Assembly (NCBI GenBank): GCA_044222065.1
Contig: JBGAOA010000002.1
Coordinates: 64,001 to 128,000 of the forward strand
Length of the DNA stretch: 64,000 nt
Source: Candidatus Eiseniibacteriota bacterium
Lineage (GTDB): Bacteria; Eisenbacteria; RBG-16-71-46
Direction of reading: 5' to 3'
Each line of letters begins with the position of its first letter. Position 1 is the first letter of the stretch. Below the pieces are notes generated by a model. That model was not told the DNA's origin, ran no database searches, and saw nothing but the letters and a program-made list of their open reading frames with translations. Both the position numbers and the translations under genes were made by a program. This document shows positions 1 to 64,000 of the stretch, piece by piece.

Positions 1-78
1 CTCGACCTTTCGAATCTGACCCGCTTCTCGCTCGGTACGGTGACCGACGAGGAGAGGAAGGAGGTCGAGGGACTGTGA
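1..78 (+). CDS. 3' end of ExbD/TolR family biopolymer transport protein (partial)
   Basis: Frame 1 reads LDLSNLTRFSLGTVTDEERKEVEGL*, resembling an ExbD C-terminus. Its TGA overlaps the GTG start of the tonB gene. Confidence 0.6.
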   Translation, partial: LDLSNLTRFSLGTVTDEERKEVEGL

Positions 79-794
79 CCGCGGAACGCATTTCGCTTTA
101 CGACTTCATGCCCTACGGGGCGCCCGAGCTGCGAGAAGTCGCCCGCAAGTACATGGTGCGGGCGGTCGCGGTGGCCTGCCTCGCGTGGCTCAGCGTGTTC
201 CTCGTGTCGTTCGGCACGAGCGAGCTGCTGAAGCGACGTCCGCACGAGGAGAAGGTCATCATCGTTCCGTACCGCGAGCTGCAGGCGCCGCCGCCGCTCA
301 CGGACAACGAGCCGCCGCCGCAGGTGGCGATCGCGCAGCCGACGGCGCCGCCCACGGTGGGCGTCGCGGTGCCGGTGCCCGACGCGGAAGCGCCTCCCGA
401 GCAGACCATCGCCTCGCAGGAGGAAATCGCCGCGGCGACGCCCGGAACGAGCACGCAGGAGGGCGACAACATCGTCGTCGCGCCTCCATCCGAAGAGGAG
501 ATGCCGAAGTTCGGCGAGTACGTCTACACGGACGAACTGCCGGAGCTGATCACGAAGGTTCAGCCCGCGTACCCCGACATCGCGCGTGAAGCGGGCGTCG
601 AGGGCAAGGTGCTGGTGCAGGCGCTGGTCGGCAAGGACGGCAGGGTCAAGGACACGCGTGTCGTGAGCGGTCCGCCGATGCTGAAGGACAACGCCGAGGC
701 GGCGGTCAAGCAGTACGTGTTCAAGCCAGCGCTTGCGAACAACAAGCCGGTGGCCTGCTGGGTCGCGATTCCGATCAATTTCACCCTGCACTGA
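75..794 (+). CDS. tonB: TonB family energy transducer
   Basis: N-terminal TM helix, Pro-rich linker and TonB C-terminal domain ([28 protein letters not shown]...PINFTL). Confidence 0.9.
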   Translation: MTAERISLYDFMPYGAPELREVARKYMVRAVAVACLAWLSVFLVSFGTSELLKRRPHEEKVIIVPYRELQAPPPLTDNEPPPQVAIAQPTAPPTVGVAVPVPDAEAPPEQTIASQEEIAAATPGTSTQEGDNIVVAPPSEEEMPKFGEYVYTDELPELITKVQPAYPDIAREAGVEGKVLVQALVGKDGRVKDTRVVSGPPMLKDNAEAAVKQYVFKPALANNKPVACWVAIPINFTLH

Positions 795-877
795 GAGGCG
801 GCACCGGGGCCGAGACATCGTCCGAACCGGGACGGAGGATGCAGTGAGGGAATCGCCGCGATGGCGCGGAGGGTTCC

Positions 878-1498
878 ATGCGTTCGACGTCGAAGGTTTC
901 GCTGCACGAGTTCCTGCCCTACGGCGCGCCCGACCTGATCGCGGCGGCGCGTCCCGATCTGGCCCGGTCGCTGGCGGTTTCCGCCGGTGGCTGGGCCATC
1001 GTGTTCGTGGCGATGGTGATTGCGCTGCCGTGGATGCCGGCGCCGCGACTCGTCGGGGTGGCGCCGCCACGCGATCCCGTCGTTCCGATTCCCGTCGTGA
1101 CGCCCGTGACTCCGGTCGTGGATCCGGGGACGCCGGTCGTGGCCCCGCGAGCGCCCGGCGTCGCGGGCGGCGTTCCGGTACCCGCGCCCGAGCCGATGGA
1201 GAGTGGCGCGGGCGAGACCCCGCTCTACGAAGTGGACGAACTCCCGCAGCCCGTCACGAGCCCGGTTCCCGAGTACCCGTCGCTCGCGCGCGAGATCGGG
1301 CTCGAGGGCGTGGTCGCGATCAAGGTGCTCGTCGGGCGCGACGGTCGCGTCGAGGCCGCCGAGGTCGTGCACTCCGGCGGCACGTTCGACGGCGCGGCCC
1401 TCGAGAGCGCGCGGCGCTGGGTGTTCACCCCGGCACTCGTCCGCGGGCATCCCGTTCGGGTCTGGGTCGTGCTGCCGTTCCGCTTCAAGCTCCGCTGA
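878..1498 (+). CDS. Second TonB family protein
   Basis: Same architecture (PEYPSLAREIGLEGVV...PFRFKL). Shares the N-terminal SLxxFxPYGAPxL motif with the upstream TonB. Confidence 0.85.
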   Translation: MRSTSKVSLHEFLPYGAPDLIAAARPDLARSLAVSAGGWAIVFVAMVIALPWMPAPRLVGVAPPRDPVVPIPVVTPVTPVVDPGTPVVAPRAPGVAGGVPVPAPEPMESGAGETPLYEVDELPQPVTSPVPEYPSLAREIGLEGVVAIKVLVGRDGRVEAAEVVHSGGTFDGAALESARRWVFTPALVRGHPVRVWVVLPFRFKLR

Positions 1499-1590
1499 AG
1501 CGGGAGCGCTGAAGTCGGCGTGCGGGCGCAGGCTGCCTCTTCGTCGCGCCCGCGCCCGGGGGGGTATTGTCCGCGCCGGTAGGGGGCCGG

Positions 1591-1619
1591 TTGACCGTCC
1601 TGAACGCGCTCCATAACCT
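1591..1619 (+). promoter_or_regulatory. Putative sigma70 promoter
   Basis: TTGACC-N17-TAACCT, 50 bp upstream of the ATG at 1669, which has a CAGGAG RBS. Confidence 0.6.
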
Positions 1620-1668
1620 GCGTTCCGCAGTCCGCGCACACCTGTCCCCGCACGTCAGGAGTGACCCC

Positions 1669-2427
1669 ATGTCCAGCGAATTCCCCTCCGCCCCGGCGGC
1701 CGACGCCACCGGTCCGTCGCTCTCGCTCCTGCAACGCTCGATCGCCGTGTTCGCCCGTCCGTCGCAGGCCTGGGGCGGATTGCGCGAACGGACGCAGTGG
1801 TGGTTCCCGCTCGTCGTCCTGCTCCTCGTTCACGCACTCAGCGCCGCGGTGCTGTTCCGCACCGCGATGATCCCGATGCTGCACGATCAGTGGGAGGAAC
1901 AGATCGCCGCCGGGAACATGACGACGGAGCAGATGGACAAGGCGAGTGCGTTCATGGATAGCAACTTCGGCCTCGTCGCGACGATCGTGCCGCAGGTCGT
2001 CATGCTCGTGCTGCTGACGCTCCTCGAGGCCCTGCTCCTGTGGTTCGGGGCCGGCTTCGTCCTCGGCACGGGGATGAAATTCCGGTGGGCGCTCGAGGTC
2101 GTCTCGTGGTCCGGTCTCGTGACCATCCCGGGCGCCATTCTGATGTCGGTGCTCGCGTGGACGAACGGCACGATGAAGAACCTCCACATCGGCTTCGGGA
2201 TCCTGCTGCCCTCGAATGATCCGCCGACTCGGATTCTGACCGCGCTCGGGGCGTTCCTCGACGGCATCGGGCCGCTCGCGATCTGGTTCCTGATCGTCGC
2301 GATCCTCGGCGCCTCGGCGCTCTCCGGGGCCCCCGTTCGCCGCATCGCCGGCGTGCTCGTCGGCATTTACCTCGCGGTGCTCCTCTTTGGCGCCGGCCTC
2401 GCGGCCGTGATGGTCCCGGCGTCCTGA
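1669..2427 (+). CDS. Yip1/YknW-like membrane protein
   Basis: Several TM helices, an 'IAVFARPSQAW' Yip1-like start and a position before a MacAB-TolC-like operon. ATG 1669 chosen over TTG 1567 because of the RBS. Confidence 0.75.
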   Translation: MSSEFPSAPAADATGPSLSLLQRSIAVFARPSQAWGGLRERTQWWFPLVVLLLVHALSAAVLFRTAMIPMLHDQWEEQIAAGNMTTEQMDKASAFMDSNFGLVATIVPQVVMLVLLTLLEALLLWFGAGFVLGTGMKFRWALEVVSWSGLVTIPGAILMSVLAWTNGTMKNLHIGFGILLPSNDPPTRILTALGAFLDGIGPLAIWFLIVAILGASALSGAPVRRIAGVLVGIYLAVLLFGAGLAAVMVPAS

Positions 2428-2433
2428 CGAAGC

Positions 2434-2459
2434 TGAAACACAATTCAACCTTCTGCGTA
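2434..2459 (+). promoter_or_regulatory. Putative ECF sigma (SigW-like) promoter
   Basis: TGAAAC-N16-CGTA in an AT-richer spacer upstream of tolC. Confidence 0.55.
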
Positions 2460-2512
2460 GAAGCGCTCATGCGACGGATTGCGTCCGTCGTCGGGACGTC
2501 AGGGAGGCAGGA

Positions 2513-3868
2513 ATGATGAGATTGGGACGCTGGGCGATGGCCGCGATGCTCGCGAGCACGACCCTGACCGGAGTGGCGTCCGCCGCCGTCTTGACGGTGG
2601 ACGACGCCGTGAAGCTCGCGCTGCAGAACGGCCCCGGCGCTCACGAGGCCGAAGCCAACGTTCTCGGCTCGAAGGGGCAGCTGTGGAACGCGTACTCGGG
2701 CGTGCTGCCGCGAGTTTCCGGGTCGCTGTCGCGCTTCCAGAACGAGACGATCGGCGCGCAGCAGAACGGCACCGCGGTGTTCCTCGGCACCGAATTCCCG
2801 TTCTCGCAGACGAGCGACAGCGAGTCGCACGGCACGACTCCGGGGCTCAGCGCGTCCTGGACGCTCCTCAGCCTGTCGTCCTGGTCGAACCTGTCGGCCG
2901 CGCGAACCGGGTTCCGCGCGGCGCGCCACTCGCGGTCGTCGGCGCGCAACGACGTCGTCCTCGACGTGAAGCAGAAGTACTACGGCGTCGTGAAGGCGGT
3001 ACGGCTCGCGGACGTGTCGAGCGGCGCGCTCAAACTCGCGCGCGACGACGAGCGGCGCGTTCGCGCCCTGTTCGAGGTCGGCTCGGTGTCCCGCAGCGAT
3101 CTCCTCAAGGCGCAGGTGCGCACAGCTCAGAGCCAGCTCGATTCGCTCACGAAGCATCATCAGGTGACGGTGCAGCGCATCGCGCTCGCGACTTCGGTCG
3201 GCGTGTCCGAATCGGCGCTCGGCGAAGTCGACACGACGCTGACGGCCGCCCCGGTGGAGTACGACGAGTCCTCGCTCGTTTCGGAAGCGGCGAAGGCTCG
3301 TCCGGACCTGCTGGCGTCGGAAGCGGGCGTTCGGGCCGCGCAGGCGTCGCTCAATTCGGCGCGCTTCCGCCGGCTCCCGTACCTGACCGCGGGCGGGTCG
3401 GTGGACCTGAACTCCAAGTCGCGTTCGACGACCACGCAGTCCGGCGTCACGCCGCGTTCGACGAACAGCGAGACCGAGCGTTCGCTCCAGGCGTCGCTCG
3501 CCCTGAACTGGGATCTCTTCGACGGCTTCGCCACCGACGGCGCGATCGCGTCGGCGCGTGCGAACCTGATCCGTTCGCGCGATCAGCGCGACGTCCTGCG
3601 CCGCAACCTCGAGAGCGAGGTGCACCAGGCGCTGCTCACGTACCGCGAAGCGCTCGAGCGCTCGAACGTGTCGCAGCGGGCGCTCGAGTCGGCGACCGAG
3701 AACCTCAAGCTCACGCAGCAGAAGTACAACGTCGGTTCGGCGACGATCCTGGACTTGATCGACGCCCAGGTGCAGCTGCAGACCGCGCAGAGCGACATCG
3801 TCTCGGCGATGGCGGACATCCGCCTCGCGGAGGCGGCGGTGGATCGCGTCCGCGGTCGCGGCGAGTGA
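2513..3868 (+). CDS. TolC family outer membrane efflux protein
   Basis: Signal peptide, two OEP repeats (VLDVKQKYY; FEVGSVSRSDLL; YNVGSATILDLIDAQ) and a GGAGG RBS. Confidence 0.92.
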   Translation: MMRLGRWAMAAMLASTTLTGVASAAVLTVDDAVKLALQNGPGAHEAEANVLGSKGQLWNAYSGVLPRVSGSLSRFQNETIGAQQNGTAVFLGTEFPFSQTSDSESHGTTPGLSASWTLLSLSSWSNLSAARTGFRAARHSRSSARNDVVLDVKQKYYGVVKAVRLADVSSGALKLARDDERRVRALFEVGSVSRSDLLKAQVRTAQSQLDSLTKHHQVTVQRIALATSVGVSESALGEVDTTLTAAPVEYDESSLVSEAAKARPDLLASEAGVRAAQASLNSARFRRLPYLTAGGSVDLNSKSRSTTTQSGVTPRSTNSETERSLQASLALNWDLFDGFATDGAIASARANLIRSRDQRDVLRRNLESEVHQALLTYREALERSNVSQRALESATENLKLTQQKYNVGSATILDLIDAQVQLQTAQSDIVSAMADIRLAEAAVDRVRGRGE

Positions 3869-3890
3869 AGTTCGGACCACAGGGGACGCC

Positions 3891-5195
3891 ATGAAGAAGA
3901 AGTGGTTGTGGATCGGCCTCGGCGCGTTGCTGCTCGTCCTCATCGTCGTCGCCGGTATCGCGAAGAACTCCGGGAGCAAGGTCACCGCGGTTCAGTTCGC
4001 GCGCGTCCGCAAGGAGATCATCACCTCCACCGTGCGCGCCCCCGGCAAGATCGAACCGAAGACCCAGGTGAAGATCAGCGCCGACATCGCGGCCAAGGTC
4101 ATCGACCTGCGCGTGAAGGAAGGCGATGCCGTGAAGCGCGGCCAGCTCATGCTGCAGCTCGACGACACGCAGTACCGGACCTTCTTCGAGCAGTCGAAGG
4201 CGGCGTACGCGTCCGCCCAGGCGCGGCTCCGCGAGGCGACTCACAGCCAGGGGGTCGTGAACGCGAACTACGAACGCCAGTCCTCGCTCTTCAAGCAGGG
4301 TCTGCTGTCGCAGGCCGAGTGGGACCAGGCGACGAGCACGCACGAGTCGGCGAACGTCGCGGCCGCGATGGCCGCCGAGGAAGTCACGCGTTCGCGCTCG
4401 GCGATGGAAGCCGCTCGCGACAATCTCGACAAGACCCGGTTCATCGCGCCGTTCGACGGCGTCGTGAGCGCGCTCAACGTCGAGGAAGGCGAGATCGTCA
4501 TCACGGGCACGATGAACAACCCCGGCACGCAGATCATGGTCGTGTCCGACCTGTCGCGCATGCTCGTGCGCGCCGACGTGGATGAGACCGACGTCGTGGA
4601 CATGAAGATCGGGCAGAAGGCGAAGATCTCGGTGGACGCGCTCCCGGACACGACGTTCCCCGGCACGGTCGTCGAGATCGGGAACACGGCGAAGCGCTCC
4701 ATCACGTCCACGGTGGAAGGACAGACGAACTTCGAAGTGAAGGTCGTGTTCGACGACAACGTCGCCGCGGTTCGGCCGGGCATGACCGCCGACGTCGAGA
4801 TCGAGACGGCGTCGCGCGACGGCGCGCTCGGCGTGCCGATCCAGGCCGTGGTCGTGCGCACGCAGCGCGAACTGGACCGTGCCGCGAAGCCCGGCGCGGG
4901 CAAGCAGGCGCGCAAGCCGAAGCCGCGCGCCGGAGACGCGATCGCCGCCGAGGACGACACGGTCGGCCGCAAGGACAAGGAGATCACCGGCGTGTTCGTG
5001 GCGAAGGACGGCGTTGCGTCGTTCGTTCCCGTGCGGACCGGCATTGCGAGCGAGACCACGATCGAGGTGCTCGGCGAGGTGAAGGAAGGCGAGACGATCG
5101 TCGCGGGTCCCTACAAGGCGCTGCGCGAGCTGAAGCCCGGCAACAGGGTGAAGGCAGAGGCGGCGGGCAAGGGAGGAAGCGGTGGCCGGAAGTAA
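3891..5195 (+). CDS. MacA-like periplasmic adaptor (MFP)
   Basis: N-terminal TM, lipoyl halves ([19 protein letters not shown]), coiled coil and RPGMTA motif. Confidence 0.92.
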
Positions 5196-5904
5196 CGGCG
5201 AGAGCCTGATCCAGATCCGCGACCTCTACCGGATCTACCAGGTCGGCACCGAGGAAGTGCACGCTCTGAACGGCGTGGACCTCGACATCCGGACGAACGA
5301 ATATGTCGCGATCATGGGGCCGTCGGGGTCGGGCAAGAGCACGCTCATGAACCTGCTCGGCTGTCTCGACACTCCGACGCGCGGCTCGTACCAGCTGAAG
5401 GGGCAGGAGATCGGTTCGATGACGGACGACGATCTTGCGCGCATCCGAAATCGCGAGATCGGCTTCGTCTTCCAGACCTTCAATCTGCTGCCGCGTGCCG
5501 ACGCGCTACACAACGTGGAACTGCCGCTCGTGTATGCGGGCATGCGTCACGAGGAGCGCCGTCAGCGCGCGCGCGAGGCGCTCGTGACCGTGGGACTCGC
5601 CGACCGCATGAAGCACCGGCCGAACGAGCTGTCGGGCGGCCAGCGGCAGCGCGTCGCGATCGCGCGCGCGCTGGTGAATCGGCCGAGCATCATCCTCGCG
5701 GACGAGCCGACCGGAAATCTCGACACGGCGACGGGTGTGGAGATCATGAATGCGTTCGAGCGCATCTGGGAGCAGGGCAACACCGTGATCCTGGTGACGC
5801 ACGAGGCCGACATCGCACAGCACGCGCGCCGCATCGTGCGCATGCGCGACGGCAAGATCGAGAGCGACGTCGTGAATTCCATGTCCCCGAAGGCACACGC
5901 GTGA
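5182..5904 (+). CDS. MacB/LolD-type ABC ATP-binding protein
   Basis: Walker A GPSGSGKS, signature LSGGQRQR, Walker [12 protein letters not shown] and H-loop VTHE. Confidence 0.95.
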
Positions 5905-7118
5905 TCCTGCGGGAGAGCGTGGGCATCGCGCTCGGAGCGTTGCGGGCGAACAAGCTGCGGTCCTTCCTGACGCTGCTCGGCACGATCATCGGCGTGATGT
6001 CCGTGATCGCCGTCGTGTCGTTCGTCGAAGGCATGAACCGCTACGTGTCCGACAAGCTGATCGACGCCGGTTCGAACACGTTCGAGGTCGACAAGTTCGG
6101 ACTGATCATGAGCCAGGAGGCGTACGACGAGGCGCGCAAGCGCCCCGACGTGACGGTGGCGGAAGGCGACATGCTGCGGGAGCGCCTGCGCACCGCGTCG
6201 CAGGTCGTCATCGCCCAGGCCACGTCGCTGAACGTCCGCTACCGCTCGAAGCTCGTCGCGAACGTCCGCGTGCGCGGCCGCAGCGCGGGCTACGAGATCA
6301 TCGACGACCTCGCGATCGACGCCGGGCGGCACCTGAACGACTTCGACGACCAGCGCCGGCAGCTCACGTGCGTGATCGGGCCCGAAGTCGCCGAGGAGCT
6401 GTTCGAGAACCTGGACCCGGTCGGGCGGCGAATCCGGGTCGGCGATCACCTGTACGAGATCGTCGGCGTGGGGAAGGCGAAAGGACGAGTGCTGGGCGAG
6501 AGCCAGGATCGCTACGTCATCGTTCCGATCCGCACGTTCGTGAAGTACGAGATGGAGCGCGGATCGGTGAGCGTGCTCGTGAAGAGCCGCGATCAGGCTT
6601 CGTTGCCGGCGACGCAGCAGGAAGTGCGGAACCTGCTTCGCGCGCGGCGCCACCTCGGACCGGGAAAGCCCGACAACTTCGCGATCACGACCTCCGACGC
6701 GTACATGGACCTCTATCGCAACCTCACCGGCGGCATCTTCGTCGTGAGCATCGGCGTGGCGGCGATCTCGCTGCTCGTCGGCGGCATCGTGATCATGAAC
6801 ATCATGCTCGTGTCGGTGACCGAGCGAACGCGCGAGATCGGCGTGCGCAAGGCGCTCGGCGCGCGGCGCCGCGACATCCTCACGCAGTTCCTCGTGGAGT
6901 CCATCACGCTTTCGCTCGCGGGGGGCATGACGGGCATCGTTCTCGGGGTCGCGATCGCGCTCCTGGTCGGGGCGATCAGCCCGCTGCCGGCGGCCGTCAA
7001 CGTGCCCGCGTTGTTTCTCGGCATCCTGATGTCCACGGGGGTCGGCGTGTTCTTCGGTTCCTATCCCGCCGTGCGTGCGGCGCGCCTCGATCCGATCGAA
7101 GCGCTGAGGTACGAGTAG
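5901..7118 (+). CDS. MacB-type ABC permease 1
   Basis: [11 protein letters not shown] start, periplasmic domain, [22 protein letters not shown] and DPIEALRYE end. Confidence 0.93.
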
Positions 7119-7121
7119 CCC

Positions 7122-8390
7122 GTGGACCTCTTCCTCCTGCGGGAGACCCTGGGCATGGCGGGCCGTGCGCTCGTCGCGAACCGGCTGCGTTCGCTCCTCG
7201 CGCTGCTCGGCATCGTCATCGGCGTCGCGACCGTCATCGGGATGGTGTCCCTGATCAACGGCTTCCAGCGCTCGTTCCAGCAGAGCATCCAGTCCATCGG
7301 GAACAACACGATCTACGTGCGCCGGATCCGGCCCGGCATCCAACTCAACGGGCAGATCCCCGACAGCCTCCGACAGCGCAAAGCCTTCACGATGGACGAT
7401 GCGCGCGCGATCCTCGATCAGTGCCCGAGCGTCGCGGCGGTGTCGCCGTTCAAGTTCCCCTGGGACGACCTGCGACTCGGGCATCGTGGCAAGCAGACGC
7501 GCACGACGTTCGTCTTCGGCACGAACCAGGACTACCTGCGGACGCACGGATACGACCTCGCGCGCGGCCGTTTCTTCACCGAGGAAGAGGTGCGGCGCCG
7601 AGCGCACGTCGTCGTGATCGGCAAGGACACGCGCGAGGCGCTGTTCGGCGACCGCGCGGGGATCGGACAGACCGTGCGCATCGGCACGATCCCGTTCACC
7701 GTGATCGGGGAGTTCGAGTCGAAGGGCAAGTTCCTCGGCAACAACTTCGACGAGGTCGCGGTCGTGCCGTACATGCTGATCGACAAGTACTGGTCGGCGC
7801 CGAATGACGCGCCGCCGTGGTTCCCGCGCAAGGGCGAACTGTTCCTCGACGCGCTGCCGACGTCTCCCGAGGTCAGCGAAGAGGCGCAGCGGCAGATCAC
7901 CGAGGTGCTGCGGGTCCGCCGCCACGTGCCGAGCAACAAGCTGAACGACTTCGCGATCTTCACGGACGAAGCTTTCATGCAGCTCTACCAGCAGATCACC
8001 GGGGCGATCGTCGCACTGATGACGCTCATCTCCTCGATCTCGCTCTTCGTCGGCGGCATCGGCGTCATGAACATCATGCTCGTCGCGGTCACCGAACGGA
8101 CGCGGGAGATCGGCGTGCGCAAGGCGCTCGGCGCGCCGCGACGCGCGATCCTGAGCCAGTTCCTCGTGGAGTCGGTGCTGCTCACGGCTTCGGGCGGCGT
8201 GCTCGGCATCGTGATCGGCGCCGGGATCTCCGCCTTCATCCACGCCGTGAGTCCGCTGCCGACCTACGTCTCGCTGTGGTCGGTCGCGCTCGGAGTGCTT
8301 TTTTCGGCGGCCGTGGGGGTGTTCTTCGGCCTCTATCCCGCGATGCGCGCGTCGCGCCTCGATCCTGTAGATTCCCTGCGTTACGAATGA
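7122..8390 (+). CDS. MacB-type ABC permease 2
   Basis: Same FtsX/MacB motifs ([31 protein letters not shown]). Confidence 0.93.
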   Translation: MDLFLLRETLGMAGRALVANRLRSLLALLGIVIGVATVIGMVSLINGFQRSFQQSIQSIGNNTIYVRRIRPGIQLNGQIPDSLRQRKAFTMDDARAILDQCPSVAAVSPFKFPWDDLRLGHRGKQTRTTFVFGTNQDYLRTHGYDLARGRFFTEEEVRRRAHVVVIGKDTREALFGDRAGIGQTVRIGTIPFTVIGEFESKGKFLGNNFDEVAVVPYMLIDKYWSAPNDAPPWFPRKGELFLDALPTSPEVSEEAQRQITEVLRVRRHVPSNKLNDFAIFTDEAFMQLYQQITGAIVALMTLISSISLFVGGIGVMNIMLVAVTERTREIGVRKALGAPRRAILSQFLVESVLLTASGGVLGIVIGAGISAFIHAVSPLPTYVSLWSVALGVLFSAAVGVFFGLYPAMRASRLDPVDSLRYE

Positions 8391-8452
8391 CGGGCGGGCG
8401 CGCCGCCGGAGGGCGGGGCGCACCGGACGTCCACCGGGGGAGTCGCCGGTCG

Positions 8453-9670
8453 ATGAACCTCCGCGAGAGCGCGGGGATCGCGCTCACCGCACTGCGCGCG
8501 CACAAGCTGCGCTCGTTCCTGACGCTGCTCGGCGTGATCATCGGCGTGAGTTCCGTCATCGCCGTGATTTCCCTCGTTCAGGGACTGAATCAGTACGTCT
8601 CGAGCAAATTGATTTCGTCGGGGTCCAACGTCTTCACGGTGGACCGCGTCGGGCTCGCATTCGACGACCTGACGTTCAACGACCGACTGCGACGCCCGAA
8701 TCTGACCCGGGCGCACGCACGGCTCGTCGCCACGACCGCGCGCCACGTGCTGGCGGCCACCGCCGCGCGCGGAGCCCTGGCGACCCTGCGCCGCGGCTCG
8801 CGCTCGCTACGCGCCGTCGGCGTCCAGGGCGTGGAGTCCGGCTACATGGAGGTCAGCGACCTGCCGGTCGCACGGGGGCGGCCGCTCGGCGACTCGGACG
8901 ACCTCGGTCGCGCCGACGTGTGCGTGATCGGCGCCGATGTCGCCGACGAACTGTTCGGTTCGCTGGACCCGCTGGACCGGGACATTCGAATCGGACCGCA
9001 CCGGCTGCTGGTCGTCGGCATCGGCGCCCGCAAGGGCTCGTCGTTCGGTCAAAGCCAGGACCAGTACGTGCTCGTTCCGCTCGGGACGTTCGACCGCATG
9101 TACGGTCGAATCGGCAGCGTGGACATTCAGGTGCGGAGCCGCTCGCAGGACGAATTCACGCAGGCGCAGGACGAGACGCGCAGCATCCTGCGGGCCGCGC
9201 GCCACCTGCGACCCGGCCAGCCCGACGACTTCGAGATTACGACGCCCGAGATGCTCCTGAGCCTGTGGCAGAACATCTCGGGCGCGATCTTCGTCGTGAT
9301 CATCGGCGTGTCGCTCATCTCGCTCGTCGTCGGCGGCATCGTGATCATGAACATCATGCTCGTGTCGGTGACGGAGCGCACGCGCGAGATCGGCGTACGG
9401 AAGGCGCTCGGCGCACGCCGCCGCGACATCCTCTTCCAGTTCCTCATCGAGGCCGTGACGCTGTCGGGGGTCGGCGGAGTCGTCGGCCTCCTGCTAGGTG
9501 TGGCGTTCGCGCTGCTCATCGGACTCGTCTCACCATTGCCGGTGTACGTGAGCCCGTTCGCGATCGTGCTGGGGCTCGTCACGGCGACGCTCGTCGGCGT
9601 GTTCTTCGGGTCCTACCCCGCGTCGCGGGCCGCGAAGCAGGACCCGATCGAAGCGCTGAGGTACGAGTGA
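8453..9670 (+). CDS. MacB-type ABC permease 3
   Basis: Lies within ORF 7817-9670 with its true start at MNLRESAG (8453, GGGGAG RBS). FtsX/MacB motifs. Confidence 0.92.
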   Translation: MNLRESAGIALTALRAHKLRSFLTLLGVIIGVSSVIAVISLVQGLNQYVSSKLISSGSNVFTVDRVGLAFDDLTFNDRLRRPNLTRAHARLVATTARHVLAATAARGALATLRRGSRSLRAVGVQGVESGYMEVSDLPVARGRPLGDSDDLGRADVCVIGADVADELFGSLDPLDRDIRIGPHRLLVVGIGARKGSSFGQSQDQYVLVPLGTFDRMYGRIGSVDIQVRSRSQDEFTQAQDETRSILRAARHLRPGQPDDFEITTPEMLLSLWQNISGAIFVVIIGVSLISLVVGGIVIMNIMLVSVTERTREIGVRKALGARRRDILFQFLIEAVTLSGVGGVVGLLLGVAFALLIGLVSPLPVYVSPFAIVLGLVTATLVGVFFGSYPASRAAKQDPIEALRYE

Positions 9671-10971
9671 GCGGGGGCGGGCGGCCGCCTGAGGCGCGCG
9701 AGGTGAGGACGCGCGACCTCGTCGCGGACGTGTTCGCGATGTCGTTCCAGTCGCTGCGCGCGCACGGACTGCGTTCGCTGCTGACGACGCTCGGCGTCGT
9801 CATCGGCGTGGCGACGGTGGTCGCGATGGCGAGCATCATCGAGGGCTTCAACCAGACCGTCGAGCGTTCGATCTCGGCCTTCGGCTCCCACACGATCTAC
9901 ATCCGCTCGTTCAAGCCGGGCTTCTTCGTCGGCGGCTTCCCGGACAGCCTTCGCCACCGGAAGGCGTTCACGGAGGGGGACGCGCGGGCGATCCGGGAGC
10001 GTTGCCCGAGCGTCGGAAAGGTGTCGATCATCGGATTCGTCGAGAACGCCGCCGTCTCGCGCGCCGGGCACACGTCCCGCGGGCTGCAGCTCATCGGCGC
10101 CGATCCCGACATCCAGGAGGTCATGCGCTACGACCCCGGGTACGGCCGCTTCTTCACCGAGGAGGAGTTGCGCCGGCGCGCGCAGGTGATCGTCATCGGC
10201 AAGGACATCCGCGAGGGGTTGTTCCCCGAAGGCGGCGACCCGCTCGGCAAGACGATCCACCTGAACGGCCTGCCGTTCCGCGTCGTGGGCGAACTCGAGC
10301 CCAAGGGCCGGAGCCTCTTCGGGAATCCCGACGAGTTCATCACGATCCCCTACACGACGCTTTCGAAGTACTTCCCGCCTCCACCGGACGCGCCGTTCTA
10401 CGTGCCGAAGCGCGGCTACTACTACCTGAACGCCGTGGCGGTGACGCCCGAGCGCACCGCGGCCGCAGTCGACGAGATCCGCGAAGTGTTGCGCGTCCGC
10501 CGCGGACTCCGGCCGCGAGAGTCCGACAATTTCGCCGTCATGACCGAGGACACGCTCGCCGACCTGTACAAGCAGCTCACCGGCGCGACGTACGCGGTCA
10601 TGCTGCTGATTTCGTCCATCGCCCTCGTGGTCGGCGGCATCGGCGTCATGAACATCATGCTCGTGGCGGTGACCGAGCGGACGCGCGAGATCGGGTTGCG
10701 CAAGGCGATCGGCGCGCCACGCGTCACCGTGCTGCTGCAGTTCCTCGTCGAAGCGGCGACGCTCACGGGCATCGGCGGCGTGATCGGTGTCGCACTCGGG
10801 GCGGGCGTGGGGCAGCTCGTGCGCGCCGTGAGTCCGCTCCCCGCGCACACGCCGCTGTGGGCCGTGCTCGTCGCGTTCGTGTTCTCGGTCGCGGTCGGCG
10901 TGTTCTTCGGCTTCTATCCCGCGATGCGCGCCTCCCGGCTCGACCCCGTCGAGGCGCTGCGCTTCGAATGA
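9667..10971 (+). CDS. MacB-type ABC permease 4
   Basis: Lies within ORF 8920-10971. GTG 9667 overlaps the upstream stop (alternative GTG 9703). FtsX/MacB motifs and DPVEALRFE end. Confidence 0.92.
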   Translation: MSGGGRPPEAREVRTRDLVADVFAMSFQSLRAHGLRSLLTTLGVVIGVATVVAMASIIEGFNQTVERSISAFGSHTIYIRSFKPGFFVGGFPDSLRHRKAFTEGDARAIRERCPSVGKVSIIGFVENAAVSRAGHTSRGLQLIGADPDIQEVMRYDPGYGRFFTEEELRRRAQVIVIGKDIREGLFPEGGDPLGKTIHLNGLPFRVVGELEPKGRSLFGNPDEFITIPYTTLSKYFPPPPDAPFYVPKRGYYYLNAVAVTPERTAAAVDEIREVLRVRRGLRPRESDNFAVMTEDTLADLYKQLTGATYAVMLLISSIALVVGGIGVMNIMLVAVTERTREIGLRKAIGAPRVTVLLQFLVEAATLTGIGGVIGVALGAGVGQLVRAVSPLPAHTPLWAVLVAFVFSVAVGVFFGFYPAMRASRLDPVEALRFE

Positions 10972-10995
10972 GCCGCGCCCCGGCGCGCATGCCGA

Positions 10996-11004
10996 TGCTA
11001 TAGT
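10996..11004 (+). promoter_or_regulatory. Extended -10 promoter element of uvrA
   Basis: TGCTATAGT ends 9 nt before the ATG, and no SD is present. Confidence 0.55.
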
Positions 11005-11013
11005 CGCCGCCCC

Positions 11014-13902
<2,889 letters not shown>

Positions 13903-13950
13903 GCGCGTCGCTCGCCGCGGCGTGCGGGAGCGGATGGAGCGCGGCCTTCC

Positions 13951-13959
13951 TGCTATAGT
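13951..13959 (+). promoter_or_regulatory. Extended -10 element upstream of tdh
   Basis: TGCTATAGT(CGC), identical to the element before uvrA. Confidence 0.55.
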
Positions 13960-14082
13960 CGCGCCGTCGTTCGTTCCCAATCACCTTCGCGCCTCGCGCG
14001 CGACTTCATAGGGATGCGTGCCATGACGCCTACGACGCCTGCGGTCACGGAGCAGCCCCGGACGTTCACTCGAACGTCCACG

Positions 14083-15126
14083 ATGAAGGCGGTCGTCAAG
14101 ACGACCGCCGGCCCCGGTCTCGAGATTCGCGACGTCCCGGTCCCCACGGTGGGGCCGGGACAAATTCTTTTGCGCGTGCTGCGCGCCGGGGTGTGCGGCA
14201 CGGACCTTCACATCTTCGAGTGGGACCAGTGGTCGCAGAGTCGCATCAAGCCGCCGGTCACCGTGGGACACGAATTCGTCGGAGAGATCGTCGAGATCGG
14301 CGCGAGCGTGACCGAGTTCAAGCTCGGCGAGCGCGTCTCGTGCGAGAGCCACATCGTGTGCGAGCACTGCATCGCGTGCCGCACCGGCAACGGCCACGTG
14401 TGCGAGAACACGAAGATCCTCGGCGTGGACGTGAACGGCGGCTGGGCCGAGTACGTCGCGGTGCCCGCGGCGAACGCGTGGCGCGCGCCGACGAACATCC
14501 CGATCGAAGTGCAGGGCATCATGGAGCCGCTCGGCAACGCGGTGCACACGGCGTTCGCGGGCGATCTGAGCGCGTGCCGCATCGCGGTCACGGGCTGCGG
14601 CCCGATCGGCCTGTTCGCCGTCGGCGTCGCGAAGGCGGCCGGCGCGGCTCAGGTCATCGCGAGCGACGTGTCGTCCTACCGGCTCGACCTCGCGAAGAAG
14701 ATGAACGCCGACGCCGTGATCGATCCGTCGAAGGAGAATTTCGTCGAGCGCGTGCGCGATCTGACGCAGGGCCGCATGCTCGACGGCGTGCTCGAGATGT
14801 CGGGCAACCCGGTCGCGATCCGCGACGGGCTCGCGGGGCTGCGCATGGGTGGGCGGCTGTCGCTGCTCGGACTCCCGCGCGAGCAGTTCGGGCTCGACTG
14901 GAACAAGCTGCTCATCTTCAAGGGCATCACGCTGCACGGCATCATCGGCCGCCGCATGTACCAGACGTGGTACCAGATGGACGGTCTGCTGCGCTCCGGC
15001 CGGCTCGACCTGAAGCCCGCGATCACGCACGTCATGCCGATGGAGAAGGTCGTGGACGCGATCGGGCTCCTGCGTTCCGGGCAGGCGGGCAAGGTCGTGC
15101 TCGTGCCGTGGGGGCAGAGCGCATGA
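14083..15126 (+). CDS. tdh: L-threonine 3-dehydrogenase
   Basis: Zn-ADH motifs CGTDLHI and GHEFVG, structural-Zn Cys cluster, GCGPIG and IIGRRMYQTW; next to kbl. The start may be 14014 or 14023. Confidence 0.93.
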   Translation: MKAVVKTTAGPGLEIRDVPVPTVGPGQILLRVLRAGVCGTDLHIFEWDQWSQSRIKPPVTVGHEFVGEIVEIGASVTEFKLGERVSCESHIVCEHCIACRTGNGHVCENTKILGVDVNGGWAEYVAVPAANAWRAPTNIPIEVQGIMEPLGNAVHTAFAGDLSACRIAVTGCGPIGLFAVGVAKAAGAAQVIASDVSSYRLDLAKKMNADAVIDPSKENFVERVRDLTQGRMLDGVLEMSGNPVAIRDGLAGLRMGGRLSLLGLPREQFGLDWNKLLIFKGITLHGIIGRRMYQTWYQMDGLLRSGRLDLKPAITHVMPMEKVVDAIGLLRSGQAGKVVLVPWGQSA

Positions 15127-15563
15127 ACGCGCGCGGCTGGGCGCTCGCGCTCGGCCTCGCGACGCTCGCGGGCTGCTCGGCGCCGTTCAAGGGCATGCCA
15201 CCGGCGCGGACGGCGGGGTCGGAGTTCGCGCGACCGACGGCTGGCTGTCCCGAGTCGACTCACGTCGCGCGAACCGATTCGCTGCTCGCGACCGCTCCGC
15301 TCGAAGAACCGGTGGTGCGGACGAAGGTGGATCCCGTGTACCCGAACATCGCGCGGGAAGCGGGAGTCGAGGGAGTCGTCGTCGTGCGCGCGCTCGTGTG
15401 CGAGCACGGGCGTGTCATCGAGACCCGGGTGCTGCGAGGTCCGCCGATGCTGAAGGACAACGCCGAGTCGGCCGTGAAGCTCTGGCGTTTCGACCCCGCC
15501 CGCTCGAACGACGCTCCGATCCCCGCATGGACCGAAGTGGAAGTGCCCTTCACGCTCCATTGA
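15123..15563 (+). CDS. Lipoprotein with TonB C-terminal domain
   Basis: [18 protein letters not shown] lipobox followed by a TonB-C domain ([14 protein letters not shown]...VPFTLH). The start overlaps the tdh stop. Confidence 0.8.
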
Positions 15564-15579
15564 GCGAAGGATCCGACGC

Positions 15580-16788
15580 ATGTACGAAACGCTGAAGCCT
15601 CAGCTCGAGAAGGAACTCCAGGCGATCAAGGACGCGGGACTGTGGAAGGACGAGCGCGTGCTCGCCTCGCCGCAGGGGCCCGAGGTGACGCTCGCCGACG
15701 GACGCAAGGTGCTCGTGTTCTGCGCCAACAACTACCTCGGGCTCTCGAGCGACGCGCGCGTGATCGCCGCGGCGCACGCCGCAATCGACAGCCACGGCTA
15801 CGGCCTCTCGTCCGTGCGCTTCATCTGCGGCACGCAGGACGCGCACAAGACGCTCGAGCGGAAGATCTCGGCATTCCTCGGAACCGAGGACACGATCCTG
15901 TACGCGGCGTGCTTCGACGCGAACGGCGGCGTGTTCGAGCCGCTGCTCGGCGAGGAAGACGCGATCATTTCGGACTCGCTGAACCACGCCTCGATCATCG
16001 ACGGCGTGCGGCTCTGCAAGGCACAGCGCTGGCGCTACGCGGCGAACGACATGGTGGACCTCGAGCGCTGTCTCGAGGAGGCGGTCGCGAAGGGCACGCG
16101 TCACCGCCTGATCGCGACCGACGGCGTCTTCTCGATGGACGGCACGATCGCGAACCTGAAGGCGATCTGCGACCTCGCCGACGAGTACAGGGCGCTCGTC
16201 ATGGTGGACGAGTGCCACGCGATGGGGTTCCTCGGGAAGACCGGCCGCGGTACGCCCGAGATGACGGGCACGGCGGGCCGCATCGACATCGTCACGGGCA
16301 CGCTCGGCAAGGCGCTCGGCGGCGCGCTCGGCGGCTTCACGAGCGGGCGCAAGGAGATCATCCAGCTGCTGCGGCAGCGCTCGCGGCCGTACCTGTTCTC
16401 GAACACGCTGCCGCCGTCGGTCGTCGGCGCGTCGATCGCCGTGTTCGACCTGTTGTCGAGCACGACGGAGCTGCGCGACCGGCTCGAGGCGAACACGCGC
16501 TGGTTCCGCGACGCGATGACCGCGGCGGGCTTCGAGATCAAGCCCGGCGTGCACCCGATCGTCCCGATCATGCTGTACGACGAGAAGCTCGCGCACGACA
16601 TGGCGCGCCGCCTGCTCGACGAGGGCATCTACGTGATCGGATTCTCTTTCCCGGTGGTGCCGAAGGGACAGGCGCGCATCCGCGTTCAGATCTCGGCGGC
16701 GCACGAGCGCGCGCACCTCGAGCGCGCGGTGCGGGCGTTCACGCGCGTGGGGCAGGAGCTCGGCGTGCTGAAGGGGGCCGCGCGCTGA
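15580..16788 (+). CDS. kbl: Glycine C-acetyltransferase (2-amino-3-ketobutyrate CoA ligase)
   Basis: [35 protein letters not shown] (PLP Lys) and [11 protein letters not shown]. Confidence 0.96.
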
Positions 16789-16858
16789 CCGCCGTCGTCG
16801 CGCCGCGCCCGGGCTCGAGCGCGACGCGCACTTCGAGTGTTTTGCGAGCCGCCAACGC

Positions 16859-16888
16859 TTGACCCCTTTCGAGCACGTCGGATACCTT
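16859..16888 (+). promoter_or_regulatory. Putative sigma70 promoter of gcv genes
   Basis: TTGACC-N18-TACCTT, 30 bp before TTG 16919. Confidence 0.45.
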
Positions 16889-16918
16889 GCGAGCGAAACT
16901 GCTCAGGGAGAGAGACCC

Positions 16919-18025
16919 TTGTCACCCGCTTCCACCGTCAAGAAGACGCCGTTCCACGAGTTCCACGCCGCCCTCGGCGGCAAGCTCGTGGACTTCGCCG
17001 GTTTCGAGATGCCCGTCCGCTATTCGGGGGACGTGCGCGAGCACCAGGCGGTACGCAACGCCGCCGGGCTGTTCGACATCTCCCACATGGGCGAGTTCAT
17101 CGTCCGGGGCGAGGGGGCGCTCGCGTTCCTCAACCGCGCCGTGACGAACGACGTCGGGGGACTGGCGGTCGGCCAGGCGCTCTACTCGCCGATGTGCCGG
17201 CCCGACGGCGGCATCGTGGACGACCTGCTCGTCTATCGCGCGGCCGACCGCTACATGGTGGTCGTGAACGCGAGCAACATCGCGAAGGACTTCGAGTGGC
17301 TGTCGTCGCTCAAACCCGCCGACGCGACGCTCGAGAACCACTCCGACCGCACCGCGCTGCTCGCCGTGCAGGGCCCGCGCGCGGCCGACGTCGTGCGCGC
17401 CGGAGTTCCGGCCGCGGCGCTCGACCTCGGCTACTACCGCTTCGTCGAGGGTGACATCTTCGGCGCCCCCGGCATCGTCTCGCGCACGGGGTACACGGGC
17501 GAGGACGGTTTCGAGCTGTACTTCGACGTCGCGCACGCGTCCGCCGTGTGGCGCGCGCTGTGGGACGCCGGGAAGCCGTACGGGCTCGAGCCGATCGGGC
17601 TCGGCGCGCGCGACACGCTGCGCCTCGAGATGGCGTACATGCTCTACGGCAACGACATCACGGACACGACGAGCCCGCTCGAGGCGGGACTCGGCTGGAC
17701 CGTGAAGCTGAAGAAGCCCGATTTCGTCGGGCGTGACGTGCTCGTGCGGCAGAAGGAGCAGGGACTCGCGCGCAAGCTCGTCGGCATCGAGCTGGACGGC
17801 CGCCGCGTGCCGCGTCACGGCATGCCGATCGAGACGGGCGGCCGCGTGATCGGCGAGGTGACGAGCGGCACGTTCGCGCCGAGCCTCGAGAAGCCGATCG
17901 GCATGGGGTACGTCACGTCCGAACATTCCGCGATCGGAACGGCGCTCGAGGTGCGCGCCGGTTCGACCGTGCTGCCGGCGCGCGTCGTCGCCCGGCCCTT
18001 CTACACGCGCGGCTCGCATCGCTGA
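16919..18025 (+). CDS. gcvT: Glycine cleavage system aminomethyltransferase T
   Basis: KTPFHEFH, FDISHMGE, SRTGYTGEDGFE and GLGARDTLRLE. TTG 16919 follows a GGGAGAG RBS. Confidence 0.96.
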   Translation: MSPASTVKKTPFHEFHAALGGKLVDFAGFEMPVRYSGDVREHQAVRNAAGLFDISHMGEFIVRGEGALAFLNRAVTNDVGGLAVGQALYSPMCRPDGGIVDDLLVYRAADRYMVVVNASNIAKDFEWLSSLKPADATLENHSDRTALLAVQGPRAADVVRAGVPAAALDLGYYRFVEGDIFGAPGIVSRTGYTGEDGFELYFDVAHASAVWRALWDAGKPYGLEPIGLGARDTLRLEMAYMLYGNDITDTTSPLEAGLGWTVKLKKPDFVGRDVLVRQKEQGLARKLVGIELDGRRVPRHGMPIETGGRVIGEVTSGTFAPSLEKPIGMGYVTSEHSAIGTALEVRAGSTVLPARVVARPFYTRGSHR

Positions 18026-18045
18026 GCCCTGAGGGGGAGGCTGCT

Positions 18046-18435
18046 TTGGGTTATCCGGAAGACGTCCGCTACACCCGCGATCACGAGTGGGCCCGGCTCG
18101 AGAACGGGGTCGTCACGGTGGGGATCACGAACTACGCGACCGACCAGCTCGGAGACGTCGTGTTCGTGGAACTGCCCGAAGTCGGTCGGGCGCTCGAGGC
18201 CGGCAAGGCGTTCGGCGTCGTCGAGGCCGTGAAGACGGTGAGCGATCTCTACGCGCCGCTCGCGGGCGAGGTCGTCGAGGTGAACGGGGCGCTGACCGAC
18301 AATCCGGCGACCGTGAACGGCGATCCGTACGGGGACGGCTGGATGATCCGGATCCGCGTGAAGGATGCGGGCGAGTACCAGAAGCTGCTCTCGAGCGCGG
18401 ACTACGAGAAGCACCTCGAGGAAGAGCACGCATGA
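18046..18435 (+). CDS. gcvH: Glycine cleavage system H protein
   Basis: YTRDHEW, VEAVKTVSD (lipoyl Lys) and NGDPYGDGW; GGGGAGG RBS. Confidence 0.97.
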   Translation: MGYPEDVRYTRDHEWARLENGVVTVGITNYATDQLGDVVFVELPEVGRALEAGKAFGVVEAVKTVSDLYAPLAGEVVEVNGALTDNPATVNGDPYGDGWMIRIRVKDAGEYQKLLSSADYEKHLEEEHA

Positions 18436-19772
18436 GCCAGATCGGTCTCTCGCCGTCCGAAGAGCGGCGGATGCTGGAGACGATCGGGGTGGACTCGTTC
18501 GAGCGGCTGATCGACGCGATTCCCGCCGCCGTGCGGCTGCAGAAGCCGCTCCCGATCGCCGGGCCCCTGTCCGAGATCGAGCTCCGGCGCCGCTTCGGCG
18601 CGTGGGCGAACGAGAACGCGGCCGCGAACGCCGTCTCGTTCATGGGCGGCGGTCTGTACGACCACTTCATTCCCGCGGCGCTGAACGCGGTCGCGTCGCG
18701 TTCGGAATTCGTCACCGCCTACACGCCGTACCAGCCGGAAGTCGCGCAGGGCACGCTCACCGCGATCTTCGAGTTCCAGAGCATGATCTGCGAGCTCACG
18801 GGGCTCGACGTCGCGAACGCGTCGCTGTACGACGGCGCCACGGCGGCGGTCGAAGGCGTGCTGCTCGCCCGCGCGCAGACCGGCCGCACGAAGGTCGTCG
18901 TCGCGGGCGCCGTGCACCCGCACGTCGTCGGCGTGCTTCGCACCTACCTCGGCGACGAGCACGTCGCCGTCGTCGCGGACCGCGGCGGACAGTGCGCACC
19001 CGAGGACCTGCAGTCGGCGCTGTCGAAGGACGTTGCCGCCGTGCTCTACCAGCACCCGAACTTCTTCGGCCTGCTCGAATCGCCCGCCGCGCTGCACGCG
19101 CTCGCGCACGAGTGCGGCGCGCTCGCGATCGCCTCGTGCGATCCGATCGCGCTCGCGCTGCTCGAGCCGCCGGGGCACTCGGGGGCCGACATCGTCGTGG
19201 GCGAGGGGCAGTCGCTCGGCAATCCGATCGGATTCGGCGGACCGTCGCTCGGCTTCTTCGCGTGCAAGAGCGCGCTCGTCCGGCGCATGCCGGGCCGCAT
19301 CGTCGCCGAGACCGTCGATCGCGACGGCGAACGGGGCTTCGTGCTCACGCTGCAGACGCGGGAGCAGCACATCCGGCGCGAGAAGGCGACGTCGAACATC
19401 TGCACGAACCAGGGGCTGCTCGCGCTCCGCTCGACGGTCTTCATGGGGCTCCTCGGGCGGCAGGGCATGCGCGAACTCGCCGAGCTGTGCGTCCAGAAGT
19501 CGCATCACGCCGCGACGCTCGCGGCGCGAATCCCGGGATACCGGCTCGTTCACGGCGGCCCGTTCTTCCGCGAGTTCGTGCTCGAGTGCCCGGTCGAGGC
19601 GTGGACCGTCGCGCGCGAAGCGCTCGCCGACGGCATCCTGGCCGGGGTGTACCTCGGCCGCTTCCGGCCGGAATGGAAGCGCTGGCTGCTCGTCGCCGTG
19701 ACCGAACAGCGCAGCATCGAAGAGATCGAGCGCTGGGCCGCGGCCCTGCGCCGCGCGGGAGGCGGACGATGA
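18432..19772 (+). CDS. gcvPA: Glycine dehydrogenase subunit 1
   Basis: TAYTPYQPEVAQG, NASLYDGA and TREQHIRREKATSNICTNQ. ATG 18432 overlaps the gcvH stop. Confidence 0.96.
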   Translation: MSQIGLSPSEERRMLETIGVDSFERLIDAIPAAVRLQKPLPIAGPLSEIELRRRFGAWANENAAANAVSFMGGGLYDHFIPAALNAVASRSEFVTAYTPYQPEVAQGTLTAIFEFQSMICELTGLDVANASLYDGATAAVEGVLLARAQTGRTKVVVAGAVHPHVVGVLRTYLGDEHVAVVADRGGQCAPEDLQSALSKDVAAVLYQHPNFFGLLESPAALHALAHECGALAIASCDPIALALLEPPGHSGADIVVGEGQSLGNPIGFGGPSLGFFACKSALVRRMPGRIVAETVDRDGERGFVLTLQTREQHIRREKATSNICTNQGLLALRSTVFMGLLGRQGMRELAELCVQKSHHAATLAARIPGYRLVHGGPFFREFVLECPVEAWTVAREALADGILAGVYLGRFRPEWKRWLLVAVTEQRSIEEIERWAAALRRAGGGR

Positions 19773-21274
19773 AGCTCGAACGCCGGCTGCTGATCGAACA
19801 GGGCGGCGAGGGCCACCGCGGTCCCGAACTGCCGCCGTGCGACGTGCCGCAGCGCCCGCTCGCGGAACTGCTGCCGGGCGCGAAGCTGCGCGAGTCGCTC
19901 GCGTTCCCCGAGGTGAGCGAGCCCGAGGTCGTGCGCCACTTCCTCGAGCTTTCGACGTTGAATCACCACGTGGACAAGGGCTTCTACCCGCTCGGCTCGT
20001 GCACGATGAAGCACAATCCGAAGATCAACGACGAGATCGCATCGCTGCCCGGGTTCGCGCTTGCGCACCCGCTCGCGAGTGACGACGTGAGCCAGGGCGC
20101 GCTGCGCGTGATCTGGGAGCTGCAGAACGCGCTCGCCGCGATCACCGGTTTCGCCGCCGTGACGGCGCAGCCCGCCGCGGGCGCGCACGGCGAGATGACG
20201 GGGCTCATGCTGATCCGCGCGTGGCACCGCTCGCGCGGCGAGGGGGAGAAGCGCCGCCGCGTGCTCGTGCCCGATTCGGCGCACGGCACGAACCCGGCGA
20301 GCGTGAACCTGCTCGGCTGGGAGACGCAGACGGTCGCTTCCGACGAGCACGGCCACGTGAACCTGGACGCGCTCGAGCGTGCGCTCGACGACACGGTCGC
20401 CGCCGTCATGTTCACGGTGCCGAACACGCTCGGCGTGTTCGAGCGCGAGATCGTGGACGTGACCCGGCTCGCGCACGCGGCCGGCGCGCAGTGCTACATG
20501 GACGGCGCGAACCTGAACGCGCTCGTCGGCCTGCTGCGGCCGGGCGACCTCGGCTTCGACGTCATGCACATCAACGTGCACAAGACGTTCTCGACTCCGC
20601 ACGGCGGCGGCGGGCCCGGCGCCGGACCGGTCGCGGTCGCGAAGCACCTCGAGCCGTTCCTGCCGATCCCGGTCGTCGAGGAGTCCGGCGGTCTGCTGCG
20701 CCGCGTCTGGGACCGCGAGCGTTCGATCGGACGCGTGCACGGATGGCACGGCAACTTCGGCATCCTCGTGCGCGCGCTCGCCTACATCCTGTCGAACGGC
20801 GCGCCGGGGCTCGCGAACGTGAGCCGCACGGCGATCCTGAACGCGAACTACCTCATGCGGCGCCTCGCCGGGACTTACGAACTCCCGCACGCCGAACACT
20901 GCATGCACGAGTGCGTGCTGTCCGGGCGGCCGCTCAAGAAGCACGGCATCAAGACGCTCGACGTGGCGAAGCGGCTGCTCGACTTCGGCGTCCACGCGCC
21001 GACGGTGTACTTCCCGCTCATCGTGGAAGAGGCGCTCATGATCGAGCCGACCGAGACGGAGACGCTGGATCGGCTGGACCACTTCGCCGAGACGATGGAG
21101 CAGATCGCGCGCGAGGCCGCCGAGAATCCCCAGCTCCTCAAGGACGCGCCGCACACGACGCCGAACCGCCGGCTCGACGAGGGCCGCGCGGCGCGCGAGC
21201 TCAAGCTCCGCTGGAGCGCGGACGCCGCGCGCCCGAGCGGCAGCGCCGCGAACGCGGAACCGACGCTGAAGTGA
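19769..21274 (+). CDS. gcvPB: Glycine dehydrogenase subunit 2
   Basis: YPLGSCTMKHNP, QPAAGAHGE, SAHGTNPAS, HINVHKTFSTPHGGGGPG and EPTETE. Confidence 0.96.
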   Translation: MKLERRLLIEQGGEGHRGPELPPCDVPQRPLAELLPGAKLRESLAFPEVSEPEVVRHFLELSTLNHHVDKGFYPLGSCTMKHNPKINDEIASLPGFALAHPLASDDVSQGALRVIWELQNALAAITGFAAVTAQPAAGAHGEMTGLMLIRAWHRSRGEGEKRRRVLVPDSAHGTNPASVNLLGWETQTVASDEHGHVNLDALERALDDTVAAVMFTVPNTLGVFEREIVDVTRLAHAAGAQCYMDGANLNALVGLLRPGDLGFDVMHINVHKTFSTPHGGGGPGAGPVAVAKHLEPFLPIPVVEESGGLLRRVWDRERSIGRVHGWHGNFGILVRALAYILSNGAPGLANVSRTAILNANYLMRRLAGTYELPHAEHCMHECVLSGRPLKKHGIKTLDVAKRLLDFGVHAPTVYFPLIVEEALMIEPTETETLDRLDHFAETMEQIAREAAENPQLLKDAPHTTPNRRLDEGRAARELKLRWSADAARPSGSAANAEPTLK

Positions 21275-21723
21275 AGGGCCCGGAAGTGGACGCCGGCGCA
21301 ACCGGGGCCGACGCCGCTCTCGAGTGGCGCGTCGTGCCGTGGCGCGAGCGCCCCGCGCGCGCCGCCGTCGGCGTGCTGCTCGCGGCCGGGTTGTGCGCGG
21401 CGGTCGCGTCGCAGCGGCTCGGATTCGTGCCGACGCTCGCGCTCTCCGTCGCGTCGGTCGCCGCCGTCGCGCCGCTGTTCGCTTCCGCGCGCTGCCGGAT
21501 CGACGGCGACGGGCCGGGCCGGCGCGGCGCGCTCGGCTGGGAGCGGCGCCGGTGGACGGACGTGCGCCGCGCGCGGCTCACCGCGCGCGCGCTCGTGCTC
21601 TCGCCCTACGCGCGCCCCCACTGGCTCGACGCCTACCGCGCGCTCGTGCTGCCGCTGCCCGCCGGCGCCGACGCGGGCTGGCGCGACCGGCTGCGCGCGA
21701 CGCTGGAGCGACATGGCCTCTGA
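21271..21723 (+). CDS. Hypothetical membrane protein (2 TM plus possible PH-like domain)
   Basis: GTG overlaps the gcvPB stop. Two hydrophobic helices are followed by a beta-rich segment (RRRWTDVRRA...VLSPY). Confidence 0.7.
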   Translation: MKGPEVDAGATGADAALEWRVVPWRERPARAAVGVLLAAGLCAAVASQRLGFVPTLALSVASVAAVAPLFASARCRIDGDGPGRRGALGWERRRWTDVRRARLTARALVLSPYARPHWLDAYRALVLPLPAGADAGWRDRLRATLERHGL

Positions 21724-23830
21724 CGCACGGACGCTCGCGGCCGACGACCGCGCGCTGATCGAGCGCGTGGCTGCCCGGATCGCGGAGCTGCGCCTCGAGG
21801 TGCCGGCGCTCCTCACGATCGAGAGCGGGCGCCCGCTGTCGCTGCTCGCGAGCCAGACGATGCTGTTCTTCGAGCCGATCGTGCTCGCGCTGCTCCGGCT
21901 CGACTACCGCTTCGCGCGCCTCGTCGAGGACCGTGGCGCGCTCGAGGCGCTGTCGTGCGCGATCGAGGCCGCCGTCGAGGCGCGAGGCGGCGCGGCGCGC
22001 CGCGCGGGGGGGACGGGCGTGAGCCTCGATCCGAACGCGATCCGCTCGATCCTCGCGACCGACTGCGGCTCGACGACGACCAAGGCGATCCTGATCGAGC
22101 GCGGCGACGACGGTTACCGTCTCGTCGTACGCGGCGAGGCGCCCACGACGGTCGAGGCCCCGCACGAGGACGTGACGCGCGGCGTGCTCAATGCGATTCG
22201 CGAGATCGAGGAGCTGGCGGGGCGGCGGATCCTCGACGGTGAGCGCATCGTGTCGCCCGCGAACGGCGACGTGGGCGTGGACCTGTACCTCTCGACCTCG
22301 AGCGCGGGCGGCGGGCTCCAGATGATGGTGTCGGGCCTCGTGCTGCAGATGACCGGCGAGAGCGCGCAGCGTGCCGCGCTCGGCGCCGGCGCGATCGTGA
22401 TGGACGTGATCGCCCTCAACGACGGCCGTCGGCCGCACGAGAAGATCCGCCGGCTGCGGCAGCTGCGTCCCGACATGATTCTCATGTCCGGCGGCACGGA
22501 CGGCGGCGACGTGAAGCGCGTGGCCGAGATGGCCGAACTGCTCGTGGCCGCCGATCCGCGCGCCCGGCTCGGCGCCGGCTACGAGATGCCCCTGATCTAC
22601 GCGGGCAACCGCGACGCCGCGCCGGTCGTGAGCGACAATCTCGCGCGCCGGACGGCGCTCAGCGTCGTGCCGAACCTGCGGCCGTCGCTCGAGCGCGAGA
22701 ACCTGAAGCCCGCGCGCGACGCGATCCACGACCTCTTCATGGAGCACGTGATGGCGCACGCGCCGGGCTACCGGCGGCTGCGCGAGTGGTCGCCCGTGCC
22801 GATCATGCCGACGCCGGGCGCGGTCGGCCTGCTGATCGAGAAGGTCGCGCGGCGCGACGGCCTCGCGGTCGTCGGCGTGGACATCGGCGGCGCGACGACG
22901 GACGTGTTCTCGGTGTTCCAGGGCGTGTTCAACCGCACGGTGTCCGCGAACCTCGGAATGAGCTACTCGGTGTCGAACGTCATGGCGGAGGCCGGCATCG
23001 AGAACATCCTGCGCTGGGTGCCGTTCGCCGTGGACGAGGCGGAACTGCGGAACCGGATCAAGAACAAGATGATCCGCCCGACGACGATCCCGCACACGCT
23101 CGAGGACCTCGTGATCGAGCAGGCGATCTCGCGCGAGGCGCTGCGACTCGCGCTCGAACAGCACAAGGCGCTCGCGGTCGGGCTCAAGGGCGTGCAGACC
23201 GAGCGCACGATCTCGGACATCGTGGCGCAGGAAGAGAGCGGCGCCTCGCTCGTGAACCTGCTCGACCTCGGGCTCGTCGTGGGTTCGGGCGGCGTGCTGT
23301 CGCACGCCCCGCGGCGGGCGCAGGCCGCGGCGATGATGGTGGACGCGTTCCTGCCCGAGGGGCTGACGCAGCTCGCCGTGGACAGCATCTTCATGATGCC
23401 GCAGCTCGGCGTGCTCTCGACCGTGCACGAGGAGGCGGCGGCGCAGGTGTTCGAGAAGGACTGCCTGATCCGGCTGGGCGCCGTGCTCGCGCCGATCGGG
23501 ACGTCGCGACCCGGCCAGCCGTGCGTGTCGGTCGAGGTCGCCGTGCCGGGGCACGTCGCGACCGAACGCAAGGTCGCGTTCGGCGAGATGGCGCTGCTGC
23601 CGCTGCCGCCGACCGGCACCGCGCGCGTCACCGCCGTGCCCGACCGCGCGTTCGACCTCGGTCTCGGGCGCGGTCGCCCGCTCACGGCCGACGTTCCGGG
23701 CGGCGTCGTCGGCCTGATCGTGGACGCCCGCGGCCGCCGGCCGTTCACGCTCCCGGACGCGCCCGCCGCGCGGATCGCGAAGCTGCGCGAGTGGAATCGC
23801 GCGCTCGGCCTCTACCCGCGGGAGGTGTGA
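21713..23830 (+). CDS. GlmL (glutamate mutase L)-like ASKHA/actin-fold ATPase; the first ~100 aa are probably a separate small gene
   Basis: Phosphate-1 TDCGSTTTK, SSAGGGL, GGTDGG, MPTPGAV, phosphate-2 VDIGGATTDV, RTVSANLGM and GSGGVLSHAP. A GTGA at 22019-22022 looks like a coupled stop/start, making 22019 the likely true start. Confidence 0.85.
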   Translation: MASDARTLAADDRALIERVAARIAELRLEVPALLTIESGRPLSLLASQTMLFFEPIVLALLRLDYRFARLVEDRGALEALSCAIEAAVEARGGAARRAGGTGVSLDPNAIRSILATDCGSTTTKAILIERGDDGYRLVVRGEAPTTVEAPHEDVTRGVLNAIREIEELAGRRILDGERIVSPANGDVGVDLYLSTSSAGGGLQMMVSGLVLQMTGESAQRAALGAGAIVMDVIALNDGRRPHEKIRRLRQLRPDMILMSGGTDGGDVKRVAEMAELLVAADPRARLGAGYEMPLIYAGNRDAAPVVSDNLARRTALSVVPNLRPSLERENLKPARDAIHDLFMEHVMAHAPGYRRLREWSPVPIMPTPGAVGLLIEKVARRDGLAVVGVDIGGATTDVFSVFQGVFNRTVSANLGMSYSVSNVMAEAGIENILRWVPFAVDEAELRNRIKNKMIRPTTIPHTLEDLVIEQAISREALRLALEQHKALAVGLKGVQTERTISDIVAQEESGASLVNLLDLGLVVGSGGVLSHAPRRAQAAAMMVDAFLPEGLTQLAVDSIFMMPQLGVLSTVHEEAAAQVFEKDCLIRLGAVLAPIGTSRPGQPCVSVEVAVPGHVATERKVAFGEMALLPLPPTGTARVTAVPDRAFDLGLGRGRPLTADVPGGVVGLIVDARGRRPFTLPDAPAARIAKLREWNRALGLYPREV

Positions 23831-23831
23831 C

Positions 23832-24956
23832 GTGTCCGCCACCTACACGCCGGGCCTGCGCGTCACCGCCTCCGCACTCCTGCGTCGCGAGCGGCGGCTG
23901 CCGCTCAAGGGCGAAGTCCTCGTGAGCGCGGGGCAGGGCGTCGAGGCCGGAACGGTCGTCGCGCGCACCGACCTGCCGGGCAACGTGCAGACGGTGAACC
24001 TCGCGTCGCGGTTGTCGCTGGATCCGGCACGCGTCGAGAGCGCGCTCACGAAGCGCGTCGGCGAGTCGGTGCGGAAGGGCGAGACGCTCGCGGAGTCGAA
24101 GAGCCTGTTCGGGCTCGTCAAGAACTCGGTCGCCGCTCCCGCGGACGGCGTCATCGAGAGCGCCTCGCACGTCACGGGGCAGCTGATCCTGCGCGAGCCG
24201 CCGATCCCGGTCGAGGTCAACGCCTACGTGCGCGGCGTCGTCGTCGAGGTGCTGCCCGGGGAAGGCGTCGTCGTCGAGACGCACGGCGCGTTCCTGCAGG
24301 GAATCTTCGGCGTGGGCGGCGAGGCGTGCGGCCCGGTGAAGATCGCGGTGGACGATCCCGGGACCGATCTCACCCCCGACCGCATCACCGGCGAGCACCG
24401 CGGCGCCGTCGTCGTCGGCGGCGCGAAGATCTCGTTCGACGCGATCGCACGCGCGCGCGACGTCGGCGCGGCCGCGATCGTCGCCGGCGGACTCGACGAT
24501 GCCGATCTCAAGCGGCTGCTCGGCCGCGACCTCGGCGTCGCGATCACCGGGTCCGAGGACCTGGGCGTGACCGTGATCGTCACCGAGGGCTTCGGCCGCA
24601 TCCCGATGGCGGCCCGCGCCTGGAAGCTGCTGCGCGGCTGCGAGGGCCGCGACGCGTCCGTGAGCGGCGCGACGCAGATCCGAGCGGGCGTGATGCGCCC
24701 CGAGCTCGTGATTCCGGATCCGGCCACGAGCGCGCCCTCGGGCGAGACGGACGCGATCCCGGGCCTCGCGATCGGCGCCCAGCTGCGCGTCATCCGCGAG
24801 CCGTACTTCGGGCGAATCGGCACGGTCGTCGCGCTGCCGGCGGAGCTCCAGCCGCTCGAGACGGAGGCGCACGTGCGCGTGCTCGTGGTGGAGTTCGCCG
24901 ACGGCGGCGGCCGCGTCGTCGTGCCGCGGGCGAACGTCGAACTCATCTCGTCGTGA
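23832..24956 (+). CDS. Hypothetical soluble protein with barrel-sandwich hybrid (lipoyl/biotinyl-like) motifs and KOW-like C-terminus
   Basis: VSAGQGVEAGTVVA and VGESVRKGETLA...VAAPADGVIE motifs, TEGFG, and C-terminal LRVIREPYFGRIGTV...VPRANVE; GGAGG RBS. Confidence 0.8.
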   Translation: MSATYTPGLRVTASALLRRERRLPLKGEVLVSAGQGVEAGTVVARTDLPGNVQTVNLASRLSLDPARVESALTKRVGESVRKGETLAESKSLFGLVKNSVAAPADGVIESASHVTGQLILREPPIPVEVNAYVRGVVVEVLPGEGVVVETHGAFLQGIFGVGGEACGPVKIAVDDPGTDLTPDRITGEHRGAVVVGGAKISFDAIARARDVGAAAIVAGGLDDADLKRLLGRDLGVAITGSEDLGVTVIVTEGFGRIPMAARAWKLLRGCEGRDASVSGATQIRAGVMRPELVIPDPATSAPSGETDAIPGLAIGAQLRVIREPYFGRIGTVVALPAELQPLETEAHVRVLVVEFADGGGRVVVPRANVELISS

Positions 24957-24979
24957 GCGCCGCGGCGGACGCATTGTCG

Positions 24980-25009
24980 TTGACTTCGATTCCGAGCGGT
25001 TGCTAGCTT
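24980..25009 (+). promoter_or_regulatory. Putative internal sigma70 promoter
   Basis: TTGACT-N18-TAGCTT with a TG extension, upstream of the membrane-protein genes. Confidence 0.5.
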
Positions 25010-25083
25010 CGCCGCGATTCGCGCGGTCGCAAAGGAGTGCGGACGGGGCCTCGGCCCCGGAAAGTGAGGTGCCGTTGCGAGGG

Positions 25084-26313
25084 ATGGCGACGCGAAGGCC
25101 CGTCGGCCGCTGCATCCTCGCCGTGCTCGCGGCCGTCGTCGCGACGTGCGCCGCGGGTCCCGTCGGCGCCGAGGAGGCCCCGCCCGACGGCGGTGCGTTC
25201 TCTCCCGCACCCGCGGTCGCCGATACGACCCCCGCCGCTCCGCGCCCGGCCTCGGGACTCGTCGCGACCGACGTGCCGAACGACGCAGGCCGCGGCATCG
25301 CGCTGCGCTGGCGGCTCTCGCCGGACGACTCGCTCGGGCTGGTCGTGCGCTACGACGTCGAGCGCTCGGAGGCGCCGAGCGGCCCGTGGGCGCTCGTGGA
25401 CTCGGTGGACGCCGGCGCGAACGAGCGCGTGGACCAGTCGGTGCGGCGGAACACGGAGTACTTCTATCGCATCACGACGATCGGTCCCGGCGGGCGCGCG
25501 CCCGGACGCAGCGTGACTGGGCCCGTTCGCGCGCGCTCGTCCTGGATCAACACGACGCGCTGGAGCGTTCTCGCCCTGATGGTCGCGTTCTTCGCCTTCG
25601 TCCTCTACTACATCGCGAGCGCCCAGGCGGGGAAGAAGCCGTTCGTGCGGCGCATTCCCGGAGTGGACGCGATCGAGGAGGCGATCGGGCGCGCGACCGA
25701 GATGGGGCGCCCGGTGCTCTACGTGCCGGGCATCCTCGACATCGACGACATCCAGACCGTCGCGGGCCTCGTCATCCTGGAGTCGGTCGCGCGGCTCACG
25801 GCCAAGTACGAGACCCCGATCACCGTGCCCGTCAGCTACCCGATCCCGTTCACGATCGCCGAAGAGATGGTGAAGGGCGGCTACCTGCACGCGGGCCGTC
25901 CCGACGCGTATCCGGGCGACAGCGTACGCTTCGTCTCGCCGGAGCAGTTCGCGTACGTCGCCGCCGTCACGGGCATCATGCTGCGCGACCGTCCCGCCGC
26001 CCACATCTTCATGGGTGCGTTCTACGGCGAGTCCCTGATGCTCGCCGAGACCGGGTTCTCGACCGGCGCGATCCAGGTCGCGGGCACCGCGAACGTTCAC
26101 CAGCTGCCGTTCTTCGTCGTGGCCTGCGACTACACGCTCATCGGCGAAGAGCTGTTCGCCGCGAGCGCGTACCTGTCGGGCGAGCCTAAGCTCGTCGGCG
26201 GCCTCAAGGGCGCCGACCTCATGAAGCTCGTCGTCATCGCCATCATCGTCATCGGCTGCATCCTCGAGACGCTGCACGTCCACGGTCTCACGACGTGGAT
26301 GGCGACCCAGTAG
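25084..26313 (+). CDS. Fibronectin type III plus DUF6754-like membrane protein
   Basis: Signal peptide, FN3 (ATDVPNDAG..LRW...YFYRI), TM, then RRIPGVDAIEEAIGRATEMGRPVL domain, LIGEELFAASAYL and a C-terminal TM. Start uncertain (25000-25084). Confidence 0.8.
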   Translation: MATRRPVGRCILAVLAAVVATCAAGPVGAEEAPPDGGAFSPAPAVADTTPAAPRPASGLVATDVPNDAGRGIALRWRLSPDDSLGLVVRYDVERSEAPSGPWALVDSVDAGANERVDQSVRRNTEYFYRITTIGPGGRAPGRSVTGPVRARSSWINTTRWSVLALMVAFFAFVLYYIASAQAGKKPFVRRIPGVDAIEEAIGRATEMGRPVLYVPGILDIDDIQTVAGLVILESVARLTAKYETPITVPVSYPIPFTIAEEMVKGGYLHAGRPDAYPGDSVRFVSPEQFAYVAAVTGIMLRDRPAAHIFMGAFYGESLMLAETGFSTGAIQVAGTANVHQLPFFVVACDYTLIGEELFAASAYLSGEPKLVGGLKGADLMKLVVIAIIVIGCILETLHVHGLTTWMATQ

Positions 26314-26323
26314 GAGCGCGCGC

Positions 26324-26974
26324 GTGAAACGGGAAGTGCCGCTGTTCATCACCGCCGTGATCGGGCTGTTCATGATCCTGTCGTTCTTCGTGCCGCACGA
26401 GTGGGTGAGCGTGCCCGCGGACTTCCTGCAGCTGTGCGCGGTGATCGCGGTCGCGTTCGGCTACGTGCTCGGCGGCGCGAACGTGCTGCGCGTGAACTTC
26501 GACGGCATCTCGAAGCGCGAGCCCGGCTGGCCCTTCAAGCTCGTGCTCGTGCTCGCGCTCCTCACGACGGTCGCGGTCGGTGCGATGGAGGGCGAGGGGT
26601 TCCTGAATCCCGGCACGCGCAGCAAGTGGATCTACGACAACGTCTATTCGCCGATGAGCGCGACGATGTTCGCGCTGCTCGCGTTCTTCATCGCCTCGGC
26701 CGCGTTCCGCGCGTTCCGCATCCGCACGCTCGAGGCCGGCTTCCTCGCCGCGGCCGCGCTGATCGTGATGCTGGGGCGCGTGCCGATCGGGAACGTCATG
26801 ACGTCGTGGCTGCCCGAGCCGCTGCGGCTCCCCGTCGTGCAGGAGTGGATCATGGAGATCCCGCAGAACGCCTCGAAGCGCGCGATCCTCATGGGCGCGG
26901 CGCTCGGCGTCATGGCGACGGGGCTGCGCGTGATCCTCGGCATCGAGCGTTCCTACCTGAGCGGGGAGGACTGA
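26324..26974 (+). CDS. Polytopic membrane protein of unknown function
   Basis: About 6 TM helices with TMFALLAFFIASAAFRAFRIR and C-terminal LRVILGIER; AGGAG RBS. Confidence 0.8.
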   Translation: MKREVPLFITAVIGLFMILSFFVPHEWVSVPADFLQLCAVIAVAFGYVLGGANVLRVNFDGISKREPGWPFKLVLVLALLTTVAVGAMEGEGFLNPGTRSKWIYDNVYSPMSATMFALLAFFIASAAFRAFRIRTLEAGFLAAAALIVMLGRVPIGNVMTSWLPEPLRLPVVQEWIMEIPQNASKRAILMGAALGVMATGLRVILGIERSYLSGED

Positions 26975-26975
26975 C

Positions 26976-27818
26976 GTGAAGCTGCTGCACTCGCTCGAGC
27001 GCGTGGACCGGCGCTGGCTGTTCCTGCTGATGGGACTGCTCGTACTGCTGCCGCTGCTCTTCCCGCTCAGCCTGCCGATCTTCGTCTCGCAGCCGACGCA
27101 GGGCTTCTACGACGCGATCGCGAAGATCCCCGACGGCTCCACGGTGCTGTTCTCGTGCGACTACGATCCCGGCTCGATCCCCGAGATGGTGCCGATGACG
27201 CGCTCGGCGCTGCGCCAGATGATGCGCAAACGCTGCAAGCTCGTCGTCACGGTGCTGTGGCCCGGCGGGCCGGGGCTCGTGGACCTCGTGATCCGCGACC
27301 TGCTCGCCGAGGAGTTCCCGGACCGGACGTACGGCGTGGACTGGGTGAACCTCGGCTACAAGTCGGGCAACGAGGCCGTGATGGTGCTCATGGGGCAGGG
27401 CATCGCGAACGCGTTCCCGAAGGACTACCGCGGCAACGACGTCAACGCGCTGCCGCTCATGCGCACGGTGCGCGACTACTCGAGCTTCCCGATCCTCGTG
27501 AACATCTCGTCGGGCTACCCGGGCACGAAGGAGTGGGTCCAGCAGGTGCAGGCGCGATTCCACCTGCCGATGGTCGCGGGCGTCACCGCCGTGAGCGCGC
27601 CGGAGTTCTATCCGTACCTCCAGTCGGGCCAGCTGCTCGGACTGCTCGGCGGCATGGCGGGCGCGGCCGAGTACGAGAAGCTCGTGGGCGACCTGCCCGG
27701 CCCCGGCACGGCGCAGCGCGGCATGGACGCGCAGTCGCTCGCGCACGTGTTCGTGGCGCTCTGCATCCTGCTCGGCAACGTCGTTCAGTGGTCGAGGCGG
27801 CGGGGGGCCGGCTCGTGA
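26976..27818 (+). CDS. Membrane-anchored alpha/beta protein of unknown function
   Basis: N-terminal TM, soluble domain (DYDPGS, YGVDWVNLGYK, YPYLQSGQ..GLLGGMAGAAEYE), MDAQS and a C-terminal TM. Confidence 0.8.
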   Translation: MKLLHSLERVDRRWLFLLMGLLVLLPLLFPLSLPIFVSQPTQGFYDAIAKIPDGSTVLFSCDYDPGSIPEMVPMTRSALRQMMRKRCKLVVTVLWPGGPGLVDLVIRDLLAEEFPDRTYGVDWVNLGYKSGNEAVMVLMGQGIANAFPKDYRGNDVNALPLMRTVRDYSSFPILVNISSGYPGTKEWVQQVQARFHLPMVAGVTAVSAPEFYPYLQSGQLLGLLGGMAGAAEYEKLVGDLPGPGTAQRGMDAQSLAHVFVALCILLGNVVQWSRRRGAGS

Positions 27819-28501
27819 GTCTGCACGTCTCGGCCGACCTCGGCATCTGGTGCGGCGCGCTGCTGACGCTGTGCGTGTTCAGCTTCCTCTACAAGGACAA
27901 TCCGCTCTACAAATTCGCCGAGCACCTGTTCGTGGGCGTGTCGGCCGGCTACTACATCATCCTGAACTTCTGGACCGTGATCTGGCCGAACCTGCTGCAG
28001 CCGCTCGCAAGGTCGTTCGCGGGCCGCGGCGACACGGCGCGCACGGGCATGTTCGCCGCCGAACTCGGCGACTACCGCGGACTGCTGCTCGTGCCGGCGC
28101 TGCTCGGACTGCTGCTGCTCACGCGGCTGTTCGGGAAGATCGGGTGGCTCTCGCGCTGGTCGCTCGCCGTCATCATCGGCGTGTACGCCGGCATCAAGAC
28201 GACGGGCTTCGCGCAGGGCGACTTCGTCGCGCAGCTGCAGGCGAGCCTGCAGCCGCTCTGGACCGGACAGCTCGGCTCGAGCGTGAGCGCGATCCTGTTC
28301 ACGATCGGGCTCATCACGTCGCTGCTGTTCTTCTTCTTCAGCCGCGAGCACCGGGGCGGCCTCGGCGTGCTGTCGCGCGTCGGCATGCTGTTCCTCATGG
28401 TGGGCTTCGGCGCGGGGTACGGCTACACCGTGATGTCGCGGGTGTCGCTGCTGATCGGCCGGTTCCAGTTCCTGATCGAGCAGTGGCTCGGCCTGCGCTG
28501 A
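27815..28501 (+). CDS. Polytopic membrane protein of unknown function
   Basis: GTG overlaps the upstream stop. About 6 TM helices with SFLYKDNPLYKFAEHLFVG and FGAGYGYTVMSR. Confidence 0.8.
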   Translation: MSLHVSADLGIWCGALLTLCVFSFLYKDNPLYKFAEHLFVGVSAGYYIILNFWTVIWPNLLQPLARSFAGRGDTARTGMFAAELGDYRGLLLVPALLGLLLLTRLFGKIGWLSRWSLAVIIGVYAGIKTTGFAQGDFVAQLQASLQPLWTGQLGSSVSAILFTIGLITSLLFFFFSREHRGGLGVLSRVGMLFLMVGFGAGYGYTVMSRVSLLIGRFQFLIEQWLGLR

Positions 28502-28532
28502 GCGCGGGCGCCGTACCGCCGGGGCGGACGCC

Positions 28533-29279
28533 GTGCTGAACCTGTGGTGCGACGACGGCCACCCGGCGCGCGAGAACATGCGCCGCGACGCGGCGCTGCT
28601 CGCGGCGGCCGAGGACGGCGCGGCGCCGGTGCTGCGGCTCTTCCGCTTCGATCCGCCGGGCCTCACGCTCGGGCACGCGCAGGACCCCGCGGCCGAACTC
28701 GACCTCGAGGCGTGCGAGCGCGACGGCGTCGAGTGGGCCGTCCGCCCGACGGGCGGGCGCGCGATCTTCCACGAGCACGAGTGGACGTACGCGTTCGCGT
28801 CCGCCGCCGACGACCCGGAGTGGGGCGGCGACCTCGCGGTCGCGTACGAGAAGGTGTCGCGGCTCGTGCGCGACTCGCTCGCGGATCTCGGCGTGCCGGT
28901 CGCGTTCGCGGGCGGACATCGCGGGCGGCTCGAAGGCGACCGCGCGAGCGCGGCCTGCTTCGCCTCGACCGCGCGCCACGAACTCGTCGTCGCGGGGCGC
29001 AAGCTCGCCGGGAGCGCGCAGCGACGGACGAGCCGCGCGTACCTGCAGCAGGGCAGCGTGCTGCTCGGCCCGGGGCACCTGCGGCTCGCGGAATTCCTGG
29101 CGCTGCCCGACGCGCGACGGGCAGCGGCGCGCGATGCGCTCGCGCGGTCGGCCACGGACGCCGGGGCGTGGATCCCGCCGGCGACGCCGCTCGGGCGCTG
29201 GGCCGATGCGATCGAGCGCGTGCGGCCCGGCGTTCATCGCGAGAACGGCGACGCCGGCCGACGGTGGTTGACCCTGTGA
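28533..29279 (+). CDS. Lipoate-protein ligase A / LipM-like octanoyltransferase
   Basis: NMRRDAALL, RPTGGRAIFH, CF, and GRKLAGSAQRR...QQGS motifs; located at the end of the gcv cluster. Confidence 0.88.
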   Translation: MLNLWCDDGHPARENMRRDAALLAAAEDGAAPVLRLFRFDPPGLTLGHAQDPAAELDLEACERDGVEWAVRPTGGRAIFHEHEWTYAFASAADDPEWGGDLAVAYEKVSRLVRDSLADLGVPVAFAGGHRGRLEGDRASAACFASTARHELVVAGRKLAGSAQRRTSRAYLQQGSVLLGPGHLRLAEFLALPDARRAAARDALARSATDAGAWIPPATPLGRWADAIERVRPGVHRENGDAGRRWLTL

Positions 29280-29297
29280 GAACGCGATTCCTATACT
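29268..29297 (+). promoter_or_regulatory. Putative sigma70 promoter of the Opp/Dpp operon
   Basis: TTGACC-N18-TATACT, 45 bp upstream of ATG 29342. Confidence 0.6.
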
Positions 29298-29341
29298 GCC
29301 GCGCACTTTCGCCGCCGCACCGCTCCACGGGAGACTTCCAC

Positions 29342-31165
29342 ATGCTCCGCCTCGTGCCGGGCCGGTTCCGTCGCGCGATCCTGATTCCGCTGCTCGCCCT
29401 CGCCGGTTGCGGTGGCCCGGCGCCTTCTCGCGACGCCTGGGTGGATCCCTATCCGCTGCCGGCCGACACGATGACCGTGGCCGCGCCCGAACTCGGGGTG
29501 CACGGCGGGCGGTTCGTGATCGCGGCGACGTCGAGCCCGAAGACCTTCAACCCCGTGATGGGGAGCGAGTCGTCGACGAACGACGTCACGTCTCGGCTGT
29601 TCGTCGGACTCGCGGACTGGGACTACCGCACGCATCAGGACTACGGCGTGCTCGCGAAGTCGTGGGAGCGGAGCCCCGACGGACTGACCTACACGTTCCA
29701 CCTGCGGCGAGGCGCGGCGTTCTCGGACGGACACGCGCTGACCTCCGACGACGTGCTGTTCACCGCTGCGGTGACGCTCGACTCGACGGTCGGCGCGTCG
29801 CTGCGCGCGTCGCTCCAGTCCGCCGGACGGCCGTTCGTCTTCGAGGCGCCCGACTCGTACACCGTGGTCGTGCGGCTCGCGGGCCCGCACCGGCTCGCGA
29901 TCGCCGCGATCGGGTCGCTGCGGGTTCTGCCGAAGCACCGACTCGAGGCCGCGTGGAAGGAGGGCCGCTTCCCCTCGTCCTACGGCACCGACACGCCGCC
30001 CGAGAGTCTCGTCACGAGCGGGCCGTGGATCCTGCGCTCCTACCTGCCGCAGGAGCGCACGGTCCTCGCACGAAACCCGTACTGGCTCGGCGTGGACGCG
30101 CGCGGAAACCGGCTGCCGTACCTCGACGAGGTCGTGCTCGTCGTGGTGCCCGATCAGGCCGCGGCGGCGCTGAAGTTCCAGTCGGGCGAGGTCGACGGAC
30201 TCGACAACGTGAAGAACGAGGACTACTCGACGTACGAGCAGGGGCAGGAGAAGGGCGACTACCATCTCTACGACCTCGGCCCGGGACTCAACACGTCGTT
30301 CCTGTGGTTCAACCTGCGGCTCGCCGAGGAATCGGCACCGGGGCGGAAGGCGGGGTCGCCCTACGCCGGGGAGGTCCCGTACTCGTGGTTCTCGCGCGTC
30401 GACTTCCGGCGCGCCGTCTCGCACGCGATCGATCGCGACGCGATCATCCGCGGTCCGTACTTCGGAGACGCCGTCAAGAACTGGGCGCACATCACGCCCG
30501 GCAACCCCGTGTGGTCGCTGACCGATGTCGTGCACTACGACTACGACCCCGAGCGCGCCAGGACGCTGCTCGCCGGGCTCGGCTGGAAGGACACCGACGG
30601 CGACGGACTGCTCGAAGACGAGCACGGCCGCACGATCCGCTTCACGATCAAGACGAACGGCGACAACAAGACGCGCATGGACGTCCTGACGATGATCCAC
30701 GACGACCTGCGCAAGGTCGGCGTGGACGCGGTCCCCGCGGGCAGCGATTTCAACACGCTGACGACGAACTTCCGGACCGACTTCCAGTACGAGGCGGCGC
30801 TGCTCGGGCTCGGTTCGGCCGTGCCGCCCGATCCCGGCATCGGCATGAACTTCTGGCGCTCCTCCGGCGTCATCCACTACTGGGCCCCGAAGCAGAAGCG
30901 CCCGATGAACGCGATCGAGGCGCGGCTCGACTCGCTCGCGGACGCGCACATCGCCGCGCTCGACGACGCGACGGCGCGCGAGACGTACCGGGCGCTCCAG
31001 ACCACGGTCAACGAGAACGCGTTCGTGATCTACCTGCCGAGCCAGGTCGTGCGCATCCCGGTCCGGAACGGCTTCGGGAACCTCTCGCCGAACGTGGTGC
31101 CGCACCGCCTGCTCTGGAACATCGACCAGGTGTTCGTGAAGCCGGGCGGCCGCCGCCGGTCCTGA
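29342..31165 (+). CDS. Peptide/nickel ABC transporter substrate-binding lipoprotein (family 5)
   Basis: Lipobox LALAG-C, PKTFNP, LAKSWE.SPDGLTYTFHLR.G..FSDG and FRRAVSHAIDR. Confidence 0.92.
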   Translation: MLRLVPGRFRRAILIPLLALAGCGGPAPSRDAWVDPYPLPADTMTVAAPELGVHGGRFVIAATSSPKTFNPVMGSESSTNDVTSRLFVGLADWDYRTHQDYGVLAKSWERSPDGLTYTFHLRRGAAFSDGHALTSDDVLFTAAVTLDSTVGASLRASLQSAGRPFVFEAPDSYTVVVRLAGPHRLAIAAIGSLRVLPKHRLEAAWKEGRFPSSYGTDTPPESLVTSGPWILRSYLPQERTVLARNPYWLGVDARGNRLPYLDEVVLVVVPDQAAAALKFQSGEVDGLDNVKNEDYSTYEQGQEKGDYHLYDLGPGLNTSFLWFNLRLAEESAPGRKAGSPYAGEVPYSWFSRVDFRRAVSHAIDRDAIIRGPYFGDAVKNWAHITPGNPVWSLTDVVHYDYDPERARTLLAGLGWKDTDGDGLLEDEHGRTIRFTIKTNGDNKTRMDVLTMIHDDLRKVGVDAVPAGSDFNTLTTNFRTDFQYEAALLGLGSAVPPDPGIGMNFWRSSGVIHYWAPKQKRPMNAIEARLDSLADAHIAALDDATARETYRALQTTVNENAFVIYLPSQVVRIPVRNGFGNLSPNVVPHRLLWNIDQVFVKPGGRRRS

Positions 31166-31177
31166 GACGCGGCGCGC

Positions 31178-32136
31178 ATGCGCACGTTCGTCCTGCGCCG
31201 TGTCCTCCAGGTCGTACCCCTGCTGTTCGGACTCACCGCGATCACCTTCCTGCTCGTCGCGCTCGCGCCCGGTGACTTCCTGAACACGCTCGCCGAGAAC
31301 CCGGCGATCACGCCGCAGGTGCTCGAGTCCATGCGCCGCAATTTCGGTCTCGACCGGCCGGTGTGGGTGCAGTACGGGCTCTACCTGTGGAATCTGCTGC
31401 ACGGCGACTTCGGTCAGTCGTTCTCGCGTCACCAGCCGGTGTTCGCGGTGCTGCGCGAGGGGCTCGCGAATACGCTGCTGCTCGCGGGCGCGGCCGCGAT
31501 CGTGACGTGGGGGCTCGCGATCCCGCTCGGAGTGATCGCCGCCGTGCGGCAGAACACGGTCGTGGACCGCTCGCTCGGCGTTCTCGCCTACGTCTGGCTG
31601 TCCGTGCCCGAGGTCCTGTCCGGGCTGCTGCTGCTGTTGTTCGCGGCGCGAACCGGCTGGTTCCCGACCGGCGGCATGCACTCGCTCGACTTCGAGCGGC
31701 TCGGGCCGCTCGCGCGCGCGGGGGACCTGCTCCACCATCTCGCGCTGCCGGCGATCGCCGTGGGGCTCGTGCCGCTCGCGAGCCGCATGCGCCAAACGCG
31801 CGCGAACCTGCTCGACGTGCTGCTCGACTACGTGACGACGGCGCGCGCGAAGGGGCTCGATGAGCGGACCGTGGTCGTCAGCACGCGCTCCGCAACGCGC
31901 TCAACCCGCTCGTCACGATGTTCGGGTTCACGCTCGGCTCGCTCGTCTCGGGTTCGCTCGTCGCCGAGATCGTGTTCTCGTGGCCCGGCCTCGGTCGCAT
32001 CACGTACGAGGCGATCCTCACGCAGGACCTGTACCTCGTGGTCGGGGCGGCTCATGGCCGCGTGCGTGCTCGTCGCGGCAACCTCGTCGCCGACGTCCTG
32101 CTCGCGGTCGCCGACCCGCGGATCCGCCATGACTGA
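31178..32136 (+). CDS. Peptide ABC permease (OppB/DppB), frameshifted
   Basis: FGLDRP..QY and DYVTTARAKGL are followed by a frame change near 31880 (GTC AG CAC = missing base of KHALRNA), continuing SWPGLG...DPRIRHD*. Further indels near 32050. Confidence 0.85.
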
Positions 32137-33226
32137 ACCTCGCGCCGCGGCCGCGGCGCCCGCGCCGGCGTTCTGGCGTCCGCTGCGCAAACGTCCGCTC
32201 GCGCTCGCGGCCGGAGCGCTGCTCGCGGCGTTCTATCTTGCGGCGCTGTTCGCGCCGGCGCTCGCGCCCTATCGCGAGGACTCGATGGACCGCGCGCGCT
32301 TCTACCATCCGCCGCAGCGCGTCCACTGGATCGGCCCGGACGGATTCGGGCCGTACGTGTTCGGGACCGCGCTCGACGACCCGCGGCGGCTCACCTATCG
32401 CGAGGACCGCACGGTCGTGCGTCCGCTGCGCTTCGTCGTGCGCGGCGAGCCGTACCGCTGGCTCGGCCTCGTCGCGGCCGACCGCCACCTGTTCGGGCTC
32501 GAGGGCGGCGGGCGCGTCTACCTGCTCGGCTCGGACGCGTTCGGCCGCGACGTGCTGTCGCGTCTCCTGTACGGTGCCCAGGTGTCGCTCACCGTCGGAC
32601 TCGTGGGGATCGCCATCTCGTTCGCGCTCGGCCTGCTGCTCGGGGGCGTCTCGGGCTATTTCGGCGGCTGGGTGGACGCGCTCGTCATGCGGGTGACGGA
32701 ACTCCTGCTGAACATCCCGGGGCTCTACCTCGTGATCGCGCTTCGCGCGCTCTTCCCGGCGAGCCTGCCGAGCGGCGCGACCTATCTCGCGATCGTCGCG
32801 ATCCTCGCGCTGCTCGGCTGGGCGAGCCTCGCGCGTATCGTGCGCGGCATGGTGCTGTCGCTGCGCACGCAGGACTACGTCGCGGCGGCCGAAGCGCTCG
32901 GCGCCGGCCGCCTGCGCATCGTGACGCGCCACGTGCTCCCGAACACGATGTCGTTCGTGATCGTGGCCGCGACGGTCTCGATCCCGGGCTACATCCTCGG
33001 CGAGGTGTTCCTGTCGTTCCTCGGCGTCGGCGTGCAGGAGCCTGCCGCATCGTGGGGCAACATGCTGAACGCCGGCCGCAGCCTGCGCGTGCTGAGCGAG
33101 TTTCCGTGGCTCGTCGGCGCGCCGGCGGTCGCGATCTTCCTGACGGTGATGGCGTACAACCTGCTCGGCGACGGCCTGCGCGACGCGCTCGACCCGCGCC
33201 GGACCACGGGGGGGACGGCCGGGTGA
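32129..33226 (+). CDS. Peptide ABC permease (OppC/DppC)
   Basis: LGSDAFGRDVLSRLLYGA, EALGA, HVLPN, LSFLGVG and GDGLRDALDP. Fused to oppB in the ORF track only because of the frameshift. Confidence 0.92.
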   Translation: MTEPRAAAAAPAPAFWRPLRKRPLALAAGALLAAFYLAALFAPALAPYREDSMDRARFYHPPQRVHWIGPDGFGPYVFGTALDDPRRLTYREDRTVVRPLRFVVRGEPYRWLGLVAADRHLFGLEGGGRVYLLGSDAFGRDVLSRLLYGAQVSLTVGLVGIAISFALGLLLGGVSGYFGGWVDALVMRVTELLLNIPGLYLVIALRALFPASLPSGATYLAIVAILALLGWASLARIVRGMVLSLRTQDYVAAAEALGAGRLRIVTRHVLPNTMSFVIVAATVSIPGYILGEVFLSFLGVGVQEPAASWGNMLNAGRSLRVLSEFPWLVGAPAVAIFLTVMAYNLLGDGLRDALDPRRTTGGTAG

Positions 33227-34234
33227 GCGAACCGCTGCTCGAGGTGCGCGACCTGCGTACGTGGTTCCACACCGACGACGGCGTCGTGCGCGCGGTGGAC
33301 GGCGTGTCCTTCGCGATCGGCGCCGGCGAGACGCTCGCCGTGGTGGGCGAGTCGGGGAGCGGCAAGAGCGTCACGTCGCTGTCGGTGCTGCGGCTCGTGC
33401 CGCGACCGCCCGGCCGCTTCGAGAGCGGCGCGATCCTGCTTCGCGGTCGCGACCTGCTGCGGGTGCCGGAGGACGAGATGCGCCGCGTGCGCGGCAAGGA
33501 CGTCTCGATGATCTTCCAGGAGCCGATGACGTCGTTGAACCCGGTCTACACGTGCGGCGAGCAGATCATCGAGGCCGTGATGCTGCACGACCGCCTGCCG
33601 CGCGCCGCCGCGCGCGAGCGTGCGATCGAGATGCTGCGGCTCGTCGGCATCCCGTCGCCCGAGCAGCGCGTGGACGAGTACCCGCACCAGATGTCGGGCG
33701 GGATGCGCCAGCGCGTCATGATCGCCATGGCGCTCGCGTGCCGGCCCGCGCTGCTGATCGCGGACGAGCCGACGACGGCGCTCGACGTCACGATCCAGGC
33801 GCAGATCCTGGACCTGCTGCGCTCGCTGCGCGCGGAACTCGGCATGGCGGTGATGCTCATCACGCACGACCTCGGCGTCGTCGCCGAGGTCGCCGACCGC
33901 GTCGCCGTGATGTACGCGGGGCAGGTCGTCGAATCGTGTCCGGTCGAAGCGGCGTTCCGGCGCACGCTCCATCCGTACACCGCAGGGCTGCTCGCCTCGC
34001 GGCCGACGCTCGGCGAGACGCGCGAGAGGCTCCGCGTCATCCCGGGATCCGTGCCGAATCCGGCGCGCTTCCCGGACGGCTGCCGCTTCCACCCGCGCTG
34101 TCCGCTCGCGACCGACCGCTGCCGCGCCGAGATGCCGGAGCTCGTTGAGTTCGAGCCCGGGCACGCCGTGCGCTGCCATCGTGCGGCCGAGATCGCCGCC
34201 GGCGCGGCGTCGGCGCTCGCCGAGGAGCGCCGCG

Positions 34235-34242
<8 letters not shown>
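33223..34242 (+). CDS. Peptide ABC ATP-binding protein (OppD/DppD)
   Basis: [31 protein letters not shown] and GCRFHPRC. Confidence 0.95.
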
Positions 34243-35233
<991 letters not shown>

Positions 35234-35249
35234 TCCGCGTTGGGGAATA

Positions 35250-35268
35250 GGCCCCGCCTCGCGGGGCC
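35250..35268 (+). terminator. Hairpin after Opp operon
   Basis: GGCCCCGC-ctc-GCGGGGCC, an 8-bp stem with no U-tract. Confidence 0.35.
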
Positions 35269-35408
35269 GCCCACGCCAATTGGCCCACGATCGAGGCCGT
35301 GCGCGCACGCCATCGCCGCCGGCCCCGGGCGCGATCGCGCCGCCTAACTCCTCGCCGAGCAATCGTTCGCGACGATTTCCGGAGGCGGTGCGCCGGCCCG
35401 CGCGCGAT

Positions 35409-35423
35409 CGGCACCGCGCTTGC
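35409..35423 (+). promoter_or_regulatory. Putative sigma54 (-24/-12) promoter
   Basis: CGGCAC-CGCGC-TTGC matches YGGCAC-N5-TTGC in a long intergenic region. Confidence 0.45.
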
Positions 35424-35716
35424 CATTCCCTGTCATCGAGGCCGCGAGCCGGCGACGACGCGCGGACCGACAATCGAAGAGCGAACCCGATGTGTTCCCT
35501 GCGCGACTCGTGATTGACCGGCTGCGGGCTGATCCCCCTATCGCGAGCGAAGGAGTCTGTCGGACGGTACACGGCCGCAGCGGGGAACCTTAATGACGGG
35601 CCCCGGATTTGCGGCGTGGCTGAGCTTCCAGCGCACGACATCGATCGCCGCGAGACGGGGCCCATGAATTTCCGGCCCCGACCTGAGGCCCGGGCTCCAG
35701 CGCCCGGGCCAATTCG

Positions 35717-35745
35717 TTGACCCTCCACAACATCCCTGTTACGGT
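35717..35745 (+). promoter_or_regulatory. Putative sigma70 promoter of BMC operon
   Basis: TTGACC-N17-TACGGT with a TG extension, 60 bp upstream of ATG 35806. Confidence 0.6.
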
Positions 35746-35805
35746 GCGGCACCGCTCGGCGCCGCAGGGTGCGGCCTCTCGGTGCGGTCCTGGGAGGTCG
35801 GCTCG

Positions 35806-36105
35806 ATGGCGGTCGAAGCGCTGGGGATGGTCGAGACGCGCGGTCTGGTGGGCGCGATCGAGGCCGCCGATGCGATGTGCAAGACCGCCCGCGTGAGCCT
35901 CGTCCGCTACGAGCGCATCGCCGGAGCCCGCGTCACGGTCGCCGTGCGCGGCGACGTGGGCTCGGTCGAAGCGGCGGTGGAGGCCGGCGCGCGTGCCGCG
36001 GGCCGGGTCGGCGAGTTCGTCGCCCGCCACGTGATCCCCGCGCCCGACGCCCAGGTCGAGAGTCTGCTCGCGGCGGCCGGCCGCTCCGGTCTGCCGCGAC
36101 TGTAG
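35806..36105 (+). CDS. BMC shell hexamer protein (BMC-H)
   Basis: [22 protein letters not shown]...[17 protein letters not shown]. Confidence 0.93.
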
Positions 36106-36132
36106 TCCGTCCAGAAAGGGAAGGAGCCTCGC

Positions 36133-36432
36133 ATGCAGGAAGAAGCCCTGGGTCTCATCGAGACGCGCGGCTGGGTCGCCATGATCGAAGCGTCCGACGC
36201 GATGGTGAAGGCGGCCCGCGTCCAGCTCGTGCACTACGAGAAGATCGGCGGCGGCTACGTCACGGCCGTCGTGCGCGGAGACGTCGCGGCGGTTCGCGCG
36301 GCGACGGAAGCGGGCGCCGCGGCCGCTTCGAAGGTCGGAGAGGTCGTGAGCGTTCACGTCATTCCGCGGCCGCACGGGATGCTCGAAGACGTGCTGCCGA
36401 TCCGCCGCGCGGAGACGGCGTCGAAGAAGTAG
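36133..36432 (+). CDS. BMC shell hexamer protein (EutM/PduA-like)
   Basis: [29 protein letters not shown] and HVIPRPH. Confidence 0.95.
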
Positions 36433-36439
36433 GCGCGTC

Positions 36440-36745
36440 GTGCTCCTCGCACAGGTGCTCGGCACGGTCGTCTCGACCCGCAAGGACGCGCATCTCCTCA
36501 GCCTCAAGCTCATGCTCTGCCGCGAAGTCGACGAGAAGTTCCATCCCACCGGGAACTACGTCGTCGCGGCCGACGCCGTGGGCGCGGGCGAGGGGGAACT
36601 CGTGCTGCTCGCGCAGGGCTCCTCGGCGCGCATGACCGAGGTGTCGCGCGAGAAGCCCGTGGACGCGGTCATCTGCGGCATCGTGGACGCCGTGGAGATC
36701 GGCGGCCGCGACGTGTTCGTGAAGCGCGTCGGGGCGACGGGCTGA
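36440..36745 (+). CDS. BMC vertex pentamer (EutN/CcmL family) 1
   Basis: VLGTVVSTRK, DAVGAGEGE.VL..GSSAR and PVDAVICGIVD. Confidence 0.94.
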   Translation: MLLAQVLGTVVSTRKDAHLLSLKLMLCREVDEKFHPTGNYVVAADAVGAGEGELVLLAQGSSARMTEVSREKPVDAVICGIVDAVEIGGRDVFVKRVGATG

Positions 36746-36749
36746 CGTC

Positions 36750-38165
36750 ATGGCGATCGACTCCCGCCAGATCCAGAACATCGTCGCCGACGTCCTCGAG
36801 CGCCTCGATTCGGAGCGCGCGACGGCGGGGCACGGCGATGCGATCGGCGTGCACGCCGACCTCGACACGGCGGTCGCGGCGGCGCGGCGCGCGGTCGAGG
36901 CGTACGACGGCACGCCGCTCGAGACGCGGCGGCAGATCGTCGCGGCGGTCCGCCAGACGCTGATCGCGAACCTGCGCACGCTCGCGGAGCTGGCCGTGTC
37001 GGAAACCGGACTCGGCCGGGTCGAGGACAAGATCCTCAAGAACCGGCTCGTCGCCGAGAAGACCCCGGGCCCCGAGGACCTCGAGCCCGTGACGTGGACC
37101 GGCGATCACGGCATGACGCTCATGGAGCGCGCGCCGTACGGAGTGATCGCGGTGATCACTCCGGTGACGAACCCGAGCGAGACCGTCATCAACAACGGCA
37201 TCTCGATGATCGCGGGCGGGAACGTGCCGGTGTTCTGCCCGCACCCGAACGCGCGCAAAGTCTCGAACCTGACGATCGACCTCATGAACCGCGCCGCGCT
37301 GCGCGCCGGTGCGCCGGCGCCGCTGCTGCACACGGTCGCGCAGCCGACGCTCGAGATCGCCCAGGCGCTGCTGCGCTACCCGGGAATCCGGCTCAACGTC
37401 GTCACGGGCGGTCCCGGCGTCGTGAAGGAGGCGCTCGCCTCGGGCAAGAAGTCCATCACGGCCGGCCCGGGCAATCCGCCGGCGGTCGTGGACGAGACCG
37501 CGGACCTCGAAAAGGCCGCGCGCGACATCGTCGCGGGCGCCTCGCTCGACAACAACGTCATCTGCACGGACGAGAAGGAAGTGGTCGCGGTCGCGATGAT
37601 CGCGGACCGCCTCAAGGAGGCGTTCGCGAAGAGCGGCGCGATCGTGCTCCAGCCGCACCAGATCGAGCGGCTGCGCGGCGTCGTGCTCGAAAAGGAGAAC
37701 GGGCCGCGCAAGTACGCCGTCATCAACCGCAAGTACGTCGGCAAGAACGTGGACGTGATCCTCAAGGACGCCGGCATCCCGTGCGATCCGACGAAGCGCG
37801 TCGCGCTGTGCGACGTGGACAACGATCACCCGTTCCTGTGGACCGAGATGATGATGCCGGTCCTGCCGATGACCCGCGTGCGCACGGCCGACGAGGCGAT
37901 CGACTTCGCGCTGCTCGTCGAGCACCGCTTCCGCCACACCGCTTCGATGCATTCGCGCAACATCGACAAGCTGTCGCGCATGGCGCGACTGTGCGACTGC
38001 TCGATCTTCGTGAAGAACGGACCCAATTACGCCGGACTCGGCATGGGGGGCGAGGGCCCCACGAGCTTCACGATCGCGAGTCCGACGGGAGAAGGCATGA
38101 CGACCGCCCGCAGTTTCACCCGCATCCGCCGCTGCACGCTGGTGGATCACTTCCGGATCGTGTGA
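36750..38165 (+). CDS. CoA-acylating aldehyde dehydrogenase (EutE/PduP family) with N-terminal encapsulation peptide
   Basis: ETGLGRVEDK..KN, PVTNPSET, TGGPGVV, AGPGNPP, catalytic DNNVIC and GEGPTSFTIA. Amphipathic IQNIVADVLERL at the N-terminus. Confidence 0.95.
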   Translation: MAIDSRQIQNIVADVLERLDSERATAGHGDAIGVHADLDTAVAAARRAVEAYDGTPLETRRQIVAAVRQTLIANLRTLAELAVSETGLGRVEDKILKNRLVAEKTPGPEDLEPVTWTGDHGMTLMERAPYGVIAVITPVTNPSETVINNGISMIAGGNVPVFCPHPNARKVSNLTIDLMNRAALRAGAPAPLLHTVAQPTLEIAQALLRYPGIRLNVVTGGPGVVKEALASGKKSITAGPGNPPAVVDETADLEKAARDIVAGASLDNNVICTDEKEVVAVAMIADRLKEAFAKSGAIVLQPHQIERLRGVVLEKENGPRKYAVINRKYVGKNVDVILKDAGIPCDPTKRVALCDVDNDHPFLWTEMMMPVLPMTRVRTADEAIDFALLVEHRFRHTASMHSRNIDKLSRMARLCDCSIFVKNGPNYAGLGMGGEGPTSFTIASPTGEGMTTARSFTRIRRCTLVDHFRIV

Positions 38166-38716
38166 TGCCGGTCGCGATCGCGGCACTCGAGACGAGCAGC
38201 ATCGCCCAGGGCACCGTGGCGGCGGACGCCATGGTGAAGACCGCCGAAGTGGAATTGCTCGAGGCCTGCACGATCTCGCCCGGGAAGTACTGGGTGCTGA
38301 TCGGCGGCGAGGTCGCGCCGGTGCGCGCGTCGTTCCAGCGCGGCGTGGCGGTCGCGGCGGAGACGCTGCTCGATTCGCTGCTGATCCCGCAGCTCCACGA
38401 CGGCGTGCTCCCCGCGATCCGCGGGATCGTGCCGCCCACGGACCACGACGCGCTCGGCATCCTCGAGATGCAGACCGCGGCCTCCGCGATCGTCGCGGCC
38501 GACACCGCGGTCAAGGCCGCGCTCGTGACGATCCGCGACGTCAAGCTCGCGAACGGCATCGGCGGCAAGGGCGTCGTGTACGTGACCGGTGCCGTGAGCG
38601 ACGTGCAGGCCGCGATCGAGGCGGGTCGCGCGGAGCCGTTGCGCCGCGGACTGCTCGCGCGCTCGGTCGTCATTCCGCGCCTCCACCCGCAGATGAAGGA
38701 GCGCGTGCTCCGGTGA
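38165..38716 (+). CDS. BMC tandem-domain shell protein (PduT-like BMC-T)
   Basis: LETSSIAQG..AADAMVK, TISPGKY, and a second domain ALGILE...IGGKG...GAVSDV...VIPRLH. Confidence 0.9.
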   Translation: MPVAIAALETSSIAQGTVAADAMVKTAEVELLEACTISPGKYWVLIGGEVAPVRASFQRGVAVAAETLLDSLLIPQLHDGVLPAIRGIVPPTDHDALGILEMQTAASAIVAADTAVKAALVTIRDVKLANGIGGKGVVYVTGAVSDVQAAIEAGRAEPLRRGLLARSVVIPRLHPQMKERVLR

Positions 38717-39011
38717 GGTTCGCGCGCGTCACGGGCACGGTCGTGTGCACCGAGAAGGTGCCGGCGTGGAAGGGGCACCGGCTCCTCGTGCTTCAGGCGA
38801 CGGACGCGCAGGGCAAGGCCGCCGGCGGCCGGCCGTTCGTCGCGATCGACCTCGTGTCCGCGGCGCCCGGCCAGCGCGTGTTCTACGTGAAGGGGCGGAG
38901 GCGGCGAACGCGCTGCCGAACCCGGACAACCCCGCGGACGCCGCGATCGTGGGCATCGTGGACGACGTGCGCGAGCGCCCGCTCGACGACGGCGCCGGAG
39001 CGCGCCGCTGA
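38713..39011 (+). CDS. BMC vertex pentamer (EutN/CcmL) 2, frameshifted
   Basis: MRFARVTGTVVCTEK...DLVSAAPGQRVFYVKG shifts frame at the GGGG run (38892-38895) into AEAANALP..PADAAIVGIVD. Confidence 0.85.
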
Positions 39012-39292
39012 TGTTCACGGCGCGCGTCGTGGGCGACGTGGTCGCGACGATCAAGCATGGCGACCTCGCGAACCGGAAGCTCCTGCTCGTGCAGGCGGTG
39101 ACCCCGGAGGGGCGGAAGGTGGGCGCGCCGGTGATCGCCGTGGACTGCGTGGACGCCGGGCTCGACGACCTCGTGCTGGTCGCCGACGAGGGCAACGCCG
39201 CCGCTCAGGTCATGCAGCAGCCCCGCGGAGGCGTCCGGACGGTCATCGTGGGCGTCGTGGATCACGTCACGCCGACCGGGTCCGGCGGATGA
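39011..39292 (+). CDS. BMC vertex pentamer (EutN/CcmL) 3
   Basis: ARVVGDVVATIK, AVDCVDAG..D.VLV..EG and IVGVVD. Confidence 0.92.
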   Translation: MFTARVVGDVVATIKHGDLANRKLLLVQAVTPEGRKVGAPVIAVDCVDAGLDDLVLVADEGNAAAQVMQQPRGGVRTVIVGVVDHVTPTGSGG

Positions 39293-39308
39293 TCCGGGTC
39301 GGGGCCCG

Positions 39309-39317
39309 TGGTAAAGT
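39309..39317 (+). promoter_or_regulatory. Extended -10 element
   Basis: TGGTAAAGT upstream of the FmdB-HU genes. Confidence 0.45.
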
Positions 39318-39363
39318 GCCGCGGTCCCGCTCGAACGGGGGACTCTCAGGGAGGAGACTCGCG

Positions 39364-39579
39364 ATGCCGCTCTTCGACTATCGCTGCGACGGTTGCGCGA
39401 CGCGCTTCGAGGCGCTGCTCGACCGTGCCGGCGACGGCGCGCCGCCCTGCCCGAGCTGTGGGGACGTCCGCGTCACCCGCCTGCTGTCCACGTTCTCCGT
39501 GCTGGGTGCGGCGCCCGAGCGCCCGCCCGGAGCGTGCGGTACGAACGATTGCGCGTGCCGGCGGCACGCGGACTGTTAG
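39364..39579 (+). CDS. FmdB family zinc-ribbon protein
   Basis: MPLFDYRCDGC..RFE...CPSCG...RLLS with a Cys-rich tail; GGAGG RBS. Confidence 0.88.
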   Translation: MPLFDYRCDGCATRFEALLDRAGDGAPPCPSCGDVRVTRLLSTFSVLGAAPERPPGACGTNDCACRRHADC

Positions 39580-39594
39580 ACAGGAGAGCTGCGA

Positions 39595-39900
39595 ATGACC
39601 AAGGCCGATTTGGTGGAATTGATCGCCGTCGAAACCGGCGTCTCCCGGCAGCACACGGCGATCGTCGTGGACGAGCTGCTCGGAGCCGTCTGCCGCGCGC
39701 TCAGCGAGGGCAAGCACCTCGAGATCCGCGGATTCGGAACGTTCAAGGTGCGTGAGCGTCGTGCGCGACGCGCGCGCAATCCGCGCAGCGGTACGGAAGT
39801 GCTGGTGCCGGCCAAGCTCGTCCCGGTCTTCAAGCCCAGCAAGGAACTCAAGGCCCAGGTCCTCGACGGCGTCGGCACGCCCGAACCCGTCGGCGCCTGA
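39595..39900 (+). CDS. HU/IHF family DNA-binding protein
   Basis: MTKADLV, EIRGFGTF, ARNPRSG and FKPSKELK. Confidence 0.95.
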   Translation: MTKADLVELIAVETGVSRQHTAIVVDELLGAVCRALSEGKHLEIRGFGTFKVRERRARRARNPRSGTEVLVPAKLVPVFKPSKELKAQVLDGVGTPEPVGA

Positions 39901-39925
39901 TCACCACACTTCACGAGGAGCAGGA

Positions 39926-40021
39926 ATGGGTTCTGGAAAGAAGCGCAAGCGCAAGAAGATCGCGACCCACAAGCGCAAGAAGCGTCTGCGCAAGAACCGT
40001 CACAAGAAGCGGGTTCGCTGA
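39926..40021 (+). CDS. Small basic AURKAIP1/COX24 (bS22-like) protein
   Basis: MGSGKKRKRKKIATHKRKKRLRKNRHKKRVR, 31 aa, with a GAGGAG RBS. Confidence 0.85.
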   Translation: MGSGKKRKRKKIATHKRKKRLRKNRHKKRVR

Positions 40022-40039
40022 CGGCTGAGCCGTTTGCCG

Positions 40040-40068
40040 GCGGGAGCCGCCGTTCCGGCGGCTCCCGC
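40040..40068 (+). terminator. Perfect 13-bp hairpin after HU-bS22
   Basis: GCGGGAGCCGCCG-ttc-CGGCGGCTCCCGC with only a weak U-tail. Confidence 0.55.
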
Positions 40069-40088
40069 ATCGCATTCCCGGTCGCACG

Positions 40089-41882
40089 ATGACCCACCGC
40101 GCCCATCGGCGGAGCTTCGGCCCGCCGCCCCGGATCAGCGACTCGCGGCCGGACGCCGCCGAGCCGGTGCCGCGCCTGATCGGAAGGGCGCACCGCTCGC
40201 GCGGGCTGTGGCTGTTCGATCCCGCCCGCCGCTGGCCGGGCGGCGCGCGCGTGCTGCGCTGGAAGGGTGAGTTCGAACCCGAGGACGGCGACTGGTGCAT
40301 CGCCGAGTGCGCGCGCGGCGAGGACCACGCGTTCCTGGTCGAGATCCTGGGCGCCGACGACCGCCCGGCACTCGACGACCTCGCGGTCGCCTCGCAGTAC
40401 CGGCTGCGCACGCGGTTCCCGCGCGACGTCGAGCGCGAGGCGGCGGCCTTCGCAGAGCCCGGCGCGGACGCGCGGCACGGCCGCGAGGACCTGCGCGAGC
40501 GGCTCGTGTTCACGATCGACCCCGAGGACGCGCGCGACCACGACGACGCACTGTCGTGCGACGAGGTCGGCGGCGGCCGGCTCGAGGTCGGCGTGCACAT
40601 CGCCGACGTGTCGCATTACGTGACGCCCGGGACGGCGCTCGATCGGGAGGCGATGGCGCGCGGCACGAGCTGCTACCTGCCGGGCGGCGTCGTTCCGATG
40701 CTGCCCGAAGCGCTGTCGTCGAACCTGTGCTCGCTCGTCCCCGGCTGCGACCGCCTCGCGCTCTCGGTGCTCGTGCGCTTCACGCCCGACGGCGAGCTCG
40801 ACGGCTGGAGGTTCGCGGAGACCGTGATCCACAGCCGGCATCGGCTCGACTACGGCGCGGTGGAGGAGGCGCTGCGCGGGCGCACACCGTTCCCGGCGCC
40901 ACTCCAGCACGCGATCGACCGGCTCGCGACGCTCGCGCGCGGCCTGCGCGCCCGGCGTTTCGCGCGCGGCGCGCTGGCGCTCGAAGTGCCCGAGGTCAAG
41001 GCGCGCGTGGACGAGCGCGGCGAGACGATCGCGCTCGAGCGGCGGGAGCACCTCGAGAGCCACGAACTCATCGAGGAGTTCATGCTGCTCGCGAACCGCT
41101 GCGTCGGCAGCGAGGGCGCGCGGCGCCGTTCCGGACTGATCTACCGCATCCACGAGCCGCCGGCACCGGCGAAGCTCGCCGAACTCGATCGCACGCTCGG
41201 CGTCGTCGGGTTGCCGCGACTCGGCTCCGCCGTAGAGCCGGCGCGCGCGCTGCAGGCGCTGCTGCGCGTGAGCCTCGATGCGCGGCACCGGAGGCTGCTG
41301 CACCGGCTCGTGCTGCGTTCGCTCGCGCGTGCGCGCTACTTCGAGGGCGACGCCTCGCATTTCGGACTCGCGACGCGCGAATACTGCCACTTCACGTCTC
41401 CGATCCGGCGCTACCCGGACCTGCACAACCATCGCCGCGTCCGCGAGTGGATCCGCGGCGAGCGCACCGCCGCGTGGGATCCGCTCGCGCTCGCGGAGTC
41501 GGCGCTCGCGTGCACCGGCACGGAGCAGAACGCGGCGGACGCGGAGCGCGAGGCGGTGAAGGTGAAGGGTCTGCGCCTGCTCGAGGGGAGACTCGGGGAT
41601 CGCGCATCGGGTAGTATCACCGGGTTCCTGCCCCGAGGCTTCTTCGTCGAACTCGACGAGTGGCCGGTCGAAGGGTTCGTGCGAGTGAGTCTCTACACCG
41701 ACGATCACTTCGTGCTCGACGACAGCGGGGTGCGAATGATCGGCCGCCGCACCCGGCGTCGATTCACCCTCGGAGACGAAGTCGAAGTCCAGATCGCGCG
41801 GGTCGACGTCCCCGCGCGCGAATGCGATCTCGCGCTCACGCCCGTCGGCGGGCGGAAGCGGCGCACCCACGGGAGGGGTTGA
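40089..41882 (+). CDS. RNase R / RNase II family 3'-5' exoribonuclease
   Basis: TIDPEDARDHDDALS, VHIADVS, LIEEFMLLAN, HFGLA..YCHFTSPIRRYPDL and a C-terminal S1 domain. Confidence 0.92.
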   Translation: MTHRAHRRSFGPPPRISDSRPDAAEPVPRLIGRAHRSRGLWLFDPARRWPGGARVLRWKGEFEPEDGDWCIAECARGEDHAFLVEILGADDRPALDDLAVASQYRLRTRFPRDVEREAAAFAEPGADARHGREDLRERLVFTIDPEDARDHDDALSCDEVGGGRLEVGVHIADVSHYVTPGTALDREAMARGTSCYLPGGVVPMLPEALSSNLCSLVPGCDRLALSVLVRFTPDGELDGWRFAETVIHSRHRLDYGAVEEALRGRTPFPAPLQHAIDRLATLARGLRARRFARGALALEVPEVKARVDERGETIALERREHLESHELIEEFMLLANRCVGSEGARRRSGLIYRIHEPPAPAKLAELDRTLGVVGLPRLGSAVEPARALQALLRVSLDARHRRLLHRLVLRSLARARYFEGDASHFGLATREYCHFTSPIRRYPDLHNHRRVREWIRGERTAAWDPLALAESALACTGTEQNAADAEREAVKVKGLRLLEGRLGDRASGSITGFLPRGFFVELDEWPVEGFVRVSLYTDDHFVLDDSGVRMIGRRTRRRFTLGDEVEVQIARVDVPARECDLALTPVGGRKRRTHGRG

Positions 41883-42412
41883 TGGCCACGAAGAAGTCCA
41901 CGCGGCGATCCGAGCGACGCGCGATGGCGCGGGCCGACGCGCGGCTCAGCATGAGGCTCGACGCGGCGCTCACGGAGCAGGACGGCCCGCAGATCGTGAC
42001 CGAGAGCCAGAACATCTCGGGCAGCGGTGTCTATTGCACCTCGGAGCACTACCTGGCGCCGCTGTCGAAGGTCGCGCTGACGATCGTGCTGCCGAGCGTG
42101 CCCGGCCGGCGCGCGAGCCAGGAGCTCGTGAAGTGCGACGGCATCGTCGTGCGCTGCGAGCAGCCCTCGCGTCGCGGCGAGCGCGCGTACCAGCTCGCGT
42201 GCATGTTCTCGGACCTGGACGCCGTGACGCGGCGTCGCATCAACGACTTCGTGACGTGGCGCAACCTCCAGGAGCTGCGGGCGCTCGCGGCGAACGGCCG
42301 CAAGCCGGCCGCGCGGAAGACGGCGGGGCGCAAGTCCACGGCCACGAAGAAGCGCACTTCGTCGGCGAAGCGCACCACGACGAAGTCCGCACGGCGTCGC
42401 ACCGTCCACTGA
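41882..42412 (+). CDS. PilZ domain protein with basic C-terminal tail
   Basis: RRAMAR (RxxxR), NISGSG (D/NxSxxG), GIVVRC and a K/R/T/A-rich tail. Confidence 0.8.
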   Translation: MATKKSTRRSERRAMARADARLSMRLDAALTEQDGPQIVTESQNISGSGVYCTSEHYLAPLSKVALTIVLPSVPGRRASQELVKCDGIVVRCEQPSRRGERAYQLACMFSDLDAVTRRRINDFVTWRNLQELRALAANGRKPAARKTAGRKSTATKKRTSSAKRTTTKSARRRTVH

Positions 42413-42420
42413 GTCGTCTC

Positions 42421-43752
42421 GTGCGCGTCACGGTCCGGCCTGCGGGTCCGCTCGCGGGCCGTTTCCGTCCGCCGGGCGACAAGTCCGTCACGCACCGCGC
42501 CTACCTGTTCGGCCTGCTCGCGGAGGGGACGACGGTCGTGCGGGGGGCGAACCCCGGCGAGGACTGCGAGCGCTCGCTCGCGATCGCCGCGGAACTCGGT
42601 GCCGAAGTCGAGCGCGCGGCCGGCGCCGTGCGCGTGCGCGGCACGGGCGGCGACCTGCGAGCGCCGCGCGGGATCCTCGACTGCGGGAACTCGGGCACGA
42701 CGCTGCGGCTGCTCGCCGGCATCCTCGCATCGCAGCCGTTCGAGGCGACGCTCGATGGCGACGCGTCGCTGCGCGGCCGCCCGGTCGGCCGCGTGACTTC
42801 ACCGCTCGCGCGGCTCGGCGCGCGCTTCGAAGCGGCGAACGGCGGGCGCACGCCGCCGCTCGTCGTGCGTGGCGGTCCGCTCGAGGGCGCCGCGTTCGAC
42901 GAGCCGACGCCGAGCGCCCAGGTCGCGACCGCGATCGTGCTCGCCGGTCTGCGAGCGCGCGGCGAGACGCGCGTCGCGGTGGATGCGCTCGCGCGCGACC
43001 ACAGCGAGCGCATGCTGCCCGCCTTCGGCGCTCGGCTGTCGGTCGAGACGGGCACCGATGGCGTGCGCCGCGTGTCGCTCACGGGTCCGCAGCGGCTCCG
43101 CGCCGCCGTCGTGGACGTGCCCGCCGATCCTTCGGCCGCGGCGTTCTTCTTCGCGCTCGCGGCCGCGACGCCCGGCGCCGAGGTGACCGCCGAGGGCGTG
43201 AGCCTCAATCCGACGCGCATCGGATTCCTGCGCGTGCTCGAGGCGATGGGCGCTCGCGTCGAGCGGACGCCGCGCGGCGATTCGGCGGGCGAGCCCGTGG
43301 GGGACGTGACGGTGCGCGGCGCGGACGCGCTCCGGGCCTTCGACGTGCCCGACGCGTGGGTGCCGAGCTTCGTGGACGAGGTGCCGGCGTGGGCGATCGT
43401 CGCGAGCCTCGCGAACGGCGTGTCGCGGCTGCGCGGCGCCGGCGAGCTGCGCGTGAAGGAGAGCGACCGGCTCGCGGCGCTCGCCGCGAACCTCGGCGCG
43501 ATCGGCGTGAAAGCGCACGAGGCGCCCGACGGACTCGACGTCGAAGGCGGCCGGGTCGCGGGCGGGAAGGTCGCCGCGCGCGGCGACCACCGGATCGCGA
43601 TGGCGTTCGCCGCGCTCGGCGCGCGCGCGCGCGACGGAATCGAGATTGACGACGTCGCGAGCGTCGCCACATCATTCCCCGGCTTCTTCGACCTCTATCG
43701 CGCGCTCGGCGGCGACGCCGAACGCCACGACCAAGGCGCCGAGAACGCATGA
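42421..43752 (+). CDS. aroA: 3-phosphoshikimate 1-carboxyvinyltransferase
   Basis: PGDKSVTHR, GNSGTTLRL, GDASLRGRP, RDHSERML, LRVKESDR and DHRIAM. Confidence 0.95.
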   Translation: MRVTVRPAGPLAGRFRPPGDKSVTHRAYLFGLLAEGTTVVRGANPGEDCERSLAIAAELGAEVERAAGAVRVRGTGGDLRAPRGILDCGNSGTTLRLLAGILASQPFEATLDGDASLRGRPVGRVTSPLARLGARFEAANGGRTPPLVVRGGPLEGAAFDEPTPSAQVATAIVLAGLRARGETRVAVDALARDHSERMLPAFGARLSVETGTDGVRRVSLTGPQRLRAAVVDVPADPSAAAFFFALAAATPGAEVTAEGVSLNPTRIGFLRVLEAMGARVERTPRGDSAGEPVGDVTVRGADALRAFDVPDAWVPSFVDEVPAWAIVASLANGVSRLRGAGELRVKESDRLAALAANLGAIGVKAHEAPDGLDVEGGRVAGGKVAARGDHRIAMAFAALGARARDGIEIDDVASVATSFPGFFDLYRALGGDAERHDQGAENA

Positions 43753-44441
43753 GCTTCGTCATCACGATCGACGGACCCGCGGCCGCGGGCAAGAGCACGA
43801 CCGCGCGCGCGGTCGCGTCCGAACTCGGCTTCCTCTACATCGACACGGGGGCGCTCTACCGCGCGATCGCGCTGCGCGTGCTCGGCGAGGGCCTGCCGCC
43901 CGAGGAGAACGAGGCGCTCGACGACGTGCTGCAGCGCACGCGGCTCGACCTCTCGGGCTCGCCCGAAGAAGCGCACGTGTTCCTCGACGACGTGGACGTG
44001 AGCCGCGAGATCCGCACGCCCGAGGTGAGCGAGATGTCGTCCCGGCTCGCCGCGCTGCCGATGGTCCGCAGGCGGCTCGTCGAGACCCAGCGCGCGCTGC
44101 GCGAGCGCGGCCCGCTGGTCGGGGAGGGGCGCGACCTCGGCACCGTCGTCTTCCCCGACGCCGAGGTGAAGGTGTTCCTCGACGCCGACCTCGAGACGCG
44201 CGCCCGCCGCCGCACCCGCGAACTCCAGGATCGCGGCATCGCCGCCGCCTTCGACCAGGTGCGCGCCGACCTCGCCCGGCGCGACGAGCGCGACCGCGGC
44301 CGGTCGGACAGTCCGCTCCGGGCCCCCGAGGGGGCCGTGCTCGTGGACACGAGCGGCATGGACATCGAGAGCCAGGTCGCCGCCGTGCTCGAGGTCGCGC
44401 GCGCGCACCCCGCCTTCCCGGCGGCGGGGCGCCGACTCTGA
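43749..44441 (+). CDS. cmk: Cytidylate kinase
   Basis: IDGPAAAGKST, DTGALYR and EGRDLGTVVFPDA. Confidence 0.96.
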   Translation: MSFVITIDGPAAAGKSTTARAVASELGFLYIDTGALYRAIALRVLGEGLPPEENEALDDVLQRTRLDLSGSPEEAHVFLDDVDVSREIRTPEVSEMSSRLAALPMVRRRLVETQRALRERGPLVGEGRDLGTVVFPDAEVKVFLDADLETRARRRTRELQDRGIAAAFDQVRADLARRDERDRGRSDSPLRAPEGAVLVDTSGMDIESQVAAVLEVARAHPAFPAAGRRL

Positions 44442-44543
44442 GCGGGCGCACTCGCGAGCAGGGGTGGGAGAAACGTCGTTCCCGCGCTAGACTCTCCGGC
44501 CCGCGCTGGAGTCGAAGCGCGCGTCGGCCGATTAGGAGTTTCC

Positions 44544-45212
44544 GTGCCCACGTACTATAGTGCCTGCCGGTTTTTGATCGCGGCTGCCTTCGGGGTGGCC
44601 TCGGGATGGAGAGTGACGGGTCGCGAGAACCTGCCGAAGCGCGGCGGCCTCGTGATCGCTTCGAATCACATCTCGTTCTGGGATCCACCGCTGGTGGGCG
44701 CGGCCTGCCCTCGAGAGATCTACTTCCTCGCCAAGGAAGAGCTGTTTCGCGCTCCGCTCTTCGGAGCGCTCATCCGCTCGGTGCACGCGATTCCGATTCG
44801 TCGGGGCGTCGCCGACCTGAGCGGCATGAGCCGGGCGCTCGACCTGCTCCGCAACGGCCAGGCTCTGTTGCTCTTTCCCGAGGGAAGCCGGATGCGCGAC
44901 GGCGAACTCCATCCCGCACGACCGGGGGTGGGGATGCTGTCCGTGAACGGAGACGTGCCGATCGTTCCGTGCTACGTGGCGGGATCGAATCGGCCCGGAA
45001 GGTGGGTGACGCGCCGCACGCGCCCGCGCGTGATGTTCGGCACGCCGCGTCACTGGAAGGAATTCATCGGACCCGACGTCGAGATCACGCCGGGACGCGC
45101 GCTCTACCAGGCGGTGGGCGACGGCGTCATGCGCGAGATCGCGGCGCTCAAGGCCGGTGATCTGAATTCAGCGGTACGCGGGCCGGCGATGAGCCGGACC
45201 CAATCTTCATAA
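44544..45212 (+). CDS. plsC: 1-acyl-sn-glycerol-3-phosphate acyltransferase
   Basis: NHISFWD, FLAKEELF and FPEGSR motifs, in the usual cmk-plsC-rpsA context. Confidence 0.88.
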   Translation: MPTYYSACRFLIAAAFGVASGWRVTGRENLPKRGGLVIASNHISFWDPPLVGAACPREIYFLAKEELFRAPLFGALIRSVHAIPIRRGVADLSGMSRALDLLRNGQALLLFPEGSRMRDGELHPARPGVGMLSVNGDVPIVPCYVAGSNRPGRWVTRRTRPRVMFGTPRHWKEFIGPDVEITPGRALYQAVGDGVMREIAALKAGDLNSAVRGPAMSRTQSS

Positions 45213-45231
45213 CAAGGAGGCTTCACCCTTC

Positions 45232-47037
45232 ATGTCGGAACTCACCCGGACCCTCAACCCCGTCGCGGAGCTGCCGCGCCGGGCGCCCAACCTGCCGCTC
45301 GTCCCGATCAACGCGGACGACGAGGACGAGCTCTCGGCCGAAATGCGCGCCGAGATGTTCGGTCAGTACGAAGAGTCGATGCGCTCCATCGGCGAGGGCG
45401 AAATCGTGCGCGGCACGGTGCTCTCGATCGACGACAAGGACGTCCTCGTGGACGTCGGCTTCAAGAGCGAGGGCATCATCTCGCTCTCGGAGTTCCCCGA
45501 CCCCACGAGCATCAAGGTCGGCGACACGATCGACGTGTTCCTCGAGCGCATGGAGAACCAGGACGGCCTCGTCGTCCTCTCCAAGCAGCGCGCGGACTTC
45601 GTGCGCGTCTGGGATCGCGTCAAGGACGCCCACGACAACGGCCAGATCGTCGAAGGCAAGCTGATCCGCAAGATCAAGGGCGGTGTCGTCGTCGACCTGT
45701 ACGGCGTTGAGGCGTTCCTGCCCGGATCGCAGATCGCGCTGCGCCAGGTGCAGAACGTGGACGCGCTGCTCGGCCAGACCGTGCAGGTCAAGATCATCAA
45801 GCTCAACAAGCGCCGCCGGAACATCGTGGTGTCGCGCCGCGCCGTGCTCGAAGAGGAGCGCGACCGCCTGAAGGGCGAGATCCTCAAGGACCTCGCGAAG
45901 GACCAGATCCGCGAAGGCGTGGTGAAGAACATCACGGACTTCGGCGCGTTCGTGGACCTCGGCGGCATCGACGGCCTGCTGCACATCACGGACATGTCGT
46001 GGGGCCGCGTGGCGCATCCGTCCGAGCTCGTGAAGATCGGCGACAAGGTGCGGGTGAAGGTGCTCAACTTCGATCCCGAGAAGGAGCGCATCAGCCTCGG
46101 CCTGAAGCAACTCGAGGCCTACCCGTGGGAGGGCGTCGACGAGAAGTACAAGGTCGGCGACCGCGTGAAGGGAAAGGTCGTCTCGATCACGGACTACGGC
46201 GCATTCATCGAACTCGAGAAGGGCGTCGAGGGCCTGATCCACGTGTCGGAGATGAGCTGGACGCGTCACGTCCGGCACCCGTCGAAGATCGTGAACATTG
46301 GCGACCAGATCGAAGCCGTGGTTCTGAAGGTCGACAAGGCGAACGAAAAGATCTCGCTCGGCCTGAAGCAGGTGGAGCCGGATCCGTGGCTCACGCTCGA
46401 CCAGAAGTACCCGGTCGGCATGCGCGTCAAGGGCAAGGTCCGCAACCTGACGAACTTCGGCGCGTTCGTGGAGCTCGAAGAGGGCATCGACGGACTCGTG
46501 CACGTCTCCGACATGTCGTGGACGAAGCGCGTCGCGCACCCGAGCGAAGTGCTCAAGAAGGGTGACGCGGTCGAAGTGGTGATCCTCGCGATCGACAAGG
46601 AGCACCGCCGCATCAGCCTCGGGCTCAAGCAGGTCTCGGACGATCCGTGGCCGCTGCTCGCAGACAAGTTCCCGTCGGGCATGGAGCTCAAGGGCGCGAT
46701 CAACCGGCTGTTCGACCGCGGTGCGATCGTGGACGTCGGCGAGGGCATCGAGGGCTTCGTGCCGCTGTCGCAGATCGGCATCGACGACCTCAAGCGCCCG
46801 AACGACGCCTTCGAAGTGGGCGAGGAGCTCACGATGAAGGTGACGCGCGTGGACGTTCCGAACCATCGGCTCATCCTGAGCGTGAAGGCCTGGCTGAGCG
46901 AGCAGGACGACATCGCGATGGCGGAGTGGACCTCGAAGCGGAACCAGGTGCGTGCGCGCATCGCGGCGAATCCGCCCGAGGACGCCGCGGAGCCGAAGAA
47001 GCCGTCGAAGGAAGACGAGGACCTGGGCGACGAGTAG
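45232..47037 (+). CDS. rpsA: 30S ribosomal protein S1
   Basis: Six S1 repeats (DVGFKSEG, AFLPGSQ, FGAFVDLGGIDGLLHITDMSW, RISLGLKQ); AAGGAGG RBS. Confidence 0.98.
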   Translation: MSELTRTLNPVAELPRRAPNLPLVPINADDEDELSAEMRAEMFGQYEESMRSIGEGEIVRGTVLSIDDKDVLVDVGFKSEGIISLSEFPDPTSIKVGDTIDVFLERMENQDGLVVLSKQRADFVRVWDRVKDAHDNGQIVEGKLIRKIKGGVVVDLYGVEAFLPGSQIALRQVQNVDALLGQTVQVKIIKLNKRRRNIVVSRRAVLEEERDRLKGEILKDLAKDQIREGVVKNITDFGAFVDLGGIDGLLHITDMSWGRVAHPSELVKIGDKVRVKVLNFDPEKERISLGLKQLEAYPWEGVDEKYKVGDRVKGKVVSITDYGAFIELEKGVEGLIHVSEMSWTRHVRHPSKIVNIGDQIEAVVLKVDKANEKISLGLKQVEPDPWLTLDQKYPVGMRVKGKVRNLTNFGAFVELEEGIDGLVHVSDMSWTKRVAHPSEVLKKGDAVEVVILAIDKEHRRISLGLKQVSDDPWPLLADKFPSGMELKGAINRLFDRGAIVDVGEGIEGFVPLSQIGIDDLKRPNDAFEVGEELTMKVTRVDVPNHRLILSVKAWLSEQDDIAMAEWTSKRNQVRARIAANPPEDAAEPKKPSKEDEDLGDE

Positions 47038-47062
47038 CCCGGGTTTCCGTCGAAGCCGTGCG

Positions 47063-47097
47063 GCGGGCGGTCCCGATCGGGGCCGCCCGCTCGCTTT
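47063..47097 (+). terminator. Rho-independent terminator after rpsA
   Basis: GCGGGCGGTCCC-gatc-GGGGCCGCCCGC (12 bp, one G-U) followed by TCGCTTT. Confidence 0.6.
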
Positions 47098-47162
47098 GGG
47101 GGTGGACGGCCGGGCGGTCCGGGCGCACTATTCCGGCGACCGGACGCCGTTCGGAGGCAGCC

Positions 47163-48926
47163 ATGAACCGACCCCTCGCGCTCGCCCTCATCGTCGCGCT
47201 CGCCGCGCTCCCGACACACCGCACGTCTCAGGCCGCGTGGTCCGCGAACGGCGATCCCGTGTGTTCGGCGCCCCGCGAGCAGGTTCCGTTCGCGGGCGTC
47301 TCGACCACCGGCTGCCTCGTCGGCCCGTGCGCTGCCGGCGCTCTGTTCGCGTGGGTGGACGATCGCGATCCGAACGACGCCGCGGCGGACCTCTACTTCG
47401 GCGCGGTGGCCGCGAGTGGCGTGCTCGACCCACCGCCCGGCGGCACGCCCCTGTGCACGGAATGCGTCCCGCTCGGAACGCCGTCGCTCGCGGAGCTCGA
47501 GCCGAGCGGCGGCCCGCTGCCGTGGGGCGGGTACGTGGTCGCGTGGGCAGACTCGCGCGGAAGCGACGTCGACGTGTACGCGCAGCACGTCGGGCCGGCG
47601 TGGGCGACGGACGGCGTGCCGGTGTGCACCGTCGCGGGCGATGTCCGGGACGTCCGAGTCGTGCGCGGCGGATGGTTCGGGAAGTCGATCGTCGCCTGGA
47701 TCGACGAGCGCCCGGGCGCGGCCGGCGTCTACGCGCAGAAGCTCGATGCCGACGGCGGCGGTCTCTGGACGCTCGATGGCCAGCAGGTCGTCGCGACGCC
47801 GACGTTCAAGACCCTGCTCCGCGCCGCGCCCGACGGGGCCGACGGCGTCTACCTGGTGTGGAGCGACTACGGCGCGTTCGGCCTGGAAGTGCGGGCGATC
47901 CGCATCGACGGGGACGGCGTCACCGTCCCGGGGTGGCCGGCGTCCGGCGTGATTGTTCCCGGCGCGGAGAGCGACGTGTACGGCGTCGCCGCGCTGCCGA
48001 CCGCGGATGGCGGACTGATCGTCGTGTTCGAACGCGGCACGTACGACGCGCAGCGCACGCTGCTCGCCCAGAAGCTCGATGGCTCCGGGCAGCGCTGGAG
48101 CGGATGGCCGTCGGAGGGCGTGCTCGTCTCGCGCACGGGCGGCGCGCGGTTCTTCTCGGACGCGATTCCGTTCCAGGGCGGCGCGGTCGTCGCGTGGGAG
48201 GAGTGGTCGGCGTTCTCCGACGTCTTCCCGCCCCCGCCCTACGATTCGGACCTGCACCTCGCGCGCGTGACCGCCTCGGGAACGATCGCCCCGGGATGGC
48301 CCGACAGCGGAAGGGTCGTGTGCAGCGGAACCGGCGAGCGCGGAGCGCTGCACGTCGTGGAGTCGGGTGGCGCGCTGATGTGTGCGTGGGAGGACGAGCG
48401 GGCCGGTCTCGGCCAGAACGACATCTACGCGACGCGCGTGCTGGCCGACGGCAGCGTGGATGCCGCCTGGCCGGCGAACGGCGCGCCCGTCTGCAGCGCG
48501 ATCGGAGCTCAGTCCGAGCCTCGGCTGTTCGCGAGCGCGGGCGGAGCGATCGCGGCGTGGACGGACCGCCGCGCCGGCGACGCCGACGTGTACGCGCGCT
48601 TCGTGTCGGCGACGGGCGCGGTCGGTTCGCCCGCGTCCGCGGCGCCGCGCGCGCTGCGGCTCGGAGCCGCGACCCCGAACCCCGCGCGCGGACCCGTGCG
48701 TTTCGCGCTCGAACTCGCGCACGCGGCCGACTGCGTGATCGACATCGTGGACCCGGCCGGCCGCCGCATCGCGCGCCTCGCCGCCGCGCGCTTCGAATCG
48801 GGAGCTCACGAAGTGCGGTGGGACGGCCGCTCCGAGGACGGTCGTCCGGCGCGGCCGGGCCTCTACTTTGCGCGCGTACGCACGGGGGAGGGCGCGGCGA
48901 GCCGCGCGTTCGTGCGCCTGCGCTGA
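47163..48926 (+). CDS. Secreted repeat (probable beta-propeller) protein with C-terminal FlgD-like Ig domain
   Basis: Signal peptide, repeated W.D.R....D.YA....G..W...G..VC units, and terminal PNPARG...AGRRIARL...WDGRSEDGRPARPGLYF. Confidence 0.8.
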   Translation: MNRPLALALIVALAALPTHRTSQAAWSANGDPVCSAPREQVPFAGVSTTGCLVGPCAAGALFAWVDDRDPNDAAADLYFGAVAASGVLDPPPGGTPLCTECVPLGTPSLAELEPSGGPLPWGGYVVAWADSRGSDVDVYAQHVGPAWATDGVPVCTVAGDVRDVRVVRGGWFGKSIVAWIDERPGAAGVYAQKLDADGGGLWTLDGQQVVATPTFKTLLRAAPDGADGVYLVWSDYGAFGLEVRAIRIDGDGVTVPGWPASGVIVPGAESDVYGVAALPTADGGLIVVFERGTYDAQRTLLAQKLDGSGQRWSGWPSEGVLVSRTGGARFFSDAIPFQGGAVVAWEEWSAFSDVFPPPPYDSDLHLARVTASGTIAPGWPDSGRVVCSGTGERGALHVVESGGALMCAWEDERAGLGQNDIYATRVLADGSVDAAWPANGAPVCSAIGAQSEPRLFASAGGAIAAWTDRRAGDADVYARFVSATGAVGSPASAAPRALRLGAATPNPARGPVRFALELAHAADCVIDIVDPAGRRIARLAAARFESGAHEVRWDGRSEDGRPARPGLYFARVRTGEGAASRAFVRLR

Positions 48927-48954
48927 GCGATTCCCGGCGCCGCGCGCGCTGGGA

Positions 48955-48960
48955 TATGCT
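48955..48960 (+). promoter_or_regulatory. -10 element (near-leaderless start)
   Basis: TATGCT ends 8 nt before ATG 48969, and no SD is present. Confidence 0.4.
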
Positions 48961-48968
48961 GCGCGGCC

Positions 48969-49816
48969 ATGTTCGCCCCCATCCTGCTCCTCGCGGCCGC
49001 GACCGCGGCGCCGGCCTCTCCGGCCACGCTGGACGACGTGCTGCGCGCGTTCCCGGCCGACGCGCTCGTCGAGCCGCTGCGCGCGTTCGAGAGCGAACAT
49101 CAGGGCGTCGTGGGTGCCGAAGCCGCCTTTTCGCTCGGGCAGCTGCACTACACGCGCGGCGAGTACCGCGCCGCGGCCGACGCCTTCGGCCGCGCCGCAG
49201 CGCGCTTCGAGCCCGCGCGCAAGCCCGAGGCCCGCTACTGGCTCGGCCTCGCGTATCTCGCGCTCAAGGAGACCGACCGGGCGCGCGGCGTGCTCGACGA
49301 AGTCTCGCGCGGCGGGCCGCGGCGGGCGGAGGCGCTGTTCGCGCTCGCCCACGTGTGGGAAGCCGAGCAGCGTCCGGAGCGCGCGCTCGAAGTGCTGACG
49401 CGGCTCACCGGCGAGCCGCCGAGCGAAGTGACTCCGGCGGCGCTCGAGCGCGTCGTCGCGCTCGCGAGCGGACTCGGCCGCGCGGACGTCGCGAAGCAGG
49501 CGCGCGTCCGGCTCGAGCGCGGTATGCGGGCGCGATCGAGGCGGCGCGCCTCGAGCCGGCGCGACGCGGCCGCCGCGGCGAACGCGCCGGGCGCGGCCCA
49601 GGCCGTGCTCGGGCCGTTCGACGCCGCGCGCGCCCGCGCGCGGCCACGGCGGCGCAACGGATTCCGCGACGCGCGGTCGCCGCCGCCTCGCGCGGCGCCG
49701 GCGACGGCTGGCTCGTGCGCCTCGGCCGCTACCGCGACGTCGCGGGCGCGCGCGAGGCGGGCGAGCGCGCCGCGGCGCTGCTCGGCGTGCCGTACCGCGT
49801 CGAGGCGGCGAGATGA
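48969..49816 (+). CDS. TPR plus SPOR-domain periplasmic protein, frameshifted
   Basis: Signal peptide and TPRs (AAFSLGQLHY, ARYWLGLAY, ALFALA). After indels at about 49520-49690 the other frame ends GWLVRLGRYRDVAGAREA...YRVEAAR*, overlapping the mutS start. Confidence 0.75.
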
Positions 49817-52467
49817 GCACGGTGCCGGCCGCGAACAAGGGCGCGTCGCGCGCCGCGGGGCGCACGCCGCTCATGGAGCAGTACCTGCGGATCAAGTCCG
49901 AGAACCCGGATGCGCTGCTGTTCTTCCGGCTCGGCGACTTCTACGAAATGTTCTTCGAGGACGCGGTCGAAGGGGCACGCCTCCTCGGGCTGACGCTCAC
50001 GTCGCGGAACAAACAGGATCCGGAGCCGGTGCCGATGTGCGGCATCCCCTGGCACCAGCGCGACGGATACGTGGGACGGCTGCTGCGACTCGGGCGCAAG
50101 GTCGCGATCTGCGACCAGCTCGAGGATCCGGCGCAGGCGAAGGGGCTCGTGCAGCGCGGCGTGACCGAGATCCTCACGCCGGGCTCCGTGACGAACGACC
50201 AGTTCCTGGAGCCGGCGGCGAACAACTTCCTCGCCGCGCTGTGGCCCGAGGCCGAGCGGCTCGGCGTGTGCCTCGCCGATGCCTCGACCGGCGAAGTGCG
50301 CCTCGCCGAGTGTTCGTGGGGCGAAGCGCCCGGACTGCTCGCGCGCGCGCGCGTCGCGGAGTGGCTCGTGCCGGTCGCGGCCGACGTGGGCGCCGAGCGC
50401 GCCGAGCGGCTCGACGCCGCGACGCGCGGGCTCGGTGGCGCGCGCTCGCCGGTGCCGGGCGCCCGCTTCGCGCTCGCCGAACTCGCGAGCGCGCGCTGGG
50501 GCGAGCGCGCGTCCGCGTTCGCCGACCTGCCCGCGGCGCTCGCCGCGGCCGGCGCGGCGCTCGACTACCTCGACCGCATGCAGGGCGGACGCGCGTCGCA
50601 GCTCGTGCGCGTCGAGCGCTGGGGCGAGGAGGAGGCGCTGCGTTACGACGCCGCGACGGCGCGCCATCTCGAGCTGTTCCAGCCGCAGCCGGGCGGCGAG
50701 CACGAGCACACGCTCTGGCACCACGTGAACCTGTCCGTGACGGCGCTCGGCGCGCGGCGGCTCCGCGCCTGGATCGAGCGGCCGCTGTGCGCGCTCGCCA
50801 CGCTCGCGGATCGTCACGACGCGGTCGAGCGCTGGCAGCGAGCGGCGGAGCGGCGCGCCGCGTTCCGCGACGCGCTGCGCGGCCTGCCGGACCTCGAGCG
50901 GCTCGCGGCGCGCCTCGCGTGCGCGCGCGCGACGCCGCGCGATCTCGGTGCGCTGCGCGACGCGCTCGGCCGCCTGCCGTCGCTCGGCGCGAGCCTCGCC
51001 GAAGCAGGCGTCGGCGATCCGCGGCTGCTCGATCAGCCGGGGCTCGCGGAACTGCACGCCGATCTCGTCCGGGCGCTCGTGGACGAGCCGCCGCCGGTGT
51101 CGAAGGAGGGCGGCGTGATCCGGGCGGGCTACGACGCGCATCGCGACGAACTCGACGACCTCGCGCACTCGGGCAAGCGCTGGGTCGCGTCGCTCGAGGC
51201 CACCGAACGCGAACGCACCGGGATCTCGAGCCTCAAGGTCGGGTACAACCGCGTGTTCGGCTACTACCTCGAGGTGACGAAGACGCATCTGGAAAAAGTC
51301 CCCGCGGACTGGGACCGCCGGCAAACGCTCACGAACGCGGAGCGGTTCGTGACGCCCGCGCTCAAGGTGCGCGAGCAGGAGATCCTGAGCGCCGAGGACA
51401 AGCTCGCCGCGCGCGAGCACGAGCTGTTCGTGCAGCTTCGCGAACGCGCCGCCTCGCGCGCCGCGGAGATCACTCGCGTCGCCGAGACGCTCGGCCGCTG
51501 GGACGCCGAGGCTGCGCTCGCCGAGGCCGCGACGCGCCACGGCTGGGTCCGGCCGCAGATGGAGGACTCCGACCGGCTCGAGCTCGAGGACGCTCGACAT
51601 CCGGTCGTCGAGCGGCTGCTGCCGCGCGGCGAGTTCGTGCCGAACGGCGTGCGGCTCGATGGCGCCGCGCGCCAGATCCTGCTGCTCACGGGGCCGAACA
51701 TGGGCGGCAAGAGCACCTACCTGCGCCAGATCGCGCTCGCCGTGCTGCTCGCCCAGTGCGGTTCGTTCGTGCCGGCCGGGCGCGCGCGCATCGGCGTCGT
51801 CGACCGGCTCTTCACGCGCGTCGGCGCCGCCGACCGGCTCGGCGCCGGGCAAAGCACGTTCATGGTCGAGATGACCGAGACCGCCGACATCCTGCGCTCG
51901 GCGACCGCGCGCTCGCTCGTGCTGCTCGACGAGATCGGCCGCGGGACCGCGACGTACGACGGCCTCGCGCTCGCGTGGGCCGTCACGGAGTTCCTGCACG
52001 CCGCGGACGGTCCGCGGCCGCGCACCGTGTTCGCGACGCACTACCACGAGCTGACGCAGCTGTCGGAGAAGCTGCCGCGGCTCGCAAACGTGCACGTCGC
52101 GGTGAAGGAGTGGGGCGAGGGCGTCGTGTTCCTGCACCGCATCGCCGAGGGCGCCGCGGACCGTTCGTACGGCATCCACGTCGCCCAGCTCGCGGGACTT
52201 CCGCCCGCGGTCATCGAACGAGCGAAGGTCGTGCTCGAGGAACTCGAGAGCGAGCGGACCGCCGAGAACCTCGAGCGCGTGTCGCGGCGCGGGCGCCGCG
52301 CGCCGGACCCGAACCAGCTCGGGCTGTTCGGCGCGGCGCCGGTTCCCGCGGAGCATCCGATCGCCGCGGAACTCGAGGCGCTCGATCCGGACGCGCTCAC
52401 GCCGCTCGAGGCCCTGCGGCGGCTCGCGGAGTGGAAGCGCCGCTACGGGAGCGGGACGGAGCGCTAG
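49813..52467 (+). CDS. mutS: DNA mismatch repair protein MutS
   Basis: TPLMEQY, FFRLGDFYEMF, TGPNMGGKSTY, STFMVEM, DEIGRGT, FATHYHEL and SYGIHVAQLAG. Confidence 0.97.
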   Translation: MSTVPAANKGASRAAGRTPLMEQYLRIKSENPDALLFFRLGDFYEMFFEDAVEGARLLGLTLTSRNKQDPEPVPMCGIPWHQRDGYVGRLLRLGRKVAICDQLEDPAQAKGLVQRGVTEILTPGSVTNDQFLEPAANNFLAALWPEAERLGVCLADASTGEVRLAECSWGEAPGLLARARVAEWLVPVAADVGAERAERLDAATRGLGGARSPVPGARFALAELASARWGERASAFADLPAALAAAGAALDYLDRMQGGRASQLVRVERWGEEEALRYDAATARHLELFQPQPGGEHEHTLWHHVNLSVTALGARRLRAWIERPLCALATLADRHDAVERWQRAAERRAAFRDALRGLPDLERLAARLACARATPRDLGALRDALGRLPSLGASLAEAGVGDPRLLDQPGLAELHADLVRALVDEPPPVSKEGGVIRAGYDAHRDELDDLAHSGKRWVASLEATERERTGISSLKVGYNRVFGYYLEVTKTHLEKVPADWDRRQTLTNAERFVTPALKVREQEILSAEDKLAAREHELFVQLRERAASRAAEITRVAETLGRWDAEAALAEAATRHGWVRPQMEDSDRLELEDARHPVVERLLPRGEFVPNGVRLDGAARQILLLTGPNMGGKSTYLRQIALAVLLAQCGSFVPAGRARIGVVDRLFTRVGAADRLGAGQSTFMVEMTETADILRSATARSLVLLDEIGRGTATYDGLALAWAVTEFLHAADGPRPRTVFATHYHELTQLSEKLPRLANVHVAVKEWGEGVVFLHRIAEGAADRSYGIHVAQLAGLPPAVIERAKVVLEELESERTAENLERVSRRGRRAPDPNQLGLFGAAPVPAEHPIAAELEALDPDALTPLEALRRLAEWKRRYGSGTER

Positions 52468-53108
52468 CGCCGGGCGCGGCGGGCGCCGCGAGGCGCCGAG
52501 AGCGCGAGGCTCGCCGCGCGAGCCGTGCCGCCGCGCGTGGCGCCCGAGGGACGCGAGGCGCCGATCTCGCCCGCGACCGTCGCGAGCGGGATGAGCGCGG
52601 TCGCGGCGGCGCGGTCGGCACGGACATCCGCCTTCGGGGGCGCCGCGGGCTGGTCCTTGCGCCACGCCATCAGCCGGCGGAAGTGCCCGGGGCGTTCGCG
52701 CGCGAGCCATGCCTCGAGTTCCTCGGCGCGGCGGAACGTCGCCCGCGTTTCGGCCACTTCGACGCGGCGCTCGCAGCCGCGCGGGTCGTACTCGCGGCAC
52801 AGCACCGGGTGACGTCCGTGGATGTCGCAGCGGCCGGTCGAGTTCAGCTGGCGGCAGCGCGTCCAGACGAGCAGGTACCACGCCTCGGGCGACTCGACGT
52901 ACATCTCGATGCCGTCGTGGTGGAGCGCCCAGATCCACTGGTCGTATTCCCACGGGCTGCGCGGCGCGTCGACCTCGATCGAGATGTACGTGCAGCAGCG
53001 AACGCAGCCGGCGCACAGGTCCGCGTTCTCGGCGGACGAGAGTTCGCGGGCGCCGCGACGGTCTTCGGGCGGCGTCGCCTGCGGTCGGGTATTCCGGGTT
53101 CGTGCCAT
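52464..53108 (-). CDS. YkgJ family cysteine-cluster (CxxCxxCC) protein
   Basis: CAGCVRCC...C.QL...C.IH..HP.LCREY; GGAGG RBS. Confidence 0.85.
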   Translation of the reverse strand: MARTRNTRPQATPPEDRRGARELSSAENADLCAGCVRCCTYISIEVDAPRSPWEYDQWIWALHHDGIEMYVESPEAWYLLVWTRCRQLNSTGRCDIHGRHPVLCREYDPRGCERRVEVAETRATFRRAEELEAWLARERPGHFRRLMAWRKDQPAAPPKADVRADRAAATALIPLATVAGEIGASRPSGATRGGTARAASLALSAPRGARRARR

Positions 53109-53156
53109 GCGCCTCCGTTCTTACCAGACGGAGGGTCGCGCGGGGAAGGGGCGGCG

Positions 53157-53504
53157 CTACTTGTCGAACATCTTCGAGGCGCCCTTCCAGATCATGCTGA
53201 CGACCGCGAGCACGAGCGAGGCGATCACGAGCGTCGGCACGCCGTGGATCGTGAGCCCGGGGACGAGGAAGTCCACGAGCGCGAGCAGCAGGGCATTCAG
53301 GACGACGAGGAACAGCCCGAGCGTCAGGATCGTGAAGGGCAGCGTGAGCAGGAACAGGATCGGCCCGACGATCGTGTGCACGACGCCGAACGCGAACGCG
53401 GCGACGAACGCCGAGAGCGGCGTCGCGAGCTGGAAGCCCGGCAGGTAGAACGCGATGCCGAGCATCGCCGCCGCCATCACCACGAAGTACAGGAGATGCT
53501 TCAT
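53157..53504 (-). CDS. YvlD/DUF360 four-TM ('phage holin family') membrane protein
   Basis: ILFLLTLPFTILTLGLFLVVLNA motif. The start overlaps the stop of the upstream gene. Confidence 0.85.
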   Translation of the reverse strand: MKHLLYFVVMAAAMLGIAFYLPGFQLATPLSAFVAAFAFGVVHTIVGPILFLLTLPFTILTLGLFLVVLNALLLALVDFLVPGLTIHGVPTLVIASLVLAVVSMIWKGASKMFDK

Positions 53505-55354
53505 CGCAGGCCCTCCAGGACGGCGAGACAGTTTTCGTAGCGGCCGAACGATGGCATCAGGTAGACGCCGTTCGCGAGGCCGCGGCACTCGGCCAGCAGC
53601 TGGCGCGCGAGTTCGACGCCGACCTTCTGGCCGTCGTTTCCGGCGTCGTGCATGCGCTGGCGGATCCACGCGGGAACGGTGATGCCCGGAACCTCGTTGT
53701 GCAGGAACTCGGCGTGCCGGAACGACTGGAGCGGCAGGATGCCGATGAGCACCGGCACGGAGGTGATCCCGCCGAGCCGCTCGACGAATCGCTTCCAGCA
53801 GTCGAGCTCGTACACGGGCTGCGTCATCAGGAACTGGGGTCGCGCCTCGAGCTTCTTCTTCACCCACTCGAACTCGCGGTCGAGGTCGTCGGCCGTGGGG
53901 TTCACGCCGCAGCCGTACGCGAAGTTCGTCGGCGAGCCGATGGACGTGCCGGCCTGGTCCGTGCCGCGGTTCATCTGCTGGACGATGCGCATGAGGCCCG
54001 GAGCGTCCGTGTCGAACACGGCCGTCGCGTTCGGGTAGTCGCCGAGGCTCGGCGGATCGCCGGTCAGGCAGAGCACGTTCCTCAGGCCCAGTGCGTGCGC
54101 GCCGAGCAGGTCGCTCTGCAGGCCCATCAGGTTCCGGTCGCGGCAGGTGACGTGCAGGATGATGTCGAGCGACGGCACCTGAGTGCGGATCTGGTAGGCG
54201 AGAGCCGTCGCGCTCATGCGGATGCGCGCCATCGGCGAGTCCGCGATGTTCACGCAATCCACGCCGCGCTCGGCCATGAGGCGCGCGCCTTCGAGCACCT
54301 TCGCCGTGTTGATGCCGCGCGGCGGGTCGATCTCGACGCTCACGACGAACTTCTCGCGCAGCTTTCGCAGCAGCGCGGGCTCCTCGCCGGGCGCGCTCGG
54401 CGGCGCGGTCTCGGGGGCGCGTTCGAGCACGCGCACCTCGGCGCCGGGCGCGAGCTTCTCGACGGGCAGGTGCGTCGCGAGGCGTTCCCGCATGGCCGCC
54501 ACGTGCGCCGGGGTCGTGCCGCAGCAGCCGCCGACGAGGCGCACTCCGAGTTCGGTCGCCCGCGCCGCGAACTCGGCGAAGTACTCGGGGCTCGACAGGT
54601 AGACGAAGCGCCCGCCCGAATACTGCGGCAGCCCGGCGTTCGGCATCGCGGACACCGGCGTGTCGCCGGCGGCGGCGAGGACGTCCTCGAGGATTTCGAG
54701 CGTCGGCTGCGGGCCGACGCCGCAGTTCACACCCACGACGCTCGCGCCCTCGCCGCGCAGCGCGCGCACCGCGAGCGCCGGCGTGTGTCCGTAGAGCGTC
54801 TTGCCGTCGAGCCCGAACGTCATCTGCGCGACGACGGGAAGGTGCAGCGACGCCCGCCGCACGGCGCGCAGCGCGGCCAGGATCTCGTTCAGGTCCTGGA
54901 AGGTTTCGAGCAGGAACAAGTCCACGCCGCCCTCGAGCAGTCCTTCGGCGACGGCGAGGAAGTGGCGTTCGGCATCGAGGATCGAGATCGAGCCGAAGGG
55001 TTCGAGCGGCTTTCCGAGCGGGCCGATCGAGCCCGCGACGAAGGCGGGGACGCCGACGATCTCGCGCGCGGCGCGGGCGATCTTCGCGCCCTGGCGCGCG
55101 ATGAGGCGCGCCTGGTCGGGCAGGCCGTGCTCCGCGAGCCGCACCGCGTTCGCGCCGAACGTGTTCGTTTCGATCAGCTCGGCGCCGGCCGTGAGGTAGT
55201 CGCGGTGCACGGCCTCTACGCGGAGCGGCTCGGTCAGGTTCAGCTCGTCGAACGAGCGGTCGTAGGCGACGCCGCGCTCGTTGAGGAGCGTGCCCATCGC
55301 ACCGTCGGCGAGCAGCGGTCCGCGCGCGAGGCGTTCGAGGAAGGACGAGGACAT
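53501..55354 (-). CDS. Bifunctional homocysteine S-methyltransferase / methylenetetrahydrofolate reductase (YitJ-like)
   Basis: DGAMGT, ETNTFGAN, GVNC, PNAGLP and GGCCGTTP, then VEIDPPRG, NIADSP, CRDRNL and TQPVY. Confidence 0.93.
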   Translation of the reverse strand: MSSSFLERLARGPLLADGAMGTLLNERGVAYDRSFDELNLTEPLRVEAVHRDYLTAGAELIETNTFGANAVRLAEHGLPDQARLIARQGAKIARAAREIVGVPAFVAGSIGPLGKPLEPFGSISILDAERHFLAVAEGLLEGGVDLFLLETFQDLNEILAALRAVRRASLHLPVVAQMTFGLDGKTLYGHTPALAVRALRGEGASVVGVNCGVGPQPTLEILEDVLAAAGDTPVSAMPNAGLPQYSGGRFVYLSSPEYFAEFAARATELGVRLVGGCCGTTPAHVAAMRERLATHLPVEKLAPGAEVRVLERAPETAPPSAPGEEPALLRKLREKFVVSVEIDPPRGINTAKVLEGARLMAERGVDCVNIADSPMARIRMSATALAYQIRTQVPSLDIILHVTCRDRNLMGLQSDLLGAHALGLRNVLCLTGDPPSLGDYPNATAVFDTDAPGLMRIVQQMNRGTDQAGTSIGSPTNFAYGCGVNPTADDLDREFEWVKKKLEARPQFLMTQPVYELDCWKRFVERLGGITSVPVLIGILPLQSFRHAEFLHNEVPGITVPAWIRQRMHDAGNDGQKVGVELARQLLAECRGLANGVYLMPSFGRYENCLAVLEGLR

Positions 55355-55363
55355 GGGCGGCGG

Positions 55364-55456
55364 ACATTAGGCAGTCGGCCCGCACCCGGCAAGCGGAGCG
55401 ACGCGGGCGCGAAGCGGGCGGCGGGCGTTGGCCGCGTCCCGACGCTCTGATAGAGT
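55364..55456. promoter_or_regulatory. Divergent -10 elements
   Basis: Minus-strand TAATGT (55369-55364) lies 9 nt before ATG 55354. Plus-strand TGATAGAGT (55448-55456) lies 8 nt before GTG 55465. Confidence 0.45.
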
Positions 55457-55464
55457 CGCGCGCC

Positions 55465-57264
55465 GTGATCCATATCTGTTCGCTCGCGATCGTCCTCGCC
55501 GCGCTCGGCGGCCCTCGCGCCGCCGTTCCGACCCTCGGGCCCGACGACGTGCGCGCGGGCCAGCGCGCCACCGTGCGCACGGTGTTCGCGGGCGACAGCA
55601 TCGAGACGTTCGACGCCGAGATCGTCGGGCTGCTCCGCAGCGGGCGCGTGGACGGCGACCTGATCCTCGCGAAGCCCGTGGACGCGCGCGCGAAGCACGT
55701 CGGCGTCGCCGCCGGCATGAGCGGCTCGCCGGTCTACGTGGACGGCAAGCTGATCGGCGCGCTCGCGTATGGCTGGCCGTTCTCGCGCGACGAGATCTTC
55801 GGGATCACGCCGATCGGGGAGATGCTGCCGATCCTCGAGTTCCCGGCGTCGCCGGACACGAACGCCTCGGGCCCCGCCGGCGCCGATCCGGGCGCGCCGC
55901 GCTCCGGCGCGCGCTTCGCCGAGTTCCGCTGGGGCGGCGACGATGCGGCGGACGGCGAGGCCGCTCCGCCCGCGGCCGGCCAGCCCGCGCCGCTCGCGGT
56001 GCCGCTCGTCGCGAGCGGATTCGCCCCGTCCGCGCTCGCAAGCCTCGGGCGCGACCTCGCGCCGCTCGGACTCGCGGTGACGCGCGGCGGAGCGACGCGC
56101 GGCGGCCCGTCGCCTGCGGCGCCGCTCGAACCCGGCGCGGCCGTCGCCGTGGACGTGCTCACGGGCGATCTTCGGCTCTCGGCGATCGGAACGCTGACGT
56201 ATCGGGACGGCGATCGCGTGCTGATCTTCGGGCACCCGTTCTTCCAGGCGGGCGACCTGCGGCTGCCGCTGTCGCGCGCCACGATCGCGACGATCCTCGC
56301 GAGCGACATGAGTTCCTTCAAGCTCGGGATGCCGGGCGACCCCGTCGGCGCCGTGACCCAGGACCGGCGCACGGGTGTCGGCGGACGGCTCGGGCTCTCG
56401 CCGCGTCTCATGCCGTTCACCGTGCGCGTGCGCGAGAACGACGGGCCCGAACGCGCGTTCCGCTTCGAGACCGTCGAGGATCGCGCGCTCGCACCGATCC
56501 TGATCGCGAACGCCGTCTCGAATTCGATGCTCGAGGCGGGCGGCACGAACGGCTCGCAGACGGTCGAGTGGGAGGCGACGCTCTACCGCCGCGGCGCCGC
56601 GCCGCTGCGGCTCGCGGACGTCGCGGCGAGCGAGAACTCGTTCGGCGAGTTCGTCGGCGGGATCGTCTCGCCGCTGCGGTTCCTGTACGCGAATCCGTTC
56701 GGGCGCTTCGCGCTCGACAGCCTCGCCGTGCGGGCGCGCGTGCGCTCGGGGCGCGCGGCGTGGACGCTGCGCAGCGCCCGGCTCGACGGCGCCTCGGTCG
56801 CGCCCGGCGGCCGGCTCGGCGTCGTGTGCGAACTCGAATCGTGGCGCGGCGGACGCGAGACGCGGCGGCTCGAACTCGAAGTGCCGCGCGAACTGCCCGA
56901 CGGACGCTACGTGCTGTTCGTCGGCGGCGGGCCCGACCTGACGCGCTACGAGGCCTCGCGGCTGCCGTCGCGCTTCCGCCCGACGTCGCTCGACGACGCG
57001 TGGGCGCGCTTCGGCGCGCTGCGCACCCAGAACGCGCTCTACGCCACGCTCGTCGCGCGCGCACCGGAAGTGACGCGCGACGCGCGCGACTACCCCGAAC
57101 TCCCGCTCTCGGCGCTGGCGCTGCTCGGCAGCGGGCCGGCCGCGAGCGACGGATCCCGCCGGGGCGACTCGGCACTGCTCTCGGAAACGCGCGCGACGCT
57201 CGGCGGCGCGCTGCGCGGCGGACTGCTGCTGCAGGTGCAAGTCGACGCGCGCACCCCCCAATGA
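55465..57264 (+). CDS. SpoIVB-like peptidase S55 domain protein
   Basis: Signal peptide, AAGMSGSPVYVDGKLIGAL, AIGTLTY.DGD.VL.FGHPF and a C-terminal beta domain. Confidence 0.88.
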   Translation: MIHICSLAIVLAALGGPRAAVPTLGPDDVRAGQRATVRTVFAGDSIETFDAEIVGLLRSGRVDGDLILAKPVDARAKHVGVAAGMSGSPVYVDGKLIGALAYGWPFSRDEIFGITPIGEMLPILEFPASPDTNASGPAGADPGAPRSGARFAEFRWGGDDAADGEAAPPAAGQPAPLAVPLVASGFAPSALASLGRDLAPLGLAVTRGGATRGGPSPAAPLEPGAAVAVDVLTGDLRLSAIGTLTYRDGDRVLIFGHPFFQAGDLRLPLSRATIATILASDMSSFKLGMPGDPVGAVTQDRRTGVGGRLGLSPRLMPFTVRVRENDGPERAFRFETVEDRALAPILIANAVSNSMLEAGGTNGSQTVEWEATLYRRGAAPLRLADVAASENSFGEFVGGIVSPLRFLYANPFGRFALDSLAVRARVRSGRAAWTLRSARLDGASVAPGGRLGVVCELESWRGGRETRRLELEVPRELPDGRYVLFVGGGPDLTRYEASRLPSRFRPTSLDDAWARFGALRTQNALYATLVARAPEVTRDARDYPELPLSALALLGSGPAASDGSRRGDSALLSETRATLGGALRGGLLLQVQVDARTPQ

Positions 57265-59396
57265 CCGGAGGTCGAGTGAATCCTCGCCTGTCGCGCGCCG
57301 TGGCGCGCCTCGTGATGCTGTTCGCGGCGTCGGCGTTCGCGTGCCCGGCGTCGGCGTCCGACACGCAGTGGTGGATCGCCGACACGGCGCCCGACTACGC
57401 GAAGGCCGAGGCGCGTGGGGCCGCGGTCACGCCCGAGGGCGTGATCGAGCTCGGACCCGCGACGCGGCGGATCGCGCTCGACAGCCTCGCGATCGCGTGG
57501 TCCGCGGTGCGGCTGCCCGACGGCGCGGTTGCGATCGGCGGCGAGCGCGGGCGCATCGTCCGCTACGAAAGCGGCGCGGTCCGTCCGTGGGTGCGGCTTC
57601 CGGTCGGGCAGGTGCTGTCGCTCGCGTGGATGAACGGCGCGCTCTACGCGGGCACGGGCCCCGAGGGCCTCGTGTACCGGATCGGCGCGAAAGGCGACAC
57701 GGCGCTCGTCGCGCGCACGGGCGAGCGCTACGTGTGGGGCCTCGCCGCGGGCTCGAACGGCGCTCTGTGGGCCGCCACGGGTACGCGCGGACGCCTGCTG
57801 CTCATCGAGGGCGGCAAGGTCCGCACGATCCTCGACTCGGACGAGAGCAACCTGACGTGCGCGCTCGCGGACGGGCGCGGCGGCGCGTGGGCGGGAGGCG
57901 ATTCCAAGGGCCGCGTGTTCCACGCCGGCGCCGACGGCGCGCTCGCGACCGTGCTCGATGCGTCCGAGGACGAGATCCGCGCGCTCGCGCTCGGAGCGGA
58001 CGGCGCGCTGTACGCGGCCTCGCTCAGCGGCTCCGCGGTATCCGACGACGAGGGTGATGCGAACGAGCAGCCGGCGCCGGCGAAGAGCGCGGTGAGCGGC
58101 GGTCGCGCCGTGGTCTACCGCATCGTGCCGGACAGCCTCGTCCAGACGTGGTGGACCGCGCCGCAGCCGTTCCTGTTCGCGCTCGCGCCCACGCCGCTGG
58201 GGCTGCTGGCCGCGAGCGGAAACCGCGCCGGCGTCTATCGCCTCGATCGGGCGCAGGGCGCGACGCAGCTGCTCGCGGCGAACGAGGGGCAGGTCACGGC
58301 GCTCGTCGCGCTCGGCGACGGCGCGGCGCTCGCGGTGTCGTCCAATCCCGGCGCCGTGTGGGTGCTCGGCCCGGGCCGGGCCGCGAAGGGCGAGCTGACG
58401 GGGCCCGTGCTCGACGCCCGCCGCATCGCGTCGTTCGGCCGGCTCGACTGGCGCGGTTCGGCGAACGGTGGATCCGTGTCGCTCTTCGCGCGCTCCGGGA
58501 ACGCCGATCCCGCCGACACGACCTGGAGCGCGTGGCGCGGGGGCGAGGCCGGGACCGCGGGACGCCCGGTGGAAGCGCCGGCCGCGCGCTACCTGCAATG
58601 GAAGGTCGTGCTCGAGGGCGGCGCGCCGTCGGTCGACGCGGTCCAGGCGTCGTGGCGCGAGCGCAACCTTCCGCCGCGGCTCGAGGACCTCGTGATCGCG
58701 CCGCAGGGCGGGGCGTTCCGCGAAGGCGAACTCACGCCGAGGCTCGAGAGCGTCACGCAGACGCTCCCGGGCGGGCAGAAGGTCGAGTACTCGATCCCGC
58801 CGAGCCAGCAGACGAAGGCGCTGCGCGCGCTGCCGGCGTGGGCGCGCGGCCTGCGCACGCTGCAGTGGAAGGGCAACGATCCGAACGGCGACGAGCTGAC
58901 GTACCGCGTGGACGTGCGGCGCGAATCCGACGGGCGCTGGATCGAGATCGGCAAGGACCTCGAGGCGACGTCGTTCACGTGGGACACGAACGCGCTGCCG
59001 GACGGGCGCTACCGGCTCCGCGTCACGGCCTCGGACGCGCGCTCGAACGCGCTCGGCGAGGAGCGCCGGGACTCGACGTTCAGCGAGCCGTTCAACGTGG
59101 ACAACTCGCCGCCCTCGATCGGCGCGTTCGCGGTGCGCCCCGATCGGGGCGGGATCGCGTTCGAGGGCGAGGCGAGCGACGAGGCGAGCCCGCTGTCCCG
59201 GATCGAAGCGTCGCTGGATGACGACGACTGGCGGCTCGTCGCGCCGGAGGGCGGACTGACCGACGCCGCGCGCGAGGCGTTCCGCGGGCGGATCGACGCC
59301 GCGGCCGGGGCGCACACGCTCGCCGTGCGCGTCACGGACCTCGCCGGCAACAGCACGGTGCGGGCGCTGCCGGTCACGGTGACGGCCGCGCGCTGA
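57261..59396 (+). CDS. Secreted beta-propeller plus FN3/Ig-domain protein
   Basis: Repeated LYAGTG..G.VY blades, RSGN..P.D.TWS.W, ARYLQWK, DPNGDEL.Y and LPDGRY..RV.ASD. The start overlaps the S55 stop. Confidence 0.8.
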   Translation: MTGGRVNPRLSRAVARLVMLFAASAFACPASASDTQWWIADTAPDYAKAEARGAAVTPEGVIELGPATRRIALDSLAIAWSAVRLPDGAVAIGGERGRIVRYESGAVRPWVRLPVGQVLSLAWMNGALYAGTGPEGLVYRIGAKGDTALVARTGERYVWGLAAGSNGALWAATGTRGRLLLIEGGKVRTILDSDESNLTCALADGRGGAWAGGDSKGRVFHAGADGALATVLDASEDEIRALALGADGALYAASLSGSAVSDDEGDANEQPAPAKSAVSGGRAVVYRIVPDSLVQTWWTAPQPFLFALAPTPLGLLAASGNRAGVYRLDRAQGATQLLAANEGQVTALVALGDGAALAVSSNPGAVWVLGPGRAAKGELTGPVLDARRIASFGRLDWRGSANGGSVSLFARSGNADPADTTWSAWRGGEAGTAGRPVEAPAARYLQWKVVLEGGAPSVDAVQASWRERNLPPRLEDLVIAPQGGAFREGELTPRLESVTQTLPGGQKVEYSIPPSQQTKALRALPAWARGLRTLQWKGNDPNGDELTYRVDVRRESDGRWIEIGKDLEATSFTWDTNALPDGRYRLRVTASDARSNALGEERRDSTFSEPFNVDNSPPSIGAFAVRPDRGGIAFEGEASDEASPLSRIEASLDDDDWRLVAPEGGLTDAAREAFRGRIDAAAGAHTLAVRVTDLAGNSTVRALPVTVTAAR

Positions 59397-59400
59397 GACC

Positions 59401-60735
59401 GTGACGCGACCCGGTCCCGCGCTGAAGCTCGTCGAAGGCGGGCTCGGCCGCGCGGGGGGCGTCGCGCGGGCGTTCGAGTTCGCCGCGGTCGGCGTCGCGT
59501 TCGCGCTCGCGATCGCGGCGCTCGCGCGGCTGCCCGGCTGGTTCTGGTCGCTCGGAGCGTTCCAGGCGCGCTACGGCGTCGCGTTCGCGCTCTACCTCGT
59601 GGCGCTCGCCGGTCTGTCGCGCTGGGAGCGCCTGCCGCGCGTCGGCCTCGCGGTGTTCGCGGTCGCGCTCGCGACGCGCGCACTGCTCGTGCCGCTGCCG
59701 CCGTCGCTCTCGGGCGACGTGTTCCGCTACGTGTGGGAGGGCCGCGTCACGGTGTCGGGCGGCAATCCCTACCGCGAGGCGCCCGACGATCCGGCGCTCA
59801 CGGCGCTGCGCGACCGGGACGTGTGGGAGGGCGTGAACCACAAGTCGCTCTCGACGATCTACCCGCCGCTCGCCGAGGCGGGCTACGCGCTGATCGCGGC
59901 GCTGGCGCCCGGCGTCGTCGCGATGAAAGCGTGGGTCGGCGCGCACGACCTCGCGCTCGTCGCGGCGCTGATCTGGGCGCTCCGCCGGCGCGGACGCAGC
60001 CCCGCGTGGGCGCTCGTGTACGCGTGGAACCCGCTCGTGCTCGTCGAGTACGCGGGGACGGGTCACAACGATCCCACGGCGCTGCTGTGGCTCGTGCTCG
60101 CGATCGAGTGGCGCGAGGACCGGCCCGTCGCGTCCGCGCTCGCGCTCGCCGCGGGCGCGCTCACGAAGCTCGCGCCGCTCGTCGCGCTGCCGTTCCTGTG
60201 GCGGCGCTGGCCGTGGCGCGCGCGCATCGCCGCCGCCGTTCCGCTCGTGCTCGGCCTCGCGTGGTTCGCGCGCGAGACGCACCACACGTACTCCGGGCTC
60301 GCGGCCTACTGGGGCGCGTGGCGCAACAACGAACTGCTGTTCGCAGCCTTCGAGCGCGTGAGCGGCGGATTCGCCGGCGCGCGCGCGCTCGGCCTCGGGC
60401 TCACGGCCGGCGTGGCCGCTGCCGCGTGGTTCCGGCGCTGGTCGCCGGAGGCCGCGGTCGGCGGCACGTTCGCCGCCGCGCTCCTCACCTCGCCGGTCGT
60501 CCACCCGTGGTACCTCGGCTGGCTGCTCGCGCTCGCGCCGTTCCGCCCGGGCGCCTTCGCCGTCGCGTGGTCCCTCACGCTCGTGCTCAACTACGGCGCG
60601 TTCGCGACACCGCCCGAGGGGCGGGGGCACCACCCGCCGCTCGGCGTGCGCGCGATCGAGTATGGTGTCCCCGCGGCGTGCGCCCTGTTGGTGGCGTGGC
60701 GCCGGCGCGTGCGGCCCGGTGCGTGGGGGTTCTGA
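59401..60735 (+). CDS. GT-C fold (GT87-like) membrane glycosyltransferase
   Basis: LSGDVFRYVWEG, GNPY, TIYPP, YAWNPL...GHND and VHPWY; multi-TM. Confidence 0.85.
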   Translation: MTRPGPALKLVEGGLGRAGGVARAFEFAAVGVAFALAIAALARLPGWFWSLGAFQARYGVAFALYLVALAGLSRWERLPRVGLAVFAVALATRALLVPLPPSLSGDVFRYVWEGRVTVSGGNPYREAPDDPALTALRDRDVWEGVNHKSLSTIYPPLAEAGYALIAALAPGVVAMKAWVGAHDLALVAALIWALRRRGRSPAWALVYAWNPLVLVEYAGTGHNDPTALLWLVLAIEWREDRPVASALALAAGALTKLAPLVALPFLWRRWPWRARIAAAVPLVLGLAWFARETHHTYSGLAAYWGAWRNNELLFAAFERVSGGFAGARALGLGLTAGVAAAAWFRRWSPEAAVGGTFAAALLTSPVVHPWYLGWLLALAPFRPGAFAVAWSLTLVLNYGAFATPPEGRGHHPPLGVRAIEYGVPAACALLVAWRRRVRPGAWGF

Positions 60736-62666
60736 GTGTTCGATGCGCTGCAGCGGAGTCTGCGACCGCTCGTCTCCGGGGAGCGCGCCTACGAGTCGTT
60801 GCGCGCACTGACGCGCTTCCACCGCATCCAGTCCACGCCGGGTTACGACGAGGCGGCGCGCTGGCTCGCGGACGAAGCGCGCGCGGCCGGGCTCGAGGTC
60901 GAAGTGGTCGAGGCCGCCGGCGACGGACGCACGCGCTTCGACGGGACGCTGCTCCCCGGCGGCTGGCGGTGCGAGCGCGCGGTCGCGACGCTCCACGGTC
61001 GCGGCGGGGCCGAGGCCCTGTGCGACTTCGGCCGCGAGCCGCTGTCGGTCGTCCAGCGCAGCGCGCCGGCGCGCGGCCGCTTCCGGATCGTCGCGCTGCG
61101 CGCGACGGCACCGAACGCGCGCACTACGACGGGCTCGACGTGCGGGGCGCCGTCGTGCTGACTTCGGGCGCGGTGCAGCGCGTGCACGCGCTCGCCGTGA
61201 TCGAGCGCGGCGCCGCGGGAATCCTCACCGACACGCGCCGGCTGCTCCACGACGTGCGGAGGGAGTCGGACGAGCGCGACGCGCTGAACTACGCGTCGTT
61301 CTGGTGGACCGAGGCGATGCCGCGCGGCTGGGGCTTCGTCGTGACGCCCGGGCGGGGGGCCGAACTGCGCCGGCGCCTCGAAGCCGGCGAGCGACTCGAG
61401 CTCGAGGCCGAGATCGCGAGCGCGTACTACGAGTCGCGCGTGCCGCTCGTGAGCGCGCGCGTCCCCGGACGGGGGCGCCCGCGCGAGGAGGTGCTCGTGC
61501 TCGCGCACCTGTGTCACCCGGCGCCCGGCGCGAACGACAACGGTTCGGGCGTGGTCGCCGCACTCGAGACCGGTCGCGCACTGGGAGCGCTCGCGCGCAC
61601 CCGCGCGTGGACGCCGCGCCGGTCGGTGCGGTTCCTGTGGGTGCCCGAGATCCATGGCACGGCCGCATGGCTCGCGCTGCGGCCCGAGACGCGGCGGCGC
61701 ACCGTGGCCGCGCTCAACCTCGACATGGTGGGGGCGGATCAGGACCAGACCGGTTCGACGCTGCTGCTCGAACACCCGCCGCACTTCACGGCGTCGTTCG
61801 CGGAGGAACTGCTCGCGCACGTGCGCCGCGGCGCGCTCGATTGGATCGAGAGCTATTCGGGCCCCGGGCACGTCTCGCACACGCGGCTCGCCGAAGTGCC
61901 GTTCGGCGGCGGCAGCGACCACATCCTGCTGGTGGACCCGGTCGTCGGGATCCCGTGCCCGATGCTCATCCAGTGGCCCGATCGCTTCTACCACTCGAAC
62001 CACGACACGCTCGACCGCTGCTCTCCCGGCTCGCTCGCGCACGCCGCGCGCACGGCCGCCGCGTACGCCGCGATCCTCGCGCGCGACGATGCCGCGGACC
62101 GGCGCGCGCTCGCGGCGCTGGTCGAGCGGGGCGCCGCGCGGCGCGCGCTCGAGGCGCTCGACCGGGAGGAACCGACCGCGTTCGAGCGCGAGCGGCGGCG
62201 CGGCCTCGCCGCGATCGCGAGCCTCGAGCGCGCGGGTGTGCCGGCCGCGACGCGCGCCGCCGCTCGCAGACGGTTCGCGGCGCTCGAGCGGCTCCACGGC
62301 ACGAAGGCGTCGCGGCGTCCGGGCCGACGGTCCGCGGGGCCGGGCGCGCGCGTACCGGTGCGCACGCGCAGCGCGCCGCTCGACCTGCTCGAACACCTGG
62401 TGCCGGGTTGGGACGGGCTGGACGGCGCCGAGCGCGACGCGTGGCGCGACGGCTTCCTGCGCTCGCCGCTCGGGGCGCTCGGGTTCGAGCTGGCGTGGTT
62501 CGCGTGCGACGGGCGGCGCGATCTCGAGGCGATCGCCGAGACGGTGCGCATCGAGACCGGGAAGGAGCTCGCCGTGTCGCGGCGTGCGGGCGCCGCGAGC
62601 CTCGAGGCGTTCTTCGAGCGCACGGCGCGGCTCGGACTTTCGCGCTGGAAGGGCGGGCGGTCGTGA
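60736..62666 (+). CDS. DUF4910 / M28 family metallopeptidase-like protein, frameshifted
   Basis: The N-terminal part (RFHRIQSTPGY) shifts frame near 61100 into YDGLDVRG..., HLCHP..ANDNGSG, PEIHG, NLDMVG, GSDH and DRFYHS..DT. Confidence 0.82.
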
Positions 62667-63100
62667 AGGCGCAGGCCACGCGGTACGGCTGGATCGTGCG
62701 CTTCGACGCCGGCGAGGAGCTGTTCGAGTCGCTGCGCGCGTTCGCGAAGTCGCACGGCGTCCGCTCGGGAGCGATCTCGGGAATCGGCGCCGCGGGGGAC
62801 TGCGAACTCGGCTACTTCGTGCGCGGAACGCGCGAGTACGTGCGGCGGCGGTTCGAGGGCGAGTACGAGATCGGATCCTTGACCGGGAACTTCAGCGTGC
62901 TCGACGGCGAGCCGTTCCCGCACTGCCACGTCGTGCTCGGCGACTCTGGCTTCGCCGCGTTCACCGGGCACCTGTTTCGCGCGGTCGTGACGGTGACGTG
63001 CGAAGTGCAGGTCGTCACCGACGCCGATGCGCTCGTGCGCGAGACGCGCCCGGACCTCGGCTACAACCCGATCGCCCCTCGAGGCGCCGGCTCGGAGTGA
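62663..63100 (+). CDS. PPC/DUF296 domain protein
   Basis: RFDAGEEL, SGIGA, EIGSLTGN, PHCHVVLG and GHL...VTCEV. Confidence 0.88.
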   Translation: MKAQATRYGWIVRFDAGEELFESLRAFAKSHGVRSGAISGIGAAGDCELGYFVRGTREYVRRRFEGEYEIGSLTGNFSVLDGEPFPHCHVVLGDSGFAAFTGHLFRAVVTVTCEVQVVTDADALVRETRPDLGYNPIAPRGAGSE

Positions 63101-63203
63101 AGGGCGAGGGGCGCGCGTCGCCCGGGCTTCCGGTGCGCGCGCCCGAAGGCGACCGGGCGCACGCGCCGTCGCGGGGACGGCGGCGTGCGCCCGTCGTGCG
63201 ACG

Positions 63204-63863
63204 TCACTTCGCGGCGGCGGCTTCGGTGTAAGCGCGGGTGATCAGCGCCTTCTTGCCGGGGTTCGGGCCCGCGGCGCCGCGCGGAGTCGCGGGATCGTTC
63301 GCGAGCGCGACGATCTTGTCCACGACGTCCATGCCCGAGACGACCTTCCCGAACACCGTGTAGCCGCCGCGATCGAGCGACGGCTGGGCGGCGACGTCGA
63401 TGAAGAACTGACTGCCGCTCGAATCCTTCTTGGGATTCACCTGATCCGAAAGCCGCGCCGTCGCGATCGCGCCGCGCACGTGCGGGAGCTTGATCTCGGC
63501 CGGCACCGTGTAACCCGGACCGCCGAGTCCGTCGTCGTTCGGGTTCTGGTTCTTCGTGTTCGGATCTCCGCCCTGGATCATGAAGCCCGGGATCACGCGG
63601 TGAAAGTAGGTCCCGTCGTAGAACTTCGACTTGACGAGCTTCTTGAAGTTGCCCGCGGTGAGCGGCGCGGCCTGCTCATCGAGCTGGATCACGATCTTGC
63701 CGAGCGCGGTCTCGAGCACCACGACCTCCGGTCCGCCGGGCGCGGCGGGCTTCGCCGCCGCCGCGGCCCTGGCCGCCGCCGGCTTCGCGTTGTCCTCCGC
63801 GCGGGCCACGACCGCGGCGAGCGTGAGTCCGATCGAAAGCATCGTCACGAAACGTCGATTCAT
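63204..63863 (-). CDS. Periplasmic cyclophilin-type peptidyl-prolyl isomerase
   Basis: Signal peptide, FYDGTYFHRVIPGFMIQGGD, SGSQFFI and YTVFGKVV. ATG 63863 follows GGAGGAG. Confidence 0.93.
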   Translation of the reverse strand: MNRRFVTMLSIGLTLAAVVARAEDNAKPAAARAAAAAKPAAPGGPEVVVLETALGKIVIQLDEQAAPLTAGNFKKLVKSKFYDGTYFHRVIPGFMIQGGDPNTKNQNPNDDGLGGPGYTVPAEIKLPHVRGAIATARLSDQVNPKKDSSGSQFFIDVAAQPSLDRGGYTVFGKVVSGMDVVDKIVALANDPATPRGAAGPNPGKKALITRAYTEAAAAK

Positions 63864-63931
63864 TGCTCCTCCAATGAGCGCGCGCGGGAGCCGGCGCGCG
63901 GGGATGGGGCGCGGATCGCGCCCGGGACGCA

Positions 63932-63940
63932 TGCTATACT
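63932..63940 (+). promoter_or_regulatory. Extended -10 element for a gene beyond or at the window edge
   Basis: TGCTATACT followed by a GGGAGG element at about 63962. Confidence 0.4.
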
Positions 63941-64000
63941 GCCGCCCCGCTCGACGCGTCAGGGAGGCCACAACTCCCTCAGCGCAGGGCGGCCACGGCC

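What the first reader, a model, noticed from the sequence alone, without database searches (positions are those of the whole stretch)
21271..28501. Uncharacterised GlmL-like ASKHA ATPase plus four-subunit membrane complex embedded in the glycine-cleavage cluster
Seen: seven or eight tightly packed co-directional genes lie between gcvPB and a lipoate ligase, several with overlapping stop/start codons (21271, 21713, 27815). They encode an actin-fold ATPase with both phosphate motifs (DCGSTTTK, DIGGATTD), a soluble hybrid-motif protein, an FN3+DUF6754-like protein, two ~6-TM proteins and a membrane-anchored alpha/beta protein. Known: GlmL/MutL-type proteins are described as accessory or reactivating factors for B12 glutamate mutase, yet no mutase E/S subunits occur in this window. 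Inference: this is a dedicated multi-subunit membrane machine, such as a non-ABC ATP-driven transporter or an energy-coupling or signalling complex, linked to amino-acid (Thr/Gly) catabolism. It is my best candidate for an undescribed system here.
Basis: partly seen in the sequence, partly recalled or inferred. Interest (0 to 1): 0.85.

Follow-up and report, generated by a model that had tools for sequence, protein, structure and literature searches.

The report
Undescribed actin-fold ATPase membrane machine
Eight tightly packed genes encode a very conserved actin-fold ATPase, mislabelled as a vitamin-B12 enzyme helper, with three partners and a four-protein membrane unit that stay together in many uncultured bacterial groups and match no studied machine, so they may be a new kind of ATP-driven transporter.

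Summary
The cluster is real: eight genes, A-H. C is a long (~603 aa) GlmL-like ASKHA ATPase that fails the NCBIfam GlmL cut-offs. In its phylum 108 of 121 genomes have it and 0 of 121 have glutamate mutase. It tracks DUF6754 (gene E): both in 105 of 121 genomes, and in 40 of 151 in a second phylum, with one discordant genome. E-F-G-H keep their order in 247 of 258 cases, occur in up to nine old paralogous cassettes per genome, and share one or two C-D modules; natural C-D fusions exist. A and B also belong. Positive-inside counts and one clear coevolving helix pair put E/G and F/H in opposite orientations, with a Rossmann-like cap on each membrane face. The glycine-cleavage link is only gene order in some lineages (0 of 26 loci in the second phylum). 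Best reading: an ATP-driven translocator with a shared energising module (0.45); the substrate is unknown. I found no paper on it. Complex folding was unavailable. The scan noted this system before in at least 11 genomes.

The parts
21271..21723 (+). Gene A: two TM helices plus a bacterial PH-like (bPH/YcxB-like) domain; accessory part of the ATPase module
   Evidence: No Pfam hit for this copy; among 20 homologues bPH_6 hits 3 (best 5.8e-6) and YcxB 4 weakly. Near the long ATPase in 39 of 54 loci, also without gcv.
21713..22022 (+). Gene B: about 100-aa helical protein of no known family; here in frame with C (assembly slip or strain-specific fusion; end coordinate approximate)
   Evidence: Near C in 48 of 54 loci; a separate ORF in 56 of 56 other loci; no Pfam hit at E<0.06 for 22 members.
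22019..23830 (+). Gene C: long-form GlmL/MutL-like ASKHA (actin/Hsp70-fold) ATPase, 603 aa, with a roughly 120-aa C-terminal extension
   Evidence: PF13941 1.6e-124; below NCBIfam cut-offs 216/475, 206/600, 158/204 bits; 60-84% identical to 19 homologues across phyla, with invariant phosphate-1, phosphate-2 and adenosine-type motifs; own branch apart from the short mutase-linked forms.
23832..24956 (+). Gene D: soluble partner with nested barrel-sandwich hybrid domains, a swivelling beta/beta/alpha domain and a KOW/SH3 domain
   Evidence: Model pLDDT 85.5; VIA-align: enzyme I His domain Z 9.0 (rmsd 2.7, 106 aligned), RraA Z 8.9-9.5, KOW Z 8.6, RnfC/NqrA hybrid Z 7.8/7.3. Follows C in 53 of 60 loci; fused to C in 12 loci.
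25000..26313 (+). Gene E: signal-peptide-like start, variable outer domain (FN3-like here), then DUF6754 = TM, cytoplasmic Rossmann-like domain, TM
   Evidence: PF20539 4.6e-112; model pLDDT 92.3; generic Rossmann matches at Z 10.0 or less; outer domains FN3 or beta-propeller in homologues; most conserved membrane subunit.
26324..26974 (+). Gene F: 6-TM protein, N and C termini inside
   Evidence: Hydropathy and Lys/Arg bias over 83 and 248 homologues; no family or solved relative.
26976..27818 (+). Gene G: TM, outer alpha/beta domain, TM; termini inside; probably the same fold as the E domain
   Evidence: element-level contact map resembles that of E (Spearman 0.29, permutation p 0.024); no consistent Pfam, PDB or named Atlas hit.
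27815..28501 (+). Gene H: 6-TM protein, N terminus outside (opposite to F)
   Evidence: coevolving parallel ladder F74/78/82 with H34/38/42; no family or solved relative.

Best explanation
A modular ATP-driven membrane translocator of an undescribed type. E, F, G and H form one inner-membrane unit of about 16 TM helices: an antiparallel F/H core, capped inside by E's Rossmann-like domain and outside by G's alpha/beta domain, with E's variable outer domain as tether or capture arm. The cytoplasmic C-D pair, with B and the membrane-anchored PH-like A, is a shared energising module. It docks on the conserved inner face (E domain, inner loops of F and H) and uses ATP, either mechanically or by phosphorylating the cargo, to drive a polar solute across. 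Paralogous cassettes would serve different cargos. Shown: gene content, co-occurrence, C-D fusion, cassette multiplicity, domain folds of D and E, independence from mutases. Inferred: physical assembly, topology, docking site. Guessed: transport itself, direction and substrate. Confidence that it is one ATP-coupled membrane machine unrelated to B12 mutases is about 0.85; the figure given is for 'solute translocator'.
For: Co-occurrence: PF13941 over cut-off in 108 of 121 and DUF6754 in 107 of 121 genomes (both 105, neither 11). In a second phylum 41 and 40 of 151; the one discordant genome has only a short GlmL beside GlmE. Order E-F-G-H in 247 of 258 E genes with room downstream. Up to 9 DUF6754 matches per genome against 1-2 full-length long or fused ATPases as a rule; tandem cassettes behind one C-D pair. 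Five genomes chosen by their E gene each hold exactly one long ATPase, four of them away from that cassette. Paralogous cassettes in one genome are 39-53% identical, never each other's nearest neighbour (0 of 109), and their four subunits diverge together (r 0.81-0.88 against 0.15-0.19 in within-genome shuffles). Natural C-D fusions in 11 genomes that carry 4-9 DUF6754 copies. Opposite Lys/Arg bias for E against G and F against H; inner-face residues more conserved than outer ones (E 36% against G 11% of domain columns at 90% or more). One helix ladder, F TM3 parallel to H TM2, has minimum z 6.1 against 3.2 for the next of 552,304. Conserved polar residues in or at the membrane: H E36, T18, S23, S43, T205, R209; G Q253, H257, N268; F T114, S125, R186. 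Inverted-topology pairs and shared ATPase modules are traits of transporters (own knowledge).
Against: No subunit matches a known transporter family or solved structure; F, G and H were not folded. No recurring catabolic enzyme or regulator flanks the stand-alone cassettes (59 neighbours scanned), which one would expect for nutrient importers. Near-universal presence in the phylum suits a housekeeping envelope role as well. E~G and F~H homology is not significant by hhalign. The global topology test on inter-chain pairs was inconclusive: my orientation beat random only with 40-60 pairs (p 0.044, 0.017), and a model with E flipped scored slightly better. No direct evidence that C or D touches the membrane unit. 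Genomes within a phylum are related, so the co-occurrence counts are not independent.
Confidence: 0.45

Rival explanations
1. Envelope-building or protein/lipid-handling machine: C is a PilM/FtsA/MreB-like or chaperone-like ATPase that remodels or tensions the membrane unit, which is tethered to the wall or outer layers by E's FN3 or propeller domain, to move or assemble a macromolecule (surface protein, glycopolymer, lipid).
For: Core-gene behaviour (108 of 121), very high conservation of C, no metabolic neighbours but scattered GT-C glycosyltransferase, nucleotidyltransferase, TonB and outer-membrane genes; E outer domains are FN3 or BamB-like propellers; tandem expansions of A-like TM+PH genes inside the operon; invariant hydrophobic hairpin tip in D.
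Against: C's nearest Pfam relatives are hydantoinase A-type ATPases, not MreB/FtsA/PilM; complete paralogous cassettes of great age fit cargo specialisation; no secretin, pilin or shape genes recur nearby.
Confidence: 0.22
2. ATP-coupled ion pump or energy-conserving complex with an Rnf/Nqr-like layout (hybrid-domain soluble subunit, antiparallel 6-TM pair, one capped subunit on each face) but without redox cofactors.
For: D's hybrid domain matches RnfC/NqrA (Z 7.8, 7.3); antiparallel F/H and opposite E/G; invariant H E36, G H257 and several Ser/Thr/Asn/Gln in the membrane.
Against: No Cys conserved at 85% or more in F, G or H; up to nine divergent cassettes per genome are hard to explain for a single ion; hybrid domains are generic.
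Confidence: 0.12
3. Transmembrane signalling: G's outer domain senses a ligand, E's RCK-like inner domain relays it, and C-D (with a KOW domain) is an ATP-dependent switch.
For: E's domain ties with RCK/TrkA-N regulatory domains (Z 9.5-8.9); D ends in a NusG/Spt5-like KOW domain; many paralogous cassettes.
Against: A 12-TM conserved core with polar residues is more than signalling needs; the KOW domain is missing from the 12 C-D fusions; no output regulator recurs nearby.
Confidence: 0.1
4. C reactivates a B12-dependent mutase, as proposed for canonical GlmL, or the whole unit handles cobalamin; the membrane genes are then a B12 importer or mere neighbours.
For: Same Pfam family as GlmL; dehydratase reactivase also pairs an ATPase domain with a swiveling domain (PMC7674605, passages read); the own genome has a methylmalonyl-CoA mutase small subunit and MetH (read from their sequences).
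Against: No GlmE over cut-off in 121 of 121 and no PF09043 in 121 of 121 phylum genomes; both models do score on the neighbours of short GlmL forms. Methylmalonyl-CoA mutase is missing in 15 of 40 system-positive and present in 109 of 111 system-negative genomes. Long and short forms sit on separate branches.
Confidence: 0.05
5. A membrane partner of glycine cleavage or Thr/Gly catabolism, for example a Gly/Thr/lipoate importer or a lipoyl relay.
For: gcv adjacency in 23 of 54 loci, including Eisenbacteria, Fermentibacteria and one WOR-3 genome; tdh, kbl and lipoate ligase flank it here.
Against: 0 of 26 loci in the second phylum; extra cassettes lie elsewhere; D's tip lysine is in only 39 of 60.
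Confidence: 0.06

Closest known systems
GlmL/MutL of glutamate (methylaspartate) mutase operons and the GlmL-related ornithine protein Or-4 (PF13941; NF040745, NF040744, TIGR01319)
   Same: Homologous ASKHA ATPase core with the same motifs; 26-35% identity over the core to the 9 short forms aligned.
   Different: About 140 aa longer, below all three cut-offs, separate branch, no mutase in the genome, fixed partners A, B, D and a membrane cassette.
Glycerol/diol dehydratase reactivase (ATPase + swiveling domain; PMC7674605, passages read)
   Same: An Hsp70-like ATPase domain works with a swiveling domain; C plus D give a similar domain pairing (that the two swivel domains share a fold class is recalled, not tested).
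   Different: No reactivase chain among the listed fold matches of D or E; no B12 enzyme target; membrane cassette.
Group II ECF transporters and ABC importers with shared ATPases (recalled)
   Same: One energising module serves several unlinked membrane modules.
   Different: ATPase is actin-fold, not ABC; the modules are complete four-gene units with a globular domain on each face; no ECF or ABC permease family matched consistently.
Rnf/Nqr complexes
   Same: Hybrid-domain soluble subunit, antiparallel 6-TM pair and single-domain subunits on both faces (layout recalled).
   Different: No conserved Cys in F, G or H; no flavin or Fe-S subunits; carries an ATPase.
Hydantoinase A / oxoprolinase / acetone carboxylase ATPase subunits (PF01968, PF05378)
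   Same: Nearest other Pfam families of C (9.3e-5, 6.1e-4); these phosphorylate small substrates (own knowledge), so C may be kinase-like.
   Different: Below cut-off; no hydantoinase B partner seen among the scanned neighbours.

Membership tests
GlmL/MutL mutase accessory protein | PF13941 domain | tested here: met
   416.6 bits, cut-off 27
GlmL/MutL mutase accessory protein | NCBIfam equivalog or subfamily cut-off (NF040745, NF040744, TIGR01319) | tested here: not met
   216/475, 206/600, 158/204 bits
GlmL/MutL mutase accessory protein | Encoded beside or co-occurring with GlmE/GlmS or OraE/OraS | tested here: not met
   None in G000 (94% complete) or over cut-off in 121 phylum genomes; short forms do have them (7 of 10 loci scanned directly, 3 more with ornithine-pathway genes)
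GlmL/MutL mutase accessory protein | Reactivates a B12 mutase | not testable with these tools
   Needs an assay; the role is given in PMC4682846 (figure legend read) with a citation to dehydratase work
ASKHA (actin/Hsp70) ATPases | Phosphate-1, phosphate-2 and adenosine motifs | tested here: met
   Invariant or nearly so in 20 long forms and present in all 12 fused forms; ATP hydrolysis itself untested
ABC / ECF transporter | ABC-type P-loop ATPase | tested here: not met
   No ABC family hit on A-H in Pfam or NCBIfam
ABC / ECF transporter | Known permease, S- or T-component fold in F or H | tested here: inconclusive
   Only weak scattered Pfam hits, no PDB relative; F and H not folded
Biotin/lipoyl carrier (and Na+-pumping decarboxylases) | Invariant lysine at the hybrid-domain hairpin | tested here: not met
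   Lys in 39 of 60; the invariant tip is aromatic-Gly (60 of 60)
PEP-utilising / PTS phosphocarrier | Conserved phospho-accepting His in the swivel domain | tested here: not met
   No His column above 60% in 60 D proteins
Rnf/Nqr | Cys-ligated Fe-S centre between the two 6-TM subunits (recalled feature) | tested here: not met
   No Cys conserved at 85% or more in F or H over 248 cassettes
Dehydratase reactivase (DdrAB/GdrAB) | Swiveling domain that holds a dehydratase-beta-like subunit | tested here: inconclusive
   D has a swivelling fold, but no reactivase or dehydratase chain is among the 50 rows shown for D or E

The most novel reading that the evidence does not exclude
A new class of primary active transporter: an actin-fold ATPase module (A-B-C-D) shared by up to nine ancient, cargo-specific membrane units, each a pseudo-symmetric antiparallel E-F/G-H assembly with a Rossmann-like cap on both sides of the membrane, serving as core physiology in many uncultured bacterial phyla.
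Probability: 0.35. Interest if true: 0.92.

Novelty: categorically new. Interest (0 to 1): 0.78.

Why it matters
Known primary transporters use ABC, P-type or rotary ATPases (own knowledge). An actin-fold ATPase driving a membrane unit would be a new energy-coupling principle. The system is core in Eisenbacteria (105 of 121 genomes have both markers) and occurs in records titled Zixibacteria, WOR-3, Cloacimonadota, Fermentibacteria, Poribacteria, Coatesbacteria and Marinimicrobia; DUF6754 has 2,191 related clusters at 50% identity. It is absent from the 14 control genomes, which include E. coli, which may be why it is unstudied. It also corrects an annotation: many proteins named 'glutamate mutase L' in these phyla have nothing to do with that enzyme. 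The eight genes span 7.2 kb and can be expressed and tested directly.

Tried and rejected
Complex prediction of E+F+G+H was not available, so no interface model exists; F, G, H and C were not folded. hhalign between all pairs of C-H gave nothing significant; E~G and F~H did not exceed reversed or block-shuffled controls. PDB sequence searches with profiles of C, D, E, F, G, H found no relative; the best were NusG KOW at E 0.048 and BiP at E 0.26. Foldseek gave no match at E<=0.001 for E; the VIA-align rows for E are ties among sirtuin/DHS-like, RCK, SDR, GT-B and transhydrogenase dIII domains, so no family is assigned. My idea that E resembles the dehydratase-reactivase beta subunit found no support, but absence from a 50-row list does not exclude it. 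ESM Atlas: D finds only its own unnamed clusters; G has no named hit. The top inter-chain coevolution pair (F68-G128) conflicts with the topology and is probably phylogenetic noise; most inter-chain pairs are unreliable at an effective depth of 165. An SGAT stretch in D resembles the FMN-attachment motif of Nqr/Rnf (recalled) but is often NGAT and D has no export signal: rejected. A peptide or amino-acid substrate, suggested by earlier scan notes and by the Opp-type operon downstream here, was not supported by neighbours elsewhere (1 M16 peptidase pair among 59 neighbours scanned). RNA run X15 holds short contigs over D-H at about 99% identity, without a silent-region control, so expression is not shown; RNA shares under 0.2 were not used. 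PF09043 had no positive control among the 14 control genomes; the control came. Literature: eight searches returned no description of DUF6754 or of this cluster; most subscription papers are outside the library and supplements were not searched, so a table entry could exist.
Full report
Observation. The region between gcvPB and the lipoate ligase-family gene holds eight co-directional genes, here called A to H. C carries both ASKHA phosphate motifs and scores 1.6e-124 on PF13941; E carries DUF6754 (4.6e-112); A, B, D, F, G and H have no Pfam family over cut-off. The 705-aa ORF at 21713 is B in frame with C. The 120 best homologues listed are about 603 aa apart from this protein itself, many named from Eisenbacteria, and B and C are separate in 56 of 56 other loci. 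Contigs from three DNA runs did not settle the junction. The host is most likely an Eisenbacteria genome (nearest named relatives).

C is not a mutase helper. It falls below the cut-offs of all three NCBIfam GlmL-type models. The own genome (94% complete) has one C, one DUF6754, no GlmE and no lysine/ornithine aminomutase; its four B12-binding hits read as a methylmalonyl-CoA mutase small subunit, MetH and two radical SAM proteins. Among 121 genomes of the phylum, 108 have PF13941 over cut-off, none has GlmE over cut-off (6 weak partial hits) and none has PF09043. In a second phylum, reached through locus L044, both long and short forms occur. Of 11 short-form loci I scanned the neighbours of 10: six have GlmE, one has OraE/OraS, and three have other ornithine-pathway genes. 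None of the long-form neighbours scanned was a mutase. A tree of 94 rows puts long, fused and short forms each on one side of a branch (support 95, 76, 100; quick method, long branches present). Methylmalonyl-CoA mutase is no target either: it is absent from 15 of 40 system-positive genomes and present in 109 of 111 negative ones. One of these 151 genomes, G234, is unpublished; it adds one row to the negative group.

The genes form one system. In the own phylum C and DUF6754 are both present in 105 of 121 genomes, both absent in 11, and discordant in 5, four of them in assemblies of 230-720 contigs. In the second phylum the counts are 41 and 40 of 151, and the odd genome has only a short GlmL beside GlmE. 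These genomes are related, so the counts overstate independence. Over all fetched loci, 247 of 258 E genes with at least 2.7 kb downstream are followed by F, G, H in that order. Of the other 11, four have a split F, one is a split or doubled E and six have no partner in view. The loci were chosen by similarity to E and a few were fetched twice. D directly follows C in 53 of 60 loci; B and A lie near C in 48 and 39 of 54. In the second phylum the usual order is E-F-G-H-A-B-C-D with no gcv gene (0 of 26 loci). So A and B belong to the system, and the gcv link (23 of 54 loci) is gene order shared by some lineages.

The design is modular. Genomes carry up to nine DUF6754 matches but as a rule one long C. 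Tandem runs of three cassettes follow one C-D pair in several loci. Cassettes in one genome are 39-53% identical, none of 109 has its nearest neighbour in the same genome, and the four subunits diverge together (r 0.81-0.88; within-genome shuffles 0.15-0.19). Twelve loci from 11 genomes encode a natural fusion of the C core to two hybrid units and the swivel domain of D, without KOW and without a cassette in the stretch fetched; these genomes have 4-9 DUF6754 copies. The fusion ties C and D functionally.

Anatomy. D folds (pLDDT 85.5) into nested hybrid domains, a swivelling beta/beta/alpha domain and a KOW domain. It lacks the invariant Lys of lipoyl/biotin carriers and any conserved His; the hairpin tip is an invariant aromatic-Gly. 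The DUF6754 part of E folds (pLDDT 92.3) as TM, six-stranded Rossmann-like domain, TM, with only generic matches (Z 10.0, rmsd 3.8, 142 aligned to a sirtuin; RCK, GT-B and transhydrogenase dIII tie). E's N-terminal parts vary (FN3, propellers) and some homologues also have an extension after the second TM, which with the Lys/Arg bias puts the Rossmann domain inside. G shows the reverse bias, so its domain lies outside. F is N-in and H is N-out, each with six TM. One TM end in each of F and H (TM6) breaks the pattern. Coevolution on 238 cassettes (effective 165) recovers contacts that fit E's predicted strand-helix order and gives one outstanding inter-chain ladder, F74/78/82 with H34/38/42, parallel, which fits opposite orientation of F and H. 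G's element-level contact map resembles E's (p 0.024; G elements assigned by eye). Against this, sequence homology E~G and F~H is not detectable, and the global side test was inconclusive, with a flipped E scoring slightly better. The pseudo-symmetric model is therefore a supported inference, not a result.

Mechanism. A shared ATPase module, several old specialised membrane units, inverted pairs, a more conserved inner face and polar residues in the membrane together fit an ATP-driven translocator best (0.45). C's nearest other families are hydantoinase A-type ATPases, so ATP could be used to phosphorylate the cargo rather than to push. No substrate can be named: 59 neighbours of stand-alone cassettes and 88 neighbours of long or fused C genes are heterogeneous. 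That lack of catabolic or regulatory neighbours is the main argument for the envelope-machine rival (0.22). Ion pumping (0.12), signalling (0.10), a gcv partner (0.06) and a B12 role (0.05) follow.

Comparison and novelty. C is a member of PF13941 but not of the GlmL or Or-4 functional families. The system is not an ABC/ECF transporter, Rnf/Nqr, PTS or decarboxylase pump by the features tested. Papers: PMC7674605 (passages on reactivase domains), PMC4682846 (passages; calls MutL/GlmL a reactivating chaperone), PMC11515920 (passages; nothing on these genes); all others were seen only as search listings. Eight searches found no description; subscription papers and supplements were not covered. 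The scan has noted this system before in at least 11 genomes; those notes agree with the reading I had written down before looking and are not independent evidence. Their statements on Chloroflexota and archaeal copies were not tested here, apart from Atlas clusters of D being commonly Chloroflexota or Planctomycetota.

Verdict. Real, widespread, apparently undescribed ATPase-coupled membrane system; categorically new as a system, with the mechanism inferred. Interest 0.78.

Noticed in passing
L090-L101 (e.g. L092:4002-6608): Second-copy C-D fusion proteins of about 870-900 aa in 11 phylum genomes, without a membrane cassette nearby. Five of them follow a UPF0047 (YjbQ) gene, four of these with a radical SAM gene in front (L093 showed only the UPF0047 gene).
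   Followed up: partly
L147:3534-7081, L149:1471-6165, L153:13661-18323, L157:4073-5982: Tandem arrays of 2-5 divergent genes (TM helices plus a PH-like C-terminal domain by eye, weak match to gene A, E 0.02-0.4) inserted between H and A; no Pfam family.
   Followed up: partly
window 28533-35233: Lipoate ligase-family gene, then an Opp/Dpp-type ABC operon (SBP_bac_5 1.5e-74); the ORF 31178-33226 looks like two permeases joined by frameshifts, which suggests indel errors in this assembly.
   Followed up: partly
window 21898-21907: Gene B lacks two residues present in relatives; one contig of run X3 has 6 extra bases here.
   Followed up: partly
window 14014-21274: tdh, a small TonB_C protein (15123-15563), kbl, gcvT, gcvH, gcvPA, gcvPB: an ordinary Thr-to-Gly catabolic run.
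   Followed up: partly
window 35782-38165: BMC shell protein (PF00936) and an aldehyde dehydrogenase (PF00171): start of a microcompartment locus.
   Followed up: no
window 2513-8390: TolC-like outer membrane protein, HlyD-type adaptor and two MacB-like permeases; uvrA at 11014-13902.
   Followed up: no
L028, L030, L037, L039, L050, L177, L185, L189, L190: In Zixibacteria-like loci a cassette, mostly without the FN3-like part, sits in a housekeeping run: PTS enzyme I, PGI/SIS protein, E-F-G-H, nucleotidyltransferase, MetK-like and SahH-like genes (the last two read by eye).
   Followed up: partly
L071:14545-19109 and L106 (G082:C1): Part of the operon is inverted relative to the rest (a second cassette with D in L071; A-B-E-F-G-H against C-D in L106); rearrangement or misassembly.
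   Followed up: no
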